From IMG/VR virus record IMGVR_UViG_3300033153_003782, positions 1 through 50,679 of that record: a stretch of DNA of 50,679 nucleotides. One strand, 5' to 3'. Source of the DNA: a virus. Its lineage: Duplodnaviria; Caudoviricetes. This document shows positions 1-50,679 of the stretch, in pieces; position 1 is the stretch's first letter; each line of letters begins with the position of its first letter. The position numbers and the translations under genes were made by a program. The notes under the pieces are model-generated. The model was not told where the DNA came from. It saw only the letters and a list, made by a program, of their open reading frames with translations, and did no database searches.

Positions 1-16
1 CGAGGCCAATCTAAAC
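1..16. repeat. Left copy of 16-nt terminal direct repeat (CGAGGCCAATCTAAAC), probable cos cohesive end
   Basis: Identical to 50664..50679; adjacent across the junction to the terminase small subunit gene. Confidence 0.9.
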
Positions 17-41
17 CGTTGGGGGGTAGGGGGTTATCTAC

Positions 42-48
42 AGGACCC
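42..48 (-). promoter_or_regulatory. cosQ-like packaging signal GGGTCCT
   Basis: Exact lambda cosQ heptamer on the strand of the terminase genes, 25 nt before the terminal repeat. Confidence 0.6.
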
Positions 49-62
49 TTTTGGTACATATA

Positions 63-146
63 TGTCCCACTATGGTACGACTGGGACGTAGTTGTCCCAC
101 TAGTCGATAGTCGTAAGTGATTGAGTAGCAACGACTTACAACTATC
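63..146. repeat. Subterminal repeats: TGTCCCACTA x2 (63, 93), inverted TGGGAC (82), imperfect inverted repeat 106..146
   Basis: Seen directly; GATAGTCGTAAGT pairs with ACTTACAACTATC with one mismatch. Confidence 0.7.
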
Positions 147-305
147 TGGTGCTGCAGCTGTGGCGCCGTGCTGCGCTCTGCGTTGTGCTAGTGCTGCGCT
201 CTGTTGTGCTGGTGGTGCGCTCTGTTGTACGCATGGGCATAGCCTTGCCTTTTTTCTTAGCTCTTAGATTTTTATTCCTGTACAGCTGGGGCGCTGATAG
301 GTGGT

Positions 306-1043
306 CTATCTCTTGTTGTATCGCTTCTGATCGAATACACGCTGGCGTCGTACCTGCTCGGCTAGGGCGCGCTGCATGATCTTGGGCGCACGCTTCGACA
401 TCTTCGCTACTGTTGGCCTCATCCAGGGCTTAGACTTAAGCCTTACACTTTGCTTACTCAGGTCGTATACCATCTTGACACGGGGGTTACTCTTGCCACC
501 CTTGACACGGAATAGACCGGCGCCGCGGCGCGTCTTCATGAAAAATGCGCGTTTATGGCGTACCGCTTGCTTGACGGCCATAACGTTCCGCTGCCCCCTG
601 TTCTTGGTGCGTTTGCCGAACCTGTCGAAGCGGTTACGCACCTGTATTCGGGCTAACTTATTCGAGGCCGTAGGCGTCTTACGTCTTGGCGTTGCGGTGT
701 TACCCTCATTCGAGGAAAACGAAGTCGGTATAGCTAGGCCTTGTTTGCCCCGCTTGCGCTTCGTGCCCCCCGTCTCTTGCGTCGCCATGTAGTCGGCGGT
801 TGACCCCATAACGGATTGCATAGAATCCATTCTGAGGCCTTTTGCCTTATCAACACGGACGCTGCGCTCCGTAAACCGGTTACGGGTCGTGAAGGTGCGA
901 TTAATTCGCTTTAAGGCCACTTTGCGGGCATCGAAGGCCACAGAGTTTAGCCCAGCCTTGGCGGCGTGGGGTAGCGCACGGGTCGCAAATTTGCCCATGT
1001 CTCGCTGAAAACGTTCAAGGTTACCAAAGTCGATTTTAATCAT
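306..1043 (-). CDS. Basic virion morphogenesis protein, lambda minor tail protein Z-like
   Basis: Very Arg/Lys-rich, with AAKAGLNSVAF and K.KPWMRP motifs; start reassigned to ATG 1043 (MIKIDFG) just downstream of a promoter. Confidence 0.55.
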   Translation of the reverse strand: MIKIDFGNLERFQRDMGKFATRALPHAAKAGLNSVAFDARKVALKRINRTFTTRNRFTERSVRVDKAKGLRMDSMQSVMGSTADYMATQETGGTKRKRGKQGLAIPTSFSSNEGNTATPRRKTPTASNKLARIQVRNRFDRFGKRTKNRGQRNVMAVKQAVRHKRAFFMKTRRGAGLFRVKGGKSNPRVKMVYDLSKQSVRLKSKPWMRPTVAKMSKRAPKIMQRALAEQVRRQRVFDQKRYNKR

Positions 1044-1049
1044 GCCCAC

Positions 1050-1078
1050 AATATAACGCCGTAAGCTAGAAATGTCCA
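1050..1078 (-). promoter_or_regulatory. sigma70-like promoter TGGACA-N17-TATATT, probably leaderless
   Basis: Only 6 nt between the -10 box and ATG 1043; no SD. Confidence 0.55.
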
Positions 1079-1096
1079 GGAGCCCTAACGATTTCA

Positions 1097-1420
1097 ACGG
1101 GCCGTAACGGGCCGAACCATCGGGCCGTAACTTAAGGCCTTTATTATTAACTACTTATATATATCTAGGCCCTTAGGCCCTTAGATACAGTATAGTTGTC
1201 AGTAGATATATATATACATAATATATGATATTACATTAATAGGTATTGTTATAAACAGTATCATTACATACATTATATTATTGATATATAATTTTAATGG
1301 TATAGATTATCGATGCAGGCCCAAGTTAGGGCTATGTGGATTTATATCCATATATTGCTAACCTTTAAGGCTTTACATAAATCTAACACTCGGCCCACAT
1401 CAAAGCGCGGGCCGCAATAA
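1097..1420. other. Putative replication origin / AT-rich non-coding region
   Basis: Three CGGGCCG(T/A)A repeats at 1098-1130, GGCCCTTA x2, very AT-rich tract ~1140-1310, no ORF. Confidence 0.5.
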
Positions 1421-1437
1421 TTGAGGAAAAACGCTCT

Positions 1438-2463
1438 ATGAATGAAAAAAACCTATACAAAGACATGCACCAATCGGAGCCGTGTAGCGCTTGCGGCGGA
1501 ACGCTACGCTACACGCTAGGCGGTGCTTGCCCTTCCTGTACGCTACAGCGCCTAGCTCCTACAGTGTCTAGAGATACCCCACGCTCTAGGAGATCCGCGG
1601 AAAAGCAGGGTTTAACATGGTTTCAGTCGTCACAGCCGATAATTTGTTTCCGTGGTCCACACTTATTTGTGAAGTCCTACAAGACGTCAAAATGTGTCTA
1701 TTGTGAAGGTGACCCGAACGACCCGGCACGGGCAGCGGCGGGCAGCGACAACAAACTCGTATATAGCCCCCATTTCCCTTGTGGTGATTGCGGTACACAT
1801 TCACGCGCGGTTAATTCGAATAAGTGCATCGAATGCCATGGCTTAAAAGTGCCTAAAAATAATATAATGAAAACAAATCCCAGCATGTTAATAGCTAGGA
1901 ATGAAGCTATATCCGAAGGCCACAGCGTCTACCGTACTGGCCGCCCATGTTCGAAAGGGCATTACGGCTGGCGTAACGTGACGGGGGCGTGTATCGATTG
2001 CACGGCCGGACGACCTGCCGACGCGGAACCATGGACGGGGAAAACATTACCTGACGGTAGATTATCAGACGCTAAGAATACTATAATGCACCAGCACCCC
2101 CACGCGGTTATTAGTCTTAAGTCTGCCGTGTCAGAAGGCCACAGCGTCTACCGTACTGGCCGCCCATGTTCGAAAGGGCATTACGGCTGGCGACGGGTCG
2201 CGGGTGGAAACTGCATCAGCTGCACCGCGGGGAAACCTGCCGACGCTGAACCATGGACAGGGGACACCGCACCGGACGAAAGGGTGTCAGCCACAACAAC
2301 CTTAATGCTAGATAACCCGGACTTAGTTCTTGAACGAATAGCAGCCCAGTCGTTGGGTGTTAAAGTGTATCGAACGGGCCGACCCTGCTCGAAAGGGCAT
2401 TACGGCTGGCGACGGGTCGCTGGGTCCTCCTGTATCCAATGCGCAAAGGATAGTAGACGATGA
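1438..2463 (+). CDS. Cys/His repeat protein with ~6 putative Zn-binding modules
   Basis: Three YRTGRPCSKGHYGWR..CxxC units plus three degenerate Cys units; GAGG SD upstream. Confidence 0.75.
   Translation: MNEKNLYKDMHQSEPCSACGGTLRYTLGGACPSCTLQRLAPTVSRDTPRSRRSAEKQGLTWFQSSQPIICFRGPHLFVKSYKTSKCVYCEGDPNDPARAAAGSDNKLVYSPHFPCGDCGTHSRAVNSNKCIECHGLKVPKNNIMKTNPSMLIARNEAISEGHSVYRTGRPCSKGHYGWRNVTGACIDCTAGRPADAEPWTGKTLPDGRLSDAKNTIMHQHPHAVISLKSAVSEGHSVYRTGRPCSKGHYGWRRVAGGNCISCTAGKPADAEPWTGDTAPDERVSATTTLMLDNPDLVLERIAAQSLGVKVYRTGRPCSKGHYGWRRVAGSSCIQCAKDSRR
1915..2192 (+). repeat. 59-nt exact intragenic direct repeat (1915..1973 and 2134..2192)
   Basis: Identical GAAGGCCACAGC...TACGGCTGGCG. Confidence 0.9.
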
Positions 2464-3002
2464 AATACGCCGAATACTTAGCTTTAAAAGAAGGCCCTAA
2501 GATAAGTCTGAAGTTGGCACGGGATTTAGGCGAGACGCGGTACCGGACGGGCGCCGCGTGTTTAGAGAGGGGGCATTTAGGCTGGCGCCGCGTTAGAGAC
2601 GGCAAGTGTCTTGAATGCCTGGCCGGCTCGCCTCCACTGCCGCGCAGTGAGCACGAGTTCCAACTAATGCAGGACCGCACCGAGAAGCCCACGACAGCCA
2701 TGATGGAAAAGTACCCCGACATGGTCATCAGTCGGGACGACGCCACCGTTGTGGGTTTTATTGTGTACCGGACGGGTGAGCCATGCGGGCAGAATCACCG
2801 AGCATGGCGAAACGTACATAATAACGAATGTGTTAGCTGCCTCCGTTTGGATCCGCCGGGGCCCGACGAACGGGTAATAAGCAAGTCGGTAGCATTAGAC
2901 CGCCAGTTCCCTATGTATCGGACGGGCGAGCCATGCGAGAAGGGGCACACCGGCTGGCGCTACGTTGAAAACGATCAATGCGAAGAGTGTTCCCGAGCCT
3001 GA
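2460..3002 (+). CDS. Paralogous Cys/His repeat protein with 3 modules
   Basis: YRTG.xC..xH..WR.V....CxxC three times; ATGA overlap with upstream gene. Confidence 0.75.
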   Translation: MKYAEYLALKEGPKISLKLARDLGETRYRTGAACLERGHLGWRRVRDGKCLECLAGSPPLPRSEHEFQLMQDRTEKPTTAMMEKYPDMVISRDDATVVGFIVYRTGEPCGQNHRAWRNVHNNECVSCLRLDPPGPDERVISKSVALDRQFPMYRTGEPCEKGHTGWRYVENDQCEECSRA

Positions 3003-3040
3003 CACCCGGCCGTCCCTCGCGGGTCGGCCCGTTCGGTTGG

Positions 3041-3193
3041 TTACTGGTGCGCTTGGATAATCTCGTTTATGTCTTTACTTAGCTTCGCCATAAGCTCGCG
3101 GCGCATGTTGAGGTAAAAGTCGAGCATGTCGTGGCCGAAGTGGCTTGGGTCTTCGATCGTGGTGATTAGTTTGTTTAGCTCGTAGATATTCAT
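3041..3193 (-). CDS. 50-aa hypothetical protein (not in ORF track)
   Basis: MNIYELNKLI...IIQAHQ; AAGGAG SD; directly follows repeated promoter cassette. Confidence 0.75.
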   Translation of the reverse strand: MNIYELNKLITTIEDPSHFGHDMLDFYLNMRRELMAKLSKDINEIIQAHQ

Positions 3194-3322
3194 TGTCGGG
3201 CTCCTTGTGGCTTAATTGCCGTGTTGCTTATGTAGAGACAATACTACGGCCCAGCCGTATAGCAAGCGACTTTTAAACATTTCCCCACAAATAAAAAAGC
3301 CACCCCGTAAAGGGCGGCCGTT
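3190..3322 (-). repeat. Terminator-promoter-RBS cassette, copy 1
   Basis: Differs from 3519..3650 at about three positions; -35 TTGCTA, palindrome 3245..3259, -10 TATTGT. Confidence 0.9.
3291..3319 (-). terminator. Intrinsic terminator (similar copies at ~3619..3648 and ~4589..4617)
   Basis: GCCGCCC-loop-GGGTGGC stem followed by TTTTTTATT on the minus strand. Confidence 0.8.
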
Positions 3323-3336
3323 GAGGTCCGTTACTA

Positions 3337-3522
3337 CTAGGCAAAGTGTGCGTCGAATACTTCGCCGATCTCTTTAGTATCAGTAATAACGGCGTGGAAC
3401 TTTTTAAGCTCCTGGCTCATAGAGAAAAAATCAAGGACGTCGAAATAGTTTCTATTAGCTTCTAAGTAGTCTTTGATTTTTGCAAGGCGGATATTCTTGT
3501 TTGTTGCTTGGCGAGTAGTCAT
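3337..3522 (-). CDS. Hypothetical protein, 61 aa
   Basis: Exactly fills the space between two cassettes; AAGGAG SD. Confidence 0.8.
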   Translation of the reverse strand: MTTRQATNKNIRLAKIKDYLEANRNYFDVLDFFSMSQELKKFHAVITDTKEIGEVFDAHFA

Positions 3523-3650
3523 TGTCGGGCTCCTTGTGGCTTAATTGCCGTGTTGCTTATGTAGAGACAATACTACGGCCCAGCCGTATAGCAAGCGACT
3601 TTTAAACATTTCTCACAAATAAAAAAGCCGCCCCGTAAAGGGCGGCCGTT
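3519..3650 (-). repeat. Terminator-promoter-RBS cassette, copy 2
   Basis: Near-identical to copy 1; palindrome 3574..3588. Confidence 0.9.
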
Positions 3651-3654
3651 CTGA

Positions 3655-4272
3655 CTATTTCCGCACCGGCATTATACATGCCTTTTTATTTGGCCCCTCA
3701 AACACTACCGGCGTTTTGTACCCATCCACCGGCGCGACCTTGACGTCCCAGTCCTCGAGCGGCCCCAGGTCTAGTATAAAGCGCTTGTCGAAATGTATGT
3801 CCCCGGTGTCGAATTTAAAGCACGCGTGGAACTGGTCGAACTCGACCGGAACGTCCGACACTCGGAACTTGTCGAAGCTGGCTGTGTTAGGGATTACCGT
3901 TTTATAGTTCGGGTAGTACATTTCAGTTTCTACGCGCTTGCCTGTCTTAGGGCAGATAAAGCAGTCCTCAATATACGCGGCGCCCGTCTCGATATGTACG
4001 CGGCGCCCGTCGGTCGCGACTGTCTGCTGTGCCTCGGCATCGTTGAAAATATAGTTGAGTACTAGCCGGGCGTCGTCCTTGGATACTGCCGAGGCCACAA
4101 AGTCGCGCTTTGTATGCTTCGCGAATGCCGCGGCGATACTGTTTAACGCGTTGCACGCTTCGACGTCCTCGGCTGGTACGTGCTGCGCGAGTTTCTCGAT
4201 CGCCGCGAGCATGTCGGCGCGCTTAGTTGGCTTGTAGTTACCGCGGGCAATATTTGTGTAGTCGATATTCAT
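3655..4272 (-). CDS. Truncated DNA polymerase III beta-clamp-like protein
   Basis: SKDDAR..LN, VATDGRR, YPNYKTVIP and C-terminal IMPVR resemble DnaN motifs. Confidence 0.65.
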   Translation of the reverse strand: MNIDYTNIARGNYKPTKRADMLAAIEKLAQHVPAEDVEACNALNSIAAAFAKHTKRDFVASAVSKDDARLVLNYIFNDAEAQQTVATDGRRVHIETGAAYIEDCFICPKTGKRVETEMYYPNYKTVIPNTASFDKFRVSDVPVEFDQFHACFKFDTGDIHFDKRFILDLGPLEDWDVKVAPVDGYKTPVVFEGPNKKACIMPVRK

Positions 4273-4311
4273 CTGGTATGGTCCTTGGCCCTCTCGGGCC
4301 GTTGTTGGCTG

Positions 4312-4491
4312 TTATTTAAAAGAGGTGACAGAGAAAAAATTGTCTGTACGAACGATGAAAGTTTGACTACCACAAGCGAAGGAAAAGACCTTTTGACCTT
4401 TTTTGTCGATCCCTACGAAAGCGCAATATTCCTTATGTGCGGCTTCATCTAGTCCGAGGTAAGTTTCTAGTGCGGCTTCAGTATTTCTCAT
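4312..4491 (-). CDS. 59-aa hypothetical protein (not in ORF track)
   Basis: MRNTEAALET...SVTSFK; GGAG SD; follows cassette 3. Confidence 0.7.
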   Translation of the reverse strand: MRNTEAALETYLGLDEAAHKEYCAFVGIDKKGQKVFSFACGSQTFIVRTDNFFSVTSFK

Positions 4492-4494
4492 AAT

Positions 4495-4620
4495 AAGTTC
4501 TCCGTTGTGGCTTAATTGCCGGTTGCTTATGTAGAGACAATACTACGGCTGGGCCGTATAGCAAGCGCCCCCGCAAAGAAATATCACAAATAAAAAAGCC
4601 ACCCCGTAAAGGGCGGCGTT
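4495..4620 (-). repeat. Terminator-promoter-RBS cassette, copy 3 (diverged)
   Basis: Shares TTGTGGCTTAATTGCC, palindrome 4544..4558 and the terminator. Confidence 0.85.
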
Positions 4621-4706
4621 TATTGGTCGGGTCGTGCGGTGGGTTAGAGCACGTTATCACCTATGGGGCTGTATTCTCTTGCGTCTCTATCGGCATTAGT
4701 GACTTT

Positions 4707-4735
4707 ATTATAGCACGTTATTAGCCTAGCCGCAA
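4707..4735 (-). promoter_or_regulatory. Promoter TTGCGG-N17-TATAAT with extended -10 (TGn)
   Basis: Perfect TGCTATAAT; points into a ~110-nt ORF-less segment ending at a terminator. Confidence 0.6.
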
Positions 4736-5095
4736 CTCCTTCTCTAGTGCACGTATTTTCCGTTTCGTCCGTTTTACTTCCTCCTTTAAGTAGACCAGGT
4801 TTTCTTTTTTACATTCTAGGGCGTAACGTTCGTAATCTTTAAGGGTAAGGAACGCGGAGCCAACGAAGGGCCACAGACTGCAGTGGTCATGTGACTTATC
4901 ATCTAAATAGGTATATAAGACGTTATTGGCTCGGGAGAATTTACGCACCTTTACGGGCCGGCCGCGCAGGTAGTAAGTATTGCCGAGCAGCGCGTCGGCC
5001 ACGTGGCCGTATTCGCCCATAGTAAACCAGTTACGGCCTTCGGCTCGTCTTGCCTCTTGGACCTTGTCCATTTCGTGTTTTAGTGTTTTTAGCAT
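4721..5095 (-). CDS. Hypothetical protein with C-terminal coiled coil
   Basis: Part of chain of overlapping minus-strand ORFs. Confidence 0.7.
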   Translation of the reverse strand: MLKTLKHEMDKVQEARRAEGRNWFTMGEYGHVADALLGNTYYLRGRPVKVRKFSRANNVLYTYLDDKSHDHCSLWPFVGSAFLTLKDYERYALECKKENLVYLKEEVKRTKRKIRALEKELRLG

Positions 5096-5364
5096 CCTAT
5101 AACGCTCCCAGGGTATTTATTGACTATCTGGCGGCACGTATCCGTAACGGTCCGCCCCCGCATTATGAGCCGAGGGAGATTTAAACGCACCTTGCGGACC
5201 AAGGCGCTTTCGACCGCCCCGTGTCGGTACTTGCGAGGGTATTCTATCCGGACCGATAAGTCCACGGAGATAGACACCCGTTTCCCCTCGAACCATGCTT
5301 TAATATCGTATGGCACGCGCTTACAGTTTTTTAACATCTTTTTAGCCTGGCGGTATTTCATCAC
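5089..5364 (-). CDS. Hypothetical basic protein
   Basis: Overlap-coupled ORF. Confidence 0.65.
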   Translation of the reverse strand: MMKYRQAKKMLKNCKRVPYDIKAWFEGKRVSISVDLSVRIEYPRKYRHGAVESALVRKVRLNLPRLIMRGRTVTDTCRQIVNKYPGSVIGC

Positions 5365-5579
5365 TTACCCCCCGCACAGTTACAGTCGCCGTGCTCACAA
5401 TGTCGGCAGAAATTCTGCACCTCGTCGGGAACCAAGACGCTTTTACACTCCTCGAATACCTCGCGGAAATGACCCTCCATTTCCGGTGTCACTGGCAGGC
5501 CTAGAGATATGGTTATAGCGTCTAGTATCATACTGCCCGTTAATCTCATTAGCGCGTTGAATTGTTCCTCAGTCATCAC
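5361..5579 (-). CDS. Hypothetical protein with C-terminal CxxC..CxC
   Basis: GTGA overlaps on both sides. Confidence 0.65.
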   Translation of the reverse strand: MMTEEQFNALMRLTGSMILDAITISLGLPVTPEMEGHFREVFEECKSVLVPDEVQNFCRHCEHGDCNCAGGK

Positions 5580-5755
5580 CTACCCCTTACGTATCGATTA
5601 TATTTAGCACCACCCGCCCGTCGCCGGTAGTCACTAGGCGCGGCGGCCCGGAACTCACGAAGGGCACGCGCAGCGGCCAGGTAAGTCTCGGGTCCGGCCG
5701 TGTCCACCACAGCGGATAGCATGCGTAGTTCTGTTTGAAATTCTGTGTATGTCAC
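5576..5755 (-). CDS. Hypothetical protein (start reassigned to GTG 5755)
   Basis: GTGA overlap with the stop of 5752..5916. Confidence 0.55.
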   Translation of the reverse strand: MTYTEFQTELRMLSAVVDTAGPETYLAAARALREFRAAAPSDYRRRAGGAKYNRYVRGR

Positions 5756-5916
5756 GACACGCCCCGACGTTTTGCTAAGACCCGCTTCCGGAAGTCCTCG
5801 AGCGTCTCGTCTCGTCTCCTGCAAATACCAAGCATAAGTCCCCATTTTTTGAGGCGCTCCGAGTTGCCCCCGTCGAAATGGCTCGCTAGGTAGAGTTTTA
5901 CTAATGGGTTATTCAC
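5752..5916 (-). CDS. 54-aa hypothetical protein (not in ORF track)
   Basis: GGAG SD plus GTG; MNNPLVKLYL...RDETLEDFRKRVLAKRRGVS. Confidence 0.6.
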   Translation of the reverse strand: MNNPLVKLYLASHFDGGNSERLKKWGLMLGICRRRDETLEDFRKRVLAKRRGVS

Positions 5917-5927
5917 GGCTCTTACTC

Positions 5928-6332
5928 CTATTTATTTATGGCTTTCATTAAAATTTCAAGCATGCGGTCAAAGTTAGACATTGTGATAAGATCGAAACGA
6001 ATGTCTAAAGCCTTACAAAGGCTACGAACTACTTTCTTGCGAGCGTCCATTAAGTCGGAAGCGGCCCGTAACTGGGGACAATGTCCCGCCGGTATGTCGT
6101 AACCGTTCGCGGCGTGTAGTGCGTCCTGTCCGGCGAAATACGCGTCGTCTATGTCTTCGAGTGACTCGCCTTTGAACGTACCAGCCAAGGCTGCGAAATA
6201 TTCCGCGGTGTACTCGTCGACGTCGTCCTTTACTGTTTTGTGGATTAACTCGGCGGCGAGTATCTCGAGCATATCGGCGTGGTTTTCGTTGGTCCAAACT
6301 CTTAAAGTTTCTTTCGTTGCGTTGAATGTCAT
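5928..6332 (-). CDS. Hypothetical protein
   Basis: GGAG SD, directly downstream of a palindromic promoter. Confidence 0.8.
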   Translation of the reverse strand: MTFNATKETLRVWTNENHADMLEILAAELIHKTVKDDVDEYTAEYFAALAGTFKGESLEDIDDAYFAGQDALHAANGYDIPAGHCPQLRAASDLMDARKKVVRSLCKALDIRFDLITMSNFDRMLEILMKAINK

Positions 6333-6359
6333 GTGTAAAGCTCCGTTTAGTTATGCCCT

Positions 6360-6388
6360 ATGATACTACGGCCGGGCCGTACCGTCAA
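6360..6388 (-). promoter_or_regulatory. Class I promoter TTGACG-N17-TATCAT with operator-like palindrome 6367..6381
   Basis: Near-consensus sigma70 boxes; recurrent motif. Confidence 0.85.
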
Positions 6389-6407
6389 GCCCCGCAACAA
6401 AGAAAGT

Positions 6408-6869
6408 TTAAAATAGAAATTCTTGTAGTGGCGCCACGCCCAGCGTCGGCGCGGTGCGTACCACCTCGACAAAGGGTGGCCCGAATAGATCCCCATACAC
6501 ATAAATCAGTCCCGCGTACTCCGGGACGCGCCCCAACGGTATGACCCCCACCGGGCACGCGAAATAATACCCGTGGATTGGAACGTCATGGGACGCCAGA
6601 AGGTCGTGTTTATAAATCACCGTGTCGTCATCGACCCGCGTACGCCTCGGGCGTCTCTTGGCGAGCTTACGGCTGTAGCCTCCCGCATTTTTGAAAAAAC
6701 CTATCGTGAAATCTTCGTAATTATTTTTCCACTCGATTTCAATCATACGCCCGTCGGTAAGCCACATAGTGACGTCACACTCCCAATGTTTAGACCATGT
6801 GAAAGCGTTGTATTGTGTCTCACCCACGGACCAAGGCAAAGCGTCGGGCGTTAGGCTCCGCTCGGTCAC
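6408..6869 (-). CDS. MmcB-like PD-(D/E)XK nuclease-fold protein
   Basis: ECDV...IEIEWK...DF and YYFACP..IP...VPEYAGLI motifs. Confidence 0.6.
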   Translation of the reverse strand: MTERSLTPDALPWSVGETQYNAFTWSKHWECDVTMWLTDGRMIEIEWKNNYEDFTIGFFKNAGGYSRKLAKRRPRRTRVDDDTVIYKHDLLASHDVPIHGYYFACPVGVIPLGRVPEYAGLIYVYGDLFGPPFVEVVRTAPTLGVAPLQEFLF

Positions 6870-7054
6870 GGGTCGACCTCATCCTCGAAAACTATTTCCT
6901 CCGTGAATTCCCCGTCCGCGTCTCTGCGGGCGTTACGTAAATAATCCCACGGACCGCTACGGCTCCCCGCTACGTAATACATGTAAAATCCATCCTCAAA
7001 AAACTTTTTTGTAATCACCACCCCGTTAGGCCGGGTTTCCTTCCCATTTTTCAT
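6866..7054 (-). CDS. Hypothetical protein
   Basis: GGAG SD, overlap-coupled. Confidence 0.65.
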   Translation of the reverse strand: MKNGKETRPNGVVITKKFFEDGFYMYYVAGSRSGPWDYLRNARRDADGEFTEEIVFEDEVDP

Positions 7055-7165
7055 CGTAAACGCTCCGTTATCATGTCGATTAAACCCTGCCTCTCGGTAC
7101 TGCGCAACGTTACGCCCCGGACCGTAGCGGTGTAGAACGTCGGGCCCGGGTGTATGGCGTGGCCT

Positions 7166-7486
7166 TTATACGTCACGTTTGCCTGCCGTGGTTATCCGTT
7201 CTAGTTCGGTGTCGAAGTAGACCGTGCCCCGGGACAAAGCGCCGTTTTTAAACTTAACTATGTTACCCCCGTTTATAACGTAAAAGACCGCCGGGTCCGT
7301 CTGGAATAGATTAAGGACTTTAACGTTGTTATTCCGTTGCGTCTGCGCCACCATCTTGGCCTCCCGTACTAGGTCGTCAACCTGGAAGGTCTTAACCTCC
7401 GCCGTGTTCTTGTACCCGGAGCGGGAGTTAATGGCCGCCACAAGGAAACAAAGTAGTGACACGCACGCCATCTCTACGGGGTCCAC
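7166..7486 (-). CDS. Hypothetical protein with N-terminal hydrophobic segment
   Basis: MACVSLLCFLVAAI membrane anchor. Confidence 0.6.
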   Translation of the reverse strand: MDPVEMACVSLLCFLVAAINSRSGYKNTAEVKTFQVDDLVREAKMVAQTQRNNNVKVLNLFQTDPAVFYVINGGNIVKFKNGALSRGTVYFDTELERITTAGKRDV

Positions 7487-7680
7487 TATTTACCCCCAGC
7501 GTGGGCGGATACGGCCCGCCAGTTACGCTGCACGGCCAGCCCCGCGCGGTCAATGTCGCGGCGCCCCTGCTCGTAGTCCTGCAGAGTACGGACCGAGACG
7601 GCCAGCTTATCTGCAAATTCTGTTTGTGTTAATCCAAGGGCGCGGCGAACCGTGCCCACATTTAGCGGTTGTTTTTTCAT
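7486..7680 (-). CDS. XRE-family helix-turn-helix protein
   Basis: VRRALGLTQTEFADKLAVSVRTLQDYEQGRR. Confidence 0.85.
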   Translation of the reverse strand: MKKQPLNVGTVRRALGLTQTEFADKLAVSVRTLQDYEQGRRDIDRAGLAVQRNWRAVSAHAGGK

Positions 7681-7704
7681 TGCGTTTGCTCCTAGTTAGG
7701 TGAT

Positions 7705-8079
7705 TTAATTATCGAACCAGAAGACACATCGCTCGTCGTCTTCTAGGTTTTTTATAAGGTCTTGGAAATACGGCCCGCCATGAGCGACCGCTTCGGCTTT
7801 CGTTATGTGCCCCGGCGTGTGTCCATCATAACCCCAGTAAAGTTCGTAGTGTGCCTTGACTTCCGGCGAGACGTCCGGGGGCATATCACTAAAGTGGAGT
7901 TGCACTCCACGACCCCGAACACCGGCCAAAGCGGTAAAAAACGCATACCCACGTTCACTATCAAACTGGCACACCTCGACGTGTGGGTGGTACTCGTCCG
8001 GGTCTTGAACCCACGTGTCGACCGATAGCCATTTCCCGTCGATTTTCTTCTCTTTAAACATGTGTATGTCACAGCCCAT
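7705..8079 (-). CDS. Conserved phage hypothetical protein
   Basis: MGCDIH N-terminus, LAGVR and WFDN C-terminus recur in phage proteins. Confidence 0.75.
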   Translation of the reverse strand: MGCDIHMFKEKKIDGKWLSVDTWVQDPDEYHPHVEVCQFDSERGYAFFTALAGVRGRGVQLHFSDMPPDVSPEVKAHYELYWGYDGHTPGHITKAEAVAHGGPYFQDLIKNLEDDERCVFWFDN

Positions 8080-8188
8080 TTAGTACTCCAGTTGTAAATA
8101 TTATTATTAGTAAAGTTAAAAGGACGGCGCCGCCGATTAGGGCCGCGGCTCCTTGCGTTATGGTTGGTTGATAGTTAAAATTGCGCAT
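8069..8188 (-). CDS. 39-aa single-TM peptide (not in ORF track)
   Basis: AAALIGGAVLLTLLIIIF; fills intergenic gap. Confidence 0.45.
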   Translation of the reverse strand: MRNFNYQPTITQGAAALIGGAVLLTLLIIIFTTGVLNGL

Positions 8189-8189
8189 G

Positions 8190-8414
8190 TTAGAAGCGCT
8201 CTACATTTTTAAGGCTGGGGTAAAAATTAGCCAGTGATTTTTTAATTCTGCGAGACTCTTCGGCGTTGTAATGTCCGGTAAAAAATTCTTTCATTTCTTC
8301 CGGTGTCATTTCGTAACTTAGATTTTCAAAAGCGAGCTCGTTATACTCGGACTTGATCCACTCGGCGCACAGGCTGTTAGTATGGATTCCGATATTTGCG
8401 ATTAGTTCGTTCAT
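8190..8414 (-). CDS. Hypothetical protein
   Basis: AAGGA SD after promoter cassette. Confidence 0.75.
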   Translation of the reverse strand: MNELIANIGIHTNSLCAEWIKSEYNELAFENLSYEMTPEEMKEFFTGHYNAEESRRIKKSLANFYPSLKNVERF

Positions 8415-8458
8415 AATAAGTTTTCCTTGTGGCTTAATTGCCGGTTGCTTATGTAGGT

Positions 8459-8487
8459 ATAATACTACGGCCCGGCCGTACCGTCAA
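8459..8487 (-). promoter_or_regulatory. Class I promoter TTGACG-N17-TATTAT, palindrome 8466..8480
   Basis: Recurrent motif; leader shared with cassettes 1-3. Confidence 0.85.
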
Positions 8488-8505
8488 GCCCTATGGCAAA
8501 GTTTT

Positions 8506-8754
8506 TTAAAAAGTTCTCTTAGTGCTGAATTTTATTCCTGTTGAACAAAAACCCATGTCGTGTATAATTTCAGACTTGGATATGTCAAAGTAAGACACAA
8601 TGGTGCGCAACACCTCTGGTCGTCTATTTACGTCGAATGGATAGCGTACATTTATGCGGACTCTAGCCACGTCGAGTATTTCCTGCATTTCGTCCATTGA
8701 GATTTTCAGGTTGTAGTGCTGTATTACTTCCTGCTTAGTTTTTGATAATTCCAT
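8506..8754 (-). CDS. Hypothetical protein
   Basis: TAATG coupling with upstream gene. Confidence 0.65.
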   Translation of the reverse strand: MELSKTKQEVIQHYNLKISMDEMQEILDVARVRINVRYPFDVNRRPEVLRTIVSYFDISKSEIIHDMGFCSTGIKFSTKRTF

Positions 8755-8966
8755 TATACGCCCCAGTTTTGTTTAAAAACTAACTTACAGTCGGCTAGTG
8801 TTGTGCAGGTCTCGTTGCCGTGGGGCATCTCTACGCGCCACTTTAAATTTTTTGTGTACTCGGTGCCGCTGAACTGGGAAAGGTCCTGACAGTCGGCCGT
8901 CACGCCGTTTAAAGTTAGCTTGTACCAGCCGGTGCCGACTTTCTTCGTTTCAATTTCGTTTTTCAT
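8754..8966 (-). CDS. Hypothetical protein
   Basis: GGAG SD after promoter. Confidence 0.75.
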   Translation of the reverse strand: MKNEIETKKVGTGWYKLTLNGVTADCQDLSQFSGTEYTKNLKWRVEMPHGNETCTTLADCKLVFKQNWGV

Positions 8967-8994
8967 TGGGTAAAGCTCCGTTTAGTTATGCCCT

Positions 8995-9023
8995 ATGATA
9001 CTACGGCCGAGCCGTACCGTCAA
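8995..9023 (-). promoter_or_regulatory. Class I promoter TTGACG-N17-TATCAT, palindrome 9002..9016
   Basis: Nearly identical to the 6336..6392 segment. Confidence 0.85.
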
Positions 9024-9026
9024 GCC

Positions 9027-9191
9027 CTACGGCAAAGTTTCTTTATATTTCTTTAACGCCTCGGAAATCTCGGACTTTGTCATCGGCTCGTTTGCGCACT
9101 GTGGCGGCTCTTTGTCTGATAGATCCCAGCGTACGCCGCACGTGCGGCAAACGTTCTCCTGACCTATAACTGTTAGGTCACAATCACTCAT
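9027..9191 (-). CDS. 54-aa Cys-containing protein (not in ORF track)
   Basis: MSDCDL...CRTCGVRWD...PPQC. Confidence 0.55.
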   Translation of the reverse strand: MSDCDLTVIGQENVCRTCGVRWDLSDKEPPQCANEPMTKSEISEALKKYKETLP

Positions 9192-9456
9192 TCTCTACAC
9201 CGACTTTTGATATTAAATTTGCCCGGACTTTAGCCATCGAGATTTCCAATTGTTTAAGGCCCTCTAAGTTCAGGAACTCAAACACAAGGATTAATTCCTT
9301 GCCATGATCTTTAGGAATTTCATCACCAGCTTTCAACCCCTCGTCAAGGCGAAATATACCGATTGATTCAACGCCAGCACATGTAGTTCCTACCCCAAAA
9401 CCAATAACACCCTCGCCAATGGTTATTATCGGTACTTTATCTAAGTTTTTGTGCAT
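9184..9456 (-). CDS. Hypothetical protein
   Basis: GAGGTG SD. Confidence 0.7.
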   Translation of the reverse strand: MHKNLDKVPIITIGEGVIGFGVGTTCAGVESIGIFRLDEGLKAGDEIPKDHGKELILVFEFLNLEGLKQLEISMAKVRANLISKVGVENE

Positions 9457-9511
9457 TATTTGTCACCTCGTCTTTTGCAGGTAGTTTTTTTTTTACCTTT
9501 TATTAAACTCA

Positions 9512-9889
9512 TTAAAACGGTACTCCTGTTTCGATGTATCTTATAACGTCCTCGTTAAAGTGTACATCCGTTAATAGATTCTCTACGAAATTATGCGCGA
9601 GCCGGTCGTACGCGCCGACGCATGGCCGACCCGCCTCGCGCACCCCGGCGAGCCGTTCAAGCGCGTTTGTGAACATCGCCCGGTCTAACTTGCGTGGGTG
9701 CATCGCGTAGAGCGCGGACCACCACATCGGATTAACCGACACGGCGACGCGTACGTTGTGGCCTTCGTGTCTCGGCTCGGGTGCCGGCATTAATCCGACC
9801 TCCAGGCGTTCGCTCGCAAGGTCCATTAAAAGGTCAAGCGCCACCAGTTCGTAGTGCTTCCGCAAGTGGTCCGGCGTGTCTCTTAGCAT
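9512..9889 (-). CDS. Hypothetical protein
   Basis: Part of overlapping ORF chain. Confidence 0.65.
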   Translation of the reverse strand: MLRDTPDHLRKHYELVALDLLMDLASERLEVGLMPAPEPRHEGHNVRVAVSVNPMWWSALYAMHPRKLDRAMFTNALERLAGVREAGRPCVGAYDRLAHNFVENLLTDVHFNEDVIRYIETGVPF

Positions 9890-10065
9890 TGGGCGCTCTT
9901 AACAAAAATTACGCTCGTCCGGTCCGTTCGGTGCTGTGAGAAACAATCATTTACTGAGACCTCCGCCGGGCACTTCCGGCCGGCTCTGAGGAAATGGCAG
10001 CCGTTGCAGCCCTCGCGGACCTCGGCGGCCGTGAAGCCCTCCGGCGCCTCGTTCGGGTCTAACAT
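9883..10065 (-). CDS. Small Cys-rich phage protein
   Basis: CNGCHF...C....R.D..SVIF motif. Confidence 0.65.
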   Translation of the reverse strand: MLDPNEAPEGFTAAEVREGCNGCHFLRAGRKCPAEVSVNDCFSQHRTDRTSVIFVKSAQC

Positions 10066-10232
10066 GTTGCGAGGTCCTTCGCTCTAATGATCGGCGATTT
10101 TCTGTAAGTGTAGCCCCGGTCGAGTGTTGGCCATGTGGCAGAGATTGCGGCGCGGCTTGCCTTGCGCTTTGCTGTAGCTTTGTCGCTGGCGGCTATGTCG
10201 GCTTTTAGTTCGTTAAGTTCTTGCTGTGTCAT
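10059..10232 (-). CDS. 57-aa hypothetical protein (not in ORF track)
   Basis: GGAG SD after class I promoter; MTQQELNELK... Confidence 0.7.
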   Translation of the reverse strand: MTQQELNELKADIAASDKATAKRKASRAAISATWPTLDRGYTYRKSPIIRAKDLATC

Positions 10233-10259
10233 GTCGTTGTCTCCGTTTAGTTATGCTCT

Positions 10260-10288
10260 ATAGTACTACGGCCGAGCCGTACCGTCAA
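10260..10288 (-). promoter_or_regulatory. Class I promoter TTGACG-N17-TACTAT, palindrome 10267..10281
   Basis: Recurrent motif. Confidence 0.85.
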
Positions 10289-10556
10289 GCCCTAAATTAT
10301 TCTCTTTCAATATTTTATTTGCGAACGCCTCGCCCGCTCCGTAATACCGGCATTTATTTGGGTTAACCGGGACGGCCATTATCGCCCGCGCCCGCTCCTT
10401 ACTGATCGCAGGCTCACGGCGTGCGACCCGTGGCGGCCGTAGCGCGTGCCGTCGGCTATCCCCTGCGGCCAGTCGCGACCGGTACGTCTCGCAGTTCACC
10501 TTACACGCGTCGAGCGCCACAATATCACAAATCCGCATGTCGTCCAGTGCCGGCAT
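10266..10556 (-). CDS. Hypothetical protein (start reassigned to MPALDD)
   Basis: TAATG coupling to upstream ORF; 3' end overlaps the promoter. Confidence 0.55.
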   Translation of the reverse strand: MPALDDMRICDIVALDACKVNCETYRSRLAAGDSRRHALRPPRVARREPAISKERARAIMAVPVNPNKCRYYGAGEAFANKILKENNLGLDGTARP

Positions 10557-11014
10557 TACTCGCAGCCCCAGTTGACTTTTAACTCTTCGCCGATCCAAGA
10601 GACGGCCGGGTCGGTGACTCGTAGCCCCCCGAGCCTGTGCATATCGGGGCAGTACTCACCGATACACGGCGTGCCGTTAAGAATAAACGGGTAAAACTCG
10701 CCTTTGTTGAATTTTCGCTCCGGTATCTCATCGGGGCGGGCGGGGCGAAGGATAGGCCAGGTATTAATAGGGCTTATTTCAGAGCCTTTTATCACATAGC
10801 TAGTGAAACCATCGGACTCTTCGAGGAAGTACCACTTACCCGGCTCGATCACTAGGCGAATAACGAGATTATGGTCTAAGGGCGGCACGTGTATATTTAG
10901 CCAATAACCAGAGCTATGCTGAAATTCATACTTATAATTATCAAAATCGTGCTCGGCTTTCTGCTCGTCCGGTAAGTTCTTCCATTGTGTAAAATGTGGG
11001 TTGGTTTGGTTCAT
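10556..11014 (-). CDS. Hypothetical protein sharing a C-terminal domain with 14100..14459 and 14462..14881
   Basis: KFNKGEFYP...IGEELKVNW. Confidence 0.7.
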   Translation of the reverse strand: MNQTNPHFTQWKNLPDEQKAEHDFDNYKYEFQHSSGYWLNIHVPPLDHNLVIRLVIEPGKWYFLEESDGFTSYVIKGSEISPINTWPILRPARPDEIPERKFNKGEFYPFILNGTPCIGEYCPDMHRLGGLRVTDPAVSWIGEELKVNWGCE

Positions 11015-11155
11015 TGTATTTTCCCTGTTTTATTTATCTGTTGATACAGCCTTCACAGCCTTGTAAAAATATTAAAAATAACCATAAGCTTATAAGGCTG
11101 AGATCGGCCCGGACGCCCGCGCGCCAGCTTGCCACCGGGTCGTCATCATCGGCCA

Positions 11156-13474
11156 TTATTTAACCGGGGCCGGCAGCCCTTGCGCCGTCTCGTATATTTC
11201 CACCACCTCGCCACCGTCCAGCCCTTCGCGGGCGTCTTTGTGGTTACTCTTAATGAATAGCCGGGACTTGCCGCCGTCCATCGGGACAACCCGCGTAGAC
11301 CGGCCGGCGCGTAACGACGGGTGAGGCACGTACCCCATTAATTTCAACATGTCGCCTCTTTTGTTTAGTGGTACCTTCCGCTCGGCGCGTATTTCTTTGA
11401 GAAAATTGCCCAACTGGATACTTGATATCCACCCGTTACGGAAGCCAGGGCGGCCTTCCGCTATGGCCTCGCCTATCTCATGCTCGACCATTCCCGCGCT
11501 TGAGCGTATCGCCTCGGTCGTACTGGACGTCATCGGCGCGCGCTGGCATAACCTGGCGGGGTTCATTTCCGGCGGTATCGGTAGAGTATACAAATACTCC
11601 GCGACGAATGCGTGGCCGCCGTCAATGTTAAGCCAGTTATGTAGCTCGTCGAAGTACTCCGCCGTCATACCATCGCGGGCCAGGTCTTCGAATTCCTGCT
11701 GCGCTGTGTAGAACATAGCAAACCGGCGGTCATTCTTATTTTTTCTTATCGCGTCTTTGTGGTTACTGTTGAAAATGAAGTTACAGCATATCTGAACGGT
11801 CCGCGGGTCTTTGCCCTTCGGTTGGATCGCGGCGTAGGCCTCGGTTATCTTAGGTTTTAAGGATTCTATTAAATCCACCTTACCCGCGGCGTTTATGTCC
11901 TCCACAGGAATAAAAATATTCCCCGCAAGCCATGAGTTAAATTTATTATCCATGTCACCCGGGTCCACAAAATGGACGTACGGCATACCGACGGCTTGAG
12001 CCACACAAGTGGATAGAATCGACTTCCCGTTACCCTCTACCCCTTGGACGAGTGGCGCCCATTTAAATTTATAACCTTTGTGCTGGACAATTGCCGCCAT
12101 GTACGCGGTAAGCTGTTGGCGGTCGCGGGTGTTCGGTAAAAGCTTCTTAAGGTGATTAGTAAACGGCGTAACGTCCCCGACCCTGCGGTCCACGGGTAAC
12201 TCGCGGTAAGTGTTTACCAGTTTAGACCCTAGAAGGGTGATAACCTCGCCGGGTTCCGTATCGGGTCGGAAGCATGTTGACGCCACTTTCGAAAACTTAA
12301 CGGCCCGTGACTCGGTGAACACCTCAAAAGCTTTTGTTGTGGTCTTCTCGCTCTGCGCGTCCATGCTATAAATTCGGCCCCCATACGTCGCGTTAAATCT
12401 CGCGCTGTCCAGCTTCGACCCGTACGGCGTGAGGATGACGTTATCATCTTGGACGTAATGGTATCCTTTGAAAAGTCCCACCTGCTCAGGCGCTAGACAA
12501 TACATATCCGTCTTTGGCTCGTCACTGGCTGCCGGCTGGGCTGGCTTGGCTCGGTGCGTCTGGCTGTAGACGTTATCCTGCTTGTTTACGGCCTGCGTTA
12601 TCGTCCTTGTTAAGTAGCTCCCGTGGCTTTCCCACTTATCCCGGTTTAGCGCACTCTTAAGCATTATTTCGCGCATTCTTTCGTGGTTTTTACCAGTCCA
12701 GAAAGCGAGGCGCTGCGCGAGTGAAGCGTCGGCGCTCGATGCGTCGTAGGCTCTCGACCCGTAAACGTCCGGCCAGGCCTTGGATAGTGCGTCCTCGTCA
12801 CATTCGAATAAATCTTTGAACGTCACGCCCGTTCCGAATATGGACGCCGCGGACGACGTAGCACGGCAAGCGCGGGCTATTAAATCGTCGTCATCTTCCG
12901 GGCCGCTCCAATCCTCGACCGGCTCGTCGCGCCATTCCTCGGCTTCTGCGTACTCTGCAGGAGGAAAGTATTTTGTGGCCACTGAGGCCATAGCGGCGGA
13001 GTTTTCGATACTGGCGTCACCGACTGCCGAGCTGCCCGTCAAAGCGCAGTAACGGCCCTCGGTGTAGTACTCAATGCCAAGGGGTATATTTTTGCAACTG
13101 TGCGGAACGTGAGCGGCTTTTCCGATTATGTGTAGCCCCGTACCGCTTTGCGATACTTCAACGGCCGCGCCGGTTAGTGTCTGGCATAGCTCGTTAGCTA
13201 CTGGAGACCATTGGCCGGCGTTAAGTGCTTTGTCTATGTCCACAAAATAAAAGGGGTCGTGCGGGGTGAATACGAAGCCGACACCATGGCCAGTAGCTTC
13301 GGACGCTTGCAGCGCTTCGGCTGCTGGCATCCATGTCGAGGGGTTCTGGCCGTCTGAGTTGCGGCCCGTGGCGGGGTCGACGGGCATTTTATCCGTGCGG
13401 CGCCAGGTTATAAACTGTTTATATTCGGTGAGCGCGGCGAGTGGTCCGCCAGGCTGTAGTGCGGTTTTTAACAT
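11156..13474 (-). CDS. NrS-1-like primase-polymerase fused to SF3 (DUF5906/D5-like) helicase
   Basis: FVDID, EVSQSGTGLHII, EYY..GRYCALTG, DASSAD..L...LAFWTG helical bundle; Walker A GVEGNGKS; DRRF. Confidence 0.85.
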   Translation of the reverse strand: MLKTALQPGGPLAALTEYKQFITWRRTDKMPVDPATGRNSDGQNPSTWMPAAEALQASEATGHGVGFVFTPHDPFYFVDIDKALNAGQWSPVANELCQTLTGAAVEVSQSGTGLHIIGKAAHVPHSCKNIPLGIEYYTEGRYCALTGSSAVGDASIENSAAMASVATKYFPPAEYAEAEEWRDEPVEDWSGPEDDDDLIARACRATSSAASIFGTGVTFKDLFECDEDALSKAWPDVYGSRAYDASSADASLAQRLAFWTGKNHERMREIMLKSALNRDKWESHGSYLTRTITQAVNKQDNVYSQTHRAKPAQPAASDEPKTDMYCLAPEQVGLFKGYHYVQDDNVILTPYGSKLDSARFNATYGGRIYSMDAQSEKTTTKAFEVFTESRAVKFSKVASTCFRPDTEPGEVITLLGSKLVNTYRELPVDRRVGDVTPFTNHLKKLLPNTRDRQQLTAYMAAIVQHKGYKFKWAPLVQGVEGNGKSILSTCVAQAVGMPYVHFVDPGDMDNKFNSWLAGNIFIPVEDINAAGKVDLIESLKPKITEAYAAIQPKGKDPRTVQICCNFIFNSNHKDAIRKNKNDRRFAMFYTAQQEFEDLARDGMTAEYFDELHNWLNIDGGHAFVAEYLYTLPIPPEMNPARLCQRAPMTSSTTEAIRSSAGMVEHEIGEAIAEGRPGFRNGWISSIQLGNFLKEIRAERKVPLNKRGDMLKLMGYVPHPSLRAGRSTRVVPMDGGKSRLFIKSNHKDAREGLDGGEVVEIYETAQGLPAPVK

Positions 13475-13484
13475 TTTTGTGTCC

Positions 13485-13811
13485 CTACATACTAGCTATT
13501 AAAGTGGCGGCGTATGACTTGAGCGCGGCCGGCGCGCTCCGTGCGATTGGGCACTTATGGCAAAGCCCTTGCGCTATGATGCCCGGCGACTGTCTGGCTA
13601 TAGCCTCCCGCATTAGCGCGGCCTTGAAATCAGACATAGACCCGAAGGTATTCGACACGGTACCAGTAGCACAGCCGGCAGCGGTGGCGAGTTGCTCGCG
13701 TGTAATTTCACAATAATTTATATCCTGGGCTAGGTGGATCGCCGCGTCGAGTAACTCCACGCGGCCGACCGTGGCGTGCTCAAATTTCCCCGACCGCGTG
13801 TTCCTATTCAT
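13485..13811 (-). CDS. TetR-like HTH DNA-binding protein
   Basis: LLDAAIHLA...ITREQLATAAGCATGTVSNTFG. Confidence 0.7.
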   Translation of the reverse strand: MNRNTRSGKFEHATVGRVELLDAAIHLAQDINYCEITREQLATAAGCATGTVSNTFGSMSDFKAALMREAIARQSPGIIAQGLCHKCPIARSAPAALKSYAATLIASM

Positions 13812-14103
13812 CCAGGGCCGCCCGTAAGGTGTCGTGCAGGTTACTGCCCGCGTGGATTGAATTGTGTTCGTTGCTTTCCAAGTACTCCACGGCCTTGGCT
13901 ACCGCTTCCGCGCACGCCCTGAAAACTGGTTCGATATTATATATTTTCATTATTGGCGCGGGGTCATGGTCGAACGGGACCGCGTCGGCCACTACTGCGT
14001 CCTTCGCACGGGCGCAGTAGTAAAACTCACCCTCTAGCGGCTCGCGGAACTCTCCAGTATATTTAAAGCCTGGGACTATTGGCATATCCATTTTAATTTT
14101 CAT
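13804..14103 (-). CDS. Hypothetical protein
   Basis: ATGA coupling; TGEFREP..GEFY motif. Confidence 0.65.
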   Translation of the reverse strand: MKIKMDMPIVPGFKYTGEFREPLEGEFYYCARAKDAVVADAVPFDHDPAPIMKIYNIEPVFRACAEAVAKAVEYLESNEHNSIHAGSNLHDTLRAALDE

Positions 14104-14459
14104 GCCGGCCACACAATAGCTATGGCCTCGCCGATCGCGTCGAATTGGTTTACATGCATATGCTCTGGGCTCCCGTTCGTGTACTTTCTAAAAAGGTCAT
14201 CGTCTAAATACTCTAACACATACCGGGTCTGGCCGATGCGGCACGGATACCACACATTCTGTACAAAGTGCCGGACGGGCTTTCCGTCACGTTCTATTAG
14301 AGTAAACGCCCTTATGAGGTCCTCGATACTCGAGGTCTCAACGGCTAACTCTCCGTCGTCGAGAAACCAGTACGCGACGCGGCCGCCATGGACCCTAGCA
14401 ACGTTTAAATCCACTCCCTTATGCGACCAAACATCACCCGCTTTTACTGTCTCTGACAT
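14100..14459 (-). CDS. Hypothetical protein, tandem paralogue A (start MSETVKAGDVW)
   Basis: AAGGAG SD; 5' region identical to paralogue B. Confidence 0.75.
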   Translation of the reverse strand: MSETVKAGDVWSHKGVDLNVARVHGGRVAYWFLDDGELAVETSSIEDLIRAFTLIERDGKPVRHFVQNVWYPCRIGQTRYVLEYLDDDLFRKYTNGSPEHMHVNQFDAIGEAIAIVWPA

Positions 14460-14461
14460 AA

Positions 14462-14881
14462 TTAAATCTCCTTTTTTGTTACGGTGCATGCCGGCCACTG
14501 TACGCGTAGCGGCTCGCCGACGACTAGGCTCTCCAGCGCGTATGTTCCTAGCTCGCACTCAGAGCTTTTATATTGTAACAGCATAAATCTCTTAAGGCAT
14601 TTTTTATACATACCCACGTCTTTAGGTCGTTGGCCGGTGTTTAGCTTAACGCGGACGGCGTAGTAAACCCCGTCCTCAAATTCGCGGACGGGCTGGCCGT
14701 CGCGTTCTATGAGCGTGTACCTATGTGCGAAGGCCTCGGGGGCCATGTCCCCACAGAGCATAAGGCCCGTGTCAGTCAACCCCCAATATCCGACGAGGCC
14801 GCCGCTAACCTTAACAACGTTTTTTCTCGGCTCTTCGGGGATAATCGCCCAAACGTCGCCCACTTTTACTGTCTCTGACAT
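14462..14881 (-). CDS. Hypothetical protein, tandem paralogue B
   Basis: MSETVKVGDVW...TLIERDGQPVR...WPA. Confidence 0.75.
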   Translation of the reverse strand: MSETVKVGDVWAIIPEEPRKNVVKVSGGLVGYWGLTDTGLMLCGDMAPEAFAHRYTLIERDGQPVREFEDGVYYAVRVKLNTGQRPKDVGMYKKCLKRFMLLQYKSSECELGTYALESLVVGEPLRVQWPACTVTKKEI

Positions 14882-14907
14882 AATTAAATCTCCTTTTGTT
14901 GTGGTCT

Positions 14908-14935
14908 ATACTAGCACCGTTGACGGTAGCGTCAA
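14908..14935 (-). promoter_or_regulatory. Class II promoter TTGACG-N16-TAGTAT with palindrome ACCGT-CA-ACGGT
   Basis: Spacer TACCGTCAACGGTGC identical to that at 17400..17414. Confidence 0.7.
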
Positions 14936-15399
14936 GCCCCGCCGGTCGTAAAATTTGCGTCCCCGCCCAAACTGGACACCATTGTGAGAAAAGCCAGTTG
15001 CGCGACTTCCCGCTTCGTCCCAGCATATTTCCAGTCGCCGCGCTTTACTTCCCGCGCGACAAATTGGCCAATCGTCCGTCCCGTATGCTCCGGACCTATG
15101 AGCACAGGTTTAATGCCTATGAGGTCCGAGGACTTAAGCCGGCTATTCATCTGCGACGAGTCGTTAGCGAGCCCATAGCGCAGGAACGCGCCGTCCTTGG
15201 TGTATGTCGCGCCCACGTTATTACGCCACAGCCTCGAGCCGGCTTGGCTGGCTTGCAGTCGCACTTGTGTTTGGACCGCGGCCTCGCTCGCGCCGGGCAT
15301 CGCTGCCGCTTCCGGGTGTGCCATTCCTATCTGCTGCGCCAGGTCTTGTATCGCGGCGTTTGGTATGTTGTGGCGTATCGCCCAGTCGTGTAAATTCAT
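14932..15399 (-). CDS. VRR-NUC domain nuclease
   Basis: SEAAVQ, RLWRNNVG, SSDLIG, AREVK, Q..FL motifs. Confidence 0.85.
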   Translation of the reverse strand: MNLHDWAIRHNIPNAAIQDLAQQIGMAHPEAAAMPGASEAAVQTQVRLQASQAGSRLWRNNVGATYTKDGAFLRYGLANDSSQMNSRLKSSDLIGIKPVLIGPEHTGRTIGQFVAREVKRGDWKYAGTKREVAQLAFLTMVSSLGGDANFTTGGA

Positions 15400-15427
15400 T
15401 CCGTCCCCATTTATTTAAAGTTAAAAC

Positions 15428-15555
15428 CACTCAGCCACCGGAAAGGATCTCTACCGCCTTATACATCCAATGACCGAGGGTTACACCAAAAAAGCCCCGA
15501 TAGGATAATTAATCCTAGGGGGGCGATACAATTTCGACCGTTCAACGGCTGAGTG
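15428..15555 (-). ncRNA. Candidate structured RNA or attenuator
   Basis: 9-bp closing stem CACTCAGCC/GGCTGAGTG enclosing a terminator-like hairpin with a T6 tract. Confidence 0.35.
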
Positions 15556-15682
15556 AATCATCAGTCCTTATTGTTTTTTAATTCGCTACGTAACTTATAA
15601 GTTTCCCGCCAAAATTAACTAATGAGGAATTACGAATTTTCAACCCCGTTTTTGTTGTGCCCATTGTGGGCGGTGATTATGT

Positions 15683-15711
15683 ATAATACTACGGCTAGGC
15701 CGTACCGTCAA
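15683..15711 (-). promoter_or_regulatory. Class I promoter TTGACG-N17-TATTAT, palindrome 15690..15704
   Basis: Recurrent motif. Confidence 0.85.
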
Positions 15712-15724
15712 GTCCTTTTTAAAT

Positions 15725-17374
15725 TTATTTCCATGTGTGACTCTCCATTTTTTGCTGTAGTGTTTCGGCGTCTTTCGTTCCGAGCGCCTGGGCGCTCATT
15801 ACGTCTACACCGTAATTGAAATAAAATCTCCTGTAGCTTTCCGAGTCGGTCCGCCCCTGCTCGCGCTGGAAGCCGCCCCATAACGATATAACGTGCCGTA
15901 ACGCCGCTTGAGCTCCCTTATGCGCGGCGTGGCGTTTGACTCCGGCCAGTTGCCCCACAAGTGGCACCCGGCGCGCTACGAGCCGCGCGCGGTAGTCTTC
16001 GTTGTCCATGTCCACAGATTCAACAGCGGCGCGCATGGCGGCGAGGGTCTCGGCGTCCAGTTCGTGGAGATCGCCGTCGACAAATTCCGCCGAGCTACGC
16101 GCCACGGGGACCATAACGAAGCCGCAGTATGGACATGCTTTGTGGACTTTCTCATAAACCCCGGTACAGCTCGGGCATGATCGCACCGGGATTACATCGT
16201 CGGGCGTTCCGCTGCTGCGCTTTTCCCTGCGGTCGAGGGACCACTCGCGGGGCGCGTCTGGTAATCCGTGGCGTATCACGTTATTAACATGATCGATAAT
16301 TAAAGCGTGTATTTTTCCTTTCATGATGCGTAGCGCACGACCAAACTGCTGGACGTAAAGCCCATAGCTGGCCGTCGGTCTTGCCATGATAACAACCTCA
16401 ATAGCTGGAAGGTCGAAGCCTTCGCCGAATAGGTCCACATTCACAAGCATCATAACTTGTCGTGCCTTAAAGCGGCGTAGCACTTCGGCGCGGATAGCCG
16501 GCTTGGTCTTGGCGCTCACAACTTCGGAACGAATGCCCGCCGCGTTGAACTGCGCACTTATATCCGTGGCTGTCTCCACGTCCGTGGCGAACGTTACGCC
16601 CAGTTTGCCGGGTGCTATTTTCTGATAGTGTTTAACTACGTCCCCGGTTATCTGCGAGGACCGCACGGCCTTTCGTACGCCGTCTTTGTTATAGTCCCCG
16701 GTCGCCTTGGACATTTTAACGTCGGATAGGTCGAGGTCGGAAGGTGGCGCAAAAATTCGATACTCCGCGAGGAACTCCCGGTCGATAAGTCCGCGCATAC
16801 TCGGCCCCTCGACCATGTCGTCGAATACCCCGTCCGCGTGTCGCCCAAGCCCTTTACCATCTGCGCGTAACGGTGTGGCCGTAACGCCTAGGCCGCGAGC
16901 GTTCGGGAATAACTGCACGGCTTTACCCCATTTGTTGCCGGGGTACGGCTGGGCCGTAATATGATGTGCCTCATCGATCACCCACAAAGAAACACTAGCC
17001 AGCCAGTCGCCCAGCTCGTCGACGCGGCGGACTATCGTATCGACACCGGCCACGGCGACCCGAGACGCCGGCTCATACCATGACCGGCCCGTCTCGGCTA
17101 TGTGCTGTGAAACTATAAATTTTATTATATTGTTTGGAGCTATTAAACGGTGTCGCACGCCGTTAACGGCTAGGGCTAAAGATATCTGACTTACAAGCTC
17201 TTGCCTGTGGGCTATAACCGCCGCCGAGCCGGTATTCTCCTTTATTATATTGGATAAGAGCACGGTCTTACCCGCGCCCGTCGGCATAACTGCCAAGACG
17301 TTACGCGAACCCGCCGCCCAAGACGCGAGTATATCGTTTTTGACTGATATTTGGTAATCTCTAAGTTTCATCAA
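15725..17374 (-). CDS. Superfamily 2 DEAH helicase with Zn finger
   Basis: MPTGAGKT, DEAHH, TATP, EGFDLP, QQFGRALR; CPSC..CPYC. Confidence 0.92.
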   Translation of the reverse strand: MMKLRDYQISVKNDILASWAAGSRNVLAVMPTGAGKTVLLSNIIKENTGSAAVIAHRQELVSQISLALAVNGVRHRLIAPNNIIKFIVSQHIAETGRSWYEPASRVAVAGVDTIVRRVDELGDWLASVSLWVIDEAHHITAQPYPGNKWGKAVQLFPNARGLGVTATPLRADGKGLGRHADGVFDDMVEGPSMRGLIDREFLAEYRIFAPPSDLDLSDVKMSKATGDYNKDGVRKAVRSSQITGDVVKHYQKIAPGKLGVTFATDVETATDISAQFNAAGIRSEVVSAKTKPAIRAEVLRRFKARQVMMLVNVDLFGEGFDLPAIEVVIMARPTASYGLYVQQFGRALRIMKGKIHALIIDHVNNVIRHGLPDAPREWSLDRREKRSSGTPDDVIPVRSCPSCTGVYEKVHKACPYCGFVMVPVARSSAEFVDGDLHELDAETLAAMRAAVESVDMDNEDYRARLVARRVPLVGQLAGVKRHAAHKGAQAALRHVISLWGGFQREQGRTDSESYRRFYFNYGVDVMSAQALGTKDAETLQQKMESHTWK

Positions 17375-17392
17375 ATTTCCTGTTGTTATGCC

Positions 17393-17420
17393 TTGACCGT
17401 ACCGTCAACGGTGCTAATGT
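17393..17420 (+). promoter_or_regulatory. Class II promoter TTGACC-N16-TAATGT (extended -10) for the rightward replication operon
   Basis: Same spacer palindrome as 14908..14935. Confidence 0.7.
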
Positions 17421-17454
17421 CAACCATAACAACAACGAAAAAGGAAGGAAAAAT

Positions 17455-18378
17455 ATGTCAGAATCAATATCCCTCACAATTCCCGCAACGCCGTTAGCGT
17501 GCTCCATCTTCGGCGCCGCAATCGACGCTTACGGTAAATCACTGGTCGCAGCGATGCCCCCGGCACCTGCGCCACAGCCAGTGGCTATCGCCGACCTACC
17601 AACTGAGGCGGAGATTTTCGGTAATGCCCCCATGGGCGTACCTTACACCGACGCCCCGGAAGAAGTAACGGTAAATAAAGGCGCCTCTGTCGGTAAGCCT
17701 GCAGTCCGAGAAATGACCCTAGAAGACATTAACAGCGGCGTTGAGCAGACTATTAACGGCCATGGTCAAATAGTACTAGACGACGAGCCAATAGTCGTTA
17801 ACCTACCGGGAGTCGTTCACAATGTGGATATCACCATCGACGAAAAAGTGGTACTCCCTTCCGTAGTATTGAACCCCATCGCCCCGCCGATAGCCTCCCC
17901 GCTGGTACTGGTTGGCCCTGGCACCATCGTGCCGGAACTCGACAGCGCGGGCTTTCCGTGGGACGAGCGTATCCATGCCACAACAAAAACAAAAATGAAG
18001 GACTTAACTTGGAAAAAAGCCCGCGGCGTTGACCCGGCTCTAGTCGACCAGGTACGGGCAGAAACTAAAGACGTTCCTTTCGCCCCGGGCTCAACCCTCA
18101 CCCCACCGCCCGTTATGCCCCCGGAAGTTGCGGCCCAACTCACCCCCGTAGCCCCACCGGTCGCGACGTCGCCGGCACTTGACAGCGCGCTAACGTTCCC
18201 CGGTCTTATGACGGGCATCACTGGCGCGGTAAAGTCTGGCCGTTGCACTCAAGCAGCTATCGACGCGGTCGTGGCGCATGTTTGCGAGACGCTAGAAATC
18301 GATAGCATTGTGGTCTTATGCCAACGCCCCGAACTGCTCGACGCGGCGTACTCAATGATTAAGCCGGCTATAAGCTAG
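17455..18378 (+). CDS. Pro/Val-rich conserved phage protein (start reassigned to MSESIS)
   Basis: AAGGAAGG SD; DSAGFPWDERIH...WKKARGV motif. Confidence 0.75.
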   Translation: MSESISLTIPATPLACSIFGAAIDAYGKSLVAAMPPAPAPQPVAIADLPTEAEIFGNAPMGVPYTDAPEEVTVNKGASVGKPAVREMTLEDINSGVEQTINGHGQIVLDDEPIVVNLPGVVHNVDITIDEKVVLPSVVLNPIAPPIASPLVLVGPGTIVPELDSAGFPWDERIHATTKTKMKDLTWKKARGVDPALVDQVRAETKDVPFAPGSTLTPPPVMPPEVAAQLTPVAPPVATSPALDSALTFPGLMTGITGAVKSGRCTQAAIDAVVAHVCETLEIDSIVVLCQRPELLDAAYSMIKPAIS

Positions 18379-19541
18379 TGGACCACTCGCCAATAGCGCC
18401 AAGCTCCGCCAGTGTGTGGGGCAAGCCGGGCGGCTGCACGGGCTCTGTGTCCATGCAGCAACGCTACCCCGAGGACGAGGCTATAGGCCCCGCCGCGGAA
18501 GGTACGGCGGCGCATGAGATCGCCGACCAGCTATGCGTACCCGCGAACCCCACCGAAAAAGTAAGCTTTAAGTACTTTGCGGGTCGAGCTGCCAGTAACG
18601 GCGTAATGTTCACGGAGGAAATGTTCGACGCGGCGGTGGTGCACTTTGACTCTGTGCGTGCCTTAGTTGCTTCCGATACGGCCCCCGTGGCCGGCTCGGA
18701 GACCCCGCTTAAAATGGCGAGCATTCACCCGCTAGCATACGGAACTTGTGACGCTTGGGTATATTTACCGGAAACAAAAACGCTATACATAATAGATTTT
18801 AAGTATGGCTACGGCATTGTCGAGGTTTTCGAAAATTACCAGTTGTTACTATATGTTGCGGGCGTTCTGCACGAACTCGAGAACCGTGTCGGCCGGATCG
18901 CTGGCCCGCGTGGGTCTCTTAAGATAGTAATGCGGATAGTTCAACCTCGTGCATATCATGAGGACGGGCCGGTCCGCGATTGGGAAATCGACGCGGTCGA
19001 CTTGTTGCCCTACTTCGAGACGCTAAAACGCAACGCACATATAGCATTGTCAGACGCGGCGAGTGTCGTATCGGGTGAGCACTGCGAATATTGCAGCGGT
19101 CGCCATGCATGTAAAGCGGCGCAACGTGCAGCACTCTCTTGTGTGGACTATGTCGGAAAGCCTACCCCGTTGGAGTTAGACGGCGACGCCTTGGGCTCGG
19201 AGTATGCTTTAATGAAGCGGGCCGAGTCGGCCATAAAAAACCGTTTGTCTGGACTTGAGGCGCAAGCCGAGGGACTACTGAGAAGCGGCGAAACGGTCCG
19301 CGGCTTATCGCTAGGACCGGGCCGAGGCTCGACTAAGTGGACACATGAAAAAGACGAACTTTTCGCCCTTGGCGATATGCTAGGCACGGACTTAAGGAAG
19401 CCGGCCGCAACGATCACACCAACACAAGCAAAAGACGCCGGCATGGACGCCGCGCTAGTAGCAGCTTATTCGGAAAAAATACCGGGTAAACTTAAAGTAA
19501 AAATCGATAATATAAACAAAGCAAAAAGGATATTCGGATAA
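18378..19541 (+). CDS. DUF2800 / Cas4-like PD-(D/E)XK exonuclease
   Basis: PSSA..W...C.GS, EGTAAHE, GTCD, IIDFKYG.G, QL..Y, IVQPR, G.HC.YC....C. Confidence 0.88.
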   Translation: MDHSPIAPSSASVWGKPGGCTGSVSMQQRYPEDEAIGPAAEGTAAHEIADQLCVPANPTEKVSFKYFAGRAASNGVMFTEEMFDAAVVHFDSVRALVASDTAPVAGSETPLKMASIHPLAYGTCDAWVYLPETKTLYIIDFKYGYGIVEVFENYQLLLYVAGVLHELENRVGRIAGPRGSLKIVMRIVQPRAYHEDGPVRDWEIDAVDLLPYFETLKRNAHIALSDAASVVSGEHCEYCSGRHACKAAQRAALSCVDYVGKPTPLELDGDALGSEYALMKRAESAIKNRLSGLEAQAEGLLRSGETVRGLSLGPGRGSTKWTHEKDELFALGDMLGTDLRKPAATITPTQAKDAGMDAALVAAYSEKIPGKLKVKIDNINKAKRIFG

Positions 19542-20059
19542 TGATACTCACGGGGCTTAAAACCCAATACCTAAAAACACTGACGATCACTTCAGAGGCC
19601 GAAGCTCTTGAAGCTGTGAAGCGTAACGGCTATTCTCTTCGCTACGTCAAGGAACAGACCGAGGCCGAAGCTCTTGAAGCTGTGAAGCGTAACGGCTATT
19701 CTCTTCAGTACGTCAAGGAACAGACCGAGGCTGTCTGTCTTGAAGCTGTGAAGCGTAACGGCGATTCTCTTCAGTACGTCAAGGAACAGACCGAGGCTGT
19801 CTGTCTTGAAGCTGTGAAGGAAGACGGCGATTCTCTTCAGTACGTCAAGGAACAGACCGAGGCTGTCTGTCTTGAAGCTGTGAAGGAAGACGGCGATTCT
19901 CTTCGCTACGTCAAGGAACAGACCGAGGCTGTCTGTCTTGAAGCTGTGAAGCGTAACGGCGATTCTCTTCGCTACGTCAAGGAACAGACCGAGGCTGTCT
20001 GTCTTGAAGCTGTGAAGCGTAACGGCGATTCTCTTCGCTACGTCAAGATTTTTAAATAA
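19541..20059 (+). CDS. DUF4116-type tandem repeat protein
   Basis: Seven 22-aa EAVK.nG.SL.YVKEQTE.vCL units. Confidence 0.8.
   Translation: MILTGLKTQYLKTLTITSEAEALEAVKRNGYSLRYVKEQTEAEALEAVKRNGYSLQYVKEQTEAVCLEAVKRNGDSLQYVKEQTEAVCLEAVKEDGDSLQYVKEQTEAVCLEAVKEDGDSLRYVKEQTEAVCLEAVKRNGDSLRYVKEQTEAVCLEAVKRNGDSLRYVKIFK
19595..20047 (+). repeat. 66-nt tandem repeat, ~6.9 copies
   Basis: Units start at 19595, 19661, 19727, 19793, 19859, 19925 and 19991. Confidence 0.95.
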
Positions 20060-20080
20060 CACAAACAAAGGAAAAAGATA

Positions 20081-21013
20081 ATGGATAGAAATTTTTTAAC
20101 TCCAGTAGGCAGACTCGTAGCAGGTAACGTATTTACACCAAACACAACGGACAACCAAGGCAAGCCACTACTAATTAAAAGTGGCCCGAATATCGGCCAG
20201 CCGACGCAAGATTTTTTTATTGCCCTTGCCATTCCTAAAAACGATCCGGGTTGGCCTGCACTCGAGGCGCAGATAAAAGCCATTGGCGTGGCGGACTTCC
20301 CCGGCGGCGAAACTGCGCGCCCGGATTTCGCATGGAAAATCGACGACGGCGACAGCACTGTACTAAATAAGGCTAACAAAAAGAATTGTGATAAACAAGG
20401 ATACCCGGGCCACTGGGTTATACGCTTCGGCGGCTCGTTCGCTCCGCAGGTGTACAGCACGGGCGCTACTGAGCTATTGACCGACCCCGAGCGCATTAAA
20501 CGCGGTTATTATATCCGGGTGTACGGTTCGTGTAAAGGTAATAGCAATCCGCAGATGCCGAGCGTGTACCTGAACCCAAGTATGGTCGAGTTTATCGGAT
20601 ACGGCGAAGAGTTAACAAGCGGCCCGGACGGCGCGGCCATTTTCGGCGGCGCACCAGTCGCAGCGCTACCCGCCGGAGCAAGTGCTACGCCATTGGCACC
20701 AGCTACACCATTGGCCGCGCCGGTCGCAGCCGCGCCGGTCGCAGCCGCGCCGGTCGCAGCCGCGCCGGTCGCAGCCGCGCCGAACCCTCCAGCGGTCGCA
20801 CCGGTCGCAGCCGCACCGGTCGGACCCCCAGCTACGACGATGCCCGCGCCGGATTTCCTCGCGCCGCCAGTCGCGCCAGTCGCGCCAGTCGCGGTAGTTG
20901 CCCCGGTTGACCCCGAGTATATGCACAACGGTGTTGTGGTTAAACAGTCTCAGCTCATAGGCTGGACGCCTGAGCAGATAGCGACGCTCACGCCCGTAGA
21001 AATACCGTTCTAA
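20081..21013 (+). CDS. ssDNA-binding protein (DUF2815-like) with long Ala/Pro linker
   Basis: TPVGRL, KIDDGD, GYPGHW, GYY.RV, VYLN motifs; C-terminal EIPF; located between DUF2800 and the polymerase. Confidence 0.75.
   Translation: MDRNFLTPVGRLVAGNVFTPNTTDNQGKPLLIKSGPNIGQPTQDFFIALAIPKNDPGWPALEAQIKAIGVADFPGGETARPDFAWKIDDGDSTVLNKANKKNCDKQGYPGHWVIRFGGSFAPQVYSTGATELLTDPERIKRGYYIRVYGSCKGNSNPQMPSVYLNPSMVEFIGYGEELTSGPDGAAIFGGAPVAALPAGASATPLAPATPLAAPVAAAPVAAAPVAAAPVAAAPNPPAVAPVAAAPVGPPATTMPAPDFLAPPVAPVAPVAVVAPVDPEYMHNGVVVKQSQLIGWTPEQIATLTPVEIPF
20714..20782 (+). repeat. 15-nt tandem repeat GCCGCGCCGGTCGCA (AAPVA), ~4.6 copies
   Basis: Seen directly. Confidence 0.9.
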
Positions 21014-21030
21014 ATTAAACTAGGCCCGAC

Positions 21031-21240
21031 ATGACACCAGAAGAAATAGAAAAATATGAGGCGGTCGAAGTCGGGCTGATACCTATACTGGTGGTAGACG
21101 CCCACGGCTGGCGTCTGCTTATCCGTAAGGACACCATAGACCCCGAGAAGGTTCTCCGCTCGTTAGTTAACGCGGAGTTAGAAGCCGCAGCGATGCAAAT
21201 TTTTATGTATCACCACATTATAAGGAAATTACGCGAATGA
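21031..21240 (+). CDS. Hypothetical protein
   Basis: ATGA coupling to the polymerase gene. Confidence 0.6.
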   Translation: MTPEEIEKYEAVEVGLIPILVVDAHGWRLLIRKDTIDPEKVLRSLVNAELEAAAMQIFMYHHIIRKLRE

Positions 21241-23357
21241 CCCCAACACTCGGACACCAGACCCCCGCCGGTATGGGCGTCTCAACCGTCCTGGCCGACT
21301 TCGATTTTGAAACATACAGCGAGGCGGGCTATATTTGGAACGGCAAGCGGTGGGGCGCACTGCAAGGCACTAACAGCGGTATAAAAGCCGTAGGGGCCGC
21401 AGCATACGCCGAACACCCTAGCACCGAGGTATTATCACTCGCGTATGACTTAAAGGACGGCAGCGGCCCGCAATTGTGGTTTCCTGGTATGCCGGACCCG
21501 GTCGCACTGTTTAACCATTTCAAGGACGGAAAAAATGTCGAAGCGTGGAACGCAATGTTTGAATTTCATATCTGGCAAGCGGTATGCGTCGAGCGTATGG
21601 GTTGGCCCCCAATCCACCTCGACCAGTTACGTTGTGCAATGGCAAAAAGTCGGGCGTATTCAATGCCCGGAAAACTTAGCGACGCGGCGCGAGTCGTTGG
21701 CGCAGAAGTACAGAAGGAAAAGGAAGGGAAGCGACTTATTAAAAAATTCTGTTGCCCCCGGACGCCTACGAAAAAAGACCCCCGAAAGCGTATCGCGACA
21801 ACTCAAGACCCTGCGGATGCTACGAACCTTTACGCGTACAATATTTACGATATCCAAGCCGAGGCCGCAACGTCGGCGTTAATGCCCGACCTGCAGCCCG
21901 TCGAGCTTGAATTGTGGAAATTAGATCACAAAATTAATCAACGCGGCGTTAATATCGACATGTCCGCGCTTATGGACTTGCGCGAACTGCTCGCACAGGC
22001 ACGAATTAAATATAACGCCGAGCTCTTGGCGCTTACGGGCGGCGCGGTCGATAAGGCCACAAAAAATGCCGAGCTTAAAAAGTGGCTTGAGTCCCGCGGT
22101 ACTTTCCTGCCGAATATGCAAAAAGGAACTTTAGAGGAACGCGCCGCGCTACCCTTTAACCCTCCCGACGTGGCACGGGCGCTGTGGATACGTTTATCCC
22201 TCGGCTCGTCAAGTGTCGCAAAGCTTGAGGCTATATTTAATCGGCTGTCCAAGGACGGCCGGCTACGGGATCTTTTCGCATTCTGCGGCGCGGATCGCAC
22301 GGGCCGTTTTGCCGGTCGCGGACCGCAGCCCCAAAACCTGCCCAACAGTGGGCCGACTAAAGACTGGGATATACACGCCGTCGAAAAGTTCCTCGAGGTG
22401 GCACGCTCTCGAGACCTTGACATGGCCGAGCAATTGCACGGTGACGTCATCGCCGCAATTTCCGGGAGCCTCCGCGCGTTATTCTGCGCCGGTCCGGGTA
22501 ATGAATTTATTTGCTCTGACTACTCAGCTATTGAGGCGGTAGTTATTGCCGAGCTTGCCGGCGAGCAGTGGCGAATTGACGTTTTTAACGGACACGGTAA
22601 AATCTACGAAATGTCCGCGGCTAAAATTACAGGCATTGCATTTGAGGAATTCGTGGCCTACAAGCGTGACACGGGAGACCATCACCCCGCGCGTAAAAAG
22701 ATTGGTAAAGTCGCAGAACTGGCGAGCGCTTACGGTGGTGGCCTTGGCGCGTGGAAAGCATTTGGCGCCGACGCTTTCATGGACGACAACGAGATACGCG
22801 ATAACGTGAAGCTATGGCGTAAAGAGTCGCCACAAATCGTTAAATTCTGGTATGGTCTGCAGGACGCCGCCACCTTAGCCATTCAAAACCCTGGGACATA
22901 TAACACCTACCGCGACATAATGTACATAATGCGCGGCGATGTACTGTTTTGTAAACTCCCGTCCGGCCGTTACTTACATTACCACTTGCCACGGTTGGAA
23001 GCGGGCGAAACGTCTTGGGGCAAGCCGACTTTAGAAATCACATATATGGGCCACAATTCGGACAGTAAAAAAGGCCCGGTTGGTTGGTTCCGTTTGCGTA
23101 CCTGGGGCGGAAAGCTCGCGGAGAACGTCACACAAGCCGTGGCGCGTGACTTGTTAACGTTTGCTATGCCTCTTGTGGAGTCTGGCGGATACCCTATCGT
23201 CCTGCACGTTCACGACGAGCTTATAAGCGAAGTCCCGGCTGGCTACGGCACCATAGAGGAATATGAGCAGTTAATGGGCTCTTTACCTCCATGGGCCGCG
23301 CACTGGCCGGTAAAAGCCGCCGGCGGTTGGCGCGGGCAGCGATACCGGAAGGATTAG
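21237..23357 (+). CDS. Family A DNA polymerase with 3'-5' exonuclease
   Basis: DFETYS, AWNAMFE, TGRF, DYSAIE, R...KVAELASAYG, ENVTQA.ARD, HVHDE. Confidence 0.93.
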   Translation: MTPTLGHQTPAGMGVSTVLADFDFETYSEAGYIWNGKRWGALQGTNSGIKAVGAAAYAEHPSTEVLSLAYDLKDGSGPQLWFPGMPDPVALFNHFKDGKNVEAWNAMFEFHIWQAVCVERMGWPPIHLDQLRCAMAKSRAYSMPGKLSDAARVVGAEVQKEKEGKRLIKKFCCPRTPTKKDPRKRIATTQDPADATNLYAYNIYDIQAEAATSALMPDLQPVELELWKLDHKINQRGVNIDMSALMDLRELLAQARIKYNAELLALTGGAVDKATKNAELKKWLESRGTFLPNMQKGTLEERAALPFNPPDVARALWIRLSLGSSSVAKLEAIFNRLSKDGRLRDLFAFCGADRTGRFAGRGPQPQNLPNSGPTKDWDIHAVEKFLEVARSRDLDMAEQLHGDVIAAISGSLRALFCAGPGNEFICSDYSAIEAVVIAELAGEQWRIDVFNGHGKIYEMSAAKITGIAFEEFVAYKRDTGDHHPARKKIGKVAELASAYGGGLGAWKAFGADAFMDDNEIRDNVKLWRKESPQIVKFWYGLQDAATLAIQNPGTYNTYRDIMYIMRGDVLFCKLPSGRYLHYHLPRLEAGETSWGKPTLEITYMGHNSDSKKGPVGWFRLRTWGGKLAENVTQAVARDLLTFAMPLVESGGYPIVLHVHDELISEVPAGYGTIEEYEQLMGSLPPWAAHWPVKAAGGWRGQRYRKD

Positions 23358-24832
23358 GAAGCGCCCGAGCTTATACGCTGGATCATAATTGATCGGGCGT
23401 CTAAGTTAAGCGACCCGGCGTCCGTGAAGACAAATATCCGCCCGTTATTCGCAAGGAATGCGTTTAGAGCGAATAGGGGTATCGATACCGCTACCGCCCT
23501 AGGGAAAGCATTCGGGGTTGCTACCGATGAAGTGAACACTGGTATAGTTATCCCCGCCGCGCCGCCGATATCAAAAACTATCGTCAAGATATTCGGGTTA
23601 CCCGACTTACTCCTCACGGTAAATGCAAGCCTAAGATTAAAAGAATCACCCAAAGTGATTGGCACCATTTCGTTTGTGCTGACATCCCACAATTCAGAAA
23701 TGCCACGAATGACACGGGGCGCAAAATCTGAATTTGAATTTGAACCAACGCCGTCAACCGAGAATTTAACCGGAGTAGTCCCGGCATTTTGGACAACTGT
23801 ATCACCGTCAACGTAAAACGCCCACCCCGAAGGGTTTATTCTATCACTGCCGTTTATATTGTTATTACCAATCGCTAGCCACCGTAAATCAAGCGGCGAT
23901 AGTCCGGTAGATATGACTGAGCCCGCGGTGGTGTTGTCTATTTTATTTTCAGTAATTGTGCCACCCCCAGAAGCCGTGATATTGCCATTATCGGGTGAAG
24001 CGGACAGGAACGTACTAGTGGCGGATAGTACAGACACACAATTATGTATTGAGATCGCCTCACTTAAACAACCGTTTAAATCAATATTAATGCCCACAAC
24101 ATCGACCTCGAATTGACAGAGATTAATTGACACATGAGTTATTATATTTGCTAGGCATATCCCCCTCTTACCACTAGTGAAGCCCACTAAATTAACTACG
24201 AGATTTTCATAATTATCAACGCAAAGTAAGTCCGTATTCGGTCCGCCAACAAGGCCCACGGAGTCCATTGTAAGGGCGTGAGTCGCGGCATTTACCGCAC
24301 TTAGAAGGCTGGACGCACTAAACCCTATTAAATTAAGATTTCGAAAGTCTATCGTTTTTTCAACTGTAATTAAGTTTTCCGTAGTTGTGGATATGAAGCC
24401 CACATTAGGAGACGCCCCGTACACCTGAACGCTAGCACCTTGGAAGACTAGTCGATCACCAGCCAAGTCGATAGTTGCGAAAATAGAATACCTGACGTCG
24501 GTATCAGGTAATGTTATCACCCCAGCTACTGGCGCGGGCAGGTCACTTTTAGTGAAAATTCGCCTCACTAGTACCCCGTCTGTGATATACTCGGCATCGT
24601 TAGCTAGTAAGCTTACGTTGTCTCCGTTCTGAAGGGCTGAGTCCGCCAACGCGCCTTGGGCGCTTGTTGCTTTCCCGTCAAGCGCCGCCTGTAGATCGGT
24701 TTGATCGGCTAACGTGCCGGTTATTCCGCCCCACGCCGAGGCGCCCCCCGGTGGCCCAGGTATCCCTTGCGGGCCGCGGGCGGAGACTGTTACCGTGTTA
24801 GTGTCTTTTGAAACTATGATTCTATTAGCCAT
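23354..24832 (-). CDS. Tail fibre/spike-like protein with probable beta-helix
   Basis: Short collagen GPQGIPGPPG, WGGITGTLADQTDLQAALDGK stalk motif, beta-rich body. Confidence 0.6.
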   Translation of the reverse strand: MANRIIVSKDTNTVTVSARGPQGIPGPPGGASAWGGITGTLADQTDLQAALDGKATSAQGALADSALQNGDNVSLLANDAEYITDGVLVRRIFTKSDLPAPVAGVITLPDTDVRYSIFATIDLAGDRLVFQGASVQVYGASPNVGFISTTTENLITVEKTIDFRNLNLIGFSASSLLSAVNAATHALTMDSVGLVGGPNTDLLCVDNYENLVVNLVGFTSGKRGICLANIITHVSINLCQFEVDVVGINIDLNGCLSEAISIHNCVSVLSATSTFLSASPDNGNITASGGGTITENKIDNTTAGSVISTGLSPLDLRWLAIGNNNINGSDRINPSGWAFYVDGDTVVQNAGTTPVKFSVDGVGSNSNSDFAPRVIRGISELWDVSTNEMVPITLGDSFNLRLAFTVRSKSGNPNILTIVFDIGGAAGITIPVFTSSVATPNAFPRAVAVSIPLFALNAFLANNGRIFVFTDAGSLNLDARSIMIQRISSGAS

Positions 24833-25215
24833 TAGGGTAACCTCTCTGCGAATTTAATTAAGCCGTATAAAAAAGTTGTTTCCTTGCCCGCGGGGTCAGT
24901 AATCACAATTTCGTAATTATAGTCCGTAGCCGTTGCGGTCGCTGTGTCGGCTTCGGTGATTACTATTTGAAAAACTCCCGTCGTCGGGTCCGCTAAGAAA
25001 ATGCCCGTCGTGTCTAAGTCGCCAACGACTCCCAACGTTAAAAAATTAACCGTTTCGGTGGCCAGCTTTATATTCATGGCCAGGTCAAAGCCCGTCAAGT
25101 CAATCGCGACCGGCGGCGTCGCGCCGTCATCGTAAACCATGTTAAGTAAATAGTCCCGGCCGATGTCCACAGAAAAACAATTGGCATCGGTTAACTCTAA
25201 ATTATTACAACTCAT
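24832..25215 (-). CDS. BppU-N-like fibre adaptor protein (start reassigned to MSCNNL)
   Basis: IDLTG...G.FQIVI...T....Y.YEI.......LYG pattern; GAGG SD. Confidence 0.55.
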   Translation of the reverse strand: MSCNNLELTDANCFSVDIGRDYLLNMVYDDGATPPVAIDLTGFDLAMNIKLATETVNFLTLGVVGDLDTTGIFLADPTTGVFQIVITEADTATATATDYNYEIVITDPAGKETTFLYGLIKFAERLP

Positions 25216-25652
25216 TTTAAAACCTCTGGTAAAGCAAATCTTCTGCCAATAATTCGGACGCCACGGTAGTAAATATAACGACGCAGCCAACAGACGCCGT
25301 CATCGGCGAGCCATTGCTTAAATAGCTGGTCTCCTTGCAGTCGTAACTCGTCGAACCGCCGGGCGTAGTCGGGGGCGGACCGGCTTATTAGTAAACTCTC
25401 TCGTAAAATCTGGTATAGGCAGTCGTGGCCTAAACCGGCGAGCATTGTATTTTTTGTGTCCCAAGTAGGGCCACTGCACCCGTCCCACATATACCCGGCT
25501 TTTATAAGTAGCACCCCGTCACGGGTTAGCTTGAAATACGCGGTTTCTATGCTGTGCCCAAATATGCCCACATAGAGAACCACTTCGACGGTCGTCTGGT
25601 ACTTGTATTTTTTGTGCTCTATACGTTTATAGTGTACTCCGGCAAAAATCAC
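25212..25652 (-). CDS. DUF1353 family protein
   Basis: GY.WDG.SGP, AGL.HD.LY, D.LF, Y.GVR..G. Confidence 0.8.
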   Translation of the reverse strand: MIFAGVHYKRIEHKKYKYQTTVEVVLYVGIFGHSIETAYFKLTRDGVLLIKAGYMWDGCSGPTWDTKNTMLAGLGHDCLYQILRESLLISRSAPDYARRFDELRLQGDQLFKQWLADDGVCWLRRYIYYRGVRIIGRRFALPEVLK

Positions 25653-25957
25653 TTTTCGCGCTCCTTTAAAGCCTTAAGTGTGGCGATATCTATGGCAAAA
25701 CTTTTGTTCTCCCTCCGCATTTCTTTTTGTTCCGTTCGTATCTCGACCATACCGTTATTTATCTGGTCGTACTTTTTTTCAACTATGGCACTTAGAGCGG
25801 CGTGATTTTTCTCAATCAGTACGGTCATGGCTAGGTCAGCTTTCTCGTTGCTCGTCTGGTCCCGGACGTAAAACGCACCGATACCAGTTAATAAAATGCC
25901 CAGTAGCGCAATCGTAAGGCCCTTATAGTCTTGTAACATATCTTTACTCCAGCTCAT
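25649..25957 (-). CDS. Single-TM coiled-coil protein (holin- or i-spanin-like)
   Basis: LTIALLGILLTGIGAFYV followed by heptad repeats. Confidence 0.5.
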   Translation of the reverse strand: MSWSKDMLQDYKGLTIALLGILLTGIGAFYVRDQTSNEKADLAMTVLIEKNHAALSAIVEKKYDQINNGMVEIRTEQKEMRRENKSFAIDIATLKALKEREK

Positions 25958-26142
25958 TGCAACAAAGGTAAAGACCCCTCCGCTGATTGCGCCGCCGAGT
26001 TGCCTTTCAAGTCGCTCCCTGTGATTGTAACGTCACACCCCCAAGCGTCTTTTAATTTAACATCTTTCGGCGCGTATACCACAGTTAGAGAGCAGCCAAC
26101 GCCAAAAAACGCCACCACTAAGGTGGCCACCGCGCGTCGCAT
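25954..26142 (-). CDS. Small lipoprotein (possible o-spanin)
   Basis: MRR, hydrophobic stretch, then GVGC lipobox. Confidence 0.55.
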   Translation of the reverse strand: MRRAVATLVVAFFGVGCSLTVVYAPKDVKLKDAWGCDVTITGSDLKGNSAAQSAEGSLPLLQ

Positions 26143-26642
26143 TACGCCCCGGCTAGGAAGTCTTTACGCTCTCCCCTTACGTCCGCGTGGCTGTACGGTA
26201 CTGAACCAACAGCACCCAAAAAGCCCAAGCTATACGTGGTGCTCGCTTTCTCGGTGTAATAGAACGCATACAACGCGTCTAACCACTCCCAGTTAGCCTT
26301 CGCCATGGGCAGGTCCCCCTCGACCGCGCCGCCGCCCTCCACTAACGCCTCGGACTTGTCCATCTCGCCTTGTAGGTTGGCGTCTATGTTATTTCTCTGG
26401 AACGCATAGCACTGGTTGTAATACGCCTCTACCTCGGCTGCTAATATAGCCACCTGCTCGCCTACTGAATCCCACACAAGGAGGCCACCGTCTACGTGCC
26501 AGTACTTGGGCGTGCCCCCAGGTAGCGTCTCCTCTTGCACAATAACTTGGCTTGCGCCTGGGGTCGGCTCTGCGCCGATAACCTGCTCGATAGAGCAGCC
26601 TAACTGTGCCCCGGTCTGAGTTACTAAGTATACTTTTCCCAT
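26142..26642 (-). CDS. Putative tail fibre assembly protein
   Basis: Immediately downstream of a fibre gene; acidic. Confidence 0.45.
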   Translation of the reverse strand: MGKVYLVTQTGAQLGCSIEQVIGAEPTPGASQVIVQEETLPGGTPKYWHVDGGLLVWDSVGEQVAILAAEVEAYYNQCYAFQRNNIDANLQGEMDKSEALVEGGGAVEGDLPMAKANWEWLDALYAFYYTEKASTTYSLGFLGAVGSVPYSHADVRGERKDFLAGA

Positions 26643-26644
26643 TT

Positions 26645-27343
26645 TTAAACCTCCCTACTTACTTTAATGTCTACAATCGATGGGTCCTGCGCGGACCCGT
26701 CACTTACGCCGGAAACAAGAAAAGAGAACCCATTAACCGTCTTAGTTGTGTCATCATAGCAAACAGACCTTTCTGATGCTCCCTCACTACCGACTAAGAT
26801 ATCAGTAGCGTACTCAAGGCTGCTCATAGGGGTACCAAAAGTAACTGTGTACTTCCCGCTAGCATCTCTCACTACTGACGCATTACTCGACCAACTTGTG
26901 GAGGGGACACCGCCCGAGACAGTAAACACTATCCATGTGTCAGTTATTAACCCCGATCCTATTGCGGTTTTAAATTTAAGCGGTGTTATGAACCTCTCGT
27001 CGTCTAGGCCAGCGTCCGTTTCCGCCTGTGTGGCTATCTCGGCTTTACCTGCTACCGTCTCAGTGGCGGCGGGTACGTTGCTGTCTATAGCCGTTGCGAC
27101 TATGAAGTCCAAGGCGTCGCGGTATTGAGACGTTACGACCGTGTCGGGCACGCCGGACGGGACTATCCCCGCGGTGTCTAAGATACCTTGGAAGAAACCA
27201 AACCAATCATTGACCATATTAGCCACAAAGGGCGTGCCCGTGTTGTCTCCTGGGACGGTTATATTCTGCGCAGCCCCGTAGATGTACGCGGCGTTCGGTG
27301 CTTGAGTTTGTGACGGCCATTCTGCCGATGGATTAAGAGCCAT
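26645..27343 (-). CDS. Short tail fibre protein
   Basis: ATETVAGKAEIATQAETDAG.DD...ITPLK fibre motif; SVVR..SGKYTVTF C-domain. Confidence 0.7.
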   Translation of the reverse strand: MALNPSAEWPSQTQAPNAAYIYGAAQNITVPGDNTGTPFVANMVNDWFGFFQGILDTAGIVPSGVPDTVVTSQYRDALDFIVATAIDSNVPAATETVAGKAEIATQAETDAGLDDERFITPLKFKTAIGSGLITDTWIVFTVSGGVPSTSWSSNASVVRDASGKYTVTFGTPMSSLEYATDILVGSEGASERSVCYDDTTKTVNGFSFLVSGVSDGSAQDPSIVDIKVSREV

Positions 27344-27365
27344 TGCTATTTTCCTTTTTTATAAT

Positions 27366-29627
27366 TTAAGATGTACATTCTATGTTTAACGTCGCCCCGT
27401 CGAAGGTTGGGCCCCCCACAGGATTGGTGGTTATAAATCCTGCTTGGTCGTCTAGTTCTTCGCCTACGGTTCCCGTCCAATTGGCTAGCCTTGGTGCATA
27501 AACACAATTGTCGGTTATGTCCGTGTCTATGTCGTCAAAGCATTCGGGGAGACCGGCCCGGTATAGGTTCGTCACGTCCGCCGGGGCTAGATATTCGTCG
27601 AACTTTTTAGGAAGTGTTATAGAGCCGTGGAAATAGTCCTCACTGCCCCCCACCGTCACTTGGTTAGCCCCCACTACGAAAAGGGAACCCTTCAAGGATA
27701 GGGTCGTTGTGGCTATGGTATTACCCCCTATGTCTACGCCGTCTAGGTACACCCGCTGGTTACCGGGCTCGACCGCGACCGTTATCATATGCCAATCGGT
27801 GTCGTTCACATTTCCGAAAGATCCGATACTTTGGTACGCTCCGACGGGAGTATTTCTGAATCCCGCGGATATGGAATTGTCCGCAAGAACTGCTAGATCT
27901 AACCTAGCGAAAGCCCCGCCCGAGGTTGTAGACTCAAAAAACAGGCCGTGATTGGCCCCTGTAGCGGACCTCTTCGCCCATATATTGAGCGACCATGTCG
28001 ACCCGTCTATCCCGCTAGCGTTAGCGGTGAAATACTGGCCGATGCCGTCTAAGTGCGTGGTATTAGCGGTGAATATGGTCGGTGGTATAATCGCCCCCGG
28101 CGCGTCGACACAAGCCACCTGTACGCGACCCGTGAAGGGTACGCTCCCGTTATTGGTGATCGTTAGGCCCCCGACATGCTCTACCAGTTCTTGCCCTTCG
28201 TGGTCTTGCCAGTTAGCCAGCTCCACAAATAACACCTCCCCGTCCTTCATGGTGTCTGTGCGGCCGTCATAGCAAGTGGCATTATTTTGCCGGTATAGTT
28301 CCTCTACGACGGGTGATTTATCGGTATTATATATACCCACAAAAGCCAATTCACCGCGTAGGTTTGAGCCAGGCATGTTAAACCCGCCACCGAGGGTACT
28401 ATCCGCGAAATACGCGCCGGTCATTATCTGCCCGAAAGTCTGGCTGGTATCTTCGTGGACTAGCACCGCGTCAACGTAAATTTGAAAGGTGTTCGTCCCG
28501 CTGTTTATTACCGCCAACACGTGGACGTCTTGGAAACTAGGGATTATGTACGTAGACGTCGTAGAAATGAAAGGCCCATTGTCTACCTCTCTGAATCCTA
28601 TACTAAGCTCCCCGGCTATGCCTAAGGTAAACTGTATGCGTGGCTGTCCGCTAGTCGTCTGTGTCTCTTGAAAAATTGCTCGTACCCCGCTACCCGTTCC
28701 GGTAATGCGTAGGAAAGCCTCGAAGGATATGATTTCCTCTGCACTAGTGACACCCCCCGGATACGTGAAAGTCTGATCCGTGCCGTCCAGTAACGCGCGG
28801 TTAGCCGTGAACGTGTACTCTATACGCATGCCTAGCCACAGTTGCAGTGGGCATATTTTCAAGCATAAATCTTCGAACTCGTCGCGACGTAATAAGGGTA
28901 CATACGCGAAGGTCGGGAAATCTTCCCCGCCAATATATAGGAAGTACGCCCACTTTGCCGGGTCCGAGGGTATTATGTATTCTTTACGCTGGAAAACTGT
29001 AGCGTCAAACATACCGCATTGTGCGTCAAGTTCCCCACATTGCGCGACGAGTTCCCCACATAAAGGAATGAATTTTTTATCTGTGTTGAATATTTTATTA
29101 ACAAGCGCATAACCTAGCGGGGCGTCGTATACCTCCCCTGCTTGCGCTGCTTGCTCCCCGCATAAGGCCAACGGTTCGCCACAGGCAGCTGAAAACCCTT
29201 GCGGTGCGTTCGGTTGCTCTAGGAATGAAAGCGGGTTCCGAGGCGTTGCGCACGCGTGAGTGTCCAGTGGTGGCTCGGTGCCTGGCACCCACCATTCATG
29301 TACAAACACCGGGAAGCCGGCAGCCTGCAAAGTGTCTTGAATGTATCGTGGGTCCTGTCCCCCGATTGCTTTCCAAGTAGCATCGAGACGGTCGCGCCGT
29401 TGCTGCGTTGTTAGGCCCGTATCGGGTAGGCCCCACTGATCGTCCCACGCGTCAAGTTCTCGCGTAGTAGAGGGAAAGATATCTAAATATACTTCGTTAA
29501 CGTAGTCTTCCACATCCTGCGGTAGCTCTGTAAGACCCTCGAAAAATTCTGTTAGCTGCTTGCCCGCTGCGAGGCGCCACGCCCGCGCCTTGGGTAAAAT
29601 ATGCTCAAATATCCTTAAGTACTTCAT
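27366..29627 (-). CDS. Baseplate wedge protein (YmfQ/DUF2313, Mu gp48-like) fused to two LamG-like domains
   Basis: LP...AW, P.TT.EL..W...WGLPD N-terminus; HVLAV..FQIYVD and DTDWHMITV...VYLDG; follows baseplate J. Confidence 0.7.
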   Translation of the reverse strand: MKYLRIFEHILPKARAWRLAAGKQLTEFFEGLTELPQDVEDYVNEVYLDIFPSTTRELDAWDDQWGLPDTGLTTQQRRDRLDATWKAIGGQDPRYIQDTLQAAGFPVFVHEWWVPGTEPPLDTHACATPRNPLSFLEQPNAPQGFSAACGEPLALCGEQAAQAGEVYDAPLGYALVNKIFNTDKKFIPLCGELVAQCGELDAQCGMFDATVFQRKEYIIPSDPAKWAYFLYIGGEDFPTFAYVPLLRRDEFEDLCLKICPLQLWLGMRIEYTFTANRALLDGTDQTFTYPGGVTSAEEIISFEAFLRITGTGSGVRAIFQETQTTSGQPRIQFTLGIAGELSIGFREVDNGPFISTTSTYIIPSFQDVHVLAVINSGTNTFQIYVDAVLVHEDTSQTFGQIMTGAYFADSTLGGGFNMPGSNLRGELAFVGIYNTDKSPVVEELYRQNNATCYDGRTDTMKDGEVLFVELANWQDHEGQELVEHVGGLTITNNGSVPFTGRVQVACVDAPGAIIPPTIFTANTTHLDGIGQYFTANASGIDGSTWSLNIWAKRSATGANHGLFFESTTSGGAFARLDLAVLADNSISAGFRNTPVGAYQSIGSFGNVNDTDWHMITVAVEPGNQRVYLDGVDIGGNTIATTTLSLKGSLFVVGANQVTVGGSEDYFHGSITLPKKFDEYLAPADVTNLYRAGLPECFDDIDTDITDNCVYAPRLANWTGTVGEELDDQAGFITTNPVGGPTFDGATLNIECTS

Positions 29628-30820
29628 ACGTATGTAATACTTCCTAGTTTAGCTTTTTCCCCTTCGCCAAGCCCGTACAGTGGTGTCGATAGCGTGTCTT
29701 TAAACACGAAAGCGCCAAGGAATATGCCTCCTGCGGCGTTGACTATGTCGTCCACAATTCCCGCAACTGCTGTCTGCGTTATGCGGTCCCGCCTTGGTGG
29801 AATTGAAAGCCCGTGTATAAACGGCTCGGCGTCTAAAAAATACTGTGTTAAAGCGGTCTCAATTGTGTCCTGCACGGTGGCGACGTCAAAGACGTTTAGT
29901 CCGGATATCTCGACGTCGAAATCGGGGCGCGTTATCGAGAAAACATTAACGAGCGCGCCGGCGGGGCGTCTGCTTGCTAGTCCGTTATCGTCTAGCTGGA
30001 TGCTGTCGTAAACGGCTTGTAGTTGTGGAGTAGTTGGGAAGCCGTCCGGGCTGCCACTGCTCAATTCTGTGGCTTCGGCGTACACATCGACTTGGCCTGG
30101 ACACGCGGACGTATACGGGTAGACGTTTATAATGCCCGCGACTTCTTCGCCCCAAATTTCATAATCTGCGTACGCGCCACCCTGTGGGCGTTTTTGAAAT
30201 CTGTCAATAACCCGCTGCCGGTAGACTTCCGGGTCCTCGGCGTCCGCAGCGGTCACAACTTGAGCGATTACTACCGTGGCGCTCGCGACGTTCGGTAATG
30301 GGTTAGCAAAATTTAGTATGGCGCCGGGGTCAAGATTGCCGATAGTACCAGCCCCACCCCCGCCGGACGGATCGCTCACGGCCACGACGTCAACCTGCTT
30401 CGTGGCCGCGTCAAGGACTACGCCTCCAAGCGTTAAATATACCACGTTATTGGTGCCCCCGATTAGCTGCGAGCCGGTCGGCAGAGTTCCGGTCTGGTTC
30501 TGCACGGTTATTTCTATAGTCAATTCGGCATTTGTCGCGGACGTTGGCGCCCCTACCCCGATAAGCTCCCCCCATATCGTGAGTGGGTTGATAGCTACGC
30601 CGAAAATTGTAGTTTCCTTGGCGCTCGCTGTCTTCACAAAAATTTGGAGGAACATAAAACCCGCGTACTTGTACAAGAGTACAAAAATAGCGGCTAGGGA
30701 CTTGGATAAAACCCGTAAAAAGGATTTTGGTAAAAGGGGTATCGTCTGGCCTAGTGTTACCTCTAGCGACGCGATAATATTGTCGCTTATTTCTTTCGTG
30801 GTTTTTGTGTCAAGGCTCAC
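29624..30820 (-). CDS. Baseplate J-like protein (Mu gp47 family)
   Basis: G..GNL.PG, DAE..E.YR.R, PQGGA.ADY..W; GTG start overlaps the gp46-like stop. Confidence 0.88.
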   Translation of the reverse strand: MSLDTKTTKEISDNIIASLEVTLGQTIPLLPKSFLRVLSKSLAAIFVLLYKYAGFMFLQIFVKTASAKETTIFGVAINPLTIWGELIGVGAPTSATNAELTIEITVQNQTGTLPTGSQLIGGTNNVVYLTLGGVVLDAATKQVDVVAVSDPSGGGGAGTIGNLDPGAILNFANPLPNVASATVVIAQVVTAADAEDPEVYRQRVIDRFQKRPQGGAYADYEIWGEEVAGIINVYPYTSACPGQVDVYAEATELSSGSPDGFPTTPQLQAVYDSIQLDDNGLASRRPAGALVNVFSITRPDFDVEISGLNVFDVATVQDTIETALTQYFLDAEPFIHGLSIPPRRDRITQTAVAGIVDDIVNAAGGIFLGAFVFKDTLSTPLYGLGEGEKAKLGSITYV

Positions 30821-31257
30821 GACGTAGCTCTCCAATTTTCGGTAAATTCAAAACTTGATTCCTCGCCCTCGGCGCTGATATCGATAATTATTTTAACTTG
30901 GTTGACCCCGGATAACGCCGCGGAGACCTCAACCGACGAGGCAATACTCCCGGTTAAGAAAAATGATAAGTCTCTTTTCGCGGCGTCTTCTATGCGTAGT
31001 AAATTGTTAGACGTTGGGGGTATTGACTGTAAAAGATTTTGTGTCTCGCTAACGTATCGGCGGGCGGGTTCGTTCTCGCTTAAATTGCCCCACCATGTTT
31101 CGGCACTGCCGGATAGTCCCGTGTCGTCTTCGTTGCCTCCAAAAAGGGCCAAATACGCGGCCGTGGAGAATGTGCCGGTCATGGTCACAAGTCCGTCAAT
31201 GACTTCGATATCTCCGTCGTCGTTGGTCTGACATAATAGTACATCACCTTGCTGCAT
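30817..31257 (-). CDS. Baseplate protein, Mu gp46-like
   Basis: TA...LF, WWG motif, gene position. Confidence 0.75.
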   Translation of the reverse strand: MQQGDVLLCQTNDDGDIEVIDGLVTMTGTFSTAAYLALFGGNEDDTGLSGSAETWWGNLSENEPARRYVSETQNLLQSIPPTSNNLLRIEDAAKRDLSFFLTGSIASSVEVSAALSGVNQVKIIIDISAEGEESSFEFTENWRATS

Positions 31258-31348
31258 TAGCCACTAGTCCCTAAACATATGTTAATAGCTATAGTAGCGC
31301 ACTTTAAAGAAAATACACCGCAGGCGCGCAGGTAAACGCCTTCAAACG

Positions 31349-31810
31349 CTAACATGCTGTTACGGCGGCTACGCTAGGCGCGGACGGTATCGGGGGTATA
31401 GGCACCGACGTAACCGCCGCGAATGCGTCCTGAACCTCTGTTATTTTTGTGGAATAATCTAAGGCTAACACCGTGGAGACGGGTATCATGTCAGTAACGG
31501 TAGCTAAGAGGTCATCATAGGGCTTCTGAAAAATTGCGGCGATGTCCGCTAAATAGGTCAATACGTCCTGCGGGTCAACGGGTGGAGAAATTACGGGGAG
31601 TAACAGGTCGAGCTGGTCACAAGCCTTATCGGTAACCCCTGTTAGCGCTTGGTTACAAGTGTTGCCGATTTTAGTCATTTGGTCCGTGAACCCCGCCGAG
31701 GCGTCGTTCAGCTCCGTAGGTGACAAAGAGTCTAAAAACGCTACACTCGGCACCGGTATGCTGTCGATAGTCGACTGTAGGTTATCGTAGTATGCTGTAT
31801 TAATTCCCAT
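31349..31810 (-). CDS. Hypothetical acidic helical protein in baseplate region
   Basis: AAGGGA SD, co-oriented. Confidence 0.7.
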   Translation of the reverse strand: MGINTAYYDNLQSTIDSIPVPSVAFLDSLSPTELNDASAGFTDQMTKIGNTCNQALTGVTDKACDQLDLLLPVISPPVDPQDVLTYLADIAAIFQKPYDDLLATVTDMIPVSTVLALDYSTKITEVQDAFAAVTSVPIPPIPSAPSVAAVTAC

Positions 31811-31821
31811 GTTTCGTTCCC

Positions 31822-32409
31822 TTAAGTTATCGCTACGGCGATGCCATTAATAAATGTGACTGTGGACACGGGCGTAGCTATACCCGAAACGCCTATATCA
31901 ACATTAAAATTACCGTAAACGTTTGTGTCGTTAGTGGTGAGGTTTATCTGCTTTCCTGTTTCTATATTTGCACTCTCTGCGGCGTCGAGGTTTACACTCT
32001 CCGCGGTCTCGGCGTTTATACTCTCCGCCGCCTCGATATTTAATCCTCCCAACTGGGTCCATTCAGCGCTAGAATTTGGGGTACTTAATACAACGGCCCC
32101 GCTGCTTTTAAGCCACACCTCGCAGATAGCTACGCCGTCGACGTCCCGCGCGTATATCCGTTTATCGCCCTCCGTGGCCTTGGGGGCGTTGACTGTGTCC
32201 ATATATCCTACGGCAATCTTTCGCCCCGTCCTCTGTGTGGGCATCGCCGCGACGAAGTCCTCCAACATCGGGAACGAGTCGTCACCAGGGTCGGCGAAAT
32301 GCTCATACGTCCCGAGGGGTCTACCGCCAGGGTCGCACTTTACGTCGGTAATATTCGAGCCGTTGCGGATGGTGCGCGTAAAAGACTTAATTATTGCTAT
32401 CAATCCCAT
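31822..32409 (-). CDS. Baseplate spike (Mu gp45/gpV-like)
   Basis: G.DS.P and EG..RIY motifs; 8-residue beta repeats (AAESINAE TAESVNLD AAESANIE). Confidence 0.75.
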   Translation of the reverse strand: MGLIAIIKSFTRTIRNGSNITDVKCDPGGRPLGTYEHFADPGDDSFPMLEDFVAAMPTQRTGRKIAVGYMDTVNAPKATEGDKRIYARDVDGVAICEVWLKSSGAVVLSTPNSSAEWTQLGGLNIEAAESINAETAESVNLDAAESANIETGKQINLTTNDTNVYGNFNVDIGVSGIATPVSTVTFINGIAVAIT

Positions 32410-33638
32410 GGTAATGTCTCCGGTATTTCGCCCGAAAAGCTGCCGGGTATAATTAAATTTAAAGTGACTGTTTCGCTGCCGGCGGACTTATTAAAAGAAA
32501 CGGTACGAATTAAAAAAGTATATTCCTCGAAAATCATAGCTCCCGGCGCGGTTAAATCTATGAGGGTATTCGGCGCCCATAGCACGCCCTCCGGGTCGCG
32601 CCAAGTGTTCAAAGTTATATTGTAGGCCACAACATTGGCGAACATTCGGCCTGCCTTGGCTTTTACCGCTTCCTCGACCTCCCCGGCCTCGGCGTCACGG
32701 ACTATAAAAGTATGCGGACGGGTTACGGTTTTAAGGCGTTCGTTTTTTACCGTAAAGCTCGACCCGGTCGTCCCCGCGTAAACTGGTTCAATGCCGCTTA
32801 CGTGGCTAAAGTACCCTTGTTGATTGAATTGGGGCGCGACGCTTAAAAGTGGGCTCGAGCCCTCTGCCAAGGTTGCCACTATCTTTCCCTCGGACTCGGC
32901 GCGCTGGAATTTTAACGAGCCGAAAGGGTCGCTAGTAATTATTAACCCACGCTGTTGAGCTAAGGTTGTAAAAAAGTTTAATAGGTTACCGTCTGGCTGT
33001 ATCGCTACCCGTTCAAATACTGCACCTGGTGCCCCCGGTCCGTCGATGACGCGTATTCCGAAGGGTTGTACTAAGGACTGCGCAATGTCCACAATATTCA
33101 AGTTATTAAACTCTAGTTGGTAGGAGTCATTGGGTGTGAACGGAGTGCAGTCATTGACAACACCGGGCCGCGCGTACCCCGAAACCGAGACGACTTTCGC
33201 ATCCGCTGTGACGTCCGGCTGTACTGAGATTAGCGTTCCGGTAAAAAGTAGGTCCACACCAACTGAAATCTGTATGTCTTGGTACTGGAACGGCGCGAAC
33301 GACGCGCGAAAGTCCGGGTCGTCTGGTGTCAGCGGCGCGTTAAATGTAAATGTGCTCATTCCGTCCAGTTGTTGCAATACATTAAACGACGTCCAGAATC
33401 TAAAAATTTTATTGTTTATTGCTATGGTGACTTCGTTCTCGTCGGTGAATGGCGTCTCCTGCGCTCTGTCCTGTGGCGCTCCCGCCTGTGGTGGCGTTAT
33501 AATACTAACTCCCGCCGTCAATGTCCCACCCAGTCCGGGGTTAGCCGTGGCAAGTGCTAGGGCGTTAGTTCCCACGCCGTAAACTTTACGGCTAATTAAG
33601 TCGAACGTGTCGCCAATCTGTACAATATAATTAGACAT
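32400..33638 (-). CDS. Baseplate hub (Mu gpP/gp44-like) with N-terminal LysM-like domain
   Basis: YIVQIGDTFDLIS.KVYG...ANP; WR...G.LW.PN. Confidence 0.8.
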   Translation of the reverse strand: MSNYIVQIGDTFDLISRKVYGVGTNALALATANPGLGGTLTAGVSIITPPQAGAPQDRAQETPFTDENEVTIAINNKIFRFWTSFNVLQQLDGMSTFTFNAPLTPDDPDFRASFAPFQYQDIQISVGVDLLFTGTLISVQPDVTADAKVVSVSGYARPGVVNDCTPFTPNDSYQLEFNNLNIVDIAQSLVQPFGIRVIDGPGAPGAVFERVAIQPDGNLLNFFTTLAQQRGLIITSDPFGSLKFQRAESEGKIVATLAEGSSPLLSVAPQFNQQGYFSHVSGIEPVYAGTTGSSFTVKNERLKTVTRPHTFIVRDAEAGEVEEAVKAKAGRMFANVVAYNITLNTWRDPEGVLWAPNTLIDLTAPGAMIFEEYTFLIRTVSFNKSAGSETVTLNLIIPGSFSGEIPETLPWD

Positions 33639-34875
33639 AATAAACTATTTCTTTACCCATGGGCAGTTCTAAAATTTCCGAACCTGTCAGCTCGTTTGAG
33701 TTTATCAAAAAATCGAGCTGGTCGTCTACGCTGCCGTAAATCTCGGCGGCTAAGTCTATTATAGTCCGTCCCCTGTCTAAAACTATCCGGCGCTCTTGCT
33801 TGAGACTAAAAGAAATTTCCACAAGAAAACCCGCGGCAAGTGCTACGGCTTCCTGTAAAGCTTGGTACGCCGCGCCCGTGTCGATCTCTTCGAGCGCTTC
33901 GAAATTGTCATCTCGCCAAACGACGAGCCGGTCCATTTGCGCGAGTACCACCTCGGCCGCCTCAAGTGCTGCGGTTTTCGTTTCAAATTGATTGTTTACC
34001 ACAGAAACAACGGAGGCCGAGACGAAGCCCGACGCGTACATATTCGCGTTGTGAAACCTGTTTGGTATAAGTGAATTATTGCCCGTGTTGACGTTCGCCC
34101 CGTTGCCGGATATGATCGCGTCAAGTAAGTTCCCATACGCGCCTAATTTGTCCGTGATCGCCGAAAGGGCTCGGGCCGGTGCTTGGATCAATAAAACAGT
34201 TTGGAAGGCTAAGGCTAGAGGCTGCCCGATTAGCGTCTCGATGCCGTTGTCTATACTGCCCTTTATCGCGTTGAATTGTGTCTCGACTTCTTTTAGCGTT
34301 TTGGCTATCGGTGCAAGTGCGTTGCTGGCGGTTGTGAGAAACGCGTCGTATTCACTCGCAAAGGTCACAGTTTCTAGGGCGCTGTCGAGGTCTAGGACGT
34401 CGCCGAATTCCTCCGCGCTGGTCTCGTTATAATCTCCAATAGCTCCCAGTACTTCGCCGCTGGCGCTGGCTTGCGAACTCGGGTAAATAATGCCGGTTGT
34501 TTCGAAAAAATTTATTTCAAAAATTGCCTGGTTCGCGGCATCCTTTAAGTCATCGCGCCGGGTTATCGACCCCATTGGCACTACGTCCACAGTCCCATAC
34601 ATTGGGTGTTCTAGCCTGCCGTCCCCGCGCTCGCCTAGCGCGTCGAGAAATGCGTCCGCCTCTTCGTCATAGTCCGCACCCCAGAAAAATACCCGTAACG
34701 GGTAGCGGCGACCGCTGCGGCCGTTGTCCTGCACATAAGTACCGTCAACGCCGGGGAAATCGAAAGCCGCTGTGCGCTTATCAAATCCGACTGCCACATT
34801 CTCAAAATCAAAAGTTAGCCTTTTCCCGGACGGGGAAGTGTAGGCCGCTTGTCTTATTCTATCGGTCCACGACAT
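33631..34875 (-). CDS. DNA circularization N-terminal domain protein (Mu gpN-like)
   Basis: MSW.DR...A, FP..DG.YVQD.GR, G.LEHP.YG. Confidence 0.85.
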   Translation of the reverse strand: MSWTDRIRQAAYTSPSGKRLTFDFENVAVGFDKRTAAFDFPGVDGTYVQDNGRSGRRYPLRVFFWGADYDEEADAFLDALGERGDGRLEHPMYGTVDVVPMGSITRRDDLKDAANQAIFEINFFETTGIIYPSSQASASGEVLGAIGDYNETSAEEFGDVLDLDSALETVTFASEYDAFLTTASNALAPIAKTLKEVETQFNAIKGSIDNGIETLIGQPLALAFQTVLLIQAPARALSAITDKLGAYGNLLDAIISGNGANVNTGNNSLIPNRFHNANMYASGFVSASVVSVVNNQFETKTAALEAAEVVLAQMDRLVVWRDDNFEALEEIDTGAAYQALQEAVALAAGFLVEISFSLKQERRIVLDRGRTIIDLAAEIYGSVDDQLDFLINSNELTGSEILELPMGKEIVYYV

Positions 34876-36542
34876 TAAAACCCCCCTGTGTCTTGCATTT
34901 TGACGCCTGAAGGCATTGCGCCTTCTTGAGTAACGCCACCGTTAGTTCTATCTTCAATAATTAATTTTCCATTAGTGTCCTTCCCCTGTGCTGCTTGTGG
35001 GCTCTGTAACCTGGCGGCGGCATCTTCAGCGGCAAATCGTTTGCCCATTGCCGCCCACTTAGCCATAAACTCCGGCGACGCTGGAGTTTGCCCCGCTCTA
35101 CGCGCGGCCCTAGCGCTGGCTCGTTTCTGGTCCATTTCCTCGGGGGTGAAATCTGCGGGCGAGTCTAGAAATATGCGTGATATACCGGCACTTATAGTGC
35201 TGTTAAAATTCTTGAGGCTAAAACTATCAAAAGCGCGCTGAAGTGGCTGTATAAAGCCTTGGTCTATTTCGCCCATAGTCTCGACAAGTGCGTCCGGGAA
35301 AGCCTGCGCTACTCTTATCATGTCCTCAAAACCTTCGACAATAGCGGGAGTGTGTTTTACTACCCACTCGGTTGACCAGTCGACAAGCTCTTTAAACGGC
35401 CCGCCGCCTTTTCCAAATATACTTATTTTGAGTCCCTCGAAAGCGGACCCGAGTTTTAAAATACTGGCGTGAGTCGTTCCGCGCATTACGTCGGCCATTT
35501 CTTTAGTTTTCCCCGTGCTGTCTGTGAGCGCGTCGCGGTACGCTCTCAACTTATCCGTCCCAGTCTCTAAGATTGCACTTACCCCGGTAATGGCAATTTT
35601 TCCGAAAATTCCCTCTAAGACGGACGCGCGTTGCGCCTTGCCTAACTTGGCGGTGTTCTTTTCCAGCCGCCCGAATAAGCCCACAATATCAATTAGGTCG
35701 CCTTTTTCGTCTGTGACGTCTCCAATAAAACGGCTTACTAAACCCGTGGCCGCGCCTTTCTTGATCGCCTGTAGACGTAAAAACATGTTTTTTATAGCAG
35801 TACCGGCACGTGTGCCCTTGATACTTGAGTCCGCCATAACTCCCGTAAGCGCTGCGAAAGTTTCCATCGATTGCCCTGCGGACGTAACGTTAACAGCGCC
35901 GTCTTTCATTGTTTCAAAAAGTGTTTCCATATCGAGCGTGGCGCTTGTGGCCGTAGCCGTCAAAACGTCGTTAACTCGGGCTAAGTTTAGCGCCTGCTGT
36001 GCTGAGTCGTCGCTACGAAGTCCGAAGGCACCGAGCGCGTTTGTCGATATCTCCGTCGCCTTGGCGAGGTCTATGTTTGACGCGGTGGCTAAATCCACAA
36101 CGCCCGGAAGCGCTGCGATAGCTTGCTCAGCGTCAAAACCTGCAAGGGCCATAAACCCGAGCGCCTCGGCTGTTTGTGTGGCTGTAAATTCGGTAGTTTG
36201 CCCCGTCTTCATGGCGACGGCTTCGAGGTCTGCAAAGGCCTTAGTGCCCTTTCGGACCTCTCCGGGAAAACGGGCCGCGGCGTTTGTTATTTGCTGCTCG
36301 AATTCTGTACCTGCCCGTATTATGCTTACTAATCCCGCACCTATGGCCGCGGTGCCTGCAGCGCCCGCGATGCCGAATTTACGGTAGTGTTTCGTAAGCC
36401 CCTGGACCCTGCGGTCGAGGGTACGGACTCCGCGGGTCGCGGAACTCGTAAAACTGTTCATCCCTCTTTTCATGCTGCGAATAGCCGTCTTAGAGCCGTC
36501 TTTAACTTTAAAAACTGTGTCTATTACAAATCTATTCGCCAC
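34875..36542 (-). CDS. Tail tape measure protein (TP901-family core)
   Basis: TEFTATQTAEAL.FMA.AG, LPGV.DLA.A, IKG..AGT. Confidence 0.9.
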   Translation of the reverse strand: MANRFVIDTVFKVKDGSKTAIRSMKRGMNSFTSSATRGVRTLDRRVQGLTKHYRKFGIAGAAGTAAIGAGLVSIIRAGTEFEQQITNAAARFPGEVRKGTKAFADLEAVAMKTGQTTEFTATQTAEALGFMALAGFDAEQAIAALPGVVDLATASNIDLAKATEISTNALGAFGLRSDDSAQQALNLARVNDVLTATATSATLDMETLFETMKDGAVNVTSAGQSMETFAALTGVMADSSIKGTRAGTAIKNMFLRLQAIKKGAATGLVSRFIGDVTDEKGDLIDIVGLFGRLEKNTAKLGKAQRASVLEGIFGKIAITGVSAILETGTDKLRAYRDALTDSTGKTKEMADVMRGTTHASILKLGSAFEGLKISIFGKGGGPFKELVDWSTEWVVKHTPAIVEGFEDMIRVAQAFPDALVETMGEIDQGFIQPLQRAFDSFSLKNFNSTISAGISRIFLDSPADFTPEEMDQKRASARAARRAGQTPASPEFMAKWAAMGKRFAAEDAAARLQSPQAAQGKDTNGKLIIEDRTNGGVTQEGAMPSGVKMQDTGGF

Positions 36543-36755
36543 GATTACAATTCCTCTTTAATTCGGGGATTAATCCCACATAAAAATACCTTATCTCACT
36601 GCAGCTCATCGTCCGCACATCTGGTAAAGCGGTGTAGTACCGGGAAATCTGTAAGATCATTACCCGATACACCTCCCCCCGCGTATTACCATACCGGAGC
36701 GGGGTTAGTCCTCCGCCAGCGTCTACCAGACACGAACGGACTAAGCCATAAAAAG
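36532..36755 (-). CDS. Tail assembly chaperone C-terminal extension (gpT-like), probably reached by -1 frameshift
   Basis: Open -1 frame overlapping the chaperone 3' end; LPDVRTM...EIRYFY. Confidence 0.55.
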
Positions 36756-37142
36756 CTGAAAAATAGCCTTGCAAACTTTTAAACTTGACTGGGGCATACT
36801 CGCGAAAGTCTTAGAAGTCGCGACGCCTTCGGACAAAGCAGCTAGACCGGTAAAAACTCGTTGATTTCCGCCACCGCCGACGCTGTCCATTTGTAGCAAG
36901 TCCGCGCCCTTGGGCTCTCTGAAAGTTATCGGCGTGTCGGTTTTACTGAATACCGGCTGGCTTTTTTCGTCGAAACTTAAGTCCCCCTTCATTATGGCGC
37001 GGACTATTATATACTTAACCGCTTCGTGCCCGGCTTTGTCGTCGTCGTCCATATTCGAGACGTCGTTGTCAATGTCAAACGCGTCACAAAAATTCTCGTA
37101 CTCTTGTTCAGCTACTTCTTTAACTACTTTAAATTCTTTCAT
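36741..37142 (-). CDS. Tail assembly chaperone (gpG-like; start MKEFKVV)
   Basis: Between tube and tape measure genes; REPKGADL motif. Confidence 0.75.
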   Translation of the reverse strand: MKEFKVVKEVAEQEYENFCDAFDIDNDVSNMDDDDKAGHEAVKYIIVRAIMKGDLSFDEKSQPVFSKTDTPITFREPKGADLLQMDSVGGGGNQRVFTGLAALSEGVATSKTFASMPQSSLKVCKAIFQLFMA

Positions 37143-37235
37143 TTTTGTTTCCCTATTTGAAAGAAATGTCGCGCACCGCCGAAGCGGCCGAAGGTAAGGG
37201 AAGGAACCGCGCAACAAATCAAAAACCCTAATATA

Positions 37236-37616
37236 TTACTGCTTGGTTAGGATACCTGGACCGGATAGCGCCACAGAGCCGGTCGTCGCCGCACTACTGA
37301 CTTCTATTGCTTCCGTTGGGCATCCGGTGCCTTGGTAAACGTCGCCGCTTGTGAACTCCACAGCTATCGGAAAAAAATCTTTTTCGTCCGCTAGTGCTTG
37401 CAAGAATTCTTGGTCACCTTTGTTGTCGTCTACTGCTAAGGCCAAGCCCGAGACCACCCACGCAACGCGGGTCATAATCTTACGGGCCGAGCCGTCACCG
37501 TTCGGCTGTACTTCGTTTTCAAATCCGCCAAGTTTCCGCGTCGCGTCCGCGTCCGCGGCTACTGCGAATAAGCGACCTTTTAAAGATACGCTGACTATCG
37601 GTCCACCTACTGACAT
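37236..37616 (-). CDS. Tail tube protein
   Basis: Follows sheath gene; GGAGG SD; size and beta-rich composition. Confidence 0.7.
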   Translation of the reverse strand: MSVGGPIVSVSLKGRLFAVAADADATRKLGGFENEVQPNGDGSARKIMTRVAWVVSGLALAVDDNKGDQEFLQALADEKDFFPIAVEFTSGDVYQGTGCPTEAIEVSSAATTGSVALSGPGILTKQ

Positions 37617-37631
37617 AATAAAGCCCTCCTA

Positions 37632-39128
37632 TTAAGCTATGAACGGCGCAACGCCGAAGTTAAAACCAAAATTATTATCGATTGAGATAATATTTGTATT
37701 GCCGGAAAGCTTCCAAGTAACAGCGAGGTCTAGGCGTTTTGGGTTAGACCCATTAATGCCTGCAACTATACTGTCCTTTACAAACTTGGGGTCTGCTATT
37801 AAAGCCTCATTTCCGAGCTTATCGACAAGTGACGCCACTTCAGCGACGGCCATAGACGGCTTTTTCGCGTCTGGGTTGGTTGTCGGCTGGTTGTCTGGAA
37901 TTAATGGCGCGCCGTCCCATTCCACGCTGTTAAAAATCAAATCTAAGTTAAAGATTATATTTTGCAGCTTTACAATGTCCACGACATAACGGTAGGCCGG
38001 TACTGGCTCGCCCGTTGGATGATAAAAAGTGACCGTGTCGGCTAGGTTGACCACGCTGTCCTTCACAACAATAGAACTTGAGCCCTTCTTTATTGCTTCG
38101 TCACGTTCCGCGTAGTCCCACTGGTCCTCGTCTGAGCCTGGGGTAAGGCCTGAGGCGTCACGGCTGCCGTAATCACTAGCGGGTTTACTATTAGCCACAA
38201 TAACAACGCGCGAAAGCTCGCGAGCGGCTACAACTAGGGGCAAGTCAAAGCTACCCGGTGATACTAGCTGACAATTTGTACGATCCGTCGGTCTAGCGTC
38301 TGACACGGTTGTGGCTGTGCCGACGTCGGCTATAGTGTTTCCTGTAAATACTACTAGTGGCTTTTTAGTTAAAGCCCCCCAGCGACCTTCGCCGAAAGTA
38401 GAATACTTTGACAGGGTAGCCGTGTCCGCGATGTCAAGGCAATTTAATACCATAGTCTCCCAAATATCGCCGATCTTGTTGATAGCGTCGTCAACGTCTG
38501 GGTTAACCAGTCCGCCGGCGGCTTGAGTGATAGCAAAAACATTGCCTGCAGTCGTGGAGCCTTCGACGGCCACGAGAATATCGTTCGCGCTTACGCCTTC
38601 CCATTTCGAGGTGAAAGTAAGTTCCGTGACACCATCAACAGCAATAATAGGCATGGCTAAAACTGCGTTTATGGCGGTAGTCATTGCCGTAACGACCTGC
38701 GCCACAGTGGCCGCGGCGTCGATGACGAAGGGCTCGGATAAAATATTATTAACATTAACCCGGTACGACTCCGCTCTAGTAGCCGACCCAGACGGGGTGA
38801 TATCCCCTGCAGAAGCTACGCCGCTGGCGTCGTCCTCCATCGGGTAGACAGTAACCGGAATAGACCCGACGCCGTCGCCATTGATTGGGAACATTTGGAG
38901 CGCTGTTAAGTGAATAGGCGAGCCAAAACCGTAAGTTATGCCGGCTTCGTTCGCGCTTGTAATTTGGTTTTTGTCGAGGCTGTAACTAGCCGCCGTCGAG
39001 CCTTGACCGATAAGCGCGACGCGCTGCGGTAGTAAGAAAAGTGAACTCGTGTTCAAATTCTTAAATATTGTTTCTATGCCGACTACTCGCGCTACTGCGG
39101 AAGCGGCGACAGCGTTGGAAATTGCCAT
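37632..39128 (-). CDS. Tail sheath protein (Mu gpL-like; start MAISNAV)
   Basis: YGFGSP.H, LT..SKW.G...N, NP.RLD; AAGGAG SD. Confidence 0.88.
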   Translation of the reverse strand: MAISNAVAASAVARVVGIETIFKNLNTSSLFLLPQRVALIGQGSTAASYSLDKNQITSANEAGITYGFGSPIHLTALQMFPINGDGVGSIPVTVYPMEDDASGVASAGDITPSGSATRAESYRVNVNNILSEPFVIDAAATVAQVVTAMTTAINAVLAMPIIAVDGVTELTFTSKWEGVSANDILVAVEGSTTAGNVFAITQAAGGLVNPDVDDAINKIGDIWETMVLNCLDIADTATLSKYSTFGEGRWGALTKKPLVVFTGNTIADVGTATTVSDARPTDRTNCQLVSPGSFDLPLVVAARELSRVVIVANSKPASDYGSRDASGLTPGSDEDQWDYAERDEAIKKGSSSIVVKDSVVNLADTVTFYHPTGEPVPAYRYVVDIVKLQNIIFNLDLIFNSVEWDGAPLIPDNQPTTNPDAKKPSMAVAEVASLVDKLGNEALIADPKFVKDSIVAGINGSNPKRLDLAVTWKLSGNTNIISIDNNFGFNFGVAPFIA

Positions 39129-39204
39129 GTTACTTACTCCTTTGTTTTTTCTTCCGTGTAGCAAAGCTACGAGGTTGTTTATTGTACACGTTCAAACGTG
39201 TTTT

Positions 39205-39516
39205 TTAAAGTTCTAAAGCTTCTAATCTTTTGGCGAGGTCCCAGTCTAAATTGAGGGAGTTTAGCCCCGCCATTACGTCCGGGGGAAGTACCGCGCCGTG
39301 TTCCATAGCTGTAATAGCATGGCGCGGGCTACATTCAAGCCCCAATTCAAGGCCCCTGTCTATAAGTTCCTGCGCCGTGTCAAAGACTTCCACCATGTGC
39401 CGGCTTGTTACTTTATTTGTCGTAAAATCCCCCGCCATAAACTGCCCCCCGCAATGGATGAGGACGTACTTATTGTCTAGTACTAAATCTGTTTCTGTGC
39501 TGTGGTCGCATATCAT
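39205..39516 (-). CDS. Hypothetical protein coupled to the BspA-fusion gene (start MICDHS)
   Basis: ATGA overlap with the stop at 39513. Confidence 0.55.
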   Translation of the reverse strand: MICDHSTETDLVLDNKYVLIHCGGQFMAGDFTTNKVTSRHMVEVFDTAQELIDRGLELGLECSPRHAITAMEHGAVLPPDVMAGLNSLNLDWDLAKRLEALEL

Positions 39517-41588
39517 ACCGCTATGTCCCCAATAATATTCCATAATGGCGGCGCGCTGGTTAGTGTGTTTCTGTCCGCGCTCGGCGATGTGTAGATCATA
39601 TTTAAGGCTCCTAAAGTAACACCAACTTTGACCGTTTGGCCCGCGCACATAGCCAGGTAATTATCGTAATTCGTCTGCGACAGCCCGCTATCGTCGAGCA
39701 TGTTCGACATGTCCGCGACGTTGCCCACGTTCCAGCCTGTAAGGTTTTGGTTAAACGATGTCGCGCCCTTGAGCATCCAAGACATATTGGTAACGTTGGA
39801 CATGTTCCAGCCGCTAAGGTCTTGATTGAATGCCGAAGCGCCGGAGAGAATAAAGCTGGCATCTACTAACGAGTTAGTAACCCACATACTAATGTCTTGG
39901 TTGAACGTCTGGCTACCCAGCATAGCGTGCATGGTAACCATGCTGGAAACATCCCATAAATTTAATGGCTGGTTGTATGCGTTGGCACCGGCGAAAACGT
40001 GGTTGGCGGTCACGACGTTGCCGACGTCCCATGAATTTACATTCTGATTAAATATCGTGCAGCTTCTAAGCATGCCGCCTATATTTGTGGCGCTGCTCAT
40101 GTCCCAGACGCCTATAGGACGATTGAATACTGAGTTTCCGAAAAACATTTGATTAAAGTTTGTAACGTTCCCGACGTTCCAGCCCTCTAGGCCTATCCCG
40201 GTAAACGCCGTGCACCCAAAGAACATATTTACAACGCTAGTGACTGCGGACATATCCCACTGCGACACGTCCCCTGCCATTAGAACACAATTTAAGAAAG
40301 TACTATCTAAATTAGTCCCTGTAATAGTGGGGGTGTTATTGGCCGGTACGCTCCATACCATATTAGCGCAGCCACGCCATACGCTATTAAGGGGTATTCT
40401 AAAATCCGGGCCTAAACTGATCTTTTCGATTAGCTTGCTTTTATCGCCGAGGTTGTCGTATCTCCAGTCGTCTATTGTTCCGGAAATTCGAACCGTTTCG
40501 ACTCCACCCGGTCCGTAATCGTGGGTGTTAGAGTTGTTTACATTTCCGTCGCCCCAGTTCACAAGATTTCCGGCGTTCGGCGTAAATGGTAGGACTAATT
40601 GACCTGAAGGGCTGCCCGCTAGAGTAGTGTCGAAAATTGCCTCGAAATTAGGTTGTATAAAAATATTATTGCTGCTCTCTTCGGGGTCGCTTAGACCCGT
40701 AGGGTTACTGGCCGTTACTTCAGATTTAATCTCGGCTCCTGCGTCAGCTTCCACTGTAGTGTATGACTTACCAGTGGCGCCGGCTATCGGAACACCATCT
40801 CTAAGCCACTGGTAAAAATACGATGTGGGCTCATCGCTCCAAGTTCCGTTAGCGGTTTCGAGCTTTGAATCTTCAGCGCCTACACCACTAACCACGGGCG
40901 CCACGGTATTGACTGGCGCGGACGGGTCGTAATCGTATTCGGCTTCGAGGAAAATTTCACCATCTTCCCGTCTGAAAACTGTAATGTGTACTATCTCTAA
41001 TGGTTCGCCTATGTACTGCGGCGAGGATTCCACAAAATCGACAGCGAAGGCTATACGCCCCGCGATTACCTGCTCGACGCTGTTCGTCTCCTGGTCGGGC
41101 TGTAAAGTCTCAATAGATTGCGGCCAGCGAAGGGTAACAACGCCGCGCAACTGTAAAAAAGTGTTTATCGATGCCATTAAGATATTTCTAACGAGTCGTA
41201 GCGCGCGGTGCGCTTCGAGCGCTGCGTCTTTGTCTCCGGGTTGGTGTCCGTTGGCCGTGTCGGAACTCACGCCCCGGGCGTAGCAATCGATATTAAAAAT
41301 GCCGTTTGCTTTCTGCTCGTCCACGACGCCACGCGCCGAAGACTTGTCAAAATTGCTTGTGCTATACCAAACATTTATAACCGGGCGATGATCGTCGCCG
41401 GATAGGTTTTCCCAAGGGTTGGACCGTTCGGTAAAGATACGCAAATCCCACAAAGCGGGGTCTTTATTCGCCGCAGTGGCTAAGGCCATTTGATTTACTA
41501 CTTCGGTCTTAAGTATGCCCGCTATTTGGTCCCGGATAATTTCAAAATTATCTTGCTTGTCGATAAGTTGCTGCAAAACATCAGTCAT
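39513..41588 (-). CDS. Tail completion/terminator-like domain fused to Ig-like and BspA/DUF285 repeat domains
   Basis: Position before sheath; APVNTVAP..YQWLRDG..I.GAT Ig motif; repeated FNQ.l..Wdvs.vt.m..Mf units. Confidence 0.75.
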   Translation of the reverse strand: MTDVLQQLIDKQDNFEIIRDQIAGILKTEVVNQMALATAANKDPALWDLRIFTERSNPWENLSGDDHRPVINVWYSTSNFDKSSARGVVDEQKANGIFNIDCYARGVSSDTANGHQPGDKDAALEAHRALRLVRNILMASINTFLQLRGVVTLRWPQSIETLQPDQETNSVEQVIAGRIAFAVDFVESSPQYIGEPLEIVHITVFRREDGEIFLEAEYDYDPSAPVNTVAPVVSGVGAEDSKLETANGTWSDEPTSYFYQWLRDGVPIAGATGKSYTTVEADAGAEIKSEVTASNPTGLSDPEESSNNIFIQPNFEAIFDTTLAGSPSGQLVLPFTPNAGNLVNWGDGNVNNSNTHDYGPGGVETVRISGTIDDWRYDNLGDKSKLIEKISLGPDFRIPLNSVWRGCANMVWSVPANNTPTITGTNLDSTFLNCVLMAGDVSQWDMSAVTSVVNMFFGCTAFTGIGLEGWNVGNVTNFNQMFFGNSVFNRPIGVWDMSSATNIGGMLRSCTIFNQNVNSWDVGNVVTANHVFAGANAYNQPLNLWDVSSMVTMHAMLGSQTFNQDISMWVTNSLVDASFILSGASAFNQDLSGWNMSNVTNMSWMLKGATSFNQNLTGWNVGNVADMSNMLDDSGLSQTNYDNYLAMCAGQTVKVGVTLGALNMIYTSPSADRNTLTSAPPLWNIIGDIAV

Positions 41589-41959
41589 ACCGTGTAAGCT
41601 TCCAACATTAAGGATATGACGCCGAGGCCTCTATCCGGGTTAGTTACTGAGACTTTAAAAGTGTATGGGTTCCCGTTAATATCGTCAAATTTCACAAGCC
41701 ACGGCTTGCTGCTGCTGTTCGCGATACCTTCCGGCGTTCCTATCTTAAGCGATGAACTACGAAGCGCCACAGACGCGGCCCGCCCCATTACCAGCTGCCC
41801 GGTATCGGGGTCGATGATCTGGGAAATGTCGACGCTCCACCCGACCATGTCCTGAGACACTCCGTCAGGATTAGTAAGTCGTATTTCCCAGCCACCGCCG
41901 CGGACGTTATCCTCCAGGATGGAAGATAGGTCCTTTTCTGCTGCGCTTCGCAAGTTCAT
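41585..41959 (-). CDS. Head-tail joining protein
   Basis: Position; DI...IDPDTG..V.GR.ASV. Confidence 0.55.
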   Translation of the reverse strand: MNLRSAAEKDLSSILEDNVRGGGWEIRLTNPDGVSQDMVGWSVDISQIIDPDTGQLVMGRAASVALRSSSLKIGTPEGIANSSSKPWLVKFDDINGNPYTFKVSVTNPDRGLGVISLMLEAYTV

Positions 41960-42141
41960 TACTTAGATTTCTTAGGCTCTTTGTATTCGCACACATAACC
42001 CTTTTTTACTAAGTTTTGTAACGTCTGTTCGCCGTTGGCTTTAAAACAGCTCGCGCTGATTTCGTCACCCGGTGAAAGGACTTTACAGCCGGCGACAATT
42101 GACTTGCCTTCTGCAACCACTAATTTTTTAGAATCAGCCAT
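41959..42141 (-). CDS. Small capsid-associated protein (gpFI-like position; start MADSKK)
   Basis: GGAG SD; PGDEI...LVKKG. Confidence 0.55.
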   Translation of the reverse strand: MADSKKLVVAEGKSIVAGCKVLSPGDEISASCFKANGEQTLQNLVKKGYVCEYKEPKKSK

Positions 42142-42145
42142 TTTT

Positions 42146-43240
42146 TTAAATCTCCGTGTCAAGGCAAGCGATCGAGTCGATAGCCGTTGGAATTAATAGA
42201 GGACGTGTTCCGGCTTCACCCATAAGGCTGGCCCCGTCTTCAGTGATCCACGTATTCGTGGATAGATCAATGCTCGCCGTAGAGCTTGAGATACGGGAAG
42301 GGATCTCAGACAATAGCGGGGCGTTATTCCCGAGGATACGGCCGATATTAGGAATGCTTCCGAAAGTGGCGTCAAGACGTCCCGCGGTAGATCTCATAAT
42401 AACTTTGTCAGGCTCTACAAACTGGGTACTTACGCCGGTTTGCTGGTGCTTGTATCGCGCGCCGTATGTAAGTAGGTCAAACTTGTAATTGCCGAGGTCG
42501 ATAGTGCCGCGGAAGTTCGCGCCGCCAGTTCCACCGGTAGCCATTGGATTAATAGCGCCTAAGTTGATTCTTCTGTTGTCCATGCGAGACGCGAAGTCAG
42601 CGTCTTTCATAGCATTTTCAAAAGCGCCAACGCCCATTATAATTTGGTCTGGGTCCATTAACGAGTCGTTACGAATAACATCGGCAAGTGCGATTAAATC
42701 GTCAACGATTGTAGCCGAACCACCGGACCAGCTGTTACCAGTAGTCGGGAAGTGGCTTGACTTTGGTTTGTAGTCCACCGTGAACAGAGTTGCACCGTTT
42801 GCGTCGATAAGTGTAACCGTACCGGTCTGTAAGACCTGTGACGCTTGCAGCTCTACGGCGCGGGCAATTTTCTTGCTTACCTTAGACATAGTTTTCATGA
42901 ACTTCTTTACTAGGTTAGCTCTGAATACTGGGCTTTGGAATGGGTTGTCACCCGGTTGGCGATTAATTAGCTCAAAAGAATCAATTGCCGCCGCTTCCCT
43001 GTGGGCCGGTGCCACGAATTCTTTGTTTGTGTACAAGTTGGCGCCGTTAAGTCTGGCACCTTCTGACATATTTGTGAGACCGATTGAAACGTCTTCGCCT
43101 TCGCGTTCGATGTCAATCTCGATAGACTTACTATCGTAAAAGTTCTCGCGCGGAGCTCTAAAAAGGCTCGTTAGGAACATTACGACGGCGCCCGTCTCTA
43201 GGTATGCGGTGAGCATTTTCTTAGTTGCTTTTGTAGACAT
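42146..43240 (-). CDS. Major capsid protein, lambda gpE family
   Basis: Follows decoration gene; R..E.QA.Q.L.TG, RPLLIP. Confidence 0.88.
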   Translation of the reverse strand: MSTKATKKMLTAYLETGAVVMFLTSLFRAPRENFYDSKSIEIDIEREGEDVSIGLTNMSEGARLNGANLYTNKEFVAPAHREAAAIDSFELINRQPGDNPFQSPVFRANLVKKFMKTMSKVSKKIARAVELQASQVLQTGTVTLIDANGATLFTVDYKPKSSHFPTTGNSWSGGSATIVDDLIALADVIRNDSLMDPDQIIMGVGAFENAMKDADFASRMDNRRINLGAINPMATGGTGGANFRGTIDLGNYKFDLLTYGARYKHQQTGVSTQFVEPDKVIMRSTAGRLDATFGSIPNIGRILGNNAPLLSEIPSRISSSTASIDLSTNTWITEDGASLMGEAGTRPLLIPTAIDSIACLDTEI

Positions 43241-43256
43241 TTAAAATACTCCTTTA

Positions 43257-43655
43257 TTATTGGTTGTCTAAGGCGGAAAGTTCCGCAACGTCTAAGGCCA
43301 CAATGCCGTAGTCGCGTAGCTGGTCGAGTACGACCGCGTCGATATTGCTATCGTCACCATCGGCAAGAATAATCAAACGACCTTTTTCGACATTACCCGC
43401 GACACAAGGTCTTGCAGGTAGATCGCCGGCGCCAGTAGCGGTGAGGTCTTCGATTAGTACAGCTTTTGGGACTTCAGCCCCACCCGCGCCACCTTTGACG
43501 AAAGCGACAAGCTTATCAGTCGCAGTAAGACGAGCCAAGATTGTGCCAGCCGCGTAAGTGGCCGCACCGGTAAAAGTCACGACGTCGTCGCGAAATTCGT
43601 TGTCTTTTATGACGACCGTACCGGTGTCAACATTTGTGATAATTGGGTCAGCCAT
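43257..43655 (-). CDS. Head decoration protein (gpD-like)
   Basis: AGTILA, P.AVL, LR..GI. Confidence 0.78.
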   Translation of the reverse strand: MADPIITNVDTGTVVIKDNEFRDDVVTFTGAATYAAGTILARLTATDKLVAFVKGGAGGAEVPKAVLIEDLTATGAGDLPARPCVAGNVEKGRLIILADGDDSNIDAVVLDQLRDYGIVALDVAELSALDNQ

Positions 43656-43657
43656 GA

Positions 43658-44791
43658 TTATTCGAGCCCCATTTCATCGGCTACAATAGCCATTGTGTCC
43701 TTTTCGAGGACGTCCGAGGCATCAACCTTGCCGTCGTCGCTGCCAGAATCAAGAGACTTGTCGTCATCCTTGCGGGCTTGGACGTCAGCGCTATTCATAC
43801 CCGCGGCCATGTAAGTGGCTTGGATTGTTGCGGTCATTTCTGAGCCTTCAGTAACGGCTTTCATGGCTGTGTCCATATCGCCCGAAGTTTTACCCATAAT
43901 TAAATGGGCTCCGGCGCGGTCGCGTTCGGAAAGAATGCCCTCTTGTCTCGCCGCGGCGAACACATTCGGGTGTTCTAGTTTTAATTTTGCTAGATCCATT
44001 GCTTGAATCTCCATTTTAGTTCCGCCGCTGGCGGCTTTGTTATTTGGTTTGGCTGTGACGGTACTTATCCCGTCGACCATTCCGGCTTTTATAGCTGCTT
44101 CGGCTAAGAGTATACCACCCTGTCCAAAATCAGCTATAACATTCTGTGACGTTACGCCGCGACCTTCCGCGACGGTGTCAATAAAAATCTTTTCCATTGC
44201 GTCGAGTTTTTCCCGCACAACTTCGCGCCCCTCTTCGGTGGTAACGTCTGGGCGTTTCTTCGGCGCGTTACTGCTCGTTATCGACGTTACGCCCTTGTCG
44301 GCTTTCATCATACCCACAACACCAATCGAGCCAAACTGACTTAATTCATTTTGCGCTATAATCTCGCTCGCCTGTGATGCAAGCCCGAAAGCTGCCGACG
44401 CGGCCATATTGCCAACGCGAGCCGTTACGGTTTTACTCGAAGCGGCTACGGCTTTCATAGTGTCGAGCCATTCGGCCGACGCTTGCCCACCTGGGCTGTC
44501 GATAGCTAAATCGATAGACTTAATGCTCGGGTCACTGTTGGCCATTGCCAAAGACGTCCGTATATCTTTATAAGTGGTATTTCCACCACCCATTAACATA
44601 GCCATAAAACTAGGTCTATCAGTAATTACACCGCGGACGTCAATACTTGCAACGTTGCCGGCCACTGACATAATGCGCGGGGCGCCGCCGTCGACTTCAC
44701 CGAAGTGCGCCGCGTGCGTTTCCTCCTGTTCGACCGTTGCGGCCGTGGCGTTCTGTAAACGCTCGTCAATTTCTGTATTTAAAAACCACAT
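43658..44791 (-). CDS. S49 family head maturation protease with C-terminal scaffold domain
   Basis: IDSPGG, MAASAA, GSIGV, FI..VA.GR, G.VD. Confidence 0.9.
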   Translation of the reverse strand: MWFLNTEIDERLQNATAATVEQEETHAAHFGEVDGGAPRIMSVAGNVASIDVRGVITDRPSFMAMLMGGGNTTYKDIRTSLAMANSDPSIKSIDLAIDSPGGQASAEWLDTMKAVAASSKTVTARVGNMAASAAFGLASQASEIIAQNELSQFGSIGVVGMMKADKGVTSITSSNAPKKRPDVTTEEGREVVREKLDAMEKIFIDTVAEGRGVTSQNVIADFGQGGILLAEAAIKAGMVDGISTVTAKPNNKAASGGTKMEIQAMDLAKLKLEHPNVFAAARQEGILSERDRAGAHLIMGKTSGDMDTAMKAVTEGSEMTATIQATYMAAGMNSADVQARKDDDKSLDSGSDDGKVDASDVLEKDTMAIVADEMGLE

Positions 44792-44793
44792 AA

Positions 44794-46416
44794 TTAAATT
44801 TCCTCCGTGTTATCTGCGACGGCCTGCGCGACGGTGTCGGCTATTGCCTCGTCGGTCTCTTTCTCGCCGAACTCGGCTTTCAATTCGAGAAGTGGGCGCA
44901 TAGCCTCGGCCATTAACTCGTTTTCTTTCTTGATAATCTGTACATTTTTGGAAAATTTCGTCCCGGTTTGCTCGCGAGCTGCGCGCCTGTTTGTAACCCA
45001 TCCGTTTTTAACTTGGATTTCGTAACCTTGTGCTTGCTTCTTAATATCTGTAGACGGCTTTATCGCGCCGGACCAATCCGAAGCTATCCAAGCGCCGAAA
45101 ATATCGTGTAGCTGCGGGTCCCGCCAAGCCTCTACGAGCCGAGGCGCGAGTATATCCCCGTTTAGGACTTCGGCGAGTAGCCAGTCCGCATAAACGGGTT
45201 TACAGAAATCCGTGGCAAAATCGCCGCGTACTCTGTTTAAATAAATTTTAAATTCGTTTAGCGCTGCTTGTGACGCGCTATAATTACTATTAAATGAAAG
45301 TGTAAGTATTTCCGGCGGTATCTCTAAAGACCATGCAACGGCCTGTATGATAGTGCTCTCAAATTTTCCGAAATCTACGTCGGTGTGCTGTTGAAATCCG
45401 ACCGGTTCCTCGCCGTGCTGTAGCTCTTGCATAACTATGCCCGGCATCTGTGAGGCAATGTCAAAACTGCGCTTTCCGCCGTCGTTGTCTGTAACTGTAA
45501 CCGAGTCTTTACGGACCGCCGCGCCCTGCATTGGCAGCGTGCCCATTTTGTCCTCGGTCTTTCTAATAAACATTGCCAACATTGAATTAATGACGGCTTT
45601 ACGTTGCGCGCTGTCTCTATACCGGTCCACTTCTTTCAATGATTGTAAAATCACAGATAAAAGCGGCTCGCCGCGTAGGTCGTTCAAGCGGTTCTCAGTT
45701 CCATATAGTAGCCAAGCGGTACGGCGGCCACGGGTCCCGCGTGCGGGTATCCTCTTGGACTCGCCTTCGTCTTGTCTAATCCAGTATGCCACGTGTCTGT
45801 CTCGGCTGTCTAGCTCGACGCCATGAATAACGCGGTTATTGTTACGGGGTCGGCTTTCGGTAAGTACCGGCGTTTGTACGCGGTCGCCCCTGACTAACTC
45901 AACCGCGGGAAGTCCTGTCCGCTGGTCCGTGCGTAACACCACAAGAACGTCGCCGCTGATAAGCGCCTCCATACGTGCGGCAAATTGCACTTTTGCGAAA
46001 ACCTTGTCCCCTTTAAACGAGGATAGGTCTTTATTTTCGCTATATAAATTAAATCTGTTTTCTACGTTCTCCGACCAATCGTTCAAGCTGTCGAGCGGAA
46101 CGCCTAGAATTTCTTCTTCTGGTACCGCTTCGAGGGTTAAACCTGTGTTTATCTCGTTGGTGATTAGTCGTTTTATTACGCCCCTGGCGTAGAGGTTTTC
46201 TTGAAATAGTTCGCTTGATCGCTGGCGGAGTGTCCAGTAATCGAGGGTTTTTACAAAATTGTCGTAGCCATATCCGCCTTCGAACTTGTCGCCGTTATAT
46301 TGGTAGGAGTTATACCCGGCCATAGCGCTTACTTGCACGGTCTCGGTGTCGGTGCTGGCTGTACCCGGCTCGGAGCCGTTCCACCAGTCCTTGGCTTTCT
46401 GTATTAGGCTCACCAT
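44794..46416 (-). CDS. Portal protein, lambda family
   Basis: LR.RS..L...N, GVE.D...R.VAY, RG.P.L, NYSAS; start near MVSLIQ. Confidence 0.9.
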   Translation of the reverse strand: MVSLIQKAKDWWNGSEPGTASTDTETVQVSAMAGYNSYQYNGDKFEGGYGYDNFVKTLDYWTLRQRSSELFQENLYARGVIKRLITNEINTGLTLEAVPEEEILGVPLDSLNDWSENVENRFNLYSENKDLSSFKGDKVFAKVQFAARMEALISGDVLVVLRTDQRTGLPAVELVRGDRVQTPVLTESRPRNNNRVIHGVELDSRDRHVAYWIRQDEGESKRIPARGTRGRRTAWLLYGTENRLNDLRGEPLLSVILQSLKEVDRYRDSAQRKAVINSMLAMFIRKTEDKMGTLPMQGAAVRKDSVTVTDNDGGKRSFDIASQMPGIVMQELQHGEEPVGFQQHTDVDFGKFESTIIQAVAWSLEIPPEILTLSFNSNYSASQAALNEFKIYLNRVRGDFATDFCKPVYADWLLAEVLNGDILAPRLVEAWRDPQLHDIFGAWIASDWSGAIKPSTDIKKQAQGYEIQVKNGWVTNRRAAREQTGTKFSKNVQIIKKENELMAEAMRPLLELKAEFGEKETDEAIADTVAQAVADNTEEI

Positions 46417-46667
46417 GACGGCCTCGCAATTATTGTGCCGCTGGGACTTCCGCAACGGGCTTTTAAAGTCACATAACTATTATACAAACTGTTGCGCATG
46501 TTTTTCATCGAGGCTATGTCGCCGCGGGTAACAACTTGTCTGTCTTGGCCTGTGTCGAGCGTGTAGCTTTGGATATTGGAGTTACCGAACGCGAGTATAG
46601 CGTCGTCATACGCTATAATCTGTGCTTCTATAACTGGAATTCTCGACTGTAGGAAAGTGTCGGCCAT
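46410..46667 (-). CDS. Head completion protein (gpW-like)
   Basis: QSYT.......VTR.DI; lies between terminase and portal. Confidence 0.7.
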   Translation of the reverse strand: MADTFLQSRIPVIEAQIIAYDDAILAFGNSNIQSYTLDTGQDRQVVTRGDIASMKNMRNSLYNSYVTLKARCGSPSGTIIARPSW

Positions 46668-46739
46668 AACGCCCTGCGTAATTAAGTTCTAACAATGTAC
46701 ACGCGCGGGAAAAATTTACAACTTTTTTTCAGTATGTAA

Positions 46740-46768
46740 TTGGCAGTACGGCGGGGCCGTAGTATCAT
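46740..46768 (+). promoter_or_regulatory. Class I promoter TTGGCA-N17-TATCAT, palindrome 46747..46761
   Basis: Same leader AGGGCATAACTAAACGGAG as the copies at 6360 and 8995, on the opposite strand. Confidence 0.8.
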
Positions 46769-46796
46769 AGGGCATAACTAAACGGAGAAAGGCACA

Positions 46797-46955
46797 ATGA
46801 AAGAACGTAAATATGACTTAGTAACAACTTGGAGAGGGTCCAATAAAGAGACTCTGCTAACTGCGAGCCCTATGTCGCACCCGAAATGCTGCACCATGAA
46901 GTCTAAATTTACTCCACACAAAAACCAAGTTATAATGCTCCGCGAGTCGCTCTAG
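46797..46955 (+). CDS. 52-aa moron-like protein (not in ORF track)
   Basis: GGAG SD, own promoter, MKERKYDLV...LRESL. Confidence 0.7.
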   Translation: MKERKYDLVTTWRGSNKETLLTASPMSHPKCCTMKSKFTPHKNQVIMLRESL

Positions 46956-46970
46956 AACCCACACCGGGCG

Positions 46971-48944
46971 TCACTCGCCCGGTACGTCCAGCATCGCCTC
47001 GTAATGGTCCCAAAACATAGGCCACGAAACCTCGTCGAGTTCCAAATAATCAATACATACGGACCACGCCATTACCTCGACGGTGGCCTGCCCGTAGACA
47101 ATTAAATCCCACAGTTCATTATTTACACCAGTGGGTCTAAACCAGTAATATGAGACGCGGCCGCGGTCGTCGGTACGTTTCCGGCGGCTCTCGACCGTTA
47201 GCTCTTTTAACTGTTTATCGAGTAAGTCCACAGGTACGTTAAAATGGTACTCGCGTTGCTTGCCGTTCGCTTGGTCCCATACGCGACGCATAACCGGCGC
47301 GAGCCTGTCTTTGTAGTGGTCGACCGTTACGCGAAAGCCTTTCGTGCCAATCTGCGTTTTGAAAGGTGAAAATTCTTTTGTTACTGAACTACTCACAGCT
47401 TTGTCTTGCCCCATTATGGGGTAAACTCCACTTTCATAATCTGCGCAAAAATTACATACCGTGTCGTATGCGTACCGTGAGTCAATAAACGTCGTCGAGA
47501 TCCTATATTTTACCTTATCATTGGCGATATATTCTTTTTCCTCGATAAGTTCCCTTAACCGTGTCCACACGGGCGACTCGGGCTGTGTACAGTCCTCGTC
47601 CTCAAAGCGCCAATAGTCCACAAGAAAAGACTGCATTCCACGCGTCCAGCCCCATACCGAAACGGCTAAATTTCCTTTGTGGACGTCTACCGTGCAGGTA
47701 AGAAACAATATACGACCCCCGGTCGCGGGTACTGCTAAATTATTCGGAACGTGTCCGAGGGTGTACTCGGCGCGTCTGTGGTTTGATACCATCTCGTTAG
47801 TGATGCGGGCGCCCTGGACCGTAAACGGCATGGCCAGGACGTTATTATAAAAAACTTGGTATTTCGCCACGTCGCGGACTTTCTTTTTCTCGTGGTCATA
47901 GCCATCGAGGTACGAGGCCACAGATTTATACCAGGGTTGCATACCAATTGGCGAGTATAGCGCCGGAAGGTGATACGATCTTATATTCCGGTCTTGGGGC
48001 CGTGCGGTGGGGTTCCAGTGCGCCCCGTGGTCTAAACTAAATAGGTTTTCTTTATCGTGTTCGAAGTGTTCCGTTTGGCAGTTCTGGCACAGATAACGCA
48101 CCGACTCAGGTATCAGAATACCGTCGTCCAGGTCCCACGCGAACCCGTAGTCCTTGCCGGTCTCTTTATTCGCTCCGCTCCATCGTAATTCTTGCGGAAA
48201 GCTGCAGGACCTACACAAAACTAAATATTTGCGCTGGTCGCCGCGCTTGTAGGCTTTAAAAATTTTTGAATTATCGATTATTAAAGGCGTTGAACCTCTA
48301 AAGATTTTCCGCCGCTCCCAGTACGCGGCGCAACGGTCGTCGGATACTTTGTCCGGGTCCCCGTCTTTGCCGACCGTGTCGGGCCATGCGTCGATTTCGT
48401 CTTTCAACATTACCATAATAGAGAATGACCGCATTTTGTCGGCGTTCTTGGCGCCAAACGGGACCATGTAGCCGCCGCCTTCCCATTGGATATGATTGGC
48501 AGTTTTACCAGTCTTTCGGCTGTTGCCTTCGTCCGATGAGCGGATCGAGTCGGCAAAGCCGCTGTGATTAATCATAGGAATAAAATTGTTTTCGATACGG
48601 GCCGTGGCGAGTTCCTTGTCCGCGGTCATGTACATTATGGGCACAGTTTTAATGTGTCGCATAAAGTAGAGGAAACCGCTTTCCAATAGGGTGGAATATG
48701 TAATCTGGACACCCTTCATAAGGTTTACTTCTCGTACCGGGCTGTCGATGTCAAAGCAATCGAGTATCTCGCGCATAAACGGGTTAACGTCGTAACGGAT
48801 ATATCCGGGCATAGGTGTAACCGACTCCGGCAAATACCGGTGATCTTCGTTAAACTGCGTCGGGCTAATATGGTCTATATGGTCGGTTAAGCCCTCGATT
48901 TCATCGGCGAGCCAATCGGCGCCCACTATTTTATTTTTAGACAT
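46971..48944 (-). CDS. Terminase large subunit, GpA family
   Basis: PFMREI.D, MKGVQ..YS, DEIDAW, STP, GDQR.Y...C..C, FYN..L, TVDV, NE.WD...Y. Confidence 0.93.
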   Translation of the reverse strand: MSKNKIVGADWLADEIEGLTDHIDHISPTQFNEDHRYLPESVTPMPGYIRYDVNPFMREILDCFDIDSPVREVNLMKGVQITYSTLLESGFLYFMRHIKTVPIMYMTADKELATARIENNFIPMINHSGFADSIRSSDEGNSRKTGKTANHIQWEGGGYMVPFGAKNADKMRSFSIMVMLKDEIDAWPDTVGKDGDPDKVSDDRCAAYWERRKIFRGSTPLIIDNSKIFKAYKRGDQRKYLVLCRSCSFPQELRWSGANKETGKDYGFAWDLDDGILIPESVRYLCQNCQTEHFEHDKENLFSLDHGAHWNPTARPQDRNIRSYHLPALYSPIGMQPWYKSVASYLDGYDHEKKKVRDVAKYQVFYNNVLAMPFTVQGARITNEMVSNHRRAEYTLGHVPNNLAVPATGGRILFLTCTVDVHKGNLAVSVWGWTRGMQSFLVDYWRFEDEDCTQPESPVWTRLRELIEEKEYIANDKVKYRISTTFIDSRYAYDTVCNFCADYESGVYPIMGQDKAVSSSVTKEFSPFKTQIGTKGFRVTVDHYKDRLAPVMRRVWDQANGKQREYHFNVPVDLLDKQLKELTVESRRKRTDDRGRVSYYWFRPTGVNNELWDLIVYGQATVEVMAWSVCIDYLELDEVSWPMFWDHYEAMLDVPGE

Positions 48945-49087
48945 TGGACGGCGGCGATTATAAGAGCTATAGGGGCAATCAATAGGTACCCGAAAAATTT
49001 AGGGCTTGTAACACGTACGCGGTCGCGTACAATAATTAGCATGATTAGAACCCCACAAAGAAAATAAATCGCTAGGCCTGTTATCAT
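48926..49087 (-). CDS. 53-aa two-TM membrane protein (not in ORF track)
   Basis: ATGA coupling; two hydrophobic stretches separated by a basic loop. Confidence 0.55.
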   Translation of the reverse strand: MITGLAIYFLCGVLIMLIIVRDRVRVTSPKFFGYLLIAPIALIIAAVQCLKIK

Positions 49088-49284
49088 TTCCGGCGCCTCG
49101 CTTCGCGGCGTTGCTGGCGCTCGCGCTTACGTTTCTTTTTATCCGCTGTGCGGTATTGCGCGCGGTTGGGTGTCCGTGCTCTTACGCGCCGCGAGTAATA
49201 GACGCGCTGGAAGTTCCAGAAGTCGCGTAGCACCAGTAAAATTATAATTACGGCCGTTACGCCGATTATGTCCCAAGCTGTCAT
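49084..49284 (-). CDS. Small membrane protein with highly basic tail
   Basis: IIGVTAVIIILLVL then Arg/Lys-rich tail; GGAAGG SD. Confidence 0.65.
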   Translation of the reverse strand: MTAWDIIGVTAVIIILLVLRDFWNFQRVYYSRRVRARTPNRAQYRTADKKKRKRERQQRREARRRK

Positions 49285-49291
49285 TTTTTCA

Positions 49292-49387
49292 CTACCTTCC
49301 TTTTACATTTTTTATAGCGTCCCGAACTAAGGACACAAAACAAATTGCAGCCACAATGCCAAAGACGGTCGCGGCCGGCTCGCTCAT
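49292..49387 (-). CDS. 31-aa single-TM peptide (not in ORF track)
   Basis: ATGA coupling with the DUF5664 gene. Confidence 0.45.
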   Translation of the reverse strand: MSEPAATVFGIVAAICFVSLVRDAIKNVKGR

Positions 49388-49689
49388 TTCCCGTACTTCT
49401 CCGGGTGCATCTCGTAGTGCATTTCAAAAATTAAATTCGTTATCGCGTGGGTTAAGTGGGTCTTTGGGTCGTCGCTCTCATCGTCCGCGATGCCCGCCTG
49501 GTAATTCAGGATATGTTTCAGCGCGTGATTGATTGGCCCATTCTCTCCGTCGAGCCGGCTTTGCTGCCAGTTCCTATCCCCGTACTTAGCCGCACCATGG
49601 GCAAATACTTTTGATACCTCGAGTAAAACCTCGCCAGGTATTAGATCCAATCTAACGCCACACTTAAAACGCTTTGCCTCTGTTGTCAT
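49384..49689 (-). CDS. dATP/dGTP diphosphohydrolase domain protein (DUF5664)
   Basis: DLIP...V..V...GA.KYG.RNW, A..H, D.ES...HL.HA..N. Confidence 0.85.
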   Translation of the reverse strand: MTTEAKRFKCGVRLDLIPGEVLLEVSKVFAHGAAKYGDRNWQQSRLDGENGPINHALKHILNYQAGIADDESDDPKTHLTHAITNLIFEMHYEMHPEKYGK

Positions 49690-50570
49690 GCTTCCCTTAA
49701 TCCTTTCGATATTTTTGACTTCATTGGTCGTATAAAACTGGTAATGGTATTGCGCATTTCTTCCTCAAGCTCCAGTGCGTCACGGCCGGCGCCGTGCATT
49801 GCTATAATTCTTTTCGTCATCGTCTTACACCCGTCGGTTAAAATTTGCATGTGCGCTTTTTCGACATGATCGATAACACCGGTTTTTATTAGGTCCCGGC
49901 TAACTAGGTCCCCTTCAGACTTGCTATTCTTAATTCTTTTTTCGGCAATGTCTTCTATTACCTTGGTGGCTTTTAGCCACTCACTAAAACGTGTATCCGT
50001 CCCGAATTTTTTTACCAGGTCGACGAGGGGTAGGTGGGCGAACTCTCGGATATCCTCCGGCACGGCCAGGGCGAGCATTTTTTCCACAACCTTTTTCTCT
50101 AACTCGTCGTAGGCGTCGCCGGTTGGTAACTCCACACCAAGACGCTTTGCTCGTGCGCCTTTCTTCACTGAGCTGTCGTCACCTTTCACGCTGCCATTGG
50201 TGGTATGTAGAGTCGGCGCCGGTCGTTCGGGCTGCACGGGCGGCTCAGGGGGGGGCATGTAGAGTCGGCCTTGGGACTTTAGTGTGTCCAGAATTTTTCT
50301 AGCACGAACGTTCCCTATTCTAAATTTTTTTTCTAAAAAACCTGCTGTGTACTTCTGCGCGTCTAGCATCGCTGCGGCTGCGTCCTCGAACAATACGTCG
50401 ACGGCGTTTCTCTTATTCACAAAGTCTATAACTTCGGGGTGGGCTAAATCTATTTTCCCGTTAACGATCGACCGCGGGAACTTACCCCGGGAAATCATCT
50501 TGGAGATTGCGGACTTACTTACGCCTACTAGGGCGGCTAGCTCTTGTTTTTCTACGAAATTTGTGCTCAT
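49686..50570 (-). CDS. Putative terminase small subunit with N-terminal HTH and FtsK-gamma-like insert
   Basis: QELAALVGVSKSAISK HTH; KN...EGDLVSR Nu1-like segment; first gene after the genome end. Confidence 0.7.
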   Translation of the reverse strand: MSTNFVEKQELAALVGVSKSAISKMISRGKFPRSIVNGKIDLAHPEVIDFVNKRNAVDVLFEDAAAAMLDAQKYTAGFLEKKFRIGNVRARKILDTLKSQGRLYMPPPEPPVQPERPAPTLHTTNGSVKGDDSSVKKGARAKRLGVELPTGDAYDELEKKVVEKMLALAVPEDIREFAHLPLVDLVKKFGTDTRFSEWLKATKVIEDIAEKRIKNSKSEGDLVSRDLIKTGVIDHVEKAHMQILTDGCKTMTKRIIAMHGAGRDALELEEEMRNTITSFIRPMKSKISKGLREA

Positions 50571-50577
50571 GTCAACT

Positions 50578-50606
50578 ACTGTAGCGTTCTAATTACCATT
50601 TGTCAA
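50578..50606 (-). promoter_or_regulatory. sigma70 promoter TTGACA-N17-TACAGT, probably leaderless
   Basis: 7 nt between the -10 box and ATG 50570; no SD. Confidence 0.7.
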
Positions 50607-50663
50607 CAGCTCTTGCAGCTCGTCAACTGAGCACGAAAACACGCTTTTTGTGCGAGGGTGACG

Positions 50664-50679
50664 CGAGGCCAATCTAAAC
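50664..50679. repeat. Right copy of 16-nt terminal direct repeat
   Basis: Identical to 1..16. Confidence 0.9.

Follow-up and report, generated by a model that had tools for sequence, protein, structure and literature searches.

Integrons hold promoterless gene cassettes that an IntI-type tyrosine recombinase moves at attC sites and that are read from a common promoter, Pc. In T4-type phages, ORFans are described as flanked by PeSLs, which combine strong sigma-70-like promoters with terminator stem-loops (PMC2839356; PMC4122927), and the authors of the first of these papers liken the PeSL-ORFan units to integrons and report the detection of mini-circles (PMC2839356). In Cluster O mycobacteriophages, dyad repeats are predicted to bind a dimeric protein; most are reported to lie away from promoters and to take no part in indels, and the available text of that study proposes no binder (PMC4351075). 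A described reader of an inverted repeat is the HigA2 antitoxin of V. cholerae, whose dimer binds a single repeat, TGTACGC(N)5GCGTACA, that begins past the -35 and reaches over the -10; its N-terminal region both neutralises the toxin and makes binding to the operator tighter (PMC11006873).

The locus described here occupies positions 3041 to 4620 of the window, by which we mean the whole stretch of DNA that was analysed (50,679 nucleotides). The window is the whole 50.7-kb genome of an uncultured myovirus-like phage. No lysogeny genes were detected in this genome, and every ORF of at least 650 aa was assigned in a PHROGs/Pfam scan to primase, DNA polymerase, tail/baseplate, terminase or phrog_4671. 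The original prediction had read the locus as an integron-like array of single-gene cassettes with possible anti-defence functions. We argue that the control block is most likely a gene switch first of all, acting in an early regulon under one repressor.

Three modules within a family of ten promoters

A repeated module of about 132 nt had been predicted at 3190, 3519 and, in diverged form, at 4495. These copies proved to be real and were mapped to 3190-3322, 3519-3650 and 4492-4620. The composite layout was likewise borne out: each of the three ~130-nt modules lies on the minus strand, as do all genes and signals of the array, and consists of an intrinsic terminator, a sigma-70-type promoter and a leader with a strong SD, ending in an ATG, with all parts located in all three copies. 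In copy 1 these are a terminator hairpin (3319-3298) with its U-run, the -35 TTGCTA (3265-3260), a palindrome that we treat as a predicted operator (3259-3245), the -10 TATTGT (3243-3238), AAGGAG (3206-3201) and the ATG (3193-3191). Copy 2 has its hairpin at 3647-3626, the palindrome at 3588-3574 and the ATG at 3522-3520, and its promoter and leader are the same as those of copy 1. In copy 3, leftward transcription arriving from upstream would encounter its first strong terminator, the hairpin at 4617-4598; the palindrome is at 4558-4544, and an A-type leader carries the SD tail of the 8462 type. The hairpins fold at -15 to -19 kcal/mol (z -2.1 to -3.7) and are followed by a U-run in all three copies. 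The module promoters have the -35 TTGCTA, a 16-nt spacer and the -10 TATTGT, and the leaders, of about 45 nt, place AAGGAG or GGAG ahead of the ATG.

A perfectly identical run of 94 nt (3190-3283 and 3519-3612) is common to copies 1 and 2, as is a second of 20 nt (3303-3322 and 3631-3650); two substitutions and a 1-nt indel separate the two runs. The alignment agreed with the earlier observation that identity ends one base beyond the start codon (ATGA), and the flanks are 25-36% identical without gaps. Copy 3 has the terminator, promoter and leader in common with the other two and differs from them in about 20 nt between the terminator and the -35 and in the SD tail. The leaders folded no better than shuffled sequences (z about 0), and a structured RNA element in the leader was rejected on this ground; no Rfam family reached its gathering score anywhere in the window.

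The earlier description needs correction for the promoter core, which is not local but spread genome-wide at 10 sites (0.58 expected by chance). The promoter pattern occurred at these 10 places in the phage's own record, and a reversed control pattern at none. The arms TACGGC-N3-GCCGTA are invariant in 10/10 copies and stand at a fixed position, one base upstream of a -10-like hexamer. A -35 is recognisable in nine of the ten, and there the palindrome falls inside the 16/17-nt spacer. The central triplet takes eight different forms among the ten sites, and the -35 is also variable. The terminator half is present at three of the ten promoter copies; the other seven have no comparable upstream hairpin.

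Seven members of the family lie outside the array. The B-type promoters match 9-10/12 consensus positions with a 17-nt spacer, as judged from sequence only. The A-type promoters match 8/12 sigma-70 consensus positions with a 16-nt spacer and were missed by a simple promoter scan. On the minus strand, P6363 (palindrome at 6367..6381) has TTGACG, a 17-nt spacer, TATCAT and a B-type leader; P8998 (9002..9016) is B-type; P10263 (10267..10281) is B-type with the -10 TACTAT; and P15686 (15690..15704) opens the leftward early region. P8462 (8466..8480, minus strand) joins a B-type upstream element and -35 to an A-type leader. It confirms the chimera that had been noticed at 8415-8495, in which an upstream element and a TTGACG -35 from the 6363/8998 family precede a leader of the 3241 family. 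On the plus strand, one copy (16944..16958) is inside the coding region of a helicase ORF and oriented toward the rightward replication genes; it has perfect arms and the -10 TATGAT, and its -35 is poor and not convincing. The other (46747..46761) belongs to a B-type promoter that would drive a lone 52-aa ORF (46797-46955); this ORF has the portal gene on one side and the large-terminase gene on the other, both encoded on the opposite strand.

The palindrome and a candidate reader

P8462 heads the operon of a small HTH gene (7486..7680, minus strand, fourth gene behind the promoter). Its 64-aa product is Xre/HigA2/NadS-like and is our candidate reader of the palindrome. It matched Pfam HTH_3 above the cutoff (6e-8), and MqsA_antitoxin (0.0055) and NCBIfam NadS (6.8e-5) below their respective cutoffs. 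The direct match to the solved HigA-2 was weak (E 0.083). The link runs through antitoxin-type HTH homologs that are 63-70% identical to the phage protein over residues 8-42 and that themselves match HigA-2 structures at 5.6e-11. The phage protein begins at the HTH, so that the toxin-neutralising N-terminal region is absent, and the 124-aa ORF upstream of its gene had no RelE-type match in PHROGs/Pfam. Because it has neither a partner toxin nor this N-terminal region, the protein is, to judge by its composition, the DNA-binding half alone and not a toxin-antitoxin module.

We collected 80 loci (161,672 nt) solely by protein similarity to this HTH and searched them for the palindrome. It was found 13 times exactly and five times with one mismatch, compared to 0 and 0 for five control palindromes. 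It was present at 17 of the 20 loci whose HTH has the VSVRTLQDWEQGR motif and at one of the 60 others; the positive loci include near-duplicates (L045-L053 are one lineage) and stand for about seven independent lineages, not 17. The phage HTH itself reads ...QDYEQGRR, and none of the three loci with the Y variant (L059, L063 and L067) had the palindrome within 1 kb. In four of five whole records checked, the palindrome occurred exactly once, at the HTH locus. At the positive loci it lies in the promoter spacer of an operon for a RelE-like toxin and a HigA-2-like antitoxin; the named Pseudomonas phage Shamal is among these toxin-antitoxin loci. An unrelated complete virus record (G001, 38.8 kb) has only two copies, 79 nt apart and both directly upstream of a 64-aa HTH gene whose product matches the phage HTH (blastp E 9e-7), with no toxin gene in the 619 nt examined.

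The phage palindrome and the published HigA2 operator share the core TACG-N7-CGTA and the position in the promoter. On this evidence the palindrome belongs to the operator type recognised by HigA2/NadS-like Xre HTH proteins, and binding by the phage HTH is predicted. The palindrome seen in the original prediction is real, but the role of crossover site assigned to it fits less well than that of a repressor operator, given its co-occurrence with HTH loci. Two other roles were tried and rejected: a promoter for a phage-encoded RNA polymerase, as the genome has no RNAP-like ORF, and a restriction- or nuclease-type site, which was without any support.

Cargo genes and traces of recombination

The genes behind the modules are all on the minus strand. 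Unit 1 encodes 50 aa (3041..3193), unit 2 encodes 61 aa (3337..3522), and the third unit carries two genes, of 59 aa (4312..4491, GC 0.40) and 205 aa (3655..4272). The description as single-gene cassettes therefore suits the first two units and not the third. The products of 50, 61 and 59 aa matched no family among PHROGs/Pfam. A word-based search of 5.8 billion proteins with the 61-aa product returned itself alone. The 205-aa product is predicted to have a DnaN beta-sliding-clamp-like fold; an AlphaFold model from a 3-sequence alignment was unusable (pLDDT 40) and was replaced by one from 49 sequences. Two relatives of this protein are 82-84% identical to it, and a locus search for its relatives found no related loci. 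It is the sole characterised cargo protein, and the suggestion that the cargo serves anti-defence is unsupported. The small genes had also been called unrelated. They are not clearly so, as a weak similarity near the C-terminus connects the products of units 1 and 2 (blastp E 9e-4, a score reached by 5 of 5000 shuffles). Possibly the two ORFs are paralogs that have diverged; this would favour local duplication with gene conversion over the import of foreign cassettes. When 76 ORFs are ordered by rising GC, the genes that come first behind A-type leaders take places 2, 4, 5 and 13.

Different parts of the promoter copies have different relationships. Among the A-type copies, copies 1 and 2 match where the others differ (92% vs 56% in the U region, 100% vs 56% in the SD tail). 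Upstream elements pair c4540 with c6363 (76%) and c8462 with c8998 (84%), and these pairs cross the two leader families, with the result that each of the four combinations occurs. The segments on either side of the shared promoter core are incongruent in their relationships, and such mosaic segments point to past recombination. The earlier suggestion of crossover among copies, drawn from the chimera, is supported in this respect: incongruent flanks are as expected from recombination within the core. The modules are probably also sites of gene swapping. The name integron-like, on the other hand, does not hold, because neither an integrase nor an attC-like site was found: no integrase, recombinase or transposase was present among 25 + 28 + 23 ORF queries to PHROGs and Pfam, no attC-like site was detected, and each unit has its own promoter. 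An exonuclease (phrog_69; 18378..19541, plus strand) is a possible partner for annealing-type recombination between repeats, and a Gp2.5-like ssDNA-binding and annealing protein (phrog_7011) is encoded at 20081..21013 on the same strand.

Searches for relatives were made with several parts of the locus. A blastn search of GenBank phages with 3000-4700 gave no match. When IMG/VR was scanned for exact occurrences of the 19-mer core, single matches turned up at 16 loci, about the chance number for 16 specified bases, and only L022 was informative; the A-leader 17-mer gave seven loci, none akin to the window. In metagenomes, a promoter pattern of 20 specified bases gave three loci, none similar to the window by blastn. 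Two of these three (L032 and L033) have a promoter-leader repeat of their own in common, with the same palindrome, and were left out of the evidence because 1-2 chance matches are expected from the pattern. Relatives of the primase lie at six loci (28-42% identity), which are too distant for a comparison of cassettes, and no promoter-like repeat family was found in the four of them that were scanned for repeats. Among the sequences searched, no close relative was seen to carry other cargo between the same modules.

A closer relative was present in one sediment run (X1), whose Logan contigs were aligned at 80% likeness, parts without cover being uninformative. The run contains fragments of a 90-97% relative of the phage, including a ~97% identical counterpart of the 61-aa cargo gene. 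One low-depth contig follows the module to 3624 and continues into unlike sequence, which is a hint only. A joint from 7140 to 7484, with a side of 44 letters, 33 other letters between and a likeness below 95%, suggests that the gene at 7166-7486 is replaced in the relative. A second joint, 14448 to 14869, falls on a 52-nt direct repeat; with only 22 letters on its shorter side, it could reflect a split alignment. The loose ends at 6344/6388 come from the homolog of the 46747 promoter, which was outside the stretch aligned.

A putative early regulon and its relation to known systems

It could be argued that the repeats are purely regulatory, kept alike by selection on operator, polymerase contacts and leader, and that a single 329-nt tandem duplication gave units 1 and 2, whose coding parts diverged while their modules were held similar by gene conversion, with no traffic of cassettes. 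We regard this as unlikely, but as the most serious of the alternatives. It is consistent with the adjacency and similar size of units 1 and 2, with the weak C-terminal similarity of their products, with the 61-aa ORF having no relative elsewhere in the word-based search, and with the finding that the most similar upstream elements are in neighbouring promoters (c3241/c3570 and c8462/c8998). However, the coding parts have no detectable DNA similarity beside 94 identical nt, and this history would consequently need a very recent conversion with sharp borders at the ATG and the foot of the terminator. Local duplication also fits poorly with the upstream element common to c4540 and c6363 across 1.8 kb and across leader families, with the lone unit 37 kb away on the other strand, and with the low GC of the genes directly following A-type leaders, which suggests an outside origin. 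The layout of three units with borders at gene ends would also suit a dedicated integron-like system in which single-gene cassettes, possibly of anti-defence genes, are captured and excised by crossover at the palindrome. The chimera junctions do lie within the palindrome-containing core, and the PeSL authors' integron comparison and their mini-circles give this a precedent (PMC2839356). We nevertheless consider it the least probable reading. No integrase, recombinase or transposase was seen among the scanned ORFs, every unit has its own promoter, unlike the promoterless cassettes of integrons, the third unit has two genes, and no cargo product matched a known anti-defence function, the resolved one being clamp-like. 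Moreover, elsewhere the palindrome tracks one HTH family at single-copy autoregulated promoters, which is the behaviour of an operator.

If the palindrome is an operator, its main reader could still be a HigBA2-type antitoxin of the host that sets the firing of the early genes, with the phage HTH as a competitor or mimic. Toxin-antitoxin operons of proviruses and phages do have the same palindrome as their promoter operator, and the phage HTH lacks the N-terminal region (64 aa vs 93-104 aa). But a matching host module is hypothetical; the phage's own HTH, of the right family and inside the regulon, suffices; and the HTH of G001 stands alone with two operators of its own. We find a host reader very doubtful. 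Another proposal, which we hold to be improbable, is that the phage took the DNA-binding half of an antitoxin, that its operator spread to ten promoters, and that operator-bearing cassettes became portable units plugging new early genes into the regulon. If so, resident HigBA2-type modules of hosts or prophages and such incoming phages would read each other's promoters. A host antitoxin could then silence an infecting phage, a form of transcriptional immunity; alternatively, as the phage DNA replicates, its ten operators could titrate away the antitoxin and so set off the toxin.

The explanation that we favour, and think probable, is an early regulon under one repressor combined with an insulated array and a layer of recombination. 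We infer the transcription starts, termination, timing and DNA binding in this model. The leftward region, from about 15.7 kb down to 3.0 kb, would be transcribed from the host-type (sigma-70-like) promoters of the family, and all ten promoters would be active after infection. As the HTH accumulates, its dimer would cover the spacer and block RNA polymerase, shutting off the entire promoter set, the HTH's own operon included; the outcome would be an early burst and then negative feedback. The three terminator-bearing copies would insulate the last four small genes (59 aa, 205-aa clamp-like, 61 aa and 50 aa), which, because a strong terminator lies directly upstream, would be shielded from read-through and expressed from their own promoters only. 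In the second layer, both the shared core of ~35 nt and the full modules of 130 nt would act as dispersed homologies and so may have served as recombination points. This would account for copies 1 and 2 being nearly identical beside dissimilar genes, for the chimeras and for the lone unit among the late genes. Exchange would occur as in PeSL cassettes, by general homologous or annealing recombination and not by a site-specific route.

What appears new is that the palindrome of a phage promoter family can be tied to a HigA2/NadS-like operator and that a phage-encoded candidate reader can be named. The candidate is nameable from sequence alone and is linked to a transcription factor with a solved operator complex. 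One small repressor, ten promoters and three insulated units make a directly testable model, according to which an antitoxin-type DNA-binding domain is reused as a global phage regulator; the shared operator raises the question of cross-talk between phages and toxin-antitoxin modules. Our literature search found nothing on point for an early regulon of a virulent phage under an antitoxin-type HTH, which is no proof of absence in print. Gene shuffling at the modules, if true, would extend PeSL-type modular exchange beyond T4-type phages.

Like an integron, the locus arranges small gene units in an array and has a repeated element at the border of each; it has no integrase, attC-type site or common Pc, and its units are self-promoted and self-terminated. 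The analogy with PeSLs is apt. As in those elements (Arbiol et al. 2010, PMC2839356; Comeau et al. 2014, PMC4122927), a terminator stem-loop and a predicted sigma-70-like early promoter lie between small ORFan genes in an early region that may be variable, copies are alike enough to recombine, and some are chimeric. In contrast to the 160-250-kb T4-type phages that host PeSLs, this genome is of ~50 kb, and the terminator half is at 3/10 promoters. The leader and SD are conserved to the ATG and the spacer operator is invariant, neither of which is mentioned in the available text on PeSLs (PMC2839356, PMC4122927). The core evidence for PeSLs is mini-circles and indels at modules between relatives, whereas the likeness here rests on sequence architecture.

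The likeness to higBA2 of V. cholerae lies in an Xre-type HTH, in an inverted repeat with the TACG-N7-CGTA core between -35 and -10, and in promoter repression by a dimer, established there and predicted for the phage HTH (PMC11006873), which is tied to HigA-2 through the intermediate homologs. Unlike HigA2, the phage protein has 64 aa, no disordered toxin-binding N-terminus and no partner toxin, and its operator is at ten promoters instead of one autoregulated operon. The phage operator also lies entirely within the spacer, shifted 3 nt upstream relative to its place at the toxin-antitoxin promoters. The 17-bp dyads of Cluster O mycobacteriophages are similar in that one genome has many copies of an inverted repeat that is invariant except for its 3-bp centre (PMC4351075). 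In the present phage, by contrast, every site has a fixed place immediately ahead of a -10-like hexamer, and there is a candidate for the binding protein.

Genome layout and the ten-copy promoter family

The 50,679 bp of the window make up a complete IMG/VR virus record. Its structural genes, of myovirus type, occupy 23.3-50.6 kb of the minus strand; PHROG matches identified sheath, tape measure, baseplate, major head, portal and large terminase genes among them. A rightward replication block (17.4-23.4 kb) encodes a DNA polymerase, an exonuclease and a Gp2.5-like ssDNA-binding/annealing protein. The minus strand also encodes a helicase (15725-17374) and a primase (11156-13474). From about 15.7 down to 3.0 kb that strand is dense with small ORFs, the majority without a family match. 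Primases of named phages, Shewanella phage SppYZU01 and Klebsiella phage JD001 among them, share 47-50% identity with this one, and a blastn search with positions 3000-4700 as the query returned no DNA-level match among GenBank phages.

Other features of the layout were recorded in passing. A 101-aa ORF (49384-49689) matched the N-terminal domain of dATP/dGTP diphosphohydrolases (PF18909, 5e-19), a family that accompanies canonical-base replacement in other phages. Seven 66-nt tandem repeats (19529-20122) were found within ORF 19541-20059, midway through the replication block, and this ORF has five DUF4116 repeats (Pfam 5.5e-37). Two plus-strand genes at 1438-3002 (341 and 180 aa), paralogs with internal repeats of about 219 nt, converge on the array and belong to phrog_1081, of unknown function. 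A second promoter-like repeat family consists of a 41-nt inverted pair, 83% alike, at 14896-14936 (minus) and 17392-17432 (plus). Its -35, TTGACG, lies inside another palindrome, TTGACG-N4-CGTCAA, and is followed by TAGTAT or TAATGT; the pair may represent a distinct class of promoters, possibly middle ones, served by an operator of its own.

Alignment of the copies bore out the repeated module of about 132 nt that the original prediction had placed at 3190, 3519 and, in diverged form, about 4495. Modules 1 (3190-3322), 2 (3519-3650) and 3 (4492-4620) all lie on the minus strand. The first two share a perfect 94-nt identity (3190-3283 = 3519-3612) and an identical run of 20 nt (3303-3322 = 3631-3650), separated by two substitutions and one single-base indel; their 150-nt flanks are 25-36% identical on each side. 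The identity starts 4-14 nt past the preceding gene's stop codon and, as predicted, ends one base past the ATG. Each module contains a GC-rich hairpin of 8-9 bp with a U-run (-15 to -19 kcal/mol; an equal fold in 0-5 of 200 shuffles), followed in order by TTGCTA, a 16-nt spacer, TATTGT, a leader of about 45 nt with AAGGAG or GGAG, and the ATG. Module 3 has the terminator, promoter and leader common to modules 1 and 2 and deviates in two places, the roughly 20 nt that separate the terminator from the -35 and the final 16 nt ahead of the ATG. The leaders folded no better than shuffled sequence, and Rfam gave no family match across the whole window.

The promoter core is not confined to the array; it belongs to a family that spans the whole genome. 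With up to three mismatches its 19-mer matched 16 times at 10 sites (six read on both strands), compared to 0.58 expected by chance and a maximum of 3 in 100 shuffles. A search of the record itself for an 18-mer from this core, allowing one mismatch at most, gave 10 places, and the reversed control gave none. Eight copies are leftward (3241, 3570, 4540, 6363, 8462, 8998, 10263 and 15686) and two rightward (16944 and 46747). Type A leaders follow the copies at 3241, 3570, 4540 and 8462, type B leaders those at 6363, 8998, 10263 and 46747, and individual leaders those at 15686 and 16944. The -35 is TTGACG in five copies, TTGCTA in three and TTGGCA in one, with nothing convincing at 16944.

Anchored on the palindrome, all ten copies have invariant arms, TACGGC and GCCGTA, and the central triplet takes eight forms. 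This pattern, in which constant arms flank a free centre and the position between -35 and -10 is fixed, is the hallmark of a dimeric protein's binding site; simple common descent would not produce it. As the palindrome lies upstream of the transcription start, it would act as DNA. At 16944-16958 a perfect-arm predicted operator lies within the helicase ORF; this copy has TATGAT as its -10 and faces the rightward replication genes starting at 17383. It may serve the replication block as a controlled promoter, or it may be a binding site that stands alone.

A candidate repressor and its predicted operator

One clear HTH protein is encoded in the early region, a 64-aa Xre-type ORF at 7486-7680 (Pfam HTH_3, 6e-8, with further weak matches to the MqsA antitoxin and NadS). 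Its gene is the fourth behind the promoter at 8462. Two independent routes of sequence comparison tie this protein to the palindrome and make it the candidate reader.

The first route began from 16 IMG/VR loci containing the 19-mer. When 44 window proteins were compared with these loci by tblastn, the single match was L022, whose own 64-aa HTH protein resembles that of the window (pairwise E 9e-7, 40% over 35 aa). Upstream of the L022 HTH gene, the matched 19-mer lies 9 nt and the 15-bp palindrome 13 nt from the gene start. The complete virus record containing it (G001, 38.8 kb, with terminal repeats) has exactly two palindrome copies, 79 nt apart in the same intergenic region directly before the stand-alone HTH gene. 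In L022 (98-400) the ATG is just 7 nt past a -10-like hexamer, and the mRNA may thus be leaderless.

For the second route, loci were retrieved by protein similarity alone, with an alignment of four HTH proteins as the query; of 286 matching stretches 88 could be confirmed, and the best 80 of these 88 (161,672 nt) were used. In the 80 loci TACGGC-N3-GCCGTA occurred 13 times exactly and 5 times with one mismatch (chance expectation about 0.01), compared to no occurrence of either kind for five control palindromes of similar make-up. Among the same best 80 of 88, the palindrome followed the recognition-helix motif VSVRTLQDWEQGR, occurring in 17 of 20 loci with the motif and in 1 of 60 others, where the sole copy had one mismatch and lay downstream of the gene. 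Nine of the 17 positive loci (L045-L053) are one lineage, with four different central triplets, which leaves about seven independent lineages. In four of five whole records checked (4-75 kb) the palindrome occurred exactly once, at the HTH locus. The window protein has Y in the motif where palindrome-positive loci have W, and the three Y loci fetched all lacked the palindrome within 1 kb.

In the loci of the second route the palindrome occupies the spacer of a good promoter, its right arm overlapping the -10 (GCCG/TATAAT). This promoter heads a RelE-like toxin gene and then a 93-aa HTH antitoxin that matched solved HigA-2 structures at 5.6e-11; the direct match of the window protein to HigA-2 was weak (E 0.083). 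Pseudomonas phage Shamal has the same pair, annotated as toxin and antitoxin, behind the same promoter. Separately, two low-GC contigs of one metagenome, unrelated to the window, carry a common promoter-leader repeat of about 90 nt (TTGACA, 17-nt spacer, TATAAT) before different genes (L032:1488-1676 and L033:1851-2039). Their spacers contain TACGGC-N3-GCCGTA, although they were found by a pattern demanding these bases; the repeat may be another operator-tagged promoter family.

The most likely main function, on this comparative evidence, is a single-repressor early regulon on a HigA2-type operator. Ten host-type promoters have one predicted operator each, and the candidate repressor is encoded within the regulon. 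Upon infection all ten promoters would fire; the 64-aa protein would build up, bind the spacer as a dimer and silence the whole promoter set at once, its own operon included. Each of the three most distal promoters has a strong terminator immediately upstream. Leftward transcription from promoters further upstream meets its first strong terminator at the 4617-4598 hairpin. The three terminator-plus-promoter modules would free the last four genes from read-through and so leave them strictly under the operator switch.

Recombination and the cargo genes

The copy at about 8415-8495 is a chimera, as had been described. Upstream elements are alike across leader families (76% between the copies at 4540, type A, and 6363, type B; 84% between those at 8462, type A, and 8998, type B), and all four combinations of upstream and leader type are present. 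Because these are multi-base segments, exchange within the shared core is required. The case for past recombination among module copies, read from these patterns, holds, and the phage-encoded annealing protein and exonuclease (PHROG matches) were counted toward it. Copies 1 and 2 are also alike at positions that vary freely among other type A copies (upstream element 92% versus 56%, SD tail 100% versus 56%), which points to a recent conversion or duplication event rather than to constraint. For units 1 and 2, a local tandem duplication accompanied by conversion is a live alternative origin. Their products (50 and 61 aa), first described as unrelated, have a weak C-terminal similarity (E 9e-4, a score reached by 5 of 5000 shuffles), so that "unrelated" is not certain.

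Low-depth fragments of a 90-97% relative in one sediment run, from contigs matched to the window at 80% likeness, hint at turnover. One contig tracks a module to 3624 and then has unlike sequence in the terminator's place, and joints at 7140-7484 and 14448-14869, one with a side of just 22 letters, hint at gene-sized differences. At the former, 33 other letters separate 7140 from 7484, and the 106-aa gene at 7166-7486, adjoining the HTH gene, may be replaced in the relative. The latter, the short-sided joint, apparently joins 14448 to 14869 as if the relative were single-copy. A 52-nt direct repeat there (14424-14475 and 14846-14897, 92%) spans the SD and opening codons of a pair of paralogous genes (14100-14558 and 14462-14881, 35% amino acid identity). 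Elsewhere, a type B operator-promoter and leader precede a lone 52-aa plus-strand ORF (46797-46955; unit 46740-46985) between the minus-strand portal and large-terminase genes, with a GC hairpin but no U-run after the ORF. This looks like an inserted, self-expressed (moron-like) unit and was likewise counted toward recombination.

The cassettes are not all single-gene, as unit 3 contains two minus-strand genes (4312-4491, 59 aa; 3655-4272, 205 aa). The first genes behind type A leaders have some of the lowest GC values (ranks 2, 4, 5 and 13 of 76), a further point counted toward recombination. The 205-aa protein is one of a family of proteins of about 200 aa, with 71 representatives at E <= 0.001; of the 49 members that were aligned, 4 matched the DnaN central domain. 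Its predicted model (pLDDT 87.6, 49 sequences) retrieved bacterial beta sliding clamps at every rank among the Foldseek matches listed (probability 1.0, TM about 0.5 on the query). Together, these matches indicate that the modelled protein is clamp-like. The remaining three cargo proteins had no match in family scans, and nothing points to the anti-defence role once suggested.

Comparison with PeSLs, integrons and HigA2

The original prediction drew on two known systems. Its integron-like mechanism fails on every defining feature tested, and no integrase, recombinase or transposase family was found among the scanned window ORFs (25, 28 and 23 ORF queries against PHROGs and Pfam). What stands of it is the PeSL-like architecture and the past recombination. 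The modules resemble the PeSLs of T4-type phages in architecture and probable evolutionary behaviour (PMC2839356, PMC4122927). In contrast to PeSLs as described there, they occur in another phage type, only three of ten promoters have the terminator half, the modules extend through a conserved leader to the ATG and a predicted operator lies inside the spacer. Strict PeSL membership rests on indels between relatives that end in the cassettes and on mini-circles.

The V. cholerae HigA2 operator is reported to be one inverted repeat bound by the HigA2 dimer, TGTACGC(N)5GCGTACA, which begins past the -35 and reaches across the -10 (PMC11006873). It contains a TACG-N7-CGTA core, and the window palindrome shares both this core and this promoter position. 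Compared to the HigA2-type antitoxin/operator pair, the regulatory half found here is probably a toxin-less offshoot.

Follow-up and report, generated by a model that had tools for sequence, protein, structure and literature searches.

A wingless FtsK gamma homologue inside the probable small terminase of a cos-packaging tailed phage

Does a phage protein that carries a stretch resembling the gamma domain of FtsK use it to read a KOPS-like octamer beside the end of the genome, and what is such a protein doing there? The question is raised by one end of the window, the whole 50,679-nt stretch of viral DNA analysed here, which is an entire virus record with a completeness estimate of 100%. Site choice by small terminases is poorly understood and their genes are among the hardest in phages to annotate. 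The original prediction described a terminase small subunit in which an FtsK gamma-like winged helix would recognise the octamer or orient packaging at cos. The stretch that it flagged, 50260-50405, falls within a 294-aa minus-strand open reading frame whose product (P0001) is divided as follows:

49686-50570, minus strand: probable small terminase gene (P0001, 294 aa), an open reading frame matching PHROG 13700 over its full length (E 2e-51) and PHROG 57 over residues 4-44 (E 7e-7)
50421-50570, minus strand: N-terminal helix-turn-helix (HTH) of the MerR/Nu1/Cox type (residues 1-50), matching Pfam Phage_Cox, Phage_CI_repr and HTH_17 (E 2e-4 to 1e-3)
50268-50402, minus strand: FtsK gamma-like three-helix module without a wing (residues 57-101; helices 61-71, 76-83 and 87-99; pLDDT 83-89)
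50079-50267, minus strand: Pro-rich, low-confidence linker (residues 102-164; pLDDT below 50 at residues 121-150)
49689-50078, minus strand: helical C-terminal domain (residues 165-294), common to all relatives, with 23 invariant columns in the family alignment A1

The gamma peptide VDVLFEDAAAAMLDAQKYTAGFLEKKFRIGNVRARKILDTLKSQG (residues 57-101, nt 50268-50402) follows the N-terminal HTH and precedes the Pro-rich stretch MPPPEPPVQPERPAP. This peptide is truly homologous to the gamma domain of FtsK, but only to the three-helix core. The Pfam FtsK_gamma profile (PF09397) matches P0001 with E 1e-6 and 28.8 bits, just below the curated cut-off of 30.6 bits; a precomputed database assignment of PF09397 to P0001 also exists, and the profile matches 10 of 16 family members with a best E of 6.4e-13. 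When the profile of the family (A1) was compared with all PDB sequences, the six best entries were FtsK gamma domains (2J5P, 2J5O, 2VE8/9, 5DCF, 2IUT and 2IUS; E 4e-10 to 3e-8) and the seventh had an E of 0.044. In addition, the AlphaFold2 model, with pLDDT values of 83-89 across residues 61-100, superposes on 2VE8/2VE9 with an rmsd of 0.5-0.6 Å over 44-45 residues (Foldseek probability 1.00), a comparison that covers the P. aeruginosa gamma domain both free and KOPS-bound. The predicted placement of a gamma-like stretch between the HTH and the Pro-rich linker is thus confirmed by the Pfam search and structure prediction that had been proposed as checks (E 1e-6; rmsd 0.5-0.6 Å to 2VE8/2VE9), as well as by the PDB profile comparison.

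The description of this stretch as a winged helix holds for the three-helix core and fails for the wing. The Pfam alignment spans profile positions 3-47 of 63, and in the AlphaFold2 model no strand follows the helix at residues 87-99, the chain entering the Pro-rich linker directly. The missing part of the profile, beyond position 47, is presumably the C-terminal beta-hairpin wing, which in FtsK gamma takes part in DNA contact, and its loss is a point against DNA binding by the module. Directly after the gamma module and within the linker, the gene strand has a run of eight C residues (50248-50255, codon 106); a -1 frameshift at this run meets a stop codon immediately, for a product of 108 aa made up of the HTH and gamma module only, and a +1 frameshift would give a product of 127 aa.

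Neither Pfam nor NCBIfam gave a terminase family match to P0001 (for Phage_Nu1, none at E values up to 10 in Pfam and none in NCBIfam), so that the terminase role rests on the position of the gene, the HTH and the neighbouring cos site. The HTH is the part of P0001 that matches PHROG 57, annotated as terminase small subunit, and its Foldseek matches are P2 Cox (4LHF), a packaging-motor entry (7LW0) and excisionases. The best PHROG, 13700, which P0001 matches over its full length, is named 'FtsK/SpoIIIE-like protein' and is filed under moron/host takeover. This name mirrors the gamma module only, and the category looks misleading because the position and context of the members point to small terminases. 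Downstream of P0001, on the same strand, are genes for a large terminase (TerL) of the gpA type, a lambda-family portal, an S49 protease, a gpD-like decoration protein, a gpE-like capsid protein and a tail sheath. The large terminase is located as follows:

46971-48944, minus strand: large terminase of the lambda gpA type (GpA_ATPase, E 8e-42; GpA_nuclease, E 6e-39; PHROG 15, E 3e-132)

In relatives the small terminase gene directly abuts the gpA-type TerL gene, whereas in the window three small open reading frames (48926-49689, minus strand) separate the two, the first encoding 101 aa with a dATP/dGTP diphosphohydrolase N-terminal domain (E 5e-19) and the others 66 and 53 aa. Among the 63 relatives listed in which a TerL open reading frame was found, TerL starts within about 60 nt of the end of the small terminase gene, often overlapping it, in 57. 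The homologue in Shewanella phage SppYZU01, 37% identical to P0001 over its full length, is followed directly by the large terminase gene. The C-terminal domain is the sole part of P0001 shared with many proteins of Vibrio, Acinetobacter and Aeromonas phages that precede TerL, and an Aeromonas phage homologue of this domain is annotated as a terminase small subunit. A nucleotide search of 49000-50679 against deposited phages gave no match. The original assignment of a terminase small subunit is therefore borne out to the extent that P0001 occupies the small-terminase position beside a real cos end and contains a genuine gamma-derived module.

Elsewhere in the window, the replication module is of lytic type, with a primase, a helicase, an exonuclease, a gp2.5-like protein and a DNA polymerase. 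Within it, a 66-bp sequence is repeated seven times in tandem (19604-20019) inside an open reading frame (19541-20059, 172 aa) for which all PHROG matches are to families of unknown function. The stretch 39513-41588 (minus strand), positioned between the tail sheath gene and those of the capsid, encodes 691 aa with DUF285 repeats (E 1e-53) and, more weakly, a Hoc-like stretch.

The sequence around the genome ends was compared across 65 related viral loci, and the elements found in the window are listed here:

1-16, no strand assigned: left copy of the 16-nt cohesive-end sequence, a direct terminal repeat, CGAGGCCAATCTAAAC
50664-50679, no strand assigned: right copy of the cohesive-end sequence, identical to 1-16
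17-37, no strand assigned: variable spacer holding GGGTAGGG at 24-31 (about 20-23 nt, with no sequence conservation in relatives)
38-54, no strand assigned: cosQ-like conserved box CTACAGGACCCTTTTGG (family consensus AAAAGGTACTGT on the gene strand)
52-102, no strand assigned: two 21-nt repeats containing TGTCCCACTA, with inverted TGGGAC arms, found by repeat search
50647-50658, no strand assigned: conserved box TTTGTGCGAGGG (CCTCGCACAAA on the gene strand) beside the nick site, kept in nearly all relatives
50571-50627, minus strand: three GTTGAC repeats (plus-strand GTCAAC at 50571-50576, 50602-50607 and 50622-50627), probable HTH sites, cosB-like
50578-50606, minus strand: sigma-70-like promoter TTGACA-17-TACAGT (10 of 12 matches; the -10 box ends 7 nt before the ATG)

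Thirty-five of the 65 loci, representing 32 distinct sequences, start exactly at the homologous GTTT(T/A/G)(G/C)AT, and six more start no more than 3 nt away. The conserved start nucleotide lies about 87 nt before the terminase ATG in relatives (about 87-93 nt overall), and the ATG of P0001 lies about 93 nt inside the conserved cohesive end. In addition, four of five near-complete relatives have a 15-nt terminal repeat homologous to the 16-nt repeat of the window. By comparison of sequences, the common start and the terminal repeats indicate that the window ends at a real cos site. In the direction of the gene strand, the family layout begins with the AAAAGGTACTGT box, a spacer of about 20-23 nt and the cohesive-end sequence, and continues through a CGCnnnCCTCGCACAAA box, a pair of direct repeats and a TAnnnT box to the ATG. 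The cosQ-like box stands at the same distance in the four relatives with terminal repeats and in eight of nine aligned relative rows, including L051 and L054, which lack the gamma module; the ninth row (L052) had a false anchor in this alignment and its own box was seen in another. It is plausible that this box, 38-54 in the window, is the analogue of cosQ. The spacer is G/C-rich in all relatives seen but one (L067). Beyond the cosQ-like box, near the left genome end, GTGCTGCGCTCTG occurs three times at a spacing of 21-23 nt (146-224).

On the other side of the nick site, relatives have paired direct repeats about 10-11 nt apart where the window has its GTTGAC copies, one of which forms the -35 element of the promoter match. 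Proteins with the 'NPST' version of the HTH helix are accompanied by at least two TTGC[AG] repeats in six of nine cases, compared with 0 of 48 for other helices. Since the sequence of the repeats tracks the HTH helix, the N-terminal HTH is likely to be the reader of the paired repeats. Most relatives have a TAnnnT box 6-9 nt before the ATG, in many cases between inverted arms, one rich in G and the other in C. The hairpin-like element around this box may be a site of regulation of the terminase mRNA, which may itself be leaderless.

The gamma module is present in 53 of 66 family proteins; the 13 without it include two cut off at contig ends and one (L065) with a possible divergent copy. Module-less forms are dispersed over the C-terminal-domain tree, with 10 changes on the best tree and at least two forced by supported branches. 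These relatives keep the cohesive end, both flanking boxes, the spacer and the paired repeats. Because the module is missing from relatives with an unchanged cos layout, it is, as far as this comparison goes, accessory, and it appears not to be needed for recognition of any conserved cos element. The absence of the module from several lineages with an unchanged layout, together with the loss of the wing, could also be taken to mean that it is a decaying relic without present function, but 53 of 66 proteins, with overall identities of only 30-40%, have retained it, its DPLY motif, IG turn and an Arg (53 of 53) are strongly conserved, and its fold is predicted confidently. Decay is consequently a most improbable explanation of the module.

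The octamer of the original prediction is present as described, between the cosQ-like box and the terminal repeat: GGGTAGGG lies at 24-31, within GGGGGGTAGGGGG at 21-33 and about 8 nt from the cohesive-end sequence. This proximity, and the reading of such motifs by FtsK gamma itself (PMC2533119, PMC5052618), speak for the proposal that the gamma module reads the octamer, thereby recognising cos or setting the direction of packaging. One gamma-bearing relative (L052) points the same way, with an equally placed match of the same orientation. However, matches in the distal spacer were found in only two of 12 distinct gamma-bearing genomes with a visible spacer, the window and L052, so that ten have none and only one of the 11 genomes other than the window keeps the motif near cos; in a small sample, one of two module-less genomes (L054) also has a match, in the opposite orientation. 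As far as so few genomes allow, the motif is thus no less frequent in relatives without the insert, an outcome that the original prediction had named as counting against it. The spacer in which the octamer lies varies across the family and is rich in G and C, as noted above. Moreover, the octamer sits beyond the nick site and away from the terminase gene. In lambda, the side of cos far from the terminase gene is the last-packaged end, and by this analogy the octamer would be at the end that enters last.

The genome as a whole gives no sign of KOPS-type polarity either. The GGGNAGGG pattern has three matches in the window (two on the plus strand and one on the minus strand), compared with 5.8-7.4 expected analytically from composition, and is not skewed. 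In five near-complete gamma-bearing relatives it has 0-4 matches each, no more than a reversed-pattern control, and none near the record ends, the nearest being 2,999 nt away. Apart from members of the 66-bp tandem repeat, no other frequent and highly skewed octamer that might serve as a phage-specific guide motif was found in the genome.

The residues of the module argue in the same direction. FtsK gamma reads KOPS through N1296, R1300 and E1303 (PMC2533119). By alignment with 2J5P, the equivalents in P0001 are V88, K92 and D95, and the full N/R/E triad occurs in 0 of 53 family modules, which display 43 different triads. In contrast, the Arg equivalent to R1297, beside the triad, is kept in all 53. 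The diversity of the triad and the invariance of this Arg indicate that the reading positions are highly variable and the scaffold is conserved. With the V/K/D triad and the poor conservation of the match in relatives, the claim that the module reads GGGTAGGG at 24-31 finds no support, and we regard this reading as extremely unlikely. The octamer looks like a chance match inside a varying spacer beside the cohesive end, being neither above chance in number nor conserved, as the caveat attached to the original prediction had allowed. Single octamer matches are no basis for inferring KOPS function.

A different DNA target is hinted at in relatives, in which the gamma module could read a polar G-rich box lying on the side of the nick site nearer the gene, helping the motor to load facing into the genome; the box would have been lost or moved in the window. 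In six of 38 distinct gamma-bearing proximal arms, GGGNAGGG occurs at +57 to +65 from the start of the cohesive end, always on the coding strand and pointing into the genome, compared with none of seven module-less arms. More broadly, the proportion of arms with a 9-mer of at least six G upstream of the -10 box is 15 of 46 with the module and 0 of 12 without it (Fisher p 0.025, a figure that ignores kinship), and the GC content of the TerL region is alike in the two groups (0.499 and 0.489, respectively). Nevertheless, since there are only two supported independent contrasts, no kinship-corrected test of this association can reach significance, and three of the relatives (L007, L008 and L009) form a set of near-copies. 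The inverted repeat around the -10 box has the G-rich arm as one of its halves, which may explain the box without the module, and the window itself has no such box, with at most four G in any 9-nt stretch. A G-rich target of this kind is therefore unlikely, if less so than the octamer. Equally doubtful is the related view that a wingless gamma ring acts like the FtsK gamma ring, with a short polar G-rich box by the nick site fixing the direction of the motor. Under such a scheme, each phage would evolve its box and its reading residues together; the box of several relatives would be GGGGAGGG-like and point into the genome, and its equivalent in the window would be the G-run across the nick site. 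Two of the near-copies differ at the place beside the cohesive end, where L007 has CCCCACCCCC and L008 has GGGGTGGGGG, the G-run of the spacer appearing inverted from one to the other. Two residues distinguish the gamma helices of the pair (YN against WE).

The module might instead bind protein. In FtsK gamma, the surface that binds DNA is reported also to bind XerD, and the peptide RQFRIGYNR (1289-1297), which overlaps the DNA-binding surface, suffices for XerD activation (PMC5052618). A phage mimic of this domain could engage host XerD or another partner, for example in circle resolution, and not DNA. The corresponding peptide of P0001, KKFRIGNVR, is identical at five of nine positions and keeps FRIG..R, and one relative (L032) keeps all nine. 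However, the critical R1289 is a Lys in P0001, no tyrosine recombinase gene was found in the window, and a dif XerD-arm motif gave 13 matches at two mismatches compared with 16 expected. The lytic-type replication module also weighs against such a role, and fusion to a cos-binding protein favours a role on DNA. Mimicry of FtsK in this sense is very unlikely.

Taken together, these results make it probable that P0001 is a small terminase, that its phage, probably a virulent one, packages its DNA at cos with a head and packaging module of the lambda type, that the gamma module is an accessory DNA-contacting module and that the octamer at 24-31 is there by chance. In an arrangement of this kind, the N-terminal MerR/Nu1-type HTH would most likely read the GTTGAC repeats between the nick site and the gene, and the C-terminal helical domain would presumably form the oligomer and hold the gpA-type large terminase. 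The gamma module, carried on the flexible Pro-rich linker, could then act as an accessory second DNA-contacting module with a sequence preference that is phage-specific and is not KOPS. Several copies of the module per terminase oligomer would provide extra contacts that help the nucleoprotein complex at cos to assemble.

The comparison identifies a family of 65 viral loci whose members databases call 'hypothetical' or 'FtsK/SpoIIIE-like', and defines its cos site. It also shows that a module borrowed from the chromosome pump FtsK was added to, and sometimes dropped from, an otherwise complete terminase. Forms with and without the module, sharing the same cos layout, constitute a natural experiment on what a second DNA-binding module contributes.

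Among the known systems that come close to P0001, lambda gpNu1 is analogous in the placement of its gene. Like P0001, it has an N-terminal DNA-binding domain of the winged-HTH type; its gene is likewise found a short way inside cos, ahead of the gene for a gpA-type large terminase, and both phages have repeated sites in the stretch from the nick site to the gene. P0001 differs from gpNu1 in having no match to Pfam Phage_Nu1 and in its extra gamma module, and its cohesive end is 16 nt rather than the 12 nt of lambda.

With the gamma domains of FtsK itself (E. coli, 2J5P; P. aeruginosa, 2J5O, 2VE8 and 2VE9), the module of P0001 shares the three-helix core, the DPLF/Y start, the FRIG turn and the Arg of helix 3. 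Unlike them, it has neither a wing nor a translocase motor, lies inside a small terminase and carries the triad V/K/D in place of N/R/E.

A published precedent comes from the Bacillus phages Sam46 and Sam112, whose small terminase has been described as carrying an FtsK gamma domain (PMC8190038). The authors proposed KOPS/SRS-like terminase sites but identified no convincing set of motifs (PMC8190038). Full-text literature searches returned no description of a cos family that combines an HTH with an internal wingless gamma module. As the gamma-bearing small terminase was already published in 2021, the P0001 family is an extension of that type and not its first example. The two are alike in that a small terminase carries an FtsK_gamma domain, and they differ in several respects (PMC8190038). 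In Sam46 the gamma domain is N-terminal and is the sole recognised DNA-binding domain, whereas in P0001 it is internal and follows an HTH; Sam46 has a Terminase_2 core, whereas P0001 has no Terminase_2 match and its core belongs to no Pfam family. Finally, Sam46 packages by the headful (pac) mechanism with a gamma domain close to that of the host FtsK, whereas the phage of P0001 has cohesive ends and a gamma module in which the reading residues have diverged.
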